Source of the DNA: Ignisphaera sp.
GTDB lineage: Archaea > Thermoproteota > Thermoprotei_A > Sulfolobales > Ignisphaeraceae
Length of the DNA: 43,497 bases
Direction: 5' to 3'
Assembly (NCBI GenBank): GCA_038821645.1
Contig: JAWBDT010000016.1
Span: forward strand, 1 to 43,497
The translations under genes and the position numbers were made by a program. The notes under the pieces were generated by a model. The model worked only from the letters and a program-made list of their open reading frames with translations, ran no database searches and was not told where the DNA came from. Each line of letters opens with the position of its first letter. The stretch's first letter is position 1. Below, one piece after another: positions 1-43,497 of this stretch.

Positions 1-797
1 TCTTTGAATGCTTCAACAACATCTCTAAGCTTGACTTTCGATAAACTTTCTCTTTCTACCTCATCAAGTTTTAGTTCATGGCCAATAACGTAAGATAGTA
101 TTACTAGTTTTGCAGCTGCATCAACACCATCTATATCGAGTGTTGGATCTGCTTCTGCTATACCCATTGCTTGAGCTCTTTTCAAAGCTTCATCAAAGTC
201 TATAAGTTTCTCATGCATTTCTGTGAGTATGAAATTCGTTGTAGCATTCAATATCCCGTCTATTCTCTCTATATCCTCACTCTTTAAACTCATAATCATG
301 TCAATAAGTGGTGTACCTCCCATAACCGTTGATCTGAATCTGATACTGATTTTCTTACTTCTAGCTAGATTCATTAACTCTTTAAACTTTAGAACAAGAG
401 GTGCCTTATTTGCTGTTACTACATGGACTCCTCTACTTAATGCAAAAGTTATATTACTTAACCCTGGCTCGCCATTGATGTAGTTAGCTGGTGTAAGTTC
501 TATATGTATATCAGGTTGCACAGCATCATACATGTACTTTAAATCTGCATAGCTATATGCATAAGGAATAAACAAGTTTACTCCAGATCTAGGCACTTCA
601 CTAAGTTTTAGAAGCTCATACTCAGTAAAACCTTCATACTTCACGGCCATACCCTTAGAATCAGCTACTCCTACAACAGTCAACACTACTCCATACTTAT
701 CTTCAATCATTTTCCTCTTTAAAGCGAGAACCCTAGCAAAAGCTCTACCCACAGAACCAAATCCTATTACAACAATTCTAAAGGTCTTTAAACCCAT
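1..797 (-). CDS. hom: homoserine dehydrogenase (3' end runs off the window)
   Basis: Manual translation from ATG at 797 (SD GGTGA 5 nt upstream): MGLKTFRIVVIGFGSVGRAFA Rossmann motif; later GIAEADPTLDIDGVDAAAKL. Not in the ORF track because no stop lies in the window. Confidence 0.93.
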   Translation of the reverse strand, partial: MGLKTFRIVVIGFGSVGRAFARVLALKRKMIEDKYGVVLTVVGVADSKGMAVKYEGFTEYELLKLSEVPRSGVNLFIPYAYSYADLKYMYDAVQPDIHIELTPANYINGEPGLSNITFALSRGVHVVTANKAPLVLKFKELMNLARSKKISIRFRSTVMGGTPLIDMIMSLKSEDIERIDGILNATTNFILTEMHEKLIDFDEALKRAQAMGIAEADPTLDIDGVDAAAKLVILSYVIGHELKLDEVERESLSKVKLRDVVEAFK

Positions 798-798
798 A

Positions 799-1760
799 CT
801 ACTCACCCAGGATCTCTGCACCTTTGTGACTTACCCTGGTTACTATGAGATCTGAGTACAGACCCTTATCATTGAGAAAAGATATAAGCTTTTTACCCAC
901 ATTAAGAGCTTCTTCACTAGATCTATATATCGAAAATACTGCTGGTCCTGCACCGCTTATGTTGAATCCCAAGGCTCCAAGCTTTAACGCTAGTTCCTTT
1001 AGTTCATAGTAGTAAGGTATGAGATTAGACCTATAAGGTTCAGCAATAAAGTCCGTTGATACTGCTTCACCGAAGAGCTCTATATCATTACTCATTAATG
1101 CGTACATAAGTTTTGCAAGAGCTGAAGACTGTTTAACATATGTAGCTAAATCTATACTCTTAGGTAAGACAGATCTTGCGAACTCTGTCTTTCTACTAAC
1201 TTTAACTACACCTTTGGGAATGACTATAGCTATATGAATCGGAAAACTGGGTTTTATCTTGTATACTCTTTCCTTATTCAGATCAAGAACAACTATACCT
1301 CCAAAAAGGCTTGCTGCAACATTATCGTAGTGTGGCGTACCTACAGCTGCAGCCTCACCTTCTCCCGCGATCTTGAGCATTTCATATTCATCGTGTTCCC
1401 TATTGAGAAACTTCATAAATGCATAAGCAGTAGCAGCTGAAGAGGCTCCCGAGCTACCTAACCCACTTGCTGGTGGAACGCCTTTAACAATATTAATTGC
1501 TATATCAATGTCATATAAACCGTATTTCGCAATAACGTTTTGTGCAATAGCGTAAACTATGTTGTCTTTTCCTAAAGGAACATCTAAACCTTCTACCTTA
1601 ATATCAATTGATCCATTACCTCTACACACAGTAACTTCAACAATATCATAGATTCCCTCTATTGCCATAGCAAGAATATCAAATCCAGGACCTATATTGG
1701 CTATAGATGCAGGTGCCCTTACTTTAATACTTGTACAATTACCTATAGTGTTTGGCGCAT
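799..1760 (-). CDS. thrB: homoserine kinase (GHMP family); true start unresolved because the SD-led ATG at 1760 is one base out of frame
   Basis: PPASGLGSSGA, HYDNVAASL and ISGAGP motifs. The frame is open upstream of 1668 and encodes the conserved KVRAPASIANIGPGFD, but has no in-frame ATG/GTG/TTG before the TAA near 1771. Confidence 0.9.
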
Positions 1761-1796
1761 CAAAATCACCTTACCTAGTATTCTAACATGATAGTG

Positions 1797-1810
1797 TTTA
1801 AAAATTTTTA
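1797..1810 (-). promoter_or_regulatory. BRE/TATA box for thrB-hom
   Basis: Minus strand reads TAAAAA-TTTTTAAA, about 30 nt upstream of the SD GGTGA at 1770-1766. Confidence 0.55.
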
Positions 1811-1817
1811 GGTACTT

Positions 1818-2237
1818 CTAAACCCATGTTCTTAGCACTATCATTGTATATGTGCTTACGACACCAGGGATAGATCTTATTTCATCTATAAATCTATTTA
1901 CAGTATCGACACCTGTAGCTCTAGCAATGACTACGATATCGTATTCGCCAGTAACTTCGTAAACTACATCGACACCAACGATTCTTTTGATGTTTTTTGA
2001 AACCTCTGGTACAGGTGTTGGGGGCTGTGTTTTTACGAGAATTACTGCTTTTAGTTCATTTTCGAGTTCATATTCTATAGTCATCTTTTTAATTACTCCA
2101 CTTTTAACTAATTTCGATATCCTTTTTCTAACAGCTCCTTCACTTATCCCAAGTTCTCGAGCAAGTTTAGAGTAAGAAGTTCTAGCGTTTTCTTTTAGAA
2201 GCTGAAGAAGTTTGAGATCTATGTCATCTATAGGCAT
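1818..2237 (-). CDS. lysM: Lrp/AsnC-family regulator LysM
   Basis: HTH ARTSYSKLARELGISEGAVRKRI and RAM-domain VTGEYD; lysY-lysZ-lysM order as in Sulfolobales. Confidence 0.88.
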   Translation of the reverse strand: MPIDDIDLKLLQLLKENARTSYSKLARELGISEGAVRKRISKLVKSGVIKKMTIEYELENELKAVILVKTQPPTPVPEVSKNIKRIVGVDVVYEVTGEYDIVVIARATGVDTVNRFIDEIRSIPGVVSTYTMIVLRTWV

Positions 2238-2238
2238 T

Positions 2239-3048
2239 TTACCCCCTAATAATTGCCGTACCTCCTCCTCTTAAAGCATTTAGAATAGGGTCTTCGATTA
2301 ATCCTGAAGATATCACAACTTTTTCTACACCTTCTTCAACAGCTTTCTTTGCTAACATTATCTTTCTGTTCATACCCATACCTATTTTATTGATAATGTT
2401 ATCTACCTCAGATGTCTTTATTTCTCTAATTAAAGAATTGTCTAGTATTACTCCATCAACATCAGATAACATTATCAATGCATTGGCTTTAAGCGCTACA
2501 GCTATAGCATATGCAGCCTGATCTCCATCAACATTAAGTAACGTACCCTCACTATCTATAGCTATAGGTGATACAACAACAACATAATTTTCATCTATTA
2601 GCTTCTGAATTAAATTTACTTCAACTCTAATTATTTTACCTGTATAGCCTCCATCTATAACTCTCTTTCTACCTTTCTCATCTACAATCACTATCCTTTT
2701 CTTTCTTTCAGCAATAAGCGTAGGTCCATCAGCTCCACTAATTCCTATGGCCTTAACGTTAAATGCAATTAGTCTAGATACTATAGATTTATTGATTTTA
2801 CCAGCCATGACCATTACATAGACTTCGAGCTCATTCTCATCTGTATACCTACTCCTGATACCTTCGGGAGACACCACGAATTTTGGTTCTATACCTAATC
2901 TCTTACACATATCTGTAACAGCATCTCCACCACCATGAATAAATACAACCTTATCTCTATCAACAACATTAACTATACCTCTAACTATCCCATTCATGTT
3001 CTTATCTAAGGCTCTTCCACCAGCTTTAACAACAATAACCATGGCCAT
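2239..3048 (-). CDS. lysZ: [LysW]-aminoadipate/glutamate kinase
   Basis: Amino-acid kinase motifs VKAGG, HGGG, SRYTD and LNVDGD; position in the lys cluster. Confidence 0.93.
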   Translation of the reverse strand: MAMVIVVKAGGRALDKNMNGIVRGIVNVVDRDKVVFIHGGGDAVTDMCKRLGIEPKFVVSPEGIRSRYTDENELEVYVMVMAGKINKSIVSRLIAFNVKAIGISGADGPTLIAERKKRIVIVDEKGRKRVIDGGYTGKIIRVEVNLIQKLIDENYVVVVSPIAIDSEGTLLNVDGDQAAYAIAVALKANALIMLSDVDGVILDNSLIREIKTSEVDNIINKIGMGMNRKIMLAKKAVEEGVEKVVISSGLIEDPILNALRGGGTAIIRG

Positions 3049-3056
3049 GACACCCC

Positions 3057-4127
3057 TTAGGCAGGTTTTAATGGAATAATCTCTAGACCTGCTTTCTCGT
3101 CAAACCCCATAGCTATATTGAAGGCTTGAACAGCTTGACCTGCAGCACCTTTCATTAGATTGTCTATTGCGCAAAACGATGTCAATCTCTTAACCCTTCG
3201 TTCAACAGCAAACCCCACATCAGCATAATTACTCCCAATAACATATTTAGGATCTGGATACCCTGGAGGAATTCTATAGATTACCCTAACGAATGGTTCA
3301 CCCTTATACGTGTTTACATATGCTTTAAGTATCTCTAGATCTTCGAGATCTTTAATCAGCCATGTATGTGTAGATGCAAGAGCTCCTCGTATAGTTCCTA
3401 CTGCATGGGGAACCATAGAGATTGTTACTTCTCTTCCGGCTAGCAAACTTATCTCTTGTTCAACTTCTGCTACATGTCTATGGCCCTCAGGATCGTAAGG
3501 CCTGATGCATCCTTCTCTTTCGGGATGATGATCGCCTATAGAAGGTTTAGAACCTGCTTCGCTACTTCCAACCTTTACATCAACAACGATTTTCTCTAAA
3601 TCTATCAATTTATTCTTGACTAAGGGTATTAATGAAAGTATAGTTGCTGTAGCGTTACATCCTGGAGAAGCAATAAGCTGTGCTTTTCTTAATTCATCTC
3701 TATGGAGCTCGGGTAAACCATATACAGCTTTTTTCAATAGATCTGGATATTTATGTTCGACTCCATACCATATTTTGTATGCTTCAGGATTCTTTAACCT
3801 AAAATCCGCACTTAAATCAATAACCTTTAGACCTACTTCAAGAAGCTTCGGTACATACTGAATAGAGACGCCATGAGGTAATGACAAGAATACTGTATCA
3901 CAATTACTTGCTACTTCATCCAAATTAATGTTACTAAACTTTAGATTCCTATACACACCTCTAAGATTAAAATGAACATAGTGAATAGGCTTACCAGCAT
4001 ACTCTCTGGATGTTGTTAATGTAACTTCTACATGTGGATGTTGAGCAAGAATTCTTAATAATTCTCCTCCCGTATACCCTGAACCCCCTAATACACATGC
4101 TTTTATTTTACCGCTCAATATTGTCAC
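3057..4127 (-). CDS. lysY: [LysW]-aminoadipyl/glutamyl-phosphate reductase (ArgC family); likely start TTG 4118
   Basis: GGSGYTG, DLSADFRL, ASPGCNAT (catalytic Cys) and DNLMKGAAGQA. Confidence 0.93.
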   Translation of the reverse strand: MTILSGKIKACVLGGSGYTGGELLRILAQHPHVEVTLTTSREYAGKPIHYVHFNLRGVYRNLKFSNINLDEVASNCDTVFLSLPHGVSIQYVPKLLEVGLKVIDLSADFRLKNPEAYKIWYGVEHKYPDLLKKAVYGLPELHRDELRKAQLIASPGCNATATILSLIPLVKNKLIDLEKIVVDVKVGSSEAGSKPSIGDHHPEREGCIRPYDPEGHRHVAEVEQEISLLAGREVTISMVPHAVGTIRGALASTHTWLIKDLEDLEILKAYVNTYKGEPFVRVIYRIPPGYPDPKYVIGSNYADVGFAVERRVKRLTSFCAIDNLMKGAAGQAVQAFNIAMGFDEKAGLEIIPLKPA

Positions 4128-4246
4128 CAGTTTTCAGGAAAGGCTAAAGCTTTGTTCTAATTTAAGAATTTTTCAGCTACATAAACTCTGATCCACTTAA
4201 TATGTATCAGAATTTACTAGAAATTTGATATATGTTGTATGGGTAA

Positions 4247-4260
4247 GTACGAATCTGAAC
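4247..4260. promoter_or_regulatory. imperfect palindrome GTAC-GAATCT-GAAC, candidate LysM/Lrp operator
   Basis: Lies in the lysY/lysW divergent intergenic region; related 14-mers at 13397 and 31706. Confidence 0.45.
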
Positions 4261-4367
4261 AAAAGGGCTACATAAACTCGTACTGAGTATTAGTAGTTTT
4301 ACATATAACCCCTGTTTCGATAAGGAAGCTAGGTCTTGACTGAAACAGAATTTAGGTTTGATGGAAC

Positions 4368-4538
4368 ATGCCTGAAGTGAAATGTCCCATATGTGGAGGA
4401 AGTGTAGAACTGCCAGACGATGTGGTATCAGGAGAAATAGTAGAACATGATTGTGGAGTTTCACTAGAGGTAGTTGTTGAAGGTAAAGAGCTGAAACTCA
4501 AACCATTTGAGGATGTAGGTGAGGATTGGGGAGAATAA
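4368..4538 (+). CDS. lysW: amino-group carrier protein LysW (56 aa)
   Basis: Manual translation MPEVKCPICGGSVELPDDVVSGEIVEHDCGVSLEVVVEGKELKLKPFEDVGEDWGE: Zn ribbon plus C-terminal EDWGE; below the ORF-track length cutoff. Confidence 0.97.
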   Translation: MPEVKCPICGGSVELPDDVVSGEIVEHDCGVSLEVVVEGKELKLKPFEDVGEDWGE

Positions 4539-4542
4539 GTAG

Positions 4543-5412
4543 GTGGGGTTTATTGCCCAAGTCGGTATAGCTTATGAAGTAATCAGATGGGAAGAAAAGG
4601 CGTTAACTGAAGCTGCAAAAGAGCTTGGTCTTGAACCTAAACTTATCCACCTTCACTCTACATATCTTCTTGTTGGACTTAATGGAAAGAAGAGTCTAGA
4701 TCCAGCTTTATCAGTTGTCCTACAGAGAGCTATAAGTCATGCCATAGCGTTAAACTCTACATTAGCTTTCGAGTCCATGGGTCTTAGAGTTGTAAATAAC
4801 TCGCTATCAACAGCCATAGCCATGAACAAGTTATGGACAATAAAGATGTTGTCTAACATAGGAATATCTGTACCAAATACTGCTATATCTTTTGATTTCG
4901 ATTCCTGTCTAAAGGCTACAAATGTATTGGGGTATCCAGTAGTCATTAAGCCTATAGATGGTAGCTGGGGAAGGCTCATAGCTATGGCTAGAGATGAAGA
5001 GGAATTGAGAGCTGTAATAGAGCATAGAAGCTATATCCCGAACCCAATAATGAAGGTAAATATGCTCCAAGAATTTGTCAAGAAACCTAATAGAGATATA
5101 AGGGTGTTTGTTATCGGTGAGGAAGTTCCAGCAGCAATATATAGAGTGAGTAACCATTGGATAACAAATACAGCGAGAGGAGGTATAGCTCTTCCAGCTA
5201 AAGTAGATTCAACACTAGAGGAGTTGGCATTAAAGGTGGCCAGATCGTTAAATGCTGAAATAGTTGGTGTTGATATATTCGAGGATCCTGAGAGAGGTTA
5301 CATAGTCAATGAAGTTAATGCTATTCCGGAATTCAAGAATACTGTAAAGGCTACAGGATGCCCTATACACATAAAGATAATGGAGTACATAAAGAGTTTG
5401 GTGAAGAAGTAG
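4543..5412 (+). CDS. lysX: ATP-grasp alpha-aminoadipate--LysW ligase
   Basis: RimK-like VIKPIDGSWGR, QEFV, RDIRV, WITNTARG and EVNAIPEFKN; directly after lysW. Confidence 0.92.
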   Translation: MGFIAQVGIAYEVIRWEEKALTEAAKELGLEPKLIHLHSTYLLVGLNGKKSLDPALSVVLQRAISHAIALNSTLAFESMGLRVVNNSLSTAIAMNKLWTIKMLSNIGISVPNTAISFDFDSCLKATNVLGYPVVIKPIDGSWGRLIAMARDEEELRAVIEHRSYIPNPIMKVNMLQEFVKKPNRDIRVFVIGEEVPAAIYRVSNHWITNTARGGIALPAKVDSTLEELALKVARSLNAEIVGVDIFEDPERGYIVNEVNAIPEFKNTVKATGCPIHIKIMEYIKSLVKK

Positions 5413-6611
5413 TGTTGAAGTACTTAATGCTATATGAGGATAGAGGTCTAGATATAGAGTATGCTGAAGCACAATATGTGTGGGATAAGAATGGAAAAAG
5501 ATATCTAGACATGTACACAGGTCATGGAGTAGCCTTCCTAGGACACAAACATCCACGTGTAGTTAAAGCATTAATTGATCAGATTAACAACATAATGACT
5601 TTACCAACATCATTTAGGATAAGAGTAAGAGATGAGATGCTTGAAGTTCTCTCGAGAATTATTCCAAAGAGATATGAATATGTTTATCTACTTAATAGTG
5701 GTAGTGAAGCTGTTGATTTTGCTCTAAAGATCTGTAGAAAAGTTACGAGACGTAGAAAGATTATCTATTTTACAGGCTCGTTTCATGGAAGAACATATGG
5801 AGCATTATCAATTACATCTAATCCTAAATATAGAGAAGGATTCGAACCACTTTTACCAGAAACTGTTCAGATAAAATTCAATAGTATAGATGATGTGGAT
5901 AAATATGTTGATGATGCTACAGCTTGTGTTATTTTAGAACTTATACAAGGTGAAGGAGGTATCAATATAGCTGATGAAGAATTCGTAAGATTTGTAAGAA
6001 AGAAAACAGAAGAAGTGGGAGCATTAATGGTTGTAGACGAGATACAAACTGGCTTCGGTAGAACTGGATCTGTATGGCTCTTCGAGCAATACGGCATTGA
6101 ACCTGACATGTTTCTAGCTGGAAAGGCAATTGGTGGAGGATTTCCTGTTAGCGCTATATTTCTACCCAGAGATATAGGTGAGAAAATGGAGATTGGGAGT
6201 CATGGATCTACCTATGGCGGTAACCCGCTAGCATGTGTAGCTGTAAAAGCATCGACAGAGGTTCTTATAGAGGAGAATGTAGCTTTACAGGCAGAAGCAA
6301 AAGGCAAAATGTTCATAGATATGCTTAAGAATAAGTTGAAGGATTACAGAATAGTTAAGGAAGTTAGAGGTAGAGGACTTATGATAGGTGTTGATCTTAG
6401 ACTAAGACCAGGAGAAATCATTAAGTGTATGCAACAGAATGGAGTGATAGCCCTTAAAGCTGGCAACACCATTGTGAGATTTTTAGCCCCATATGTGATC
6501 ACCAATAACAATATAGAACAAGCGGTGGAGACTCTTGATAAATGCATCAATCAGGAACTTAGCAATAGACATGCTTCTGGATCTACTCAAGATCTACAGT
6601 CCTCCGCGTAG
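5412..6611 (+). CDS. lysJ: [LysW]-aminoadipate semialdehyde aminotransferase (class III PLP)
   Basis: LNSGSEA, SFHGRT, DEIQTGFGRTG and AGKAIGGG; start moved to GTG 5412 (SD GGTGA 7 nt upstream) from the ORF-track 5358. Confidence 0.92.
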   Translation: MLKYLMLYEDRGLDIEYAEAQYVWDKNGKRYLDMYTGHGVAFLGHKHPRVVKALIDQINNIMTLPTSFRIRVRDEMLEVLSRIIPKRYEYVYLLNSGSEAVDFALKICRKVTRRRKIIYFTGSFHGRTYGALSITSNPKYREGFEPLLPETVQIKFNSIDDVDKYVDDATACVILELIQGEGGINIADEEFVRFVRKKTEEVGALMVVDEIQTGFGRTGSVWLFEQYGIEPDMFLAGKAIGGGFPVSAIFLPRDIGEKMEIGSHGSTYGGNPLACVAVKASTEVLIEENVALQAEAKGKMFIDMLKNKLKDYRIVKEVRGRGLMIGVDLRLRPGEIIKCMQQNGVIALKAGNTIVRFLAPYVITNNNIEQAVETLDKCINQELSNRHASGSTQDLQSSA

Positions 6612-7620
6612 AGAAGGTCAGGCAATAGAACTCTTGAAAAAGTATGCTGAAGAACTAGGATACGAATATATTGAGACAGATGGTGCTGGAAACCTTATAG
6701 CAGGTTACGGTGAAGGTAACACAATTCTGGCATCTGTAGGACACATAGATACTGTGCCTTGGGAAATACCCGTAAAATTTGATGGCTATACCGTATCTGG
6801 AAGAGGTGCTGTAGATGCTAAAGGTCCATTAGTAGCTGCATTTATAGGATTTGCTTTAGCGAAAGATATGATAGATAGAAAAAGATTTAAGGTTTACGCT
6901 ATAGCGGCTGTTGATGAAGAAGGAGATAGTTTAGGAGCTAAACATCTCCTTAAATCAGGATTTAGAGCTGATGGACTAATAGTTTCTGAGCCTAGCAATG
7001 GTAATGGTGTTGTTGTTGGCTATCGCGGAAGTATGAGGATAAGAATTGTATGTACAGGCTCTGGAGGACATTCATCGTCGTATTCCGAAGACTCTGCATG
7101 TGAAAAACTCATATCTATATGGCAAAGACTTAGAAGTAACTATGGTGTCATTGATGTTAAGAGAAATACAGCATCATTATTGAAACTCTTCTGTGGTGAA
7201 GATGCACCAATAAATCCAAGATATGGCGAGTCTATAATAAGTATAAGGATATCTATAGATGGAGATATATTGAATTTGAAGACAGATATAAATAACATTA
7301 TCAACGATTTTAGTAACTGTAACTGGTATATACTTGACTATACAAAACCTATTAGAACTTCTGTAAATAATCCTGTTGCAAGAGCTTTGACAAGAGCTAT
7401 TATAAAGAATGGATTGAAACCACGAATACTCTATAAATATGGTACTAGCGATATGAATATACTCTACCCAGAGGTTTCTCAAAACATAGCTGCTTATGGT
7501 CCTGGACGATCTGAGCTAGCCCATACAGCAGTAGAAAAAATATCTGTTGATGAGCTTTTACAAGGAATAGAAGTATATAGAGCTGTTGTTGGTGAATTCT
7601 TTAACATATTCAGACCTTGA
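6535..7620 (+). CDS. lysK: [LysW]-lysine/ornithine hydrolase (M20 family)
   Basis: GHIDTV, GRGAVDAKG, DEEG, GTSDMN, YGPG and AHT. Confidence 0.92.
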   Translation: MINASIRNLAIDMLLDLLKIYSPPRREGQAIELLKKYAEELGYEYIETDGAGNLIAGYGEGNTILASVGHIDTVPWEIPVKFDGYTVSGRGAVDAKGPLVAAFIGFALAKDMIDRKRFKVYAIAAVDEEGDSLGAKHLLKSGFRADGLIVSEPSNGNGVVVGYRGSMRIRIVCTGSGGHSSSYSEDSACEKLISIWQRLRSNYGVIDVKRNTASLLKLFCGEDAPINPRYGESIISIRISIDGDILNLKTDINNIINDFSNCNWYILDYTKPIRTSVNNPVARALTRAIIKNGLKPRILYKYGTSDMNILYPEVSQNIAAYGPGRSELAHTAVEKISVDELLQGIEVYRAVVGEFFNIFRP

Positions 7621-7632
7621 TCTCTTTAGAAT

Positions 7633-8340
7633 TTATAGACCTAAATAGAGTTTCGCAAATTCTTCATTTTCTAGAAGATCCTTAGGAGAACCTTCATATC
7701 TAATCTTGCCAGAGACAAGAAGATAGGCTTTATCACTAATTTCTAGAGCTCTTTTAGCATACTGCTCAACTAGAACTATCGTAAGCTTCAATTTATCTCT
7801 TAATTCAACAATTATGTCAAGAACCTTCTTAACAATTATTGGTGCTAAATCTGTTGTTATCTCATCTAAAAGCATTATCTTGGGCTTCTTCATAAGCCCC
7901 ATAGCTATTGCAAGCATCCTTCTTTCTCCACCACTAAGTGTACCTGCTTTTCTATTTAGGAATTCTCCAAGTCTCGGAAATACATCTAAAATCCAACTAA
8001 TTCTGTCTTTTAACTCATTTCTATCCATCTGATAACCAGCTAGTAGGAGATTTTCATAAACTGTTAGTTCTGCAAATATGTTACCCATTTGAGGAACATA
8101 AGATATACCTAGATGAGCCCTTTTATAAGGTTTGAGATAAGTTATGTCAATTCCATCGAACACGATCTTACCATTATAAACATCAGCTAGACCATAAATG
8201 CTATTGAGTAACGTTGATTTACCTGCACCATTAGGACCTACAATAGCTGTAATACCATTCGGTACAGCTATGATATTAATTCCAAACAAAACCTTGAGTT
8301 TTCCATAGCCCGCAAAAAGATCTATAGTACGTAGACTCAA
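7633..8340 (-). CDS. livF: LIV-type ABC transporter ATPase (LivF-like)
   Basis: GPNGAGKST, LSGGERRMLA, LLDE and VEQ. Confidence 0.88.
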   Translation of the reverse strand: MSLRTIDLFAGYGKLKVLFGINIIAVPNGITAIVGPNGAGKSTLLNSIYGLADVYNGKIVFDGIDITYLKPYKRAHLGISYVPQMGNIFAELTVYENLLLAGYQMDRNELKDRISWILDVFPRLGEFLNRKAGTLSGGERRMLAIAMGLMKKPKIMLLDEITTDLAPIIVKKVLDIIVELRDKLKLTIVLVEQYAKRALEISDKAYLLVSGKIRYEGSPKDLLENEEFAKLYLGL

Positions 8341-8343
8341 AAT

Positions 8344-9138
8344 CTATTCACCAACATATATCTCAACAACCTTAGGATCTCTATAGACTATGTCCGGCGA
8401 ACCTTCAGCTATAATTTTTCCTTTATCCATTACGTACACATAGTCAGCAAAAGGTAACGCTATATCTATTCTATGCTCTACTACAATGAACGTAATATCT
8501 GTTTCACCCTTAATTTTTCTTAGTTTCTCGAAAATAGTTTTAGCATAGCTAGGGTCAGTACCACCTATAGGTTCATCAAGAGCTATGAGTTTAGCGTTTG
8601 CTGCTAATGCTCTAGCCACCTCTAGCATTTTAAGCTGACCTGCACCAAGTTTATAAGCCTCTACATCCCAATAATCATCAAGACCTACAAGCTTTAGTAC
8701 CTTGAATGCTTTCTCTATATTCTCTTTTTCAACTTTTCTCCACATAGATCTGAATATGGCGTATAATGGATCTTCACCTCTACTGGTAAAAACAGTTAAC
8801 ACATTCTCTAGAACCGTCAACGATAAAAATGGTTGTGGAATTTGGAAAGATCTAACAAAACCAGCTTTATATACTTCATGAGGAGACCAGCCAGTTATAT
8901 CAATTACACCATTACCTGTAGGCGAAAATAGCACACGACCTTTATCAGGTTTCAGAATTCCTACACAAGTATTTATGAGTGTTGATTTACCTGCACCATT
9001 AGGACCTATCAAGAGTGTTAACGAGTTTCTCTTGATGTTAATATTTACATTATCTAATGCTATAAGACCTCCGAAACGTTTTGTTAACTCAATAGTTGCT
9101 AGAACTACACCATCATGCTTCATGTTTCTATACCTCAA
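8344..9138 (-). CDS. livG: LIV-type ABC transporter ATPase (LivG-like); likely start ATG 9123
   Basis: KRFGGLIAL, GPNGAGKST, RSFQ, LDEP and VEH. Confidence 0.88.
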   Translation of the reverse strand: MRYRNMKHDGVVLATIELTKRFGGLIALDNVNINIKRNSLTLLIGPNGAGKSTLINTCVGILKPDKGRVLFSPTGNGVIDITGWSPHEVYKAGFVRSFQIPQPFLSLTVLENVLTVFTSRGEDPLYAIFRSMWRKVEKENIEKAFKVLKLVGLDDYWDVEAYKLGAGQLKMLEVARALAANAKLIALDEPIGGTDPSYAKTIFEKLRKIKGETDITFIVVEHRIDIALPFADYVYVMDKGKIIAEGSPDIVYRDPKVVEIYVGE

Positions 9139-9226
9139 ATATCTTTAAGTTTAATAATCTCGCTTTTACCTTATACTAAAGTTTAAAAAATTAAAAATGT
9201 TTTAAATCTTTATGGTTATAAGAATA

Positions 9227-10495
9227 CTAATACCATTGAACATCATCTCTTTCTCCATCATATAGACCTACAATCTTCCATTCGTACCTATCATCAACCT
9301 TGACCACAGTCCAAATATCATAATAAGCTAATGCTCTATCACCATTTTCGTCAAGTGCTATTTTTCCTGAAGCACCTTCGTAGTCAGCAAGTACTTCAGG
9401 CAACTTGTTTTTAACAGCTACAGCATCGTATTCACCAACGCTATCTAGTGCTAAAGCTATTGTCCAAGCTATATCATATGCAAAGTACGTATAACCCATA
9501 GGATCTCTACCAAGTTTTTCTCTAATCACATTTCTTACAACTTCAGACTTAGGTGAGGCACCTGGAGAGGCCATAGTGTTCAAGAACTTTACCTCTACAA
9601 CGATATCAGCTATACCTGGATCAAGTAACTGCACTATGTTTGCTGTACCATCAGAGCCTTGCCATACTACCTCGCTTAGTATTGCATAACCTTTTGCAGC
9701 AGCAAAAACACTCGCAGCTTCTTCAAATGATATCAGTAGTACACCAACCCTATCTCTTCCATATTTTCCTGTAGCATCGCTAACTAATGCAGCTAATTGT
9801 GAGACTTCTGCTGAAAATTCTTTAGCTGATGGATCGTACCTTATGCCAGGCTCTATAACACCACAACTTTCACCACTAGCTCTACATATCTCCTTAAACC
9901 TATCTATAGCAGCTCTTGCAAGACCATCACCCCATGTATCCCCCCTCCATATAGGTATAAGCCATCTAATTCCTCTATTCCACATAATCCTGGCTATAGC
10001 TTTTCCTTGATACTGATCCGGCGGCGCATAACGTAGAGCCATATCTGGGAGAGATAGTGCAGGTGATGTTGATGATGGCGATATAATGAGTATATTGTTA
10101 GTATTACAGTAGCTTAATGCTTCAGAAAGTTCTGCACTAGAGATGCCACCTATAAATATCTTTACACCTGCTGCATGTAGCGCCATAAGCTTCTCTAGAT
10201 GTGTTCTAGGATCTCCAGCAGTATCCTCTACAACAAACTTTATTCTCCATGTTCTACCTTTGGAAGCCAGATAATCGTTTATTTCTCTTTCAGCATACTC
10301 TATAGCTGTTTTGAGCTCTGCAGCGAATGACGAAAGCGGTCCAGAGAGTGGAAGAAGTGCACCTATCTTTACTTCCCCACTTAGTTTATATTGTGTAGGT
10401 GGTGATAACGACATTTGGTAGTACAGTATTCCTCCAGCTATTGCTACAATAACTATAGCTACAATTAACGCATAGAGAACAGTTTTGCTCACCAT
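9227..10495 (-). CDS. LIV-family (type I periplasmic-binding fold) substrate-binding protein with N-terminal membrane anchor
   Basis: N-terminal hydrophobic helix, VKIGALLPLSG, ISPSSTSPALS and GASGKIALDENGDR. Confidence 0.85.
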   Translation of the reverse strand: MVSKTVLYALIVAIVIVAIAGGILYYQMSLSPPTQYKLSGEVKIGALLPLSGPLSSFAAELKTAIEYAEREINDYLASKGRTWRIKFVVEDTAGDPRTHLEKLMALHAAGVKIFIGGISSAELSEALSYCNTNNILIISPSSTSPALSLPDMALRYAPPDQYQGKAIARIMWNRGIRWLIPIWRGDTWGDGLARAAIDRFKEICRASGESCGVIEPGIRYDPSAKEFSAEVSQLAALVSDATGKYGRDRVGVLLISFEEAASVFAAAKGYAILSEVVWQGSDGTANIVQLLDPGIADIVVEVKFLNTMASPGASPKSEVVRNVIREKLGRDPMGYTYFAYDIAWTIALALDSVGEYDAVAVKNKLPEVLADYEGASGKIALDENGDRALAYYDIWTVVKVDDRYEWKIVGLYDGERDDVQWY

Positions 10496-10610
10496 GTTGT
10501 CACCAGATTTGTGTTTATACTTATTGAAACTTATTTAAAGGGTATATAAGGTTTTAATATTTTAACGAAGTCTATCAAACTTTTTAACCGTACTATAGCT
10601 TAATAAGCTG

Positions 10611-11576
10611 GTGTTATTGTTATTTGCTAAAACCAACTTGGTGTATACGATGTTAGATGTAACGCTAATAGTAAAGGCTATAGTGTATTCAATAAGTATA
10701 GCTCTAGGTGCTGCAGGTATAACCTTGATCTATACTGCCACAAAAACATTTAATTTTGCTCATGCATCAATGGTTGGATGGGGTGTATATATAGTATTCA
10801 CATTCCTATATTTCTACGGTGGAATACCCCATGTGTATTTACCTATAGCTTTTCTGTTCTCTGGAGCTCTAGGCATTATAACATACCTATTGGTGAACAG
10901 ACGTTTAATCATGGTTAAAGCTTCTGACATAAACCTCATGATGTCTACCTTAGGTGTAGACCTGATCTATTTTGCCTTCCTTAACATATTTGCCGATTAC
11001 CTTATGTATACACATAAAATTGGTATCGCAAAGAACTTTGTTTTAGAGGCACGCGATATTGAACTAAATGTATATGGAGCTAATATAAAGTTAACCTGGA
11101 TTATATCGCCAATAGTATTGGTAACCGTGTTTGTATGGCTATATATGCTATTCACAAGAACTAGACTAGGAATCGCTATGAGAGCAACTATAGAAAATCC
11201 TGAACTTGCTCAACTCCAGGGAATTAATCCAGATATAGTCTATCTCTTGTCATGGTTTATAGGCGGAGGTATGGCTGGATTAGCTGGCGGTATACTAGCA
11301 ATGATTTTCACAGGCAGACCAAGTATAGGAATGGAGACTGTAGTAACATTTTTTGCAGGCTCAATTGTTGGAGGACTATATACAGTATATGGAAGCTTTA
11401 TTGGAGGATTTCTTGTAGGTTTAAGTGAATACCTTATACCGTCTCTATTAGCACCAGTTATAGGTAGCTGGATATATTCTTTCAAGATGGTTATACCATT
11501 GATTATAATGGTTGTAACCCTGCTTCTTCAGCCATCAGGTCTAGGGATGCTAATAGAAAAGGTGATAAAACGATGA
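10611..11576 (+). CDS. livH: LIV-type ABC permease (LivH-like); likely start ATG 10650
   Basis: GITLIY..FNFAH and TRLGIAMRA..EN..A...GIN; hydrophobic. Confidence 0.85.
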   Translation: MLLLFAKTNLVYTMLDVTLIVKAIVYSISIALGAAGITLIYTATKTFNFAHASMVGWGVYIVFTFLYFYGGIPHVYLPIAFLFSGALGIITYLLVNRRLIMVKASDINLMMSTLGVDLIYFAFLNIFADYLMYTHKIGIAKNFVLEARDIELNVYGANIKLTWIISPIVLVTVFVWLYMLFTRTRLGIAMRATIENPELAQLQGINPDIVYLLSWFIGGGMAGLAGGILAMIFTGRPSIGMETVVTFFAGSIVGGLYTVYGSFIGGFLVGLSEYLIPSLLAPVIGSWIYSFKMVIPLIIMVVTLLLQPSGLGMLIEKVIKR

Positions 11577-12652
11577 TAGAGTTAAACCCAATCATAGAGC
11601 TCATAATCCTCAATTTCTCGATAGGGTTGATAGTGACTATAAGCTTGAATATAGAGGTAGGTTTCTTAAGAATTCCACAATTTGGAAGACTTCTAGCCGT
11701 TATTGCTGGAGCTATAACTGTTGCAGCTGTACCTGGCAGAATTCTTGCGTTATACTTAGGGCTACCTGCAGGTATTGAATATTCTGATCATATGTACAAT
11801 GCCAGGATAGTTCTCCAAATCGATAACTGGTTATCTCAAAATCCTCTACTGTCTGTATGCATTTTCTTATTCTCACTAATTTTAGCAGCAATTATTGGAG
11901 GCATTATCGGATATCTATGTGCCTATCCTGCTATTCGATTAAAAGGTGCTTACCTAGGTATAACATTGCTAACCTTTGGAGAAATACTAGCTAGTATTGC
12001 ATGGAATTATCCGCATCTTGTAGGAGGTACAACAGGTATATTCGTCATAAATCCATTCAAGTTCATAGGAAAAGGTGTTTCTTCCTTAATAACGTTAACC
12101 ATCTTAGCTGTAGCTATACTCCTCTTTATATACTCAGAACTGCTCGCAAGATCACCATTTGGTAGAATGCTTAAAGCTATCAGAGATTCTGAAGTAGCAG
12201 CGGAAGTGTATGGTAAAGATGCTGTTAAAGCTCGATCACAAACGTTAATTATAGGTGGAGCTATAGCTGCCGTAGCTGGTGCTTTATGGACTTTCTATAC
12301 AGGTAGTATGAAAGCTGCAACATATACTCGACTAACATGGACTTTCTGGCCTTGGGCTTTCATGATGCTTGGAGGTGTTGGTAATAATCTTGGGATATTC
12401 GTGGGGGTGTTACTGTTTACATTTACGAGAATAGGCATAATTCTATACAAACATCAGCTAGGAAACATATTGCCTATAGCTACAGAATGGCTTGAGTATA
12501 TACTGGTTGGTCTAGCTATAATTGTCATAATACTATTTAGACCTCAAGGCCTTATACCAGAGAGACCTACATTAACGCTTTCACGTCAAGATATCGAGGT
12601 AATAAAGAGAAGAGTTATTGAATCCTCAGATACTAAGACTAATTCAAATTAG
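11573..12652 (+). CDS. livM: LIV-type ABC permease (LivM-like)
   Basis: RLKGAYLGITLL, SPFGRMLKAIRD and FRPQGL. Confidence 0.85.
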   Translation: MIELNPIIELIILNFSIGLIVTISLNIEVGFLRIPQFGRLLAVIAGAITVAAVPGRILALYLGLPAGIEYSDHMYNARIVLQIDNWLSQNPLLSVCIFLFSLILAAIIGGIIGYLCAYPAIRLKGAYLGITLLTFGEILASIAWNYPHLVGGTTGIFVINPFKFIGKGVSSLITLTILAVAILLFIYSELLARSPFGRMLKAIRDSEVAAEVYGKDAVKARSQTLIIGGAIAAVAGALWTFYTGSMKAATYTRLTWTFWPWAFMMLGGVGNNLGIFVGVLLFTFTRIGIILYKHQLGNILPIATEWLEYILVGLAIIVIILFRPQGLIPERPTLTLSRQDIEVIKRRVIESSDTKTNSN

Positions 12653-12687
12653 ATGAACTATTACTTAATGGTTACCCATACTATGTG

Positions 12688-13395
12688 TTATCTATCTGAG
12701 TTGGTTACTGAGCCTTGGTTTATTGTTAATAATTTCTTAGATATGTCTATATGTTTTGAGAGAACTTGAAATGCTTTAATTAGATCTTCTCTTGATACAA
12801 CTATTATTGTGTCTGTATAGCATGATTCTATATGGACTATATTTATGCCATTGAGTGCAAGTATGTTGGTTATATAGGAGAGTACACCGGGGGTATACAT
12901 GATCTCTATCGGACTCACAATGACTATTGCTGAATAATCTCTCTGGATATTCATGATATCATCTTTGTTGAGTCTAGATATTATTTCTTCAGATGACTCA
13001 TTATCTAGAATTACTGTTGTCACAAGTATGCTTTGCATTATTGCTAGAAATCTAGATCTTGTGGAGAGAAGTGGTATGTATTGAGCTATTCTAGAAAAAG
13101 CTGCATTTCTTATAGTCACTATGGTTATCCCTGTTCTAATTTCAATGCTAGATTTAGCCAACACTTGGGCTACATCTCTTTTCAGTATATTGAATTCTTT
13201 GAATATTTTTTCAGCAAACCTTATTAAAGCCATCTTAATAGTGTCTACTGATACATCATGACCAATGGCTTCACTTACCAATGGCTTCAATTTTTTCGAT
13301 AGTTTTGTATAATTTACTATGTCGTTAAGTATACATTGAAAAGTAGATGGATCTGAAGATACTATCTCTTTAACTATATGGGATATTGAGCTCAT
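12688..13395 (-). CDS. ACT-domain protein with helical N-terminal domain, putative amino-acid-sensing regulator
   Basis: C-terminal TPGVLSYITNILALNGINIVHIESCYTD is ACT-like; N-terminal VNYTKLSKKL..DTIKMALIR is helix-turn-helix-like; divergent from argG. Confidence 0.65.
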   Translation of the reverse strand: MSSISHIVKEIVSSDPSTFQCILNDIVNYTKLSKKLKPLVSEAIGHDVSVDTIKMALIRFAEKIFKEFNILKRDVAQVLAKSSIEIRTGITIVTIRNAAFSRIAQYIPLLSTRSRFLAIMQSILVTTVILDNESSEEIISRLNKDDIMNIQRDYSAIVIVSPIEIMYTPGVLSYITNILALNGINIVHIESCYTDTIIVVSREDLIKAFQVLSKHIDISKKLLTINQGSVTNSDR

Positions 13396-13411
13396 TGTTC
13401 TAACCAGAACA
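13396..13411. promoter_or_regulatory. perfect inverted repeat TGTTCT-AACC-AGAACA abutting the ACT-gene start
   Basis: Read directly from the sequence in the ACT/argG divergent region. Confidence 0.55.
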
Positions 13412-13495
13412 TATTATGATCTAGATAGTTATATATGTATCGCCAGATAGAAAAATCTGTTATCTATAACCAATAGGAGTATAGAGTGTACTGCA

Positions 13496-14701
13496 ATGAG
13501 GATTGTATTAGCCTATTCAGGTGGATTAGATACTTCAACAATACTTGTCCTACTTAGAAAAAAATATAATGCTGATGTCATTACGGTAACAGTTGATGTA
13601 GGTCAAGAAGAAGAGCTAAAAAATATTGAAGAAAGAGCATATAGTCTTGGAGCAATAAAGCATTACACAATAGATGCAAAAAGAGAGTTTGTTGAGAATT
13701 ATGTGTTTAAGGCTATAAAAGCAAATGCTCTTTACGAAGGTAAGTACCCTCTTGGAACAGCACTAGCTAGACCACTTATAGCAGAGAAAATTGCTGAAAT
13801 AGCTATTAAGGAGAATGCGGATGCTGTTGCTCATGGCTGTACAGGTAAGGGAAATGATCAAATCAGATTTGACTTAACATTGAAAGCCTATTTAAAGCAC
13901 GATATAAAGATTATCGCACCTGTAAGAGAGCTTAGATTAACTCGAAGTGAGAACATAAAGATACTTAGCGAGTATGGATATGAGGTATCTGTATCTCATA
14001 AGAAGTACAGTATTGATGAGAATCTATGGACAAGAAGTATAGAAGGAGGGGTTCTAGACGATCCTTATGCAGAGCCTCCTGAAGAAGTTTTTGAATGGAC
14101 TATGAATCCTGAAAAAGCACCAAATGAACCTCTGTACCTTACGATAGAGTTTGATAAAGGGATTCCATATAAAATCAATGGTGAGAAAATAGATTGTGTT
14201 GAACTAGTTAAATTTCTAAATAAGACGTTGGGTATGCATGGCTATGGAAGAATAGATATGATTGAAAGCAGAGTTATAGGACTGAAGAGCAGAGAAGTAT
14301 ATGAAGCACCTGCTGCTCTAGCCTTAATAGAGACTCATCAAGATCTTGAGAGAATGATCTTAACACCTAAAGAGCTTAGGTTCAAGCGTTCAGTAGATGA
14401 AATGTGGAGCGATCTTGTGTATCAAGGACTTTGGATAGATCCTATGAGAATTCATCTAGAGAGGGTTATAGATTCTATCAACAATTATGTTTCAGGCGAG
14501 GTTAAAATCAAAGTCTATAAAGGAACGCTAAGAATTGTTGGAAGAAGAAGTCCATACTCACTATATTCACAAGAACTCATAGACTATAACACAGGTTGGT
14601 ATCCTTCTGATGCAGAAGCAAGAGGATTTATATCAATCCACGGATTCTATGCACTTTCAGCCTCTAGAATCAGAGGTTTACCAAAAGATGAAAAGATATA
14701 A
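13496..14701 (+). CDS. argG: argininosuccinate synthase
   Basis: LAYSGGLDTS, HGCTGKGNDQIRF, SIDENLW and KSREVYEAP. Confidence 0.97.
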   Translation: MRIVLAYSGGLDTSTILVLLRKKYNADVITVTVDVGQEEELKNIEERAYSLGAIKHYTIDAKREFVENYVFKAIKANALYEGKYPLGTALARPLIAEKIAEIAIKENADAVAHGCTGKGNDQIRFDLTLKAYLKHDIKIIAPVRELRLTRSENIKILSEYGYEVSVSHKKYSIDENLWTRSIEGGVLDDPYAEPPEEVFEWTMNPEKAPNEPLYLTIEFDKGIPYKINGEKIDCVELVKFLNKTLGMHGYGRIDMIESRVIGLKSREVYEAPAALALIETHQDLERMILTPKELRFKRSVDEMWSDLVYQGLWIDPMRIHLERVIDSINNYVSGEVKIKVYKGTLRIVGRRSPYSLYSQELIDYNTGWYPSDAEARGFISIHGFYALSASRIRGLPKDEKI

Positions 14702-16097
14702 GGTTCTTGTTGGAGGTGTATCTAAAGATTCTATCGATAGTTATGTATCAAGCATAGATTTCGATAAAAAATTAGCTAAATACGTAGCTATGGTTATGTT
14801 GGCTCACTTAAAGAATCTGGTAAATAGTCATCTAATAACTATAGAAACAGCCAAGAAGATTTCTTACGAACTTATAAAAATTATTGAAACCGAAGGAAGG
14901 AGACTATATGAGTGGATAGAAAAAAGGGAAGAAAAGTTTGAAGATGTTTTTGAAGCTCTTGAAATCTATCTATTTAGTGTTGTGGGTGAGGATGCGGGCA
15001 GAATTGCTATAGGTAGAAGTAGAAACGATCATATATCTGCTGTACTAAGGCTGTCTATAAGAGACCACATGATTAAGCTATTGCTCAAGCTTCTAGATTT
15101 AAGAGAAGCCTTTATCGATAAAAGTAACAAATATAGAGAAACCTTATTCCCATTTTTTACACATGCACAGTTAGCTCAATGTGGTAGCGCTACACTCTAC
15201 TTCTTGACTTATGAATATGCATTTAGTAATGTATGGAAAATACTTCTAGAATTACTAGAGCTCGTTAATCAAAATCCTCTTGGTTCTGGAGCTTCTGCTG
15301 GTACCTCAGTTCCACTCAATAAAGATGTTTTTGCAAAACTCTTGTGTTTTGATTCAACACCTCTACCACCTTATTATGCCACAGGATCAAGACTGTTCAT
15401 GTTGTCTGTAGCCTCTATATTCACAATTCTTATGGCCGAGATAGGGAGATTTGTGGAGGATATGATGATAATGAACAACATTGTTCCTCATGGTCTAGAA
15501 GTTCCTAGAGAACATATATCGACAAGTAGTATAATGCCACATAAAAGGAATCTAGTTACACTTGAGATTGCAAGAGCTAAGGTCTCTAGAGCTATAGGGC
15601 TCTTAACAGCTCTTTTATCGAGCTACAAGTCTGTTCCCTATGGATACAACTTAGATTTCCAGGAGATGAATATCTATTTCTACGAACTAGTTAAAGATCT
15701 AGATAGCACACTAGAAATAATTACTGATTTTATAAAAGGTTTAGAGATCAATAGCGATGCTATTAATAAGTACCTTAGCGATAAACCTTGCTGGAGTAGT
15801 GATATAATAGAGTATATATCCATTAACACAAACATACCTGTAAGAAACCTATACGCTAGACTAGCTGAAGCTCTTCAAGAATATTGGAGAAACAATACAG
15901 ATCCATTAAAATCGTTCCTCAAATCCTATGGACTTGAACTTGCTGATGTGTGGAAAATAGTGAAACAGAAACCTATAGAAAAAGAGCTCGATGTATTAAT
16001 GAATTTAGCTCGAGAGCGTATTGCTAGAGATTATGAAAGAGTCAAGCAGATCAATACAGTTTTAATGCAATGTAGCGAAGAGCTTATAAAGATCTAA
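14688..16097 (+). CDS. argH: argininosuccinate lyase
   Basis: GRSRND, THAQLAQ, PLGSGA, SSIMPHKRN and YNLDFQE; start placed at ATG 14688 overlapping the argG end (ORF track gives 14610). Confidence 0.9.
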   Translation: MKRYKVLVGGVSKDSIDSYVSSIDFDKKLAKYVAMVMLAHLKNLVNSHLITIETAKKISYELIKIIETEGRRLYEWIEKREEKFEDVFEALEIYLFSVVGEDAGRIAIGRSRNDHISAVLRLSIRDHMIKLLLKLLDLREAFIDKSNKYRETLFPFFTHAQLAQCGSATLYFLTYEYAFSNVWKILLELLELVNQNPLGSGASAGTSVPLNKDVFAKLLCFDSTPLPPYYATGSRLFMLSVASIFTILMAEIGRFVEDMMIMNNIVPHGLEVPREHISTSSIMPHKRNLVTLEIARAKVSRAIGLLTALLSSYKSVPYGYNLDFQEMNIYFYELVKDLDSTLEIITDFIKGLEINSDAINKYLSDKPCWSSDIIEYISINTNIPVRNLYARLAEALQEYWRNNTDPLKSFLKSYGLELADVWKIVKQKPIEKELDVLMNLARERIARDYERVKQINTVLMQCSEELIKI

Positions 16098-16119
16098 ATG
16101 AAAGAGTAGGTGAGGGTTT

Positions 16120-17297
16120 TTGATTTACACATCTATAGCCAAGATATGGTGTAGAGAAACAGGACTTAGAGCGAGACTACTACTAGAGGATGGTACAGCA
16201 GTAGAGGGTTGTGGCTTTGGATACGCTGATACAAGAGTTGGTGAAATTGTTTTCTCGACAGGTATGACAGGTTATACAGAAGCTTTAACTGATCCTAGTT
16301 TTGCAGGTCAAATACTTGTGTGGACACATCCTATGGTTGGTTGCTATGGAGTTCCAACTACAAAGCACTCAATAGCTGATGTGCCAATAAATTTTGAATC
16401 AGATAGAATCCAGGTTGAAGGATTTATAGTAACATTTCTACCACCTCCAAATCATTATCTAAGTGTAGCATCATTAAATGAATGGTTAAGAAATTCACAA
16501 GTTCCAGGTATGTATGAAGTCGATACTAGGGCTCTTGTCAAGAAGCTACGAGAATACGGAGTTATGATGGGTGTACTATCTGTTTTTCCCGAGAATGAAG
16601 TTATCGAATGGACAGAGCTTGAAAAGAAGTTGAAAATAGTTGAAAGATACGATTTGAAAGATTTCACATACCTAGTATCACCAAGAACTACAATAGTTCA
16701 CGAACCCCCATCAAGACCCGAAGCAACTATAGCTGTACTTGATTGTGGTATAAAGTATGGTATAATTAGGTGGCTTCTGAGTCTAGGTTTTAGAGTAGTT
16801 AGATTCCCATGCTGGTCATCAGCTAGCGAATTACTTGAAGCTGGAGATGGTATAGTTGTCAGCAATGGTCCTGGAAACCCAGTGGTACTCAAAAAACAAA
16901 TTGATACAGTAAAAGAAATAGTCTATTCTGGAAAACCTGTACTAGGTATATGTCTAGGTATGCAACTAATTTCACTAGCTCTAGGTGCTGAAACATACAA
17001 GCTCAAGTATGGTCATAGAGGGCCAAATAAAGGCGTAATAGATGTGCTAACTAAGAAGGGATATATAACTACACAAAATCATGGTTATGCCGTGAAAGAA
17101 AAGAAGATTTGCTTGACAATGCCGAACTTGTAGTATGGTTTAAGAACATAGATGATGAATCGATTGAGGGTGTAGTACATAAAAAGTTGCCAGTAATAGC
17201 TACACAATTTCATCCAGAGGGTGGTCCAGGGCCTCACGATACTGTATGGATTTTTGAAAAATTTAAGAAGATGGTTATGAACCATGGAAATGCCTAG
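16120..17297 (+). pseudogene. carA: carbamoyl-phosphate synthase small subunit, interrupted by a frameshift near 17095-17105 (pseudogene, recoding site or sequencing error)
   Basis: Frame 1 has GEIVFSTGMTGY, SNGPGNP, GICLG and QNHGYAV, then stops at 17133. The -1 frame continues to ATQFHPEGGPGPHD and stops at 17297, overlapping carB. Confidence 0.85.
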
Positions 17298-20200
17298 AAA
17301 GGTTCTGATAATAGGTTCAGGATCTATTAAAATTGCTGAAGCTGCTGAATTTGATTATAGCGGTAATCAGGCACTCAAAGCTGTGAAGGAAGAAGGTATA
17401 GAGGTTATTTTAGTTAACCCCAACATAGCTACTATACAGACTAGTTACAAGTTTGCTGATAAAGTATACTTACTACCACTAAAGCCTGATTTCGTGGCTA
17501 GAGTTATTGAAAGAGAGCTTCCAGATGGAATCATGGTTGGATTCGGTGGACAGACAGCTCTCAGCTTAGGTGTAAAGCTCTATGATGATGGTGTACTAGA
17601 TAAATATGGTGTTAAAGTTCTTGGTACACCTATTGAAGGTATAAGAAGAGCTCTATCTAGAGACCTCTTCCAAAAAACTGCAAAAAAGTTCGGCATCCCT
17701 ATACCACCAAGTAGAGCTGTATATAGTGTTGAGGAAGCTCTAGAAACTGCTGAAGAATTTGGTTATCCAGTTATGGTTAGAGTAAGCTTTAATCTTGGTG
17801 GTGCTGGAAGCTTTGTTGCATGGAATAAGAATGATCTTCGGAAAAGAGCTATTGCCGCATTTGCTCAATCTGAGATAGGTGAAATACTTGTTGAAAAATA
17901 TCTTCACCACTGGAAAGAGATAGAATTCGAGATTGTTAGAGATGCTTATGATAATGTTGCAGCAATAGCGTGTATGGAGAATCTAGATCCCATGGGGGTA
18001 CATACAGGTGAGTCAATAGTCATAGCCCCTTGTCAAACACTTACCGATTATGAATATCAACTCACTAGAAACCTGTCTATAGCTACTGAAAGAGCTATCA
18101 TGCTTATTGGTGAAGGAAATGTACAAGTAGCTTTAAATCCATGGAATAGCGAAGAAGCATATGTAATAGAAACTAATCCGAGAATGTCTAGAAGTAGTGC
18201 ATTGGCTAGTAAAGCTACAGGTTATCCTCTAGCCTACATAGCTGCTAAACTGGCTCTAGGCTATAAACTCTATGAAATTATGAATAAGGTAACAAGAAAA
18301 ACTTCTGCATGTTTTGAGCCTAGTCTAGATTATGTAGTTATAAAGGTTCCTAGATGGGATTTAGACAAATTTGAGTATGTTAATAAATCTATAGGAACAG
18401 AAATGAAAAGCGTTGGAGAGGTTATGGCTATTGGTAGAACATTTCAAGAAGCTTTACAGAAAGCTTTACGCATGTTAGATATCGGCGAACCAGGTGTTGT
18501 TGGAGGTCCTGTCTACGAGGATGACAGTATATCACTTGATTATATAATGGATAAGCTTAGGAAGAGAGAACCTTACTGGCCTATATGGGTAGCAAAAGCC
18601 TTTAAGCATGGAGTAGATGTTGATACAATTTATGAGATAACAGGTATAGATAAACATTTCCTCAAACAGATTAAAGAGATAGTAGACTTTTATGAGGAAT
18701 TGAAGAGAAGCTCTAAGAATAACTACCTACTACCATTAATTATAGCTGAAGCTAAAAGAATGGGATTTAGTGATGAACAGATATCTAGAGCATTAGGTAT
18801 GTCAGCTGACGACATTAGATCATTTAGAAAGAAGTACGGTATAGAGCCTGTTGTTAAACAGATAGACACATTGGCTGCTGAATGGCCTGCTCAAACCAAT
18901 TATCTGTATCTAACGTATAACGGTTGGGAACATGATGTATCGTTTAACAGCATAAAGCCTAAGATAATCATTCTAGGTGCTGGAGGCTTTAGGATAGGTG
19001 TAAGTGTAGAATTTGATTGGAGTATAGTCACATTTACAGATGAAGCAAGATCTCTTGGATACGAAGTAATAGTCATAAACTACAATCCTGAGACTGTTTC
19101 TACAGATTGGGATATAAGCGATAAGCTTTATTTCGACGAGATAACAGTTGAACGTGTTTTAGACATATATGAACTCGAGAATCCTAAAGGTGTTGTAGCT
19201 TTCCTGGGTGGGCAAATATCAAATAATATAGCATGGGCTTTAGAGAAAAGAAAAGTACTGCTCTTAGGTACACCAGGTATAAGTGTTCATAGAGCTGAGA
19301 ACAGAGCTCTATTCAGTGAGCTACTAGACAAACTAGGAATCAAACAACCTAGGTGGGTAGCAGCTACAAACATCAAGGAAGTGATAAAGTTTATTGAAGA
19401 CGAGGGATTTCCCGTACTTGTTAGACCTAGCTATGTTCTTAGCGGATCCTCTATGGCTATAGCAAATAGTCTTAATGAAGTACTAGAGTTTATATCTAGA
19501 GCTGCAAAAATATCCCCCAAGTATCCTGTAGTTGTCTCGAAATTTATTGAGAACGCTATTGAATTCGAATTCGATGGTGTTGGTCTTAGGGATAGTGTTG
19601 TTGGTGCATTTATTGAGCATATAGAGCCTGCAGGTGTCCATAGCGGTGATGCCACAATGGTTTTACCACCTCGATACTTACCAAAAGAAGCACTAAAGAA
19701 GGCTGCAGATATAGTTATGAAGCTTAGTACTGAACTGGATATAAAAGGACCTTTCAATCTACAGATGCTCTATAAAGATGGTGAAGTCTATGTGATAGAA
19801 CTTAACTTGAGAGCTAGTAGATCTATGCCCTTTACAAGCAAAGTTACAGGGTATAATTTAATGAAAGCTGCAGCAGAAGTGGCTTTAAAAGATAGACTAA
19901 GCAATATTGTTGAACTTCATAAACTTAATGTACTCAAACCCAAATGGTATGGCATTAAATCACCGCAATTTTCATGGTCTAGATTAAGAGGTTCCTATCC
20001 CTTCTTAGGACCTGAGATGAGGAGCGTTGGAGAAGTAGCATGTATTGCTGATGCATATGAAGAGGCATTAATTATGAGTTGGCTTAGTGTTCAAGGAAAT
20101 AGACTACCTGAAAAGAAGGAGAAGATACTGGTGTATACACCTTCAGGATATGTTGATATACTTAATGAAGCAGCAAAAATATTGCTAGAGATAGGATACA

Positions 20201-20499
20201 AAATTATCACCATAGAGAATATGGCTATAAACTTTGGCGAAGTTGTAGGTATAAAACAAATAGAAAAGGACTTTGTAAGTAGATCAATAGGATTAGTCAT
20301 GACTACTGGATACAGACCTGAGAAGGATTATGCTGTAAGGAGAATGGCTGCAGACATGGTCGTACCACTTATACTTAACCATAAACTTGCATATGAATTC
20401 TCTAAATCATTAAAGTATGTAAAGGATAAAGAACCTATGATAAGAGACATGAAGGAGTATTGGAGAGATATAAAGGAGATCATAGAAGTGTATGGCTAA
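17284..20499 (+). CDS. carB: carbamoyl-phosphate synthase large subunit
   Basis: IIGSGSIKIAEAAEFDYSG, GVHTGES, ETNPRMSRSSALASKATG, second ATP-grasp half and MGS domain; 1071 aa. Confidence 0.97.
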   Translation: MEMPRKVLIIGSGSIKIAEAAEFDYSGNQALKAVKEEGIEVILVNPNIATIQTSYKFADKVYLLPLKPDFVARVIERELPDGIMVGFGGQTALSLGVKLYDDGVLDKYGVKVLGTPIEGIRRALSRDLFQKTAKKFGIPIPPSRAVYSVEEALETAEEFGYPVMVRVSFNLGGAGSFVAWNKNDLRKRAIAAFAQSEIGEILVEKYLHHWKEIEFEIVRDAYDNVAAIACMENLDPMGVHTGESIVIAPCQTLTDYEYQLTRNLSIATERAIMLIGEGNVQVALNPWNSEEAYVIETNPRMSRSSALASKATGYPLAYIAAKLALGYKLYEIMNKVTRKTSACFEPSLDYVVIKVPRWDLDKFEYVNKSIGTEMKSVGEVMAIGRTFQEALQKALRMLDIGEPGVVGGPVYEDDSISLDYIMDKLRKREPYWPIWVAKAFKHGVDVDTIYEITGIDKHFLKQIKEIVDFYEELKRSSKNNYLLPLIIAEAKRMGFSDEQISRALGMSADDIRSFRKKYGIEPVVKQIDTLAAEWPAQTNYLYLTYNGWEHDVSFNSIKPKIIILGAGGFRIGVSVEFDWSIVTFTDEARSLGYEVIVINYNPETVSTDWDISDKLYFDEITVERVLDIYELENPKGVVAFLGGQISNNIAWALEKRKVLLLGTPGISVHRAENRALFSELLDKLGIKQPRWVAATNIKEVIKFIEDEGFPVLVRPSYVLSGSSMAIANSLNEVLEFISRAAKISPKYPVVVSKFIENAIEFEFDGVGLRDSVVGAFIEHIEPAGVHSGDATMVLPPRYLPKEALKKAADIVMKLSTELDIKGPFNLQMLYKDGEVYVIELNLRASRSMPFTSKVTGYNLMKAAAEVALKDRLSNIVELHKLNVLKPKWYGIKSPQFSWSRLRGSYPFLGPEMRSVGEVACIADAYEEALIMSWLSVQGNRLPEKKEKILVYTPSGYVDILNEAAKILLEIGYKIITIENMAINFGEVVGIKQIEKDFVSRSIGLVMTTGYRPEKDYAVRRMAADMVVPLILNHKLAYEFSKSLKYVKDKEPMIRDMKEYWRDIKEIIEVYG

Positions 20500-20519
20500 C
20501 TATGTCTCACTAGACATAG
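20500..20519. other. perfect 8-bp inverted repeat CTATGTCT-CACT-AGACATAG directly after the carB stop
   Basis: Read directly; could be an RNA hairpin or an operator. Confidence 0.5.
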
Positions 20520-20529
20520 GCGATGGTTA

Positions 20530-21024
20530 GTGAGTTCTAGAGTAAATCCTCTATACGCAATAACTGCTGTAGGAGCTGTTGTCTTACATAACAATAAGGT
20601 TCTATTAGTGAAGAGAGGTTCCAGTCCTGGTAAAGGGCTGTGGTCTATACCTGGAGGTGTTGTTGAAGCTGGTGAAAACATATATGAAGCTGCTAGAAGA
20701 GAACTTAACGAAGAAACAGGTATAGATGCTAAACCATTAGGCGTTCTGCTCATAGTTAACAACATTGTTAGAAACAATACATCGAGGATTGCATACCACT
20801 ACCTTATACTGGATATATTGTTTGACGAAAAATCTATCAAAGGTAGTCCAAGACCAGGGGGAGATGCTGTTGATGTAGCTTTCATACCTATCGATGAAGT
20901 TATCAATAGATATGATGTAACTAAATCAACAAAATATTTAATTAATGTATTAACTAAAGGGAATAGTAATAAGCTAGAATTACTACAGGTATATGAGCTT
21001 GATGTTTTTGACCAGACACTATAG
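20530..21024 (+). CDS. Nudix hydrolase (ADP-ribose pyrophosphatase-like)
   Basis: Nudix box GGVVEAGENIYEAARRELNEETG. Confidence 0.9.
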   Translation: MSSRVNPLYAITAVGAVVLHNNKVLLVKRGSSPGKGLWSIPGGVVEAGENIYEAARRELNEETGIDAKPLGVLLIVNNIVRNNTSRIAYHYLILDILFDEKSIKGSPRPGGDAVDVAFIPIDEVINRYDVTKSTKYLINVLTKGNSNKLELLQVYELDVFDQTL

Positions 21025-21088
21025 ACATGTATAGATGTTCATTATGATTAAATAGATTTTCTTCTACTACAATCTAGTTGTATACTGG

Positions 21089-22081
21089 ATGGGTATATAT
21101 ATGTCGAATACCGATGTATATGATGTTATAGTAATAGGTGGCGGTGTTGCAGGTCTTTCTGCTGCACTATACACCTCTAGACAGGGACTTAGAACCTTAG
21201 TTGTTTCCATAGATATTGGGGGTCAACTATCTTATGCAAATGTTATTGAAAACTATCCTGGAGTAGAATCTATTTCAGGACTAAATCTTGTACTAAAGAT
21301 CCAGAGACAGGCGATATCATTTGGAGCAGAAATAGTTATAGATGAGGTTGTGTCATTAAGTAGAGAAAATGAATTATTTGTTGTCAGAACCCGAAAAGGA
21401 AGTACATATAGATCTATAGCTGTTATTGCTGCATGTGGTAAAGCACCTAAACGACTTAATGTAACTAATGAAGACAACCTTGTTGGTAAAGGTGTTAGCT
21501 ATTGTGTTATATGTGATGCACCTCTCTATAGAGGTAAAGAGGTTGCTCTTGTTAGTTTTGGTGAGAAAGGGATAGAATCTCTAGAAATTCTATCTTCTTT
21601 AGCTAGTAAAGTACATTATATAGTGCCTAACAACAATGATCCAAGCATACAGATAGCTAAACAACTACCAAATGTTGTTATTTACCCAGGATACCAAGTC
21701 AAAGGTTTAGTTGGAGATGATCATATCGAAGAAGTGGTCATAGGCAATAGAGAAGGTAATGATATTAGATTAAAGATTGATGGAATTTTCGTAGAGCTTG
21801 GTTTTGAAGTACGTGCCCATTTCTTAAAGGATTTTGTGGATTTCAATGATAAAGGTGAGGTTATTGCAGATGCGCTTGGTAGAACTAAGACCGAAGGACT
21901 TTTTGTTGCCGGAGATATTGTGAATATACAATACAAACAGGCTATAATAGCTGCTGCCTCTGGCGTTATTTCAGCTCTTTCAGCTATTAATTACGTGTAT
22001 AAATATAAAGGTATGGAGAAGTCTATAACAAGTGATTGGAAGAAAAACCTAAAGATGTCAAAAAGATCCTTAAGACTCTAA
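21089..22081 (+). CDS. trxB: thioredoxin reductase-like flavoprotein (CxxC present, NADPH motif degenerate)
   Basis: GGGVAG FAD motif, IENYPG, GVSYCVICDA and FVAGD..QAIIAA. Confidence 0.82.
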   Translation: MGIYMSNTDVYDVIVIGGGVAGLSAALYTSRQGLRTLVVSIDIGGQLSYANVIENYPGVESISGLNLVLKIQRQAISFGAEIVIDEVVSLSRENELFVVRTRKGSTYRSIAVIAACGKAPKRLNVTNEDNLVGKGVSYCVICDAPLYRGKEVALVSFGEKGIESLEILSSLASKVHYIVPNNNDPSIQIAKQLPNVVIYPGYQVKGLVGDDHIEEVVIGNREGNDIRLKIDGIFVELGFEVRAHFLKDFVDFNDKGEVIADALGRTKTEGLFVAGDIVNIQYKQAIIAAASGVISALSAINYVYKYKGMEKSITSDWKKNLKMSKRSLRL

Positions 22082-22085
22082 ATAG

Positions 22086-22147
22086 ATTTCAGCGCAATTC
22101 TCTTCTATCATCAAAACTACTCAAATGCGGTGGAGGCTCATCATCTA
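22086..22147 (-). ncRNA. C/D-box guide sRNA overlapping the aroD 3' end
   Basis: C box ATGATGA (22144-22138), guide GCCTCCACCGCAT, D' TTGA (22124-22121), C' TTGATGA (22114-22108), guide TAGAAGAGAATTGCG, D box CTGA (22092-22089). Confidence 0.7.
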
Positions 22148-22781
22148 GTCTAAGTCTCTTGAATTCAGCTAATATTTGTTTAATTTCATCACACTTAGGT
22201 TGACCTGATGCTGTTGGTGTATATATGTAACAGTACAGGAGTTTAGAGCCAAGTAAAGCAAAAGCAATCCTCTCAATAGGACTTGAACCTATAGGCATAA
22301 CGGCTACATTATCACCCAATTCGAGAAGCTCCATCAGGAAGGTTCTATAGCCGGGAAAAGGTTTCGTAGCTACTTTAACTACAAATGCTTTATCTATAAA
22401 GCTTTCAACGTCTTTCTTAACAGATTTAAGGTCAATGCTGTATGGATTCAATATATGTATAGATACTATTTTGTTCCTATAGTCAACACCATATTTCTTA
22501 ACGAACCTCATTTCAACATCATACATTATCCCAAGCTCTACAAGTTTGTTAAGTAGAGATAACTTAATTTCATCGCTATGCTTCTTAACACCACCCTCCT
22601 GAACATCTCTAAGTGTCACAATGATCTTTGAATTCTTGATTAATGAATAGTTTATTGATAGAGGATCATCGCTATAGTCAACCCTAAGTTCGATAAAATC
22701 TACATCAGTACAACAGCTATATACCTTCAGTACATCATCAGCGTATCTCACAGGAATAGAAGCAACAAGCTGTAGCCTCAG
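22089..22781 (-). CDS. aroD: type I 3-dehydroquinate dehydratase, probable CTG start at 22781
   Basis: ELRVD, TLRDVQEGG, YDVE, SIH, VKVA and TASGQ; the frame extends upstream of GTG 22751 to (M)RLQLVASIP with SD GGTGA 6 nt before the CTG. Confidence 0.85.
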   Translation of the reverse strand: MRLQLVASIPVRYADDVLKVYSCCTDVDFIELRVDYSDDPLSINYSLIKNSKIIVTLRDVQEGGVKKHSDEIKLSLLNKLVELGIMYDVEMRFVKKYGVDYRNKIVSIHILNPYSIDLKSVKKDVESFIDKAFVVKVATKPFPGYRTFLMELLELGDNVAVMPIGSSPIERIAFALLGSKLLYCYIYTPTASGQPKCDEIKQILAEFKRLRLDDEPPPHLSSFDDRRELR

Positions 22782-22791
22782 TATGGATCAC

Positions 22792-24039
22792 CTAAATAAT
22801 CTCTATTTTTCCTCCTAGTTTCACTATATCGTTCCAAAAGTTTGGATTACTCTTCTCAACGCATTCAGCTCTATCTATTACTCCACCAACTCTTAATGCT
22901 ATTGGTGTTGCCATCATAGCTATCCTGTGATCATTAGGACACACTACTTTACCACTTACAGGTTTACTTCCACGTATTCTTATCCTCTTGTAATCAGTAT
23001 ACACCTCTATACCAAAACTTTTAAGGACCTTAACGATCTCAGTTACTCTATCGCTTTCTTTTATCCGTAGTCTCGAAACATTCTCTATGTTTGTGATTCC
23101 ATCAGCTATAGAAGCTAAAGGAACTATGGATAGAGCCATGTCTGGTGAATCCTCTACATCTATATCAATACCTCTATAACCTTTATGACTTTCAGAAGCT
23201 TCAGCAATCCACACACCATCTATGTATATGCTTTGAGCCCCCATCGCCTTATATACATCAACTATAATATGGTCTCCCACATACTCTTCTGGTTGTGGAA
23301 GATTCCTTACTTCTATACGTCCATTAGTAAGAAGTGCTGAAGATACGTAAAATGATGCTAATAGATAGTCTCCAGGTACCTTACCTGTATATCCAGATAC
23401 TCTATCCTTTACATCAATCTCTATCCTATTGCTATACATATTTACATCTACACCAATCTTCTTGAGTATTGATGCTGTTAGATTTATGTAGCTCTTAGAA
23501 ACTATGGGAGGTGTTATCTTTATTGTACCCCCACCAGCTATAGCAAAAGCTATCATGAATCCAGACACATATTGACTACTCTCGTATCCAGGTATCTCAA
23601 TGTATGTGTCTCTTAACTTTCCCTCTATAGTTAGTGGTAGACTTCTTGACGAGAATTTAACTCCTTTATTCTCTAAACTCTCTATTATCGCTTTTAAAGG
23701 TCTCCTACGTAGAGACTCATCACCATCAATCGTTATCTTGCCGCCCACAATCAACGCAATAGGTATGAACATCCTCAAGGTTGTGGCTGATCCACGTAAA
23801 TATAGATAGTCTTTAACTATTTTAAGCTCTCCACCCTTCTTTACAAACTTGCTACCAGTATACTCTATACCTAGTACCTTAACAGCTTCTATAGCATCTT
23901 CAACATCATTCGATAAAGCAAGATCGTAGAGTTCTATAGGTGCTATCGTTGAGCAAAATATGTATCTAATTGCATAACTCTTCGATTGAGGAGCATCTAT
24001 AGTGCCAGAGATTCTCGAAGGCGATACTATTACCTTCAT
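22792..24039 (-). CDS. aroA: EPSP synthase
   Basis: PQSKS, GSATTLR, LRRRP, SSQYVSG, LRIKESDR, DHRIAM and KSNPNFW. Confidence 0.95.
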   Translation of the reverse strand: MKVIVSPSRISGTIDAPQSKSYAIRYIFCSTIAPIELYDLALSNDVEDAIEAVKVLGIEYTGSKFVKKGGELKIVKDYLYLRGSATTLRMFIPIALIVGGKITIDGDESLRRRPLKAIIESLENKGVKFSSRSLPLTIEGKLRDTYIEIPGYESSQYVSGFMIAFAIAGGGTIKITPPIVSKSYINLTASILKKIGVDVNMYSNRIEIDVKDRVSGYTGKVPGDYLLASFYVSSALLTNGRIEVRNLPQPEEYVGDHIIVDVYKAMGAQSIYIDGVWIAEASESHKGYRGIDIDVEDSPDMALSIVPLASIADGITNIENVSRLRIKESDRVTEIVKVLKSFGIEVYTDYKRIRIRGSKPVSGKVVCPNDHRIAMMATPIALRVGGVIDRAECVEKSNPNFWNDIVKLGGKIEII

Positions 24040-24830
24040 GTACCTCCTACACCAACTATGTCAACGACCTTGACCGTATCTACGTAACGTTTGAATAAAT
24101 CGATAAAATATTGTTCATCACCCTTTCTACAGAGAGCAAACATGGATGGCCCATTACCGCTAATACCTGCAGCAAGTGCTCCCTTCCCAATAGCTTCTCT
24201 TATTGGCTCTTCATCATATCCAAGGATTCTTGCTATAGCGATACCATTGAGTTTTATTGCCTCTAGAATATTTCCTTCAAAAGCTTTATCAAATATTTCA
24301 TAGAATACATGAGAATATCTACGCATAATATTCGCATCAATTCTCTTCTCTCTATACCCCTTAATGGCTAGTACAACAGATAACTCGAGTTTTGGATCAA
24401 ATACTCTAAGTATCTTCATATTCAGATTATCTGTCAGTACAGCTCCACCATAGTAAGCTGCTGCAGCATCATCAAGTGCACCTGTTATAGAGGCTCCAGC
24501 TTGAATAGATAATTCAGCGGCTAATCTTGGTATTGATTCCTCATATATTCCATATTTTTCTGTAATAGCTCTTATAATTGAAACTGCTACAGCACTACTA
24601 CTCTTTAGACCACTCATGGGGGGAATTTCCGAATGTATCTCTACTTCGAATAATGGTAGAAAGTACTTTCTAACAAAATACTGAACTATTGTTTCAACGA
24701 GTTTTGAAGGATATCTACAAGGCTCTTTACAGGTCTTTATAGTGCTATACACCCTCAAGTTTATGGCCATAGTTCCTCCAAACCAAGAAGGAATTGCATT
24801 AATTATTGATATTCCTCCGAAGGCTTGCAT
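24036..24830 (-). CDS. aroK: archaeal (GHMP-type) shikimate kinase
   Basis: [29 protein letters not shown] and ISGNGPS; start placed at ATG 24830. Confidence 0.92.
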
Positions 24831-25975
24831 AGAGATTTGTACCTCTCCCATCTTTCTTGTATCGTTTCTACATCTTTATCTGAAAGCCTTACAGCAGGTA
24901 TAACATTAGCTCTAATACTATGATCTACTAATGTTATTGCCACCATTGCTTCAACAACAGCTACACCCCTAATGGCTATACATGGATCGTGTCTACCACG
25001 AATCGAAATTATTTTCTCTTCAAAAGATCTTATGTCCACCGTTTTCTGTGGAAACCTTATAGATGATGTTGGTTTGAAAGCACATCTAATAACTATCTCT
25101 TCACCAGTAGTTATACCCCCTAATATACCGCCAGCATAATTGTACCTCCACCGAATTCTTCCATTCTCTATGAATACCTCATCTGCTACCTCACTACCCC
25201 TCTTCTTTGCATAGTTAAATCCAAGACCATATTCGAAACCAGTAACACCAGGTATAGACATTACAGATTTTGCTAGATCAGCTTTAATCTTATCGAAAAC
25301 TGGTTCACCTAAACCCATAGGCGGATTAAGCACATGCACCTCTACAACTCCACCATAGCTATCACCATCATTAATTGCGTTACGCAGTACTTCAGCAAAC
25401 TTAGATTCAGCTTCAGGTTTACAGGCTCTTAACGGACTACATCTAGCGTGAACAAGATCATTAAAGCTTATGTTATCTTCAGTAGAGATAGGACCTATTG
25501 ATTTGATGCATCCTAAAACTAACGTATTGCTTAACATGAGGAGTTTTTTAGCTAATGCTCCAGCTATTACACGGGCAACTGTTTCCCTACCACTTGCTCT
25601 TCCACCACCCCTGTAATCCCAATTCTCATAACCATACTTGATTATATAGGGAATGTCAGCATGATTAGGTCTAGGAGTATACTTGATCTCTTCGTAGTAA
25701 CTTGAATCTACATCTATATTCCTCACAATAACAGTTATCGGCGCACCAGTAGTCCTACCATTGAATATACCGCTAATGATCTCTACTCGGTCTACTTCTC
25801 TTCTAGGTGATGTAAATGCTTTCCCAGGTCTCCTCAACCTAAGCTCGATTTCTATATCATCTATACTGATTGGTAATCCAGCTGGAACACCATCAATTAC
25901 AACCCCTACGGCAGGTCCATGACTCTCTCCAAATGTTGTTATCTTGAAGAATCTACCAAACGAATTTCCCGGCAT
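24803..25975 (-). CDS. aroC: chorismate synthase
   Basis: [33 protein letters not shown] and GRHDPC. Confidence 0.96.
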
Positions 25976-26756
25976 ACAGATAACCTATAATCTCTTCATA
26001 TGTCACCGTCACTTTACCAAACCATATCTCTTGTGCTTCTAGTGCTTGTTTAACTAGGATCTCAAGCCCATTTATCACCTTAATTCCTTTCATTTTAGCT
26101 TTGACTACAAGCGGTGTTTCAATAGGTCTATACACAAACTCTATAACAAGATCTGTATCGAGACACGCTTCCGGCACTATTTCTGGATTAGGTGTAGCGT
26201 TCACAACAACTCTTGATCTATTCTTGCACGATTCACCTACTTCAGCATCTATACCGTATTCTGCAAGGTCTTTAACCAGTTTTTCAGCTCTCCATCTACT
26301 TCTGTTAATTATCACAATTCTACAGCCCAGTTTCCCTAAAGCAAAAGCTGCTGCTCTTGCTGCTCCACCAGCGCCATAGATATAACAAATATCTCTATCT
26401 ATATTTCTCAGATACTCTTTAACAAACATCTCTACGGCTTTATAGTCAGTATTGTATCCAACACCTTTATGTATAGTGTTTACAGCTCCAATAGCTTTCG
26501 CTATAGGATCTAAGTCCTCTAGAAACTCTATCGCTTTCTCTTTATATGGAATAGTTATGTTCAGACCTTCGCATAACTCTATCAGAGCCGGAAACAGGTA
26601 CTGGAAACGTTCTTCCGGAATATCAAAAGCTAGATATACAGCATTACGTCCTGTCTTTCTAAACACGTAATTATGTATATGTGGTGAAAGAGAGTATTGT
26701 ATGTTTCTGCCTACAACACCGAAGAGTTTAGTAGAAGCATCTATTATCCAATCCAT
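25953..26756 (-). CDS. aroE: shikimate dehydrogenase
   Basis: [31 protein letters not shown] and NATP. Confidence 0.95.
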
Positions 26757-27808
26757 TTAGCTATACCTCTCTCAATTCTATCTATTGTTACCTCATGTTT
26801 AACCCATGTACCTATATCAACTAAAATAGGCATAGATATGCTGTTGCCTCTTCTCTTTTTATCTCTAGCTATAGACTTAATTACCTCATTTATATCAATA
26901 ATGATTGATAGATCCTTTATTGATGTTGGTAAGGAGTACTTTCTCAACATATTTTCTATAAGCTTTACACAGCTACTGTTTGTTATTCCTAATTCGGTGC
27001 CAAGTATTGTCTCAATGACCATACCTACTGCTACAGCTTTGCCATGAGGTACAATGAATCCTGATGCAGCCTCAATAGCGTGACCAACAGTATGTCCAAA
27101 ATTCAATACTATTCTTATACCCTTCAATTCGTAGGGATCTTCTTTGACTACGTTAAGCTTGTTCAGAATTGCTTTATACACTATATATTCTACTACATCA
27201 TCTCTTCGATTGATAATACCATCCACATTATTCTCTAAATAACTGAATAGTAATTTATCTAGTATAACGCCATACTTTATGACTTCAGCTAATCCATTCA
27301 AATACTCATTTTCTGGAAGTGTATCCAGAAAACCTATATCAGCTATGACTACATGTGGCTGATAGAAGGTCCCTATAACGTTCTTGATTTTCCTGAAGTT
27401 AACAGCGTTTTTACCTCCAATTGCTGCATCAACCATACCGAGTAGCGTTGTAGGAATGTTTATAAGTCTTATTCCCCTCATGTATATCGATGTAGCAAAA
27501 CCTACAACATCAGTAAGGGTTCCACCGCCAACGGCTATAACGTAATCGTTTCTCTGAAAATCTTCTCTATATAGATAATCAATTATATTGATTACTGTAT
27601 CCAGATCTTTATCTTGCTCACCTCCTTCAAGAACAAGTTCGTGTATATTGTCTCCTAAAACCTCGACAATTTGGTCTATGTTTATGGATTTCTGTCTAAC
27701 TATCAATACCTTACCATTCTTGACTATTTCTCTTAGATATCCAATAATATTTCTACCTATAAAAATCTTTGTATCAATACAACATATTCTTTCATCAATT
27801 ATCTTCAA
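26744..27808 (-). CDS. aroB: 3-dehydroquinate synthase (bacterial type)
   Basis: GGGTLTD, PTTLLGMVDAAIGGK, LNFGHT and HGKAV. Confidence 0.95.
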   Translation of the reverse strand: MKIIDERICCIDTKIFIGRNIIGYLREIVKNGKVLIVRQKSINIDQIVEVLGDNIHELVLEGGEQDKDLDTVINIIDYLYREDFQRNDYVIAVGGGTLTDVVGFATSIYMRGIRLINIPTTLLGMVDAAIGGKNAVNFRKIKNVIGTFYQPHVVIADIGFLDTLPENEYLNGLAEVIKYGVILDKLLFSYLENNVDGIINRRDDVVEYIVYKAILNKLNVVKEDPYELKGIRIVLNFGHTVGHAIEAASGFIVPHGKAVAVGMVIETILGTELGITNSSCVKLIENMLRKYSLPTSIKDLSIIIDINEVIKSIARDKKRRGNSISMPILVDIGTWVKHEVTIDRIERGIAKWIG

Positions 27809-28794
27809 ATCGATCTACCTACTGCTTGAGCTACAATCTTAATTCTCTCCATAAGGTTCTGGAACTCTTTCACAGATAATTGTTGCTCAGAATCACTCAA
27901 TGCTTTACTAGGCTCTGGATGCACCTCTACCATAACTACATCAGCTCCCGCTGCCACAGCTGCTAATGCTAGCGCCTCTACATATTCTCTTTTTCCTGAT
28001 GGATGACTTGGATCAGCTGCTATTGGTAGATGTGACATCTTTTTTGCTACAACCATACCAGCTATATCGAAAGTGAATCTAGTAGTATTCTCAAAAGTTC
28101 TTATACCTCTTTCACAAAGCACTACATGCCCATTTCCTTCTAACAATATGTACTCAGCTGAGAGCATCCATTCCTCAACAGTCATACCGAAACCTCTCTT
28201 AAGCAATACTGGTTTACGGCTTTTACCAACCTCTTTCAATAACGGATAATTCTGAGCATTTCTTGCTCCTATCTGGAGCATATCAACGTATTTGCTAACC
28301 ATATACACATCTCTTGGATCCATAACCTCAGAAACTATCGGTATGCCAACAATCTCCTTGACCTTCTTTAGTATATTTAACCCCTCTAAACCCAATCCTT
28401 GAAAGGTATAAGGACTTGTTCGAGGCTTAAATGCTCCACCTCTAATTAATGATGCTCCAGCTCTCTTAACAGCTTTAGCTACTTCGATCATCTGTTCTTC
28501 ATTCTCTACAGCACAAGGACCAGCTATTACAACTATCTTTCTACCGCCAATCTCGACACCATCAATATCGAAGACCGTTTTCTCTCTCCACTCATTAGAT
28601 GCTAGAGGAAACTTATACTTAGACTTTATCTTAAGATCAATATCTTCGTCAACGATATCTTCAATGAGTTTGTCGGGCCAAGCAATCACAATTCTTCTAC
28701 CATAGAGATCTACAACTCTATATGACGCAGATCTTGATCTAATAATCTCTACAATTTTTGACTCATCTCTATTCGGTTTCAATATGAACATCAT
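27805..28794 (-). CDS. aroF: type I-beta DAHP synthase with short N-terminal domain
   Basis: IAGPCAVE, GGAFKPRTSPY, QIGARN, LLKRG, CERGI, DPSH and EVHP. Confidence 0.93.
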   Translation of the reverse strand: MMFILKPNRDESKIVEIIRSRSASYRVVDLYGRRIVIAWPDKLIEDIVDEDIDLKIKSKYKFPLASNEWREKTVFDIDGVEIGGRKIVVIAGPCAVENEEQMIEVAKAVKRAGASLIRGGAFKPRTSPYTFQGLGLEGLNILKKVKEIVGIPIVSEVMDPRDVYMVSKYVDMLQIGARNAQNYPLLKEVGKSRKPVLLKRGFGMTVEEWMLSAEYILLEGNGHVVLCERGIRTFENTTRFTFDIAGMVVAKKMSHLPIAADPSHPSGKREYVEALALAAVAAGADVVMVEVHPEPSKALSDSEQQLSVKEFQNLMERIKIVAQAVGRSI

Positions 28795-29849
28795 ATCTTA
28801 CCACCCAATTCTTCGACAATTTTTCGAAAAAGTGTAAAGATTTTTTCATGAACAAGAGGAGAAAAACCATTATTCTTCTGAATCTCGTAAACAACATCCT
28901 TTATTTCATTAAGTCTTATACCTATAGCAGTAAGTTCCCTAAACGTTGGTGTTGAAAGTTTTAGTGGATCCACACCAAGTTCTTTCGATAGTTCTTCTAC
29001 ACCTAATTGAAATAATAGTATAAGCATGTGAGTTAAAACTTGAACTATTGCCATAGTCTTTTCATGTTCCTCGTAACTCACTACAATAGGATCTAGACCT
29101 ACACATTTCCAGAAATTAACAACATCTTCTAGAACATCTTTTCCTGTTTCTGAAGGTATTATCGCTATCTTCTGACTGTATGCTGGTGTAGATGGGCCGA
29201 AAAGCGGATGTGTAGACACATATGCAAATCCGTATATATGTGAAAGCTTCTCAACATGTTTGTATACCAAGTTTTTTGATGAAAGTATATCCATTACGAT
29301 TTTACCAGCCATATGTCTAGCAATAGTATCCACAAACCCATCTAAATAAGCTTGTAGCGAAAGAGCCAAGATTATGTGATTACATGATGCTAATGCTCTC
29401 TCGAGCTCTATAGCATTACAGCCTAACTCTCTTGCTACCATCTTAGCCTTTTCGATATCCCTCCCAGTAATAACGACCTCGAATCCTCTATTGATAATCT
29501 GTAGACCTAATGCCTTTCCCATCTTGCCGTAACCAACAATAGCTATCCGAGTACCATAGATATTTCTACATCCATCAATTGATTTAATCACATCTATTTG
29601 CAATTTCTTTGAATGTTTCAATATCTCCTTAAGTATTTGCTCCACAAGATCTAGTGGAACTCCATATGTTGCTGCAAGTTTTCTCCACTTTATCGATAGA
29701 TCTATTTCTCTCAATTCATCATTAATATTTAAGCCATAGCTACGTTTATATTCAGCTATATTCTTAACTAATTCCAGTCTCTTAGATAGTAACTCAATTA
29801 TTTGTCTATCTATTTCATCTATATTCTTCCTGATTTCAGCTATGTCCAT
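28791..29849 (-). CDS. tyrA: chorismate mutase (AroQ)-prephenate dehydrogenase fusion
   Basis: N-terminal [19 protein letters not shown]; then VGYGKMG, HPLFGP and EEHEKTMA; start placed at ATG 29849. Confidence 0.88.
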
Positions 29850-30783
29850 GATTAAGAACCTCACGACATTTCTCAGCAATTGTTTTTGAGTTAAGGTGGA
29901 AGTAATCCCATAACTCTTTCACACTTCTACCTGATCTTCCATAACCTAATGCACCTACAATTCTCATAGGAACTGGATATCTTTGAACAAGAACCTCGGC
30001 AACTGCACCTCCAAGACCACCATACACTATATGCTCTTCAACTACAACTATGCGCCCAGTCCTACGTGCATATCTCTCTACAAGCTCGATATCAAGAGGT
30101 TTAACTGAGATCATATTTATAACAGCTACATTAATACCTTCACGCTTCAATTCTTCTGCCGCTATAAGAGCCTCATAAAGTATAGGGCCTGCACCAATTA
30201 TCGTTACATCGTGACCTTCTCTAAGTACATATCCTTTACCAAGCTCAAAAACATAGTCATGATCAGCCGATATCGGTGGTGAATAATCTCTACCGATCCT
30301 ATAGTATAGAGGTCCATAAACATTTTTGATTACATAAGGAAGACTTCTCTCAACATCATACGTATCTGCAGGTACAACTATCTTCATGTTAGGTAGCACT
30401 CTCATCAAAGCTACATCCTCTAGCGCTTGATGACTAGAACCATCAGCATGATCACTATATCCTGCATGCGTTCCTATGATCTTGACATTTAGATTCATCC
30501 TATCTACACTATTCCTTATCTGTTCCCAAGCCCGCATCAAGAACATTGAGAAAGCTATAACTACTGGTTTAGCGCCTGCAGAAGCAAGCCCAGCTGCAAA
30601 CGATAACATATGTTGTTCAGATATACCTACATTGAAGTATCTATCTGGAAATTTTTTACCGAAGAGATATGCTCTAGTCGGTTTTCCTACATCTGCTGTA
30701 ACAACTACTAGATCCTCTAGTTCCTCACCCAGCATCTCTAGAACATGACCTACAGTATCTCTGAAAGATTTCAATTCCTGCAT
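29836..30783 (-). CDS. transketolase, C-terminal (pyrimidine-binding plus C) subunit
   Basis: [22 protein letters not shown] and VEEH..GGLG. Confidence 0.92.
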
Positions 30784-30801
30784 ATCTTTGGAACCTTCTA
30801 G

Positions 30802-31599
30802 TCAGCTTTTGTTTACATCTTTCGCTACATCACCGTTATTTGTATCGTTTCTACAGTTCTCTTTGATAGTTTTTGCAAATATTACTGTAGGTCTATCTGA
30901 TTCTAGTGCTTCTTCTATAGCTAGTATAATACTTGATATGTTATGACCGTCACACCATAGAACTTTCCAGCCCACCATCCTCCATATAAAAGGCATATAG
31001 CTCTTAGGCTTAATATCATCTGTACTACCATCAAGCTGACATTCATTGAAATCAACTATGACAATCAGATTGTTTAGCTTTAACAGAGGTGCATGTGTAA
31101 TAGCTTCCCATACCTGGCCTTCGTCTTGTTCACCATCACCTAGAATCACGAATACCCTTCCTCTTCCTCCACACCGCTTAATCCATGATGCCACACCTAC
31201 ACCAAAACTGATCCCCTGTCCTAGACTACCTGTAGACATATCTACTCCAGGTATCGATATATCTGGATGATTTTGTAGAATAGAGTTAACACTATTTATT
31301 TTGAATAATTCATTTTTATCTATAACACCAATTTCTGAAAGTATTGCATAGAGAGCTGGTGCTGCATGACCCTTACTCAGAATTAGCCAATCCTTATCAA
31401 GCTTATTTGAATTATTCCTAAGGAATCTTGTAGTTATTGTAGCTATTATATCGAGCGAACTTAGTGAAGATTCTAGATGAATATGTTTCTCCTGTTGACT
31501 TACAAGAAGAAGTGTTTTCCGAGCATTCTCTACTATCTCTTTTATCTGATTTATGCTATTGGATATGTTCTCTAATATTGGAGCTGCATCTCCCTTCAC
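30802..31599 (-). CDS. transketolase, N-terminal (ThDP-binding) subunit; start uncertain
   Basis: LSKGHAAP, STGSLGQG, GDGEQDEG..WEA..N and DGHN. Confidence 0.9.
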   Translation of the reverse strand: MKGDAAPILENISNSINQIKEIVENARKTLLLVSQQEKHIHLESSLSSLDIIATITTRFLRNNSNKLDKDWLILSKGHAAPALYAILSEIGVIDKNELFKINSVNSILQNHPDISIPGVDMSTGSLGQGISFGVGVASWIKRCGGRGRVFVILGDGEQDEGQVWEAITHAPLLKLNNLIVIVDFNECQLDGSTDDIKPKSYMPFIWRMVGWKVLWCDGHNISSIILAIEEALESDRPTVIFAKTIKENCRNDTNNGDVAKDVNKS

Positions 31600-31654
31600 C
31601 CACGAAATTCCATCTGACCCACCATATTGTATCAGGATTCAGCTGACCGTACAT
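31556..31654 (-). CDS. putative aromatic-rich leader peptide (32 aa) overlapping the start of the aro operon
   Basis: Manual translation MYGQLNPDTIWWVRWNFVGEGRCSSNIREHIQ*; whether it is transcribed and translated is unknown. Confidence 0.3.
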   Translation of the reverse strand: MYGQLNPDTIWWVRWNFVGEGRCSSNIREHIQ

Positions 31655-31705
31655 CTATCCTAGAGGTATATATAAAGTTTGTGTTTACATGGTACATACA
31701 AATTT

Positions 31706-31719
31706 ATTCAGCTTAGAAT
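31706..31719. promoter_or_regulatory. palindrome ATTC-AGCTTA-GAAT next to TTTAAAT in the aro/hacA divergent region
   Basis: Matches the RTTCWGNTTMGWAY pattern shared with 4247 and 13397. Confidence 0.45.
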
Positions 31720-31745
31720 GATTTAAATTTTCTGTACCCTACAAA

Positions 31746-33017
31746 ATGAATGTTTTGGTGTTAAAATATATGCTAACCTTGACGGAAAAGATAATTAGTA
31801 GAGCTGCTGGAAAGTCTATAGCCCCTGGAGATGTTGTTGAAGTAGGAGTAGATATAGTCGCTTTTCATGATCTGACAGGATACCACGTAATAGAGGTTAT
31901 GGAGAATGCAGGTCTCAAGAAGATTCACAAGCTTGAGAGTCTTGTTATAGCTTTTGATCATCTAGTGCCGCCACCAGATACCAGAAGTGCTGAGATTCAG
32001 CAAATCATAAGGAGATTTGTTAAAGAAATGAATGTTGCTAACTTTCACGATATTGGCTACGGGATACTGCATCAAGTTCTTGTAGAAAGATATGTTCTTC
32101 CTGGCCAAGTCGTTGTTGCAGCTGATAGTCACACAACAACATCTGGAGCTTTAGGCGCTTTTGCCCAAGGTATGGGTGCTAGTGATATAGCTGCAGCAAT
32201 TATAACGGGCAAGACATGGCTTACGGTACCCCAGCCTTTTAAAATAATTCTAGAAGGCAAGCTTAAGAATGGGTTCATTACAGGAAAAGAAGTTGCTCTC
32301 GAGATCTTGAGAGTATTTAAAGCAGATTATTTTGTGGGTATGTCTATAGAGGTATTCGTTAAAGAACCTTCAGCCTTCCCCATGGACTATAGAATAACTG
32401 TTGCTAATATGGGTATAGAGATGAACGCTGATACTCTTATGTTTATACCGGATATAGTTACAGAGAAATATCTAATGGATATGAGAGGTATTGAGGTAAA
32501 ACCTGTGCAACCAGATCCAGGAGCTAAATATATTGATGAGTATACAGTTGAACTCGATAAGGTAGGATTCCTAGTAGCTGCACCACATAGTGTTGATAAT
32601 GTTAAGTATGTTGAAGAAGTTAATAGAGAGGAAGTGGATATGGTGTTCATAGGCTCTTGTACTAACGGTAGACTAAGCGATTTCGAGATAGCGGCAAAAA
32701 TCATGAAAGGCAGAAAGGCGAAAACAAGGTGTATAGCTATACCAGCCTCTTGGAATGTATTTAGAAAGGCTATGGAATTAGGCTATATACAGACACTAGT
32801 TGAAGCTGGCTGTATAGTTACATACGGTACCTGTGGACCATGTATAGGTGGTCACTTTGGTATAGCTGGACCTAATGAAGTAGTTGTATCTACATCGAAT
32901 AGAAACTTCATAGGTAGAATGGGTAGTCCACAAGCAAAAATATATCTCTCAGGACCAGCTATAGCTGCAGCTACAGCTATACTTGGAAGAATATCAGAAC
33001 CAGGTGATGTAATATGA
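31746..33017 (+). CDS. leuC: homoaconitase / 3-isopropylmalate dehydratase large subunit; likely start ATG 31770
   Basis: [33 protein letters not shown] and STSNRNF. Confidence 0.92.
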
Positions 33018-33535
33018 TTATCGAGGGAAAGGTCATAAAATTAGGAGATAAAATAGATACAGATGTAATTATACCTGCTAAACACTTAAGATACACAGAT
33101 CCACAATACCTCGCACAACACGTCTTTGAACCCATTGACCCAGAATTCCATAAAAAGGCTCAAGGAGCAATAATAGTAGCCGGAAAAGTATTCGGCATGG
33201 GATCATCTAGAGAACAAGCAGCTATAGCAATAAAAGCTGCAGGCATTAAAGCAGTTATAGCAGAATCGTTTGCAAGAATATTCTACAGAAATGCTATAAA
33301 CAATGGTCTACCTGCAATAGTATGTCCTGAGATAACTAAAGAAGTTAGCGAGGGAGACATAATTACTGTAAATATAGAAACAGGAGAGGTTGCTATAGGA
33401 GGCAACAAAATCATAAAATGTAAAAGTATAACAGGAATGGCGCTAGAAATACTAAAGAGTGGAGGACTTATCGAGTATCTGAAGAATCTGGAAAAAAAGA
33501 AAAATGAGGTAACTGAATTACATGAACATAAATAG
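33014..33535 (+). CDS. leuD: homoaconitase / 3-isopropylmalate dehydratase small subunit
   Basis: [18 protein letters not shown] and [15 protein letters not shown]. Confidence 0.92.
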
Positions 33536-33749
33536 TAGATTCGTATTTCATAATTCTCTACTCTAGCTCTAATACCCAATGATATTTTAATAATATTTCA
33601 TAATTTTGATTCGTTTTAAGTTCTAAGCCCTCTCTCTTGTTTAACTACATACATAATCATTCATCATGTATATGTCTCAACCTCAATGTGTAGAATCAGA
33701 TAAGTAACAACTTTGTATTGACTAATCATAAATTAACGTCTATCAGATA

Positions 33750-34457
33750 TGTTGATGAATCTCCACAAGAAGTTGTATTACCACTTGGTATTGTATTAAT
33801 AGGACTACTGTATTATATTGGGTTTAGTGAGAATCAATTCTCAAGAAATACTATTGCAAGCTTCTCTAGAACCATTTGATTCCGTCATTAGCCTTCTACA
33901 CAATAGTAATTTAATGGAGGTGCAATAAGTTATTTAATGCTATCTATATAGGAATACTTGTATTACCCTAGTAACACCTACTCCAGCAGAAAACCATAAC
34001 AAAATAATCATATCTATAGAAACAATTACTGCCACACTCACAACAATATACTACAACAGTAACAACAGTTACTTCTCCAACTACAATAATAGTTACTGTA
34101 TCTATCGATATTAGAAATAATGTCCTCATTAACGACAGTATTGATGCAGTATATGTATGTCATTACATCATCATATACAATCACTATAACGATAAACATT
34201 ATTATAACACAATAGTTAAAGTTTCTATAGCGATACAAAATACAGAAGCTAAAATACATATAGTTGAAGTAGAGAGAATGTTAAAGAAACTATATATACA
34301 AACATTAACTTCAACAATTATGAGACCTACAATCACTATGTCTAACTGTTATGAAACTCCCTACTGAATGATACTCATGATTATGATTTTAGGCCTAATT
34401 GCTATAGAATCTATGGCTATATAACTAATTAGGATTAGGTATAGGAAGTGGTATTGA
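33750..34457 (+). pseudogene. decayed Thr-rich, C-terminally anchored surface-protein gene (5' limit approximate)
   Basis: Thr-rich tracts in different frames (ETITATLTTI / YTTTVTTVTSPTTIIVTVS / ITSSYTITITI), ending MILMIMILGLIAIESMAI*LIRIRYRKWY* with internal stops at 34365 and 34422. Confidence 0.55.
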
Positions 34458-34572
34458 ATGTTGATTAATTCATTAATCTATTTCATTCTTATTCATCTTT
34501 TTAGTCATTGTCATATGATGATTAAAACCTACTTAAATTCTTAAGCTTTGAGAACATTATTGTTTATTAGGT

Positions 34573-35724
34573 TTGATCATGGGTATATGTCGTTTATGTG
34601 GTTATAGTAGCAAAACTGTTAGTAATGTTGTTGGAGTTTGTGTAAAATGTTTGAGAAATAATACTGAGGCTGTCAAAATAGCTATGGAAGTCCACAAGAG
34701 GTATAGAGAGAATATTGGATTGAGTATAGAGCCTCCTAGAGATCTTAATGGAGTAAAATGTGTATTGTGTGTTAACGAGTGTCGTATTCCTATTAATGGA
34801 TACGGTTTCTGTGGTATGTGGAGAAACATTAAAGGTGTTCTAAGATTTATTGAAGATTCTGGATATGGTGTTCTTCATGCATATCTAGATCCTTTGCCAA
34901 CAAATTGTGTAGCAACACCTGTATGTCCTGCCACTACTGGTGCTGGTTACCCTAAGTATAGTGTCTCTATAGGGCCTGAGTATGGTTACTATAATCTAGC
35001 TGTGTTTTTTGTTGGATGTAATCTCGATTGTATTTTTTGCCAGAATTGGCAGCATAAGGATATAGCTGTATCACCAAAGCTTAGAAAACGCTATTTAATG
35101 TCTGTTGATCAACTTGTTAAAGAAGCTATCGAAAACAATAAAGTATCTTGTATATGTTTCTTTGGTGGGGATCCTGGACCTCATACAATTTACGCTCTTG
35201 AAGTAGCTAGAAGGATCTTAAGGTATAGTTCAGAAAATAATGTCATTAAGAGAATTTGTTGGGAGACAAATGGTTTAGAGAATCCGAAGATAATGAAGGA
35301 AATGGCCAAATTAAGTCTTGAGAGTGGAGGTATTATTAAAATTGATTGGAAGGCATACACCCCAAATGTGTATCAAGCTCTTACAGGTGTTGATGGATAT
35401 AGAGCTATTGAGAGAATTAAAGAAAATATCGCTCTTTTAGCTAATATGTCTAGAGAAAGAAAAGAAATCCCGCTACTAGTCATAAGCATTCTTCTCGTAC
35501 CAGGCTACGTAGATGAAGAAGAAGTCGAGGGTATAGCTAAATATGTATCTTCAATTGATAAAACAATACCTATAGTTCTTTTAGCTTTCCATCCTGATCA
35601 TCTCCTTAGAGACTTACCTCCGACAAGTATAAATCATGTTAGGAAATCTGTAGAGATTTTAAAAATTTATGGAATTGAGAATGTGTTTGTAGGTAATGAA
35701 TGGCTTCTTGGGTATTTCTATTGA
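34573..35724 (+). CDS. radical SAM protein (PflX / AmmeMemoRadiSam-like) with N-terminal Cys clusters
   Basis: CNLDCIFCQNW (CxxxCxxC), GGDP, ETNG and AFHP; N-terminal CRLC..CVKC and CVLCVNEC..FC. Confidence 0.85.
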   Translation: MIMGICRLCGYSSKTVSNVVGVCVKCLRNNTEAVKIAMEVHKRYRENIGLSIEPPRDLNGVKCVLCVNECRIPINGYGFCGMWRNIKGVLRFIEDSGYGVLHAYLDPLPTNCVATPVCPATTGAGYPKYSVSIGPEYGYYNLAVFFVGCNLDCIFCQNWQHKDIAVSPKLRKRYLMSVDQLVKEAIENNKVSCICFFGGDPGPHTIYALEVARRILRYSSENNVIKRICWETNGLENPKIMKEMAKLSLESGGIIKIDWKAYTPNVYQALTGVDGYRAIERIKENIALLANMSRERKEIPLLVISILLVPGYVDEEEVEGIAKYVSSIDKTIPIVLLAFHPDHLLRDLPPTSINHVRKSVEILKIYGIENVFVGNEWLLGYFY

Positions 35725-35764
35725 GATACTTGTGAAACGTCAGGTCAGGATATAGTCTCTATTC

Positions 35765-36790
35765 TTAGCGGAAACCCGGTGGCCTGATTTTTAGTACCTC
35801 TTTATTGACTAGTGTTGGTGGTTCTCTCCCTTCGTAGAACGCTATCAGATTCTCAGCTACTAGCTCCGCCATAGCGTGTCTTGTCTCATATGTTGCTGAA
35901 CCTATATGAGGTAGTATAACAACGTTCTTGAACGCTGTCAACGGATGATTTGCAGCTAGAGGTTCTTGTTCAAATACGTCTAGACCTGCTCCAGCAATCC
36001 ATCCCTCCTTTAAAGCCTTCACTAACGCTTCTGTATCTACTACAGCTCCTCTAGCTGTATTTATCAGTATGGCTGATCTCTTCATTTTTTTCAATCTTTC
36101 TTCATTTATCATATGGTATGTCTCTCTAGTTAATGGAACATGAAGCGACACTATGTCTGCTTCTTGTAAAAGTTGATCAAGTTCTTTGAATTCAGCCCCT
36201 ATCTCCTTCTCTAACTCTTCATTTCTACTCCTATCAAAGTATATAACCTTCATTCCAAACCCTTTAGCACCTATTTCAGCAACTCTTGAACCTATTCTAC
36301 CACAACCTACTATACCTAGCACCTTGCCTCGTAACTCTATACCTAGCATCATCTTTGGATGCCATGCTGTTTTAAGTCTCTCCCATTCACCCCATCTAAC
36401 GAAGTGATCTGCTTCTACAATTCTTCTAGCAACAGCTAGGATCAAAGCCCATGTCAATTCAGCTGTAGCTTCGGTTAGTACCCCAGGAGTATTAGTTACG
36501 TAAATCCCTAATTTTGTTGCACAATCAATATCTATATTGTCGTATCCTACAGCTAGTTGTGCAACTATCCTTAAGTTCTTAGCTTGATACAGAAGATTAC
36601 AATCTATTCTATCGCTAAGTAAACTAACTAAAGCATCTACCTCTCTAGCTTTCTCAAGTATCACCTCATATGGTGGTGGCTGATATCTATCCCATACCTC
36701 TACATTATAATACTTCTCTAGCCTCTCAATTACATCTGTAAACAACTCCCTAGTTATAAAGAGCTTGGGTTTAGTCATAATTAACACCAT
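35765..36790 (-). CDS. gyaR: glyoxylate/hydroxypyruvate reductase (D-2-hydroxyacid dehydrogenase)
   Basis: [36 protein letters not shown] and PHIGSA. Confidence 0.9.
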
Positions 36791-36822
36791 ATCTATGTGT
36801 TAAAACATCCAATCCTAAAACA

Positions 36823-38982
36823 CTATAGGTTCAGAGATTTAGAGAGCTCTTTAATAGCATTAACGACTCTTTCTCTGAATGCAATATAGCTATTCGTAAA
36901 TTCTTTCAATGTTTTTGCGCATGGTCCATATGTTGGCCAATCTTTAGGACTTACACCTCTATATCCATAGTCTTTGTTTATCCCCACCTTCTTTAATAAG
37001 TCTACAACCTCTGGCGAAGCTTCATAAGCTTTCACAAAATCCTCATATTGCATAAGTATATCGAGATATTCTTTTGGTAGTTCTTGGTATATAGATTCCG
37101 CTAAATCATCTAATCTAATACTCTTTCCAACAACTTCATTAACTACCGAAAGTTGATGATCAGGAAATTCAGTATTTGTCATGTTTCTTGAAGCATATGT
37201 GTATAGTGTATCTATAGGCTTTCTCTTTGAGGCTGGCAGAAGATCTATTCTGTCTAGTATCATTTCTGCTTGATCTCTCCTTATACCGAATTCTCTGACC
37301 AGATACTCTATCCATTTCTCTCTATTCCATGGAGAGAACAGTATTTCATAAACTCTTTGAGCTACATATGTACCTGAAAGTTTTAGGGCCATTTCAAGAG
37401 GTTTGAGCATCTTTAGTACATCCTCTCTAGAGCCATAGGCTCCTGTTTCAGTCAGTACCTCTATGTATGGTTCTCTAATGAGATCTCTACCCAATACCCT
37501 ATGACTACATAGATAGTCAACTATATCTCTTATGTTTAACGACTTAATCTTAGTCCAAGTGGCTTCATCAACTTTCAATCCTTTGGCAAGCTTTTCAAGC
37601 AACATCATCTTCTTATCCTCATCTACATTTTCAAGAGCCTTCATAAGTAGTTTTGCAGCTATATCTTCCCTAAGATGATCCTCAAGCCTTCCACCCATGT
37701 TTGTGTCATAGGTTTGTGTAGGTATAATACCTTTCTTAACAGCTTTAGCCATACCCTTCATGGCTCCAAAAGCTACTAAGACCTCTTGAGCAACAGTATA
37801 ACTGACGGTTATATTCTGACCAATACCTATTTCATTCAATCTTTCTGCAATCTCTATAGATTCAGGATAGCCTGCTGCAACCTTGATAACTAGGTTAGGT
37901 CTACCTTTTTCTGATACATTATAGCCCCACCAGAGATATTCATCGTATATCTTTAAATCCTCCTCAAGCCTCATTGCAAATATCTTTGCTGCTTCAACAC
38001 TTTTCTCTACGTTATTAGCTATAAGTGGATTAAGCTGATAGCTAACAAGACCATCATGATATCTTGAAAGTATAAAGGGTACCCTAAATACGTAAAAGTT
38101 ATCTAGGAGAGCAAATCTTGTTGCTTCCATTGCTATGTCGTCAGCATATCTATCAGGATCTTTAAACCATTCTGGATACTTTTTAGATAATATGTTTCTA
38201 GCATAATCAATGAATCTATTCCATAGATCAGGATCATCATCATAAGCCTTTCCAGCAAGCACAGGATTAGTGGATACTTGTACATACCCTAGATGTCTGA
38301 GCCATCTTAATCCCAGAGCATAATCATTACCGAATTTACACAACCCCTTCTCATAACTTTTCCTATAAACGTTTTCAGTAAACACATTTCTTACAGCTAA
38401 AACAAAACTTTTTGCAACTGCATCCATGTCTATACTATTCATAATCTTTCTAGCCATTTCGGCTACAAGACTCTTACCTTTATTAACCTTAAGCATTTCT
38501 TTTACATTAAGTTCTATTGTTGCTAGAAGCACATTTGGAGAACCAAGTTCTATTCTCTCAATATTTTCCCATTCGCTAAGCGCATTAGTCAAAATTGTAA
38601 TCGCTTCTTCAATAGTCTCTTCGTCAAAATCACTCCAACGGCTCTCAACACCAACAAGATTCATTATGAGTTCAATAACTGTATCATATATTCTTGCTCT
38701 CCTAAGTATTCTATTATTGAGTGTCTCTAGATCAGTAGTAGATAAACTCTCGGACCTGATTACAAGATTCGCTCTTCTAATAAAGCTTCCAAGCACATCC
38801 AGCAACATATTCTTCATATCGTAATGAAGGATGTGATCTGCCGCTAATTTTGTGTATCCCGCTAAAGCTGTTTTAAGCATATGGTCTGCATGATCTACAG
38901 CTGGAGGTACTGGAAGAGATAATGGTTCGATAGAAACCTTCTTCAACAAATTGATTACATAATCTTTACTCAAGTAAATCAT
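36823..38982 (-). CDS. large transaldolase/fructose-6-phosphate-aldolase family protein with about 200-aa N-terminal extension
   Basis: FGNDY, STNPVL, VSYQLNP, NLVIKVAA (Schiff-base Lys), NITVSYTVAQ, GRLED and TNTEFP. Confidence 0.8.
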   Translation of the reverse strand: MIYLSKDYVINLLKKVSIEPLSLPVPPAVDHADHMLKTALAGYTKLAADHILHYDMKNMLLDVLGSFIRRANLVIRSESLSTTDLETLNNRILRRARIYDTVIELIMNLVGVESRWSDFDEETIEEAITILTNALSEWENIERIELGSPNVLLATIELNVKEMLKVNKGKSLVAEMARKIMNSIDMDAVAKSFVLAVRNVFTENVYRKSYEKGLCKFGNDYALGLRWLRHLGYVQVSTNPVLAGKAYDDDPDLWNRFIDYARNILSKKYPEWFKDPDRYADDIAMEATRFALLDNFYVFRVPFILSRYHDGLVSYQLNPLIANNVEKSVEAAKIFAMRLEEDLKIYDEYLWWGYNVSEKGRPNLVIKVAAGYPESIEIAERLNEIGIGQNITVSYTVAQEVLVAFGAMKGMAKAVKKGIIPTQTYDTNMGGRLEDHLREDIAAKLLMKALENVDEDKKMMLLEKLAKGLKVDEATWTKIKSLNIRDIVDYLCSHRVLGRDLIREPYIEVLTETGAYGSREDVLKMLKPLEMALKLSGTYVAQRVYEILFSPWNREKWIEYLVREFGIRRDQAEMILDRIDLLPASKRKPIDTLYTYASRNMTNTEFPDHQLSVVNEVVGKSIRLDDLAESIYQELPKEYLDILMQYEDFVKAYEASPEVVDLLKKVGINKDYGYRGVSPKDWPTYGPCAKTLKEFTNSYIAFRERVVNAIKELSKSLNL

Positions 38983-39168
38983 TACTTCCCATTCCCTCTA
39001 AAAATATTCAACACATGATATAATGTTTACAAATAAAAACTTTACCATCCATGATGTTGTAGATAGAATCCGCCAACTTTTGGGCTACACTATTCCAAAC
39101 TAGGTGGTATTTCATTAGAAGTCCAGTTAGAATCTATATCTAGATAGGTTTATTAGCAAGATTATGTT

Positions 39169-40518
39169 GTGTCCAAGACAGGATCTAGTATGAATGATTC
39201 GACAATTACATCAAGAGAAAGAGTTTTAATTGCGCTTAGACATGAAGAACCAGATAGAGTTCCCATAGATTTTGGATCTACACATGTATCGACAATAAAT
39301 CCTCTAAGTTATAGAGATCTAAGAAAATACCTAGGATTGGTAGAGAAACCAGCTAGAGTTAAAGATGTTGTTGCTCAGCTTACTGAAGTAGATGCAGACA
39401 TCCTACAGATTTTTCACATCGATCTAATAGATGTTAATAGGCATTTGCCGCCAACAACTGGTGAAGACTATTATAGGGATCTCTTCTATCAATGTATGAC
39501 ATGTCTCTACAGAGAGAGCGAGACAGGTAAAGCTGAAATATATGAACATAATTGGAAGCAGTGGACTCATAGATATCTTGGTTTTGTTGAAGAAATACCA
39601 GCATGCATAGATATAGTTGAGGAGGGAGATTCTTTATCTATCTATCTAAATAAGTCGGTTCTACTTGGTAAAGGATCTAAAACTAGCTCTACATTCTCTC
39701 CTCCAGATGCACATGGTGTTAACCCGTTAGCTAATGCTAAGAATGTAGAAGATGTTAAGAACTTTGATTGGGAACTATTTAAGGTTAGCGATAGGTATGT
39801 AGAGTATCTTAAGAAAAAATCTGAGTATCTTTATAAAAATACTAAATATGCATTAGTGTTTTCGTTAGCTGGGCGTATGCACGCATGGGCACAAGGTCTA
39901 AGAGGTTGGACACGATGGCTCTCTGATTTACGTCTTAGAAAAAGTTTAGCTGAAGCTGTTTTAGATCACATAATGGATGTGTTAATGTATAATGTTAAAA
40001 AGTATGTAGAAGCATTTGGAGAATATGTACAGGTTATAGGTTTTGCAGATGATTTAGGAACTGAAGAAGGCCCCCAGATATCAATTCAAACATTTAGAGA
40101 TGTATATAAGCATAGATATGAAGAGATATTCAGTTACATTAAGAGACATTCAAAAATGTATGTATTCCTGCATAGTGATGGGGCGATATTCCCACTTATA
40201 AAAGAGTTCATAGATATTGGTTTAGATATAATAAACCCTATACAATTGTCGGCAAAAGGTATGGACCCTGAAAAACTAAAGAAAGAATATGGTGAGCAGA
40301 TAACGTTCTGGGGAGGAGGGGCAGATGTTCAGCATGTCCTCCCATTTGCTAAAGTTGATGAAGTAGTTCAGCATGTGAAGAACTTGATAAAGATTTTTGC
40401 ACCACGTGGAGGATTCATATTTGCGACAACACATAACATACAACCACCTACACCTCCTGAAAATATAGTCTCAGTATTTAAAACAGCATATGAGAATGGA
40501 AGATATCTAATTAGGTGA
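39169..40518 (+). CDS. UroD/MtaA-CmuA-superfamily methyltransferase-like protein
   Basis: SRERVLIALRHEEPDRVP, FADDLG, FLHSDG, INPIQ, FWGGG and GGFIF..HNIQ; lacks the UroD RQAGR motif; coupled to a corrinoid-protein gene. Confidence 0.8.
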   Translation: MSKTGSSMNDSTITSRERVLIALRHEEPDRVPIDFGSTHVSTINPLSYRDLRKYLGLVEKPARVKDVVAQLTEVDADILQIFHIDLIDVNRHLPPTTGEDYYRDLFYQCMTCLYRESETGKAEIYEHNWKQWTHRYLGFVEEIPACIDIVEEGDSLSIYLNKSVLLGKGSKTSSTFSPPDAHGVNPLANAKNVEDVKNFDWELFKVSDRYVEYLKKKSEYLYKNTKYALVFSLAGRMHAWAQGLRGWTRWLSDLRLRKSLAEAVLDHIMDVLMYNVKKYVEAFGEYVQVIGFADDLGTEEGPQISIQTFRDVYKHRYEEIFSYIKRHSKMYVFLHSDGAIFPLIKEFIDIGLDIINPIQLSAKGMDPEKLKKEYGEQITFWGGGADVQHVLPFAKVDEVVQHVKNLIKIFAPRGGFIFATTHNIQPPTPPENIVSVFKTAYENGRYLIR

Positions 40519-41178
40519 GTGAATATAGCCGAAAATATACTTAATAAAATAAAGAATAGTCTAGCTGAACTTGATTTAGAAGGAACACTAAAGTGGATTG
40601 AAGAAGCTTTAAACAATGGTGTGAATATTATGGATATAATTGAGAAGGGTCTTTCTGAGGGAATGAAAATTGTTGGCGATAAATATGAGAAGGGAGAGTA
40701 TTTTGTAGCTGATATGATTGTGGCTTCAGAAATATTTAATGAAGCTATGAATATGCTAAAACCCATAATTAGTGAATCGAAAAAAGAGATAAAAACGTTA
40801 GGAAGAGTAGTTATAGGAACGGTTTATGGTGATATACACGATATAGGTAAAAACCTGGTTAAAGCTGTTCTAGAAGCAAATGGATTCGAGGTCATAGACC
40901 TAGGCGTAGATGTACCTATTGAGAAATTTGTTGAAGCTGTAAAGGTATATAAACCAAATGTCTTGGGAATGTCGGCTCTATTAACTTCATCAATGGTTCA
41001 TATGAAGGATATCATAGAGGCCCTTGAGAGAGAAGGCTTAAGGGATAGTGTTAAAATAATTGTTGGAGGAGCTCCAGTAACAGAAGAGTTCGCTAAATCT
41101 ATAGGAGCTGATGCTTATGCAGAAAATGCCTTTAAAGCTGCTGAGATATGCAAAAAGCTCGTAACTTCTAAAGTTTGA
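40519..41178 (+). CDS. corrinoid (B12-binding) methyl-carrier protein, MtaC/MtbC-like
   Basis: Cap domain GMKIVGDKYE..YF, then GDIHDIGKNLV (DxHxxG), SALLT and VGGAP. Confidence 0.92.
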   Translation: MNIAENILNKIKNSLAELDLEGTLKWIEEALNNGVNIMDIIEKGLSEGMKIVGDKYEKGEYFVADMIVASEIFNEAMNMLKPIISESKKEIKTLGRVVIGTVYGDIHDIGKNLVKAVLEANGFEVIDLGVDVPIEKFVEAVKVYKPNVLGMSALLTSSMVHMKDIIEALEREGLRDSVKIIVGGAPVTEEFAKSIGADAYAENAFKAAEICKKLVTSKV

Positions 41179-41294
41179 AATATTTTACTTTGTTATCGAC
41201 TTTAAACATTGTCTTATTTACTTAATAGATGTTCTTTGAGATTATTAAAGATTATTTTACTTCTTATTGATAGTTTAAAAATATGTGAAAAATT

Positions 41295-42569
41295 ATGCAG
41301 AACATCATTGAATTAGCAAACAAACTGTATAATGAGATACAAGGTATAGATGTGGTCGACATTCATGAACATTTGAATCCCAGTAGACTTAGTGCAAAGA
41401 GCTTCAATGATATCATATTCTATCATTATATAGTTACAGAGTTGATTTCTGCGGGCATGAATAGAGAAGAATTTGAGAAGCTTTCTCCAATCGATAGGTT
41501 CGTCAAGGCTCTACCCTACTTTAAGTTTATCAGAAATACCACTACGTTTTGGTCATTAAAACAGATACTAAAGGATCTCTATGGGTTAGATATAAATGAA
41601 ATAAATGAAAGTAATTGGAAAAAAGTTGTCGAATCTATAGAGAGCAAACAGCGTGACTATACATGGGTGTATACTGTACTTAGAAAGTTCTGTAGAGTTA
41701 AGAAATCGTTTCTAACATTGAGTCCTTTAGAGCCTATACCGATATATGATAGAGATATCTTTACAGGTGCTTTAAGACTAGATGTTTTAGTGCAAAACAT
41801 GAGTAAGGATGTTATATTGGATCTCGAGAATAGGTATAGCTTAAGTATTGAACGTACCGAAGATCTTGATCATGTCTTGGAGATTATATTCAATAGATTT
41901 GATCAATATATTGTAGCAGTTACGCTACCTATACAGCCTGATGAGATTTTCAGAATAACGCATAGAAACGAAATATCTCTCTATCTTAGGGAATTGAGAT
42001 CCAAAGACATTATTGGTCCTGAAGCTAGATATGCTCTAGCGTCTTACACACTACACAAGATACTTACATTATGTTCGGAGCACAAGAAAGTATTTCAGAT
42101 GATGCTTGGGGTTAAAAGACCTGTTCCCAAGGCTGCGCCACCAGACTACGCTATAATTATGTATAATCCAGAACAGCTATACATACTGACACAAATTTTT
42201 GCAATATATTCTGATGTAAAATTTGATGTATTTATAGCCGATTCTACTCTATCACATCAAGTAACCGTAATCGCTAAGAATTATCCCAATGTTTACCTAA
42301 GTGGATACTGGTGGTATTCAATGTATCCTGAAGTAATGAAGAGTTATCTTCGTTTAAGGTTACAGATGCTACCGTACAATAAGATTGGTGGATTCTTTAG
42401 TGATGCATATGTAATTGAGTGGGTATATGGAAAAGCTTTACTAGCAAAGAAACAGATAGCATATGTTTTAGCGGAAATGATTGCTGAAGGATACATAGAT
42501 AATGATTTAGCTATGGATATAGCTCATGCTCTTCTCCATGAAAATGCTACAAAACTGTATAATGTATAG
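41295..42569 (+). CDS. uxaC: uronate (glucuronate) isomerase-like amidohydrolase-fold protein
   Basis: VVDIHEHL, YHYIVTELISAG, NTT..W, YPNVYLSGYWWY and FFSDA. Confidence 0.75.
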   Translation: MQNIIELANKLYNEIQGIDVVDIHEHLNPSRLSAKSFNDIIFYHYIVTELISAGMNREEFEKLSPIDRFVKALPYFKFIRNTTTFWSLKQILKDLYGLDINEINESNWKKVVESIESKQRDYTWVYTVLRKFCRVKKSFLTLSPLEPIPIYDRDIFTGALRLDVLVQNMSKDVILDLENRYSLSIERTEDLDHVLEIIFNRFDQYIVAVTLPIQPDEIFRITHRNEISLYLRELRSKDIIGPEARYALASYTLHKILTLCSEHKKVFQMMLGVKRPVPKAAPPDYAIIMYNPEQLYILTQIFAIYSDVKFDVFIADSTLSHQVTVIAKNYPNVYLSGYWWYSMYPEVMKSYLRLRLQMLPYNKIGGFFSDAYVIEWVYGKALLAKKQIAYVLAEMIAEGYIDNDLAMDIAHALLHENATKLYNV

Positions 42570-42579
42570 TTGACAATAG

Positions 42580-42596
42580 CTACGTTAATTACGTAG
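42580..42596. other. inverted repeat CTACGT-TAATT-ACGTAG
   Basis: Read directly between the uxaC-like gene and the next gene. Confidence 0.35.
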
Positions 42597-42661
42597 TAAT
42601 CTAATTTACAACCATAATACTTATTTTCCTCAAATAATTGCAATATAGTTTGGTGATGTTA

Positions 42662-43497
42662 GTGCTCTATGGATTTATAAGGAGAAAAGATTTAGAATAT
42701 GTATCAAAATTTCCATGGGATATAGGTATAATATCGTTTATGTTATTTCCAGAGCTGATGAAAAGTTCAGAAAATGCTACAGAAAAGATAAGGCTATTGC
42801 TTGAAGATCCATTCTTTGACTTAATAGAAGTAACAGTAATAGACGATAATGAATGGCTAAAGATAGCTGAAGTAAATAAGTCATATGGTAAAAAATTTGT
42901 GCTTGGATTACAACCTGTAATTCTTTCAAAAGGCCTGAATCCAAATGCATTAAATGATGAAGAGAGAAGAAAGACTATCGAGATTCTTGTTCATGAAGTT
43001 GAAAAAGTTGGTAAACGAGGGTACATAGGTGTAGGTGTATGTTCAGGACCAAATATAGAGGGGCCCGAAAGATCAAAAGCCATCGATGCTCTAGTAAAAT
43101 CATTGATAGAGCTCAGTAACATTGCAAATAAGTATGGTATCAAATTATTCTTAGAAACTTTTGATGTTGTATGGGATAGAAAAAGACTTGCTGGTAGCTT
43201 AGACGAAACTATAAAAGTAATTGAAAAGGTCAGAGAAGTTGTTGATAATGTATACATTATGTGGGATCTCAGTCACGCACCACTTCTTAATGAAGATCCA
43301 GAAATCTTGAAATCCTATCCAGACTACATAGGACATATCCATATAGGATGTGCAAAGAAAATAGATAATAAACTCCTAGATACTCATCCAGGCTTCTACA
43401 GACCAGGTGCTATCAATACTGAAAAAGATGTTGCTAAACTAATATCAGTTCTACACGAAATAGGCTACAAAGGTGCTATAAGTTTTGAGATAAGACC
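42662..43497 (+). CDS. sugar-phosphate isomerase/epimerase (xylose-isomerase-like TIM barrel), 3' end runs off the window
   Basis: Manual translation from GTG 42662 (SD GGTGA 5 nt upstream): LFLETFD, MWDLSH, HIHIG, DTHP and GYKGAISFEIR; no stop in the window. Confidence 0.8.
   Translation, partial: MLYGFIRRKDLEYVSKFPWDIGIISFMLFPELMKSSENATEKIRLLLEDPFFDLIEVTVIDDNEWLKIAEVNKSYGKKFVLGLQPVILSKGLNPNALNDEERRKTIEILVHEVEKVGKRGYIGVGVCSGPNIEGPERSKAIDALVKSLIELSNIANKYGIKLFLETFDVVWDRKRLAGSLDETIKVIEKVREVVDNVYIMWDLSHAPLLNEDPEILKSYPDYIGHIHIGCAKKIDNKLLDTHPGFYRPGAINTEKDVAKLISVLHEIGYKGAISFEIR

Follow-up and report, generated by a model that had tools for sequence, protein, structure and literature searches.

Why should genes for corrinoid-dependent methyl transfer lie among genes suited to the breakdown of sugar acids? 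The question is raised by the window, the whole stretch of 43,497 nucleotides analysed here, which is one whole contig (C16 of genome G000) of Ignisphaera sp., a hot-spring, hyperthermophilic, non-methanogenic member of the Thermoproteota. A preliminary description proposed a B12-dependent pathway in which 4-O-methylglucuronate is demethylated and then cleaved by an aldolase. We tentatively favour, short of calling it probable, the reading that these genes make up a catabolic cluster for sugar acids, most likely hexuronates, with an inserted corrinoid methyltransferase module.

The locus and its gene order

As first described, six open reading frames form two divergent sets; they are given here with an adjacent gene and the region between the sets.

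34573..35724, + strand: radical SAM protein (PF04055, 73 bits; AmmeMemoRadiSam-type radical SAM, 70.6 bits against a cut-off of 220)
35765..36790, - strand: GyaR-type glyoxylate/hydroxypyruvate reductase (NF009714, 605.1 bits against a cut-off of 455)
36823..38982, - strand: TAL719, 719 aa (PF00923 TAL_FSA, residues 230-404 only, 44.9 bits against a cut-off of 27)
38983..39168, no strand: divergent intergenic region between TAL719 and MT449, AT-rich by sequence reading
39169..40518, + strand: MT449, UroD-superfamily methyltransferase-like (PF01208, 64 bits)
40519..41178, + strand: corrinoid (B12-binding) protein (PF02310, 106 bits; PF02607, 70.7 bits; TIGR02370, 216.8 against 215.3)
41295..42569, + strand: UxaC-like amidohydrolase of BH0493 type, 424 aa, putative uronate isomerase (PDB matches)
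42638..43495, + strand: AP_endonuc_2 TIM-barrel isomerase/epimerase (PF01261, 69.9 bits), truncated at the contig end

From MT449 to the TIM barrel, the same-strand gaps are 0, 116 and 68 bp. The six-gene order is repeated in a near-identical sister genome (G004), and an independent 76,819-base contig from metagenome run X10 covers positions 35700-43497 unbroken, with 117 differences and identical order; a misassembly was therefore rejected. The radical SAM gene stays beside the GyaR gene in G004 and at loci L024-L026, and is probably a flanking gene outside the pathway. No activator or methyl acceptor gene lies within the window, as had been noted; both are found elsewhere in G000, which encodes two RACo activators, an MtrH homolog, a second corrinoid and URO-D pair, and a third URO-D gene whose neighbours are B12 uptake genes and one for a DHPS-like pterin protein. 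The cluster contains no xylan-specific gene and no transporter gene, the latter counting against our preferred reading.

A conserved sugar-acid module

The assignment of TAL719 to the TAL/FSA family holds for its PF00923 match, but the protein is not FSA-sized. Transaldolases and FSA have about 220-320 residues; TAL719, roughly threefold larger than FSA, adds a helical domain at the N terminus (residues 1-211) and a helical insertion of ~150 residues (430-578). Its AF2 model (pLDDT 94.9) has the TIM-barrel transaldolase fold; Foldseek returned 37 matches at E<=1e-3 and, among the matches listed, all were transaldolases or a TAL-type aldolase. As in the known enzymes, an I-K-x-x-A strand is followed by an N-x-T motif, and the IKVAA motif of TAL719 lines up with the IKIPA motif of 3r5e, with K367 as the putative Schiff-base lysine. 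In a weak domain alignment, Gln316 stands at the position of the catalytic Glu of 3r5e, a site occupied by Gln59 in FSA (PMC13259622). A profile of TAL719 reaches PDB transaldolases at E 1.5e-3, with no match by single sequence. Its homologs number at least 860, all unnamed or labelled 'transaldolase family', and by sequence it is a member of an unnamed archaeal family.

TAL719 is also the sole TAL-family (PF00923) gene in four of the five genomes searched (G000, G004, G006 and, save for a 90-aa fragment, G015), and therefore could be an ordinary sugar-phosphate transaldolase. As such it would serve as the only transaldolase of the pentose-phosphate pathway, or in an inositol or neutral-sugar route, would not split a keto-uronate, and the UxaC-like and TIM-barrel proteins would work on other substrates; we regard this joint reading as rather unlikely. 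In its favour, a split transketolase and a shikimate operon lie 5-14 kb from TAL719, inside the window. Motif inspection further suggests that TAL719 keeps an Arg/Ser/Arg triad, which we take to be the phosphate-binding residues of TalB, and has Met in place of what is presumably the catalytic Tyr131 of FSA; both observations count against our preferred reading. Outside Ignisphaera, the commonest partners of TAL719 are GFO_IDH_MocA, Zn-ADH, TIM, creatininase and UxaE-like genes, a set that presumably resembles the Thermotoga inositol route. That route ends in tagaturonate and fructuronate, however, both of which would call for a further enzyme downstream, and UxuA and UxuB-type enzymes were not found. 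With GyaR and glycerate 2-kinase genes as neighbours of TAL719, the implied product is a C3 acid without phosphate, GUS-like GH2, UxaC-like and UxaE-like neighbours indicate uronates, and the transaldolase Glu is replaced by Gln. The neighbours of TAL719 suggest an acid substrate rather than the phosphate one of transaldolase and FSA.

The uronate isomerase of the preliminary description survives as a BH0493-like relative; the UxaC-like protein has no Pfam match and, at 44.8 bits where the cut-off is 387, fails the NCBIfam glucuronate isomerase model as well, and its failure on both curated UxaC models counts against our preferred reading. Among solved structures it comes closest to 4i6v, annotated 'Amidohydrolase 2' (4e-37), the BH0493 uronate isomerase (6e-13) and the TM0064-type 1j5s (1.7e-8), and its HxH and C-terminal WW..SD motifs align with BH0493; it is a distant BH0493-like protein and a putative uronate isomerase. 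A TTTAAAAA box ~13-20 nt upstream of its ATG suggests that the gene has a promoter of its own, another point against our preferred reading. The TIM-barrel protein scores below curated cut-offs (IolO, 39 bits against 300; Hyi, 32 bits against 353), matches MJ1311 (1.8e-5) and TM0416 (7e-4) in the PDB, and has a 315-aa ortholog in G004.

Comparative context supports TAL719, the UxaC-like protein, the TIM barrel and GyaR as a conserved sugar-acid module. TAL719 and UxaC-like genes adjoin or lie within 2.5 kb of each other in 9 of the 15 genomes of the genus in which both occur. The closest other species has them directly adjoining, without the methyltransferase-corrinoid pair between them, and a UxaE-like gene sits between the UxaC-like and TIM genes. 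Partners among 80 TAL719 loci were TIM (23), GFO_IDH_MocA (22), UxaE-like (21), GyaR (17, within 5 kb), Zn-ADH (16), glycerate kinase (7), UxaC-like (7) and GH2 (5) genes; 44 loci had at least one such partner and 36 had none. Outside Ignisphaera, TAL719 is mostly without a UxaC-like neighbour (7 of 80 loci); this and the 36 partnerless loci count against our preferred reading. In G015, the cluster comprises UxaE-like, TIM, TAL719, glycerate 2-kinase, GH4, GH2 and GyaR genes, together with a second 2-hydroxyacid dehydrogenase and an HpcH/HpaI-family aldolase; that of G006 comprises GH2, TAL719, TIM and UxaE-like genes. That GH2 enzyme is beta-glucuronidase-like (4jkm, 5.5e-99; NF007538, 453 bits, under the cut-off of 544). 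Glycerate 2-kinase, present in sister Ignisphaera clusters, is encoded elsewhere in the genome in G000, and in one sister genome (G002) Dak1/Dak2 (dihydroxyacetone kinase) lies ~7 kb from TAL719.

None of the five genomes yielded UxuA, Mannitol_dh (UxuB-type) or Pfam UxaC, in line with the bypass of the UxuAB/KDG route originally suggested. Given these absences and the neighbours of the core module, conversion of a uronate to a keto-uronate and its C3+C3 split ending in glycerate fit the data, and this part of the original proposal is backed by comparative context. Against our preferred reading, tblastn found no GH2, UxaE-like, Dak1/2 or GFO gene in G000, GH67, GH115 and pectinesterase were absent from all five genomes searched, and the gene content shows nothing that would supply uronate, whether free or methylated.

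A methyltransferase-corrinoid pair within the module

MT449 probably starts at the ATG at 39190; its homolog P0123 is 99% identical and has 442 aa. The AF2 model (pLDDT 86.3) finds its best fold match in the MtaA-type methyltransferase 4ay8 (4e-13) and carries a beta-rich insert of ~45 residues. Asp replaces the Cys of the H-x-C motif kept by most of the family, which counts against our preferred reading. In the corrinoid protein, D105-x-H107-x-x-G110 is invariant in 11 sequences. The predicted complex of the two scored 0.77, against 0.00 for the best control, with at least 75% of contacts shared by three runs and a partner pLDDT of at least 80; of 80 solved complexes 58 attain the mark used, as do 2 of 110 mismatched pairs, and the pass may reflect likeness because like complexes have already been solved. 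A methyltransferase gene is followed by an adjacent corrinoid gene in at least 10 genomes, and stands directly before it in G000, G004, G013, G008, G002, G009, G001, G038 and G005; G012 has a contig-end fragment of the pair and G015 a methyltransferase remnant. Together with the activators and the MtrH homolog encoded elsewhere in G000, these data mark the pair as a genuine corrinoid system.

Its place within the core cluster is another matter. The pair lies there only in G000 and G004, whose methyltransferases are 97% identical, and is a lineage-specific insertion representing one evolutionary event, which counts against our preferred reading; the six-gene neighbourhood is not conserved beyond these two genomes. 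Also against that reading, methyltransferase orthologs at 72-81% identity sit by DUF2139, GH3 or GH29 rather than uronate genes, so the substrate need not be a uronate, and the place beside DUF2139 (G006, G007 and G013) appears ancestral. The pair could accordingly be unrelated in function to a uronate-type core, placed there by rearrangement and fed by another methyl donor, candidates being methoxylated aromatics (cf. MtvB/MtoB), methanol, and further methylated sugars of pectin, for example 2-O-methyl-fucose or 2-O-methyl-xylose. We hold this to be unlikely, yet a reading to be reckoned with. It is favoured by the restricted six-gene order, the seemingly ancestral site, the possible separate promoter of the UxaC-like gene, and the up to 8 matching places per genome (fragments and weak matches included), with paralog loci that vary from those with GH78, GH127 or apiosidase-like neighbours to others without any glycosidase. 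The UroD superfamily also includes aryl O-demethylases and a chloromethane enzyme (PMC13222342). Against it, corrinoid genes recur near TAL719 or UxaC-like clusters: the TAL719 cluster of G015 ends with a corrinoid gene and the methyltransferase remnant, and in G007 a corrinoid ortholog lies behind GH36 and GH35 genes and diverges from a UxaC-like gene. The MT449-family profile is remote from CdmB (E 5.8e-3), the single representative compared from the aryl O-demethylase/haloalkane clade, with MtaA at 4.9e-4, and pectinesterase was found in none of the five genomes, leaving the organism without a methanol source of its own.

The specific route first proposed, in which MT449 and the corrinoid protein demethylate 4-O-methylglucuronate from glucuronoxylan, with the product isomerised to fructuronate, this split into dihydroxyacetone and tartronate semialdehyde and the latter reduced to glycerate, strikes us as improbable. 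It draws on the shared strand of the methyltransferase, corrinoid, UxaC-like and TIM genes, from TAL719 to the contig end, and on the pair's position at what in the closest other species is the TAL719/UxaC-like junction; the UxaE-like 'feeder' gene that this species has between its UxaC-like and TIM genes is absent here. A C3-C4 retro-aldol step requires a free O4 by established chemistry, and the GUS-like GH2 and UxaE-like neighbours in sister genomes back a uronate context. However, the alpha-glucuronidases GH67 and GH115, whose co-occurrence had been put forward as a check, were each found in none of the five genomes, the cluster lacks a xylan-specific gene, orthologs of the methyltransferase occupy non-uronate contexts, and the literature searched yielded no case of a corrinoid enzyme that demethylates a methyl ether of a sugar. 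Paralogs lie in pectin/RG-II-like loci, which indicates other methylated sugars. In favour of our preferred reading, CAZyme genes occur within 10 kb of methyltransferase-family genes in 7 of 14 loci examined (a count without matched control), including GH3, GH29, GH78 (twice) and GH127, and a locus that combines apiosidase-like, pectate lyase, GH42 and GH35 genes. The original pathway is thus partly supported: comparative context backs its sugar-acid core, but neither a conserved six-gene linkage nor GH67/GH115 partners.

Proposed pathway and relation to known systems

From what was observed or computed (gene content, folds, motifs, conservation of gene order and the predicted methyltransferase-corrinoid interface), we infer all substrates and all reactions of the sugar-acid cluster with inserted methyltransferase module that we prefer. 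The BH0493-like amidohydrolase would convert free uronate to a 2-keto-uronate (D-fructuronate), and TAL719, as a class-I (lysine Schiff-base) enzyme, would cut its C3-C4 bond. The C1-C3 unit may leave as free dihydroxyacetone or be moved onto an aldehyde acceptor; the C4-C6 unit, tartronate semialdehyde, would become D-glycerate, possibly by way of hydroxypyruvate through the TIM-barrel enzyme and then GyaR, and glycerate 2-kinase would yield 2-phosphoglycerate. This C3+C3 route would stand in for the UxuB/UxuA/KDG route. MT449 and the corrinoid protein would be MT1 and CoP, the methyl-donor:corrinoid half of B12 methyl transfer. The donor would be carbohydrate-derived, for instance a uronate methylated as an ether or as an ester, or some other cell-wall sugar that bears a methyl group. 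MtrH or MT2-type proteins, whose genes lie outside the cluster, would then accept the methyl group, with RACo-type activators holding the cobalt reduced.

With the Ashwell pathway (UxaC, UxuB, UxuA, KdgK, KdgA) and Thermotoga UxaE, the cluster has in common an isomerase of the UxaC/BH0493 branch, and sister Ignisphaera clusters add UxaE-like (PF16257) and GUS-like GH2 genes; a TAL-like enzyme, GyaR and glycerate kinase take the place of the dehydratase/KDG branch. In the lower glucarate/galactarate pathway, GarL, GarR and GarK lead through tartronate semialdehyde and glycerate to 2-phosphoglycerate, the same tail as proposed here, and the G015 cluster matches it with its HpcH/HpaI aldolase, two 2-hydroxyacid dehydrogenases and glycerate 2-kinase. 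The reductase of the present cluster, in contrast, is a GyaR-type D-2-hydroxyacid dehydrogenase rather than GarR-type, and upstream cleavage would fall to a class I TAL-fold protein, with no dehydratase seen.

The UroD-superfamily corrinoid systems (MtvABC, OdmABD, MtoABCD, CdmBCA; MtaA) share with the pair a UroD-fold methyltransferase followed by a DxHxxG corrinoid protein, and RACo-type activators and MT2/MtrH candidates are likewise encoded in G000. MT449 is related to them only distantly, and its family keeps company with glycosidase and sugar-acid genes rather than those of the Wood-Ljungdahl pathway or methanogenesis. Known donors for these systems comprise aryl methyl ethers, haloalkanes, methanol and methylamines, not sugars (PMC13222342). 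A corrinoid pair inside a sugar-acid cluster hints at an undescribed use of methylated plant sugars.

Organization of the six-gene locus

Ignisphaera is a Thermoproteota genus of hot springs, and the source genome (G000) comprises 1.57 Mb in 31 contigs at 97.8% completeness, one of which (G000:C16) is the window. All six open reading frames of the preliminary description are in place there, in two divergent sets, and two of its labels are corrected: the "TAL/FSA" gene encodes a 719-aa protein of an unnamed family (TAL719), and the "uronate isomerase" is a BH0493-like protein (UxaC-like).

35765-36790, minus strand: GyaR, glyoxylate/hydroxypyruvate reductase (NF009714 equivalog, 605.1 bits against a cut-off of 455)
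36823-38982, minus strand: TAL719, 719 aa (PF00923 TAL_FSA on residues 230-404 only)
39169-40518, plus strand: MT449, URO-D-family protein (PF01208, 64 bits)
40519-41178, plus strand: corrinoid protein (TIGR02370, 216.8 bits against 215.3)
41295-42569, plus strand: UxaC-like protein, 424 aa (no Pfam match; PDB relatives 4i6v at 4e-37 and BH0493 uronate isomerase at 6e-13)
to the contig end, plus strand: AP_endonuc_2 TIM barrel (TIM; PF01261), incomplete because the contig ends within it

Gene order is identical in the near-identical sister genome G004, and 35700-43497 is covered in one piece by a single 76.8-kb contig from another study's run; the arrangement is therefore not an assembly artefact. 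RNA evidence is weak: contigs from an RNA library (X20) fall on gyaR, TAL719, the methyltransferase (MT) gene, the MT/corrinoid junction, the corrinoid gene, the UxaC-like gene and TIM, but contigs do not demonstrate transcripts, the library may contain DNA, and stretches lacking cover carry no weight. Elsewhere the window holds amino-acid biosynthesis genes at 1-31599 (homoserine dehydrogenase and kinase, LysX/ArgX-type and arginine genes, carbamoyl-phosphate synthase), including a complete shikimate operon (22089-29879) and a split transketolase (29836-31599), followed by an aconitase-family large/small pair (31746-33535).

TAL719 is a divergent transaldolase-fold protein

TAL719 falls in an unnamed family; at E ≤ 0.001 this numbers at least 860 proteins, spread over Ignisphaera, Thermofilaceae, Bathyarchaeia, Brockarchaeota, other Thermoproteota and some bacteria. 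PF00923 scores 44.9 bits on TAL719 against a gathering score of 27, covering only profile positions 17-149 of 285, and the NCBIfam transaldolase model gives 25.8 bits where 367 is required. Single-sequence PDB searches with TAL719 and with MT449 returned no match at E ≤ 1, and profiles were required. The AF2 model (pLDDT 94.9, pTM 0.92) had 37 Foldseek matches at E ≤ 1e-3; those listed comprised only transaldolases and a TAL-type aldolase, their TM by target being 0.53-0.73. The model thus points to a TAL-type TIM barrel, on which an N-terminal helical domain and a helical insertion of ~150 residues are predicted.

K367, invariant in 45 sequences, pairs with the Lys within RPNVMIKIPA of 3r5e and within IVIKIP of a 222-aa TAL from G002, another Ignisphaera genome, and is the predicted Schiff-base lysine on strand 4. 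The hhalign comparison of the TAL719 family with the 222-aa protein aligned the Lys strand alone (probability 0.75%) and serves as a motif check only. Q316, likewise invariant in the 45 sequences, falls opposite the Glu within SIEVDP of 3r5e, on a weak HMMER domain scoring 3.2 bits; the strand-3 catalytic Glu of transaldolases (Glu96 in TalB) is by this weak alignment absent from TAL719. In FSA, the catalytic residues are Tyr131 with Gln59 (PMC13259622). FSA and TAL719 would accordingly share a Gln in place of the transaldolase Glu (Gln59 and Q316, on the same weak alignment), whereas at the position of FSA Tyr131 a reading of the motifs places an invariant M429, with Y425 close by. Judged by eye, the TalB phosphate-binding residues appear to be kept in TAL719.

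Putative sugar-acid genes near TAL719 in Ignisphaera and beyond

Within the genus, TAL719 occurs in 14 of 16 relatives, as does the UxaC-like gene, and the two are adjacent in 9 of the 15 genomes having both. Three sister Ignisphaera genomes have fuller clusters, with the following genes.

G015: UxaE-like (split), TIM, TAL719, glycerate 2-kinase, GH4 (split), GH2, GyaR, second 2-hydroxyacid dehydrogenase, HpcH-family aldolase
G006: ABC transporter, GH2, TAL719, TIM, UxaE-like
G002: Dak1/Dak2, UxaE-like, several TIMs, GFO, TAL719, UxaC-like, GH2

The G015 locus (L188, G015:C1:317000-336999) shows signs of decay: its UxaE-like and GH4 genes are each broken into two ORFs, and the MT beside its corrinoid gene is reduced to a fragment with several stop codons. 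The GH2 of these clusters is beta-glucuronidase-like, its top PDB matches all being beta-glucuronidases (4jkm, 5.5e-99) and its NF007538 score of 453 bits falling under the cut-off of 544. A search of the source genome found no GH2, UxaE-like gene or DHA kinase.

Curated UxaC models do not recover the UxaC-like protein (no Pfam match; NF002794 at 44.8 bits against 387). It has an N-terminal H-x-H, where its DIHEH lines up with DMHTH (BH0493) and DPHSH (4i6v), and its C-terminus has W-W and S-D motifs (GYWWY against GCWWF, SDAYV against SDARV); these motifs and a length near 425 aa suggest a putative uronate isomerase of the BH0493 branch of the amidohydrolase superfamily. TIM reaches only the superfamily model PF01261, with 31.8 bits against 353.45 on hydroxypyruvate isomerase TIGR03234 and 39.4 against 300 on IolO NF041099. 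In line with the bypass of UxuA and UxuB supposed in the preliminary description, UxuA and Mannitol_dh (UxuB-type) were each found in 0/5 Ignisphaera genomes, as was Pfam UxaC (PF02614; window included), while positive controls matched.

In a wider survey, 180 candidate stretches yielded 179 confirmed TAL719 homolog loci, of which the best 80 were kept; only 40 of the 80 had at least 5 kb on both sides. Partners were called by blastp (1e-10, query cover of 50% or more) and given Pfam names.

Partners of TAL719 homologs (best 80 of 179 loci)
TIM barrel of window type: 23/80
GFO_IDH_MocA: 22/80
UxaE-like (PF16257): 21/80
GyaR: 17/80
Zn-ADH: 16/80
Creatininase: 15/80
Glycerate kinase: 7/80
UxaC-like: 7/80
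GH2: 5/80

At least one sugar-acid partner was present in 44 of these best 80 of 179 loci and none in 36. Outside Ignisphaera the company of TAL719 is GFO, Zn-ADH, TIM, creatininase and UxaE-like genes, and the UxaC-like neighbour is rare. A recurrent module of creatininase-family, GFO_IDH_MocA, TIM, UxaE-like and Zn-ADH genes, often with GyaR, surrounds TAL719 in Desulfurococcales and Thermoprotei MAGs (L034, L037, L046-L048, L058, L071, L073, L082). The Thermotoga inositol route ends in tagaturonate and fructuronate; the module resembles that route, with TAL719 as the downstream enzyme here.

The class I C-C enzyme has for neighbours a uronidase, a tagaturonate/fructuronate-type epimerase and an isomerase from the uronate-isomerase branch, and is also clustered with a hydroxypyruvate/glyoxylate reductase, a glycerate 2-kinase and, once, a DHA kinase. 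The simplest reading of this core, to which we give roughly even credence, is a hexuronate route in which TAL719 would split a 2-keto-uronate between C3 and C4, the acid fragment C4-C6 being carried on to 2-phosphoglycerate. The D-threo (3S,4R) configuration on which TAL/FSA enzymes act, that of fructose, is present in D-fructuronate and not in D-tagaturonate, and this would explain why a UxaE-like epimerase accompanies TAL719. Against the split stand the position of TAL719 as the only TAL-family gene in 4 of 5 genomes searched, the retained TalB phosphate-site residues and the Met at FSA Tyr131 (both from our own motif reading), and the rarity of the UxaC-like neighbour outside Ignisphaera. 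The passage from uronate to glycerate by TAL-fold cleavage, proposed in the preliminary description, gains comparative support from these neighbourhoods. A literature search found no fructuronate aldolase or transaldolase, and the route appears to be undescribed.

MT449 and the corrinoid protein

MT449 and its neighbour form a genuine corrinoid methyltransferase module. The predicted fold of MT449 is that of UroD, and its nearest solved structures are MtaA-type methylcobalamin methyltransferases (Foldseek, 4ay8/4ay7 at 4e-13), ahead of UroD decarboxylases. The profile of its family (A2) reached 4.9e-4 on MtaA and, over 59 residues, 5.8e-3 on CdmB, which is the chloromethane enzyme; close kinship with the aryl O-demethylase/haloalkane clade was not seen in the comparison with CdmB, the sole clade member in the PDB. 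On these matches MT449 is a distant branch of a superfamily to which the aryl O-demethylases also belong (PMC13222342). H335 of MT449 is invariant, and two residues on there is a Cys in 9 of 14 aligned sequences (LHSCGS or LHTCGS) and an Asp in MT449 (residue 337, LHSDGA) and four others. MtaA-type enzymes have an H-x-C...C zinc site, and the Asp may mark a metal site altered or lost. Zinc is not needed by CdmB and the Moorella enzyme (PMC13222342).

The corrinoid protein has the features of a textbook methyltransferase-cognate corrinoid protein, with D105, H107 and G110 of the D-x-H-x-x-G motif invariant in 11 sequences. MT-family genes are directly followed by a corrinoid gene in nine Ignisphaera genomes (G000, G004, G013, G008, G002, G009, G001, G038, G005), and a fragment (G012) and a decayed copy (G015) show the adjacency too, at least 10 genomes overall. 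The predicted MT449-corrinoid complex scored 0.77, whereas the highest of three controls gave 0.00; 58 of 80 solved complexes and 2 of 110 mismatched pairs attain that mark of 0.77; runs agreed in at least 75% of contacts, with partner pLDDT of at least 80. Similar complexes have already been solved, so this score shows likeness rather than binding.

Among distant MT449 relatives in metagenomes (30-46% identity), only 7 of 80 loci have a corrinoid gene, and the neighbours are mixed: mostly Opp-type and sugar ABC transporters, with GH38 in 5, FGGY and MFS_2. Two large neighbour clusters in this set were discarded as antisense ORFs over the MT gene itself.

The methyltransferase module is a recent insert

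Conservation of the six-family neighbourhood was not borne out, as the full order is confined to the source genome and G004, whose MTs are 97% identical. The closest other species (L024-L026), whose TAL719 is 76-77% identical, has the arrangement TIM, UxaE-like, UxaC-like / TAL719, GyaR, rSAM, with neither an MT nor a corrinoid gene and with flanks matching those of G004. It follows that the G000/G004 lineage lost the UxaE-like gene and gained the MT-corrinoid pair, which is thus a recent insert in the core cluster.

MT orthologs of 72-81% identity adjoin DUF2139 in G006, G007 and G013 (in G013 with a corrinoid gene), and in G015 an ortholog adjoins GH3; these sites argue against a uronate-specific substrate. 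G015 also has a corrinoid gene and an MT remnant at the end of its TAL719 cluster, and in G007 GH36 and GH35 genes precede the corrinoid ortholog, which is divergent from the UxaC-like gene. Carbohydrate-active genes, including GH78 (twice), GH127, GH29 and GH3, lie within 10 kb of MT-family genes in 7 of 14 loci examined, a count without matched control. GH67 and GH115 alpha-glucuronidases were each found in 0/5 genomes, and pectinesterase likewise in 0/5. That the methyl donor of MT449 is carbohydrate-derived is plausible, the case being about balanced; a methylated uronate is an unlikely donor, and 4-O-methylglucuronate specifically is less probable still. Literature searches found no corrinoid enzyme demethylating 4-O-methylglucuronate or other methylated sugars, and nothing on Ignisphaera corrinoid systems beyond one unrelated mention.

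Among the seven loci with carbohydrate-active genes is L200 (G010:C6:56000-75999), a pectin/rhamnogalacturonan-II-like locus. Around its MT449 paralog, of 47% identity, stand GH35, a 360-aa URO-D, an Abhydrolase_3/BD-FAE esterase, GH42, pectate lyase, apiosidase-like (PF13204) and GH127-like genes and an Opp-type ABC transporter. Separately, URO-D-family genes of ~370 aa flank TAL719 on both sides in L055-L061 and L069 (e.g., L056:8612-14099), labelled Brockarchaeota, Nitrososphaerota or Thermoproteota, so that TAL719 and UroD are associated a second time, independently. These loci show no corrinoid gene within 10 kb, and they also contain genes for radical SAM, TIM, glycerate kinase, class II FBP aldolase, GH20 and GH42 proteins.

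Other B12-dependent methyl-transfer genes

Outside the window, the source genome has genes for two RACo-type activators and for a homolog of MtrH, as well as a core-MetE-like gene. G038 carries its MT, corrinoid, MetE-like and MtrH genes in one contiguous block. A second corrinoid and URO-D pair occurs with an MFS transporter; this unit (L105, G000:C12:31472-43574; URO-D of 436 aa) adjoins FdhD, molybdopterin oxidoreductase and Amidohydro_3 genes, which may serve formylmethanofuran-dehydrogenase-like C1 oxidation. A third URO-D (368 aa) has as neighbours a B12 salvage/uptake cluster (L104, G000:C24:1815-10741: CbiZ, DBI_PRT, FecCD, Peripla_BP_2, ABC ATPase), a radical SAM gene and a gene for a DHPS-like pterin protein. 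The DHPS-like protein (548 aa; TIGR00284, 408 bits) has a C-terminal stretch resembling MtrA, and the locus is a candidate methyl-corrinoid:pterin transfer unit. Also in L104, quinolinate synthase NadA is encoded as two overlapping ORFs of 201 and 230 aa (G000:C24:13916-15102), which could be a frameshift or an assembly error.

Implications

Overall, the original interpretation is partly supported: its uronate-to-glycerate half gains comparative support, and its B12 step is a genuine corrinoid methyltransferase module, but one inserted recently in the G000/G004 lineage. In its broadest form, the proposal is that Ignisphaera and related Thermoproteota combine an unprecedented hexuronate route through TAL719 with UroD-type corrinoid methyltransferases demethylating plant-cell-wall sugars, a combination we consider improbable. 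On that view, cleavage of D-fructuronate by the 719-aa class I TAL-fold enzyme would yield tartronate semialdehyde and a dihydroxyacetone unit. An expanded UroD-type corrinoid-dependent family would strip methyl groups directly from methylated plant-cell-wall sugars, candidate donors being 4-O-methyl or methyl-esterified uronates and the 2-O-methyl-fucose or -xylose of rhamnogalacturonan II, and the released C1 units would feed MtrH-type acceptors.

The anaerobic disposal of methylated sugars, such as xylan 4-O-methylglucuronate and the methyl-ether sugars found in rhamnogalacturonan II, is poorly understood, and the known oxygen-free demethylases act on aromatic ethers, haloalkanes, methanol and methylamines. 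If the proposal is true, B12-dependent demethylation would for the first time extend to carbohydrate methyl groups, making these a new substrate class for corrinoid systems and connecting polysaccharide decay in a new way with C1 metabolism in hot anoxic habitats. If TAL719 cleaves keto-uronates, it would define a third hexuronate route besides the isomerase (Ashwell) and oxidative pathways, and would be a thermostable C-C bond enzyme taking acid substrates.
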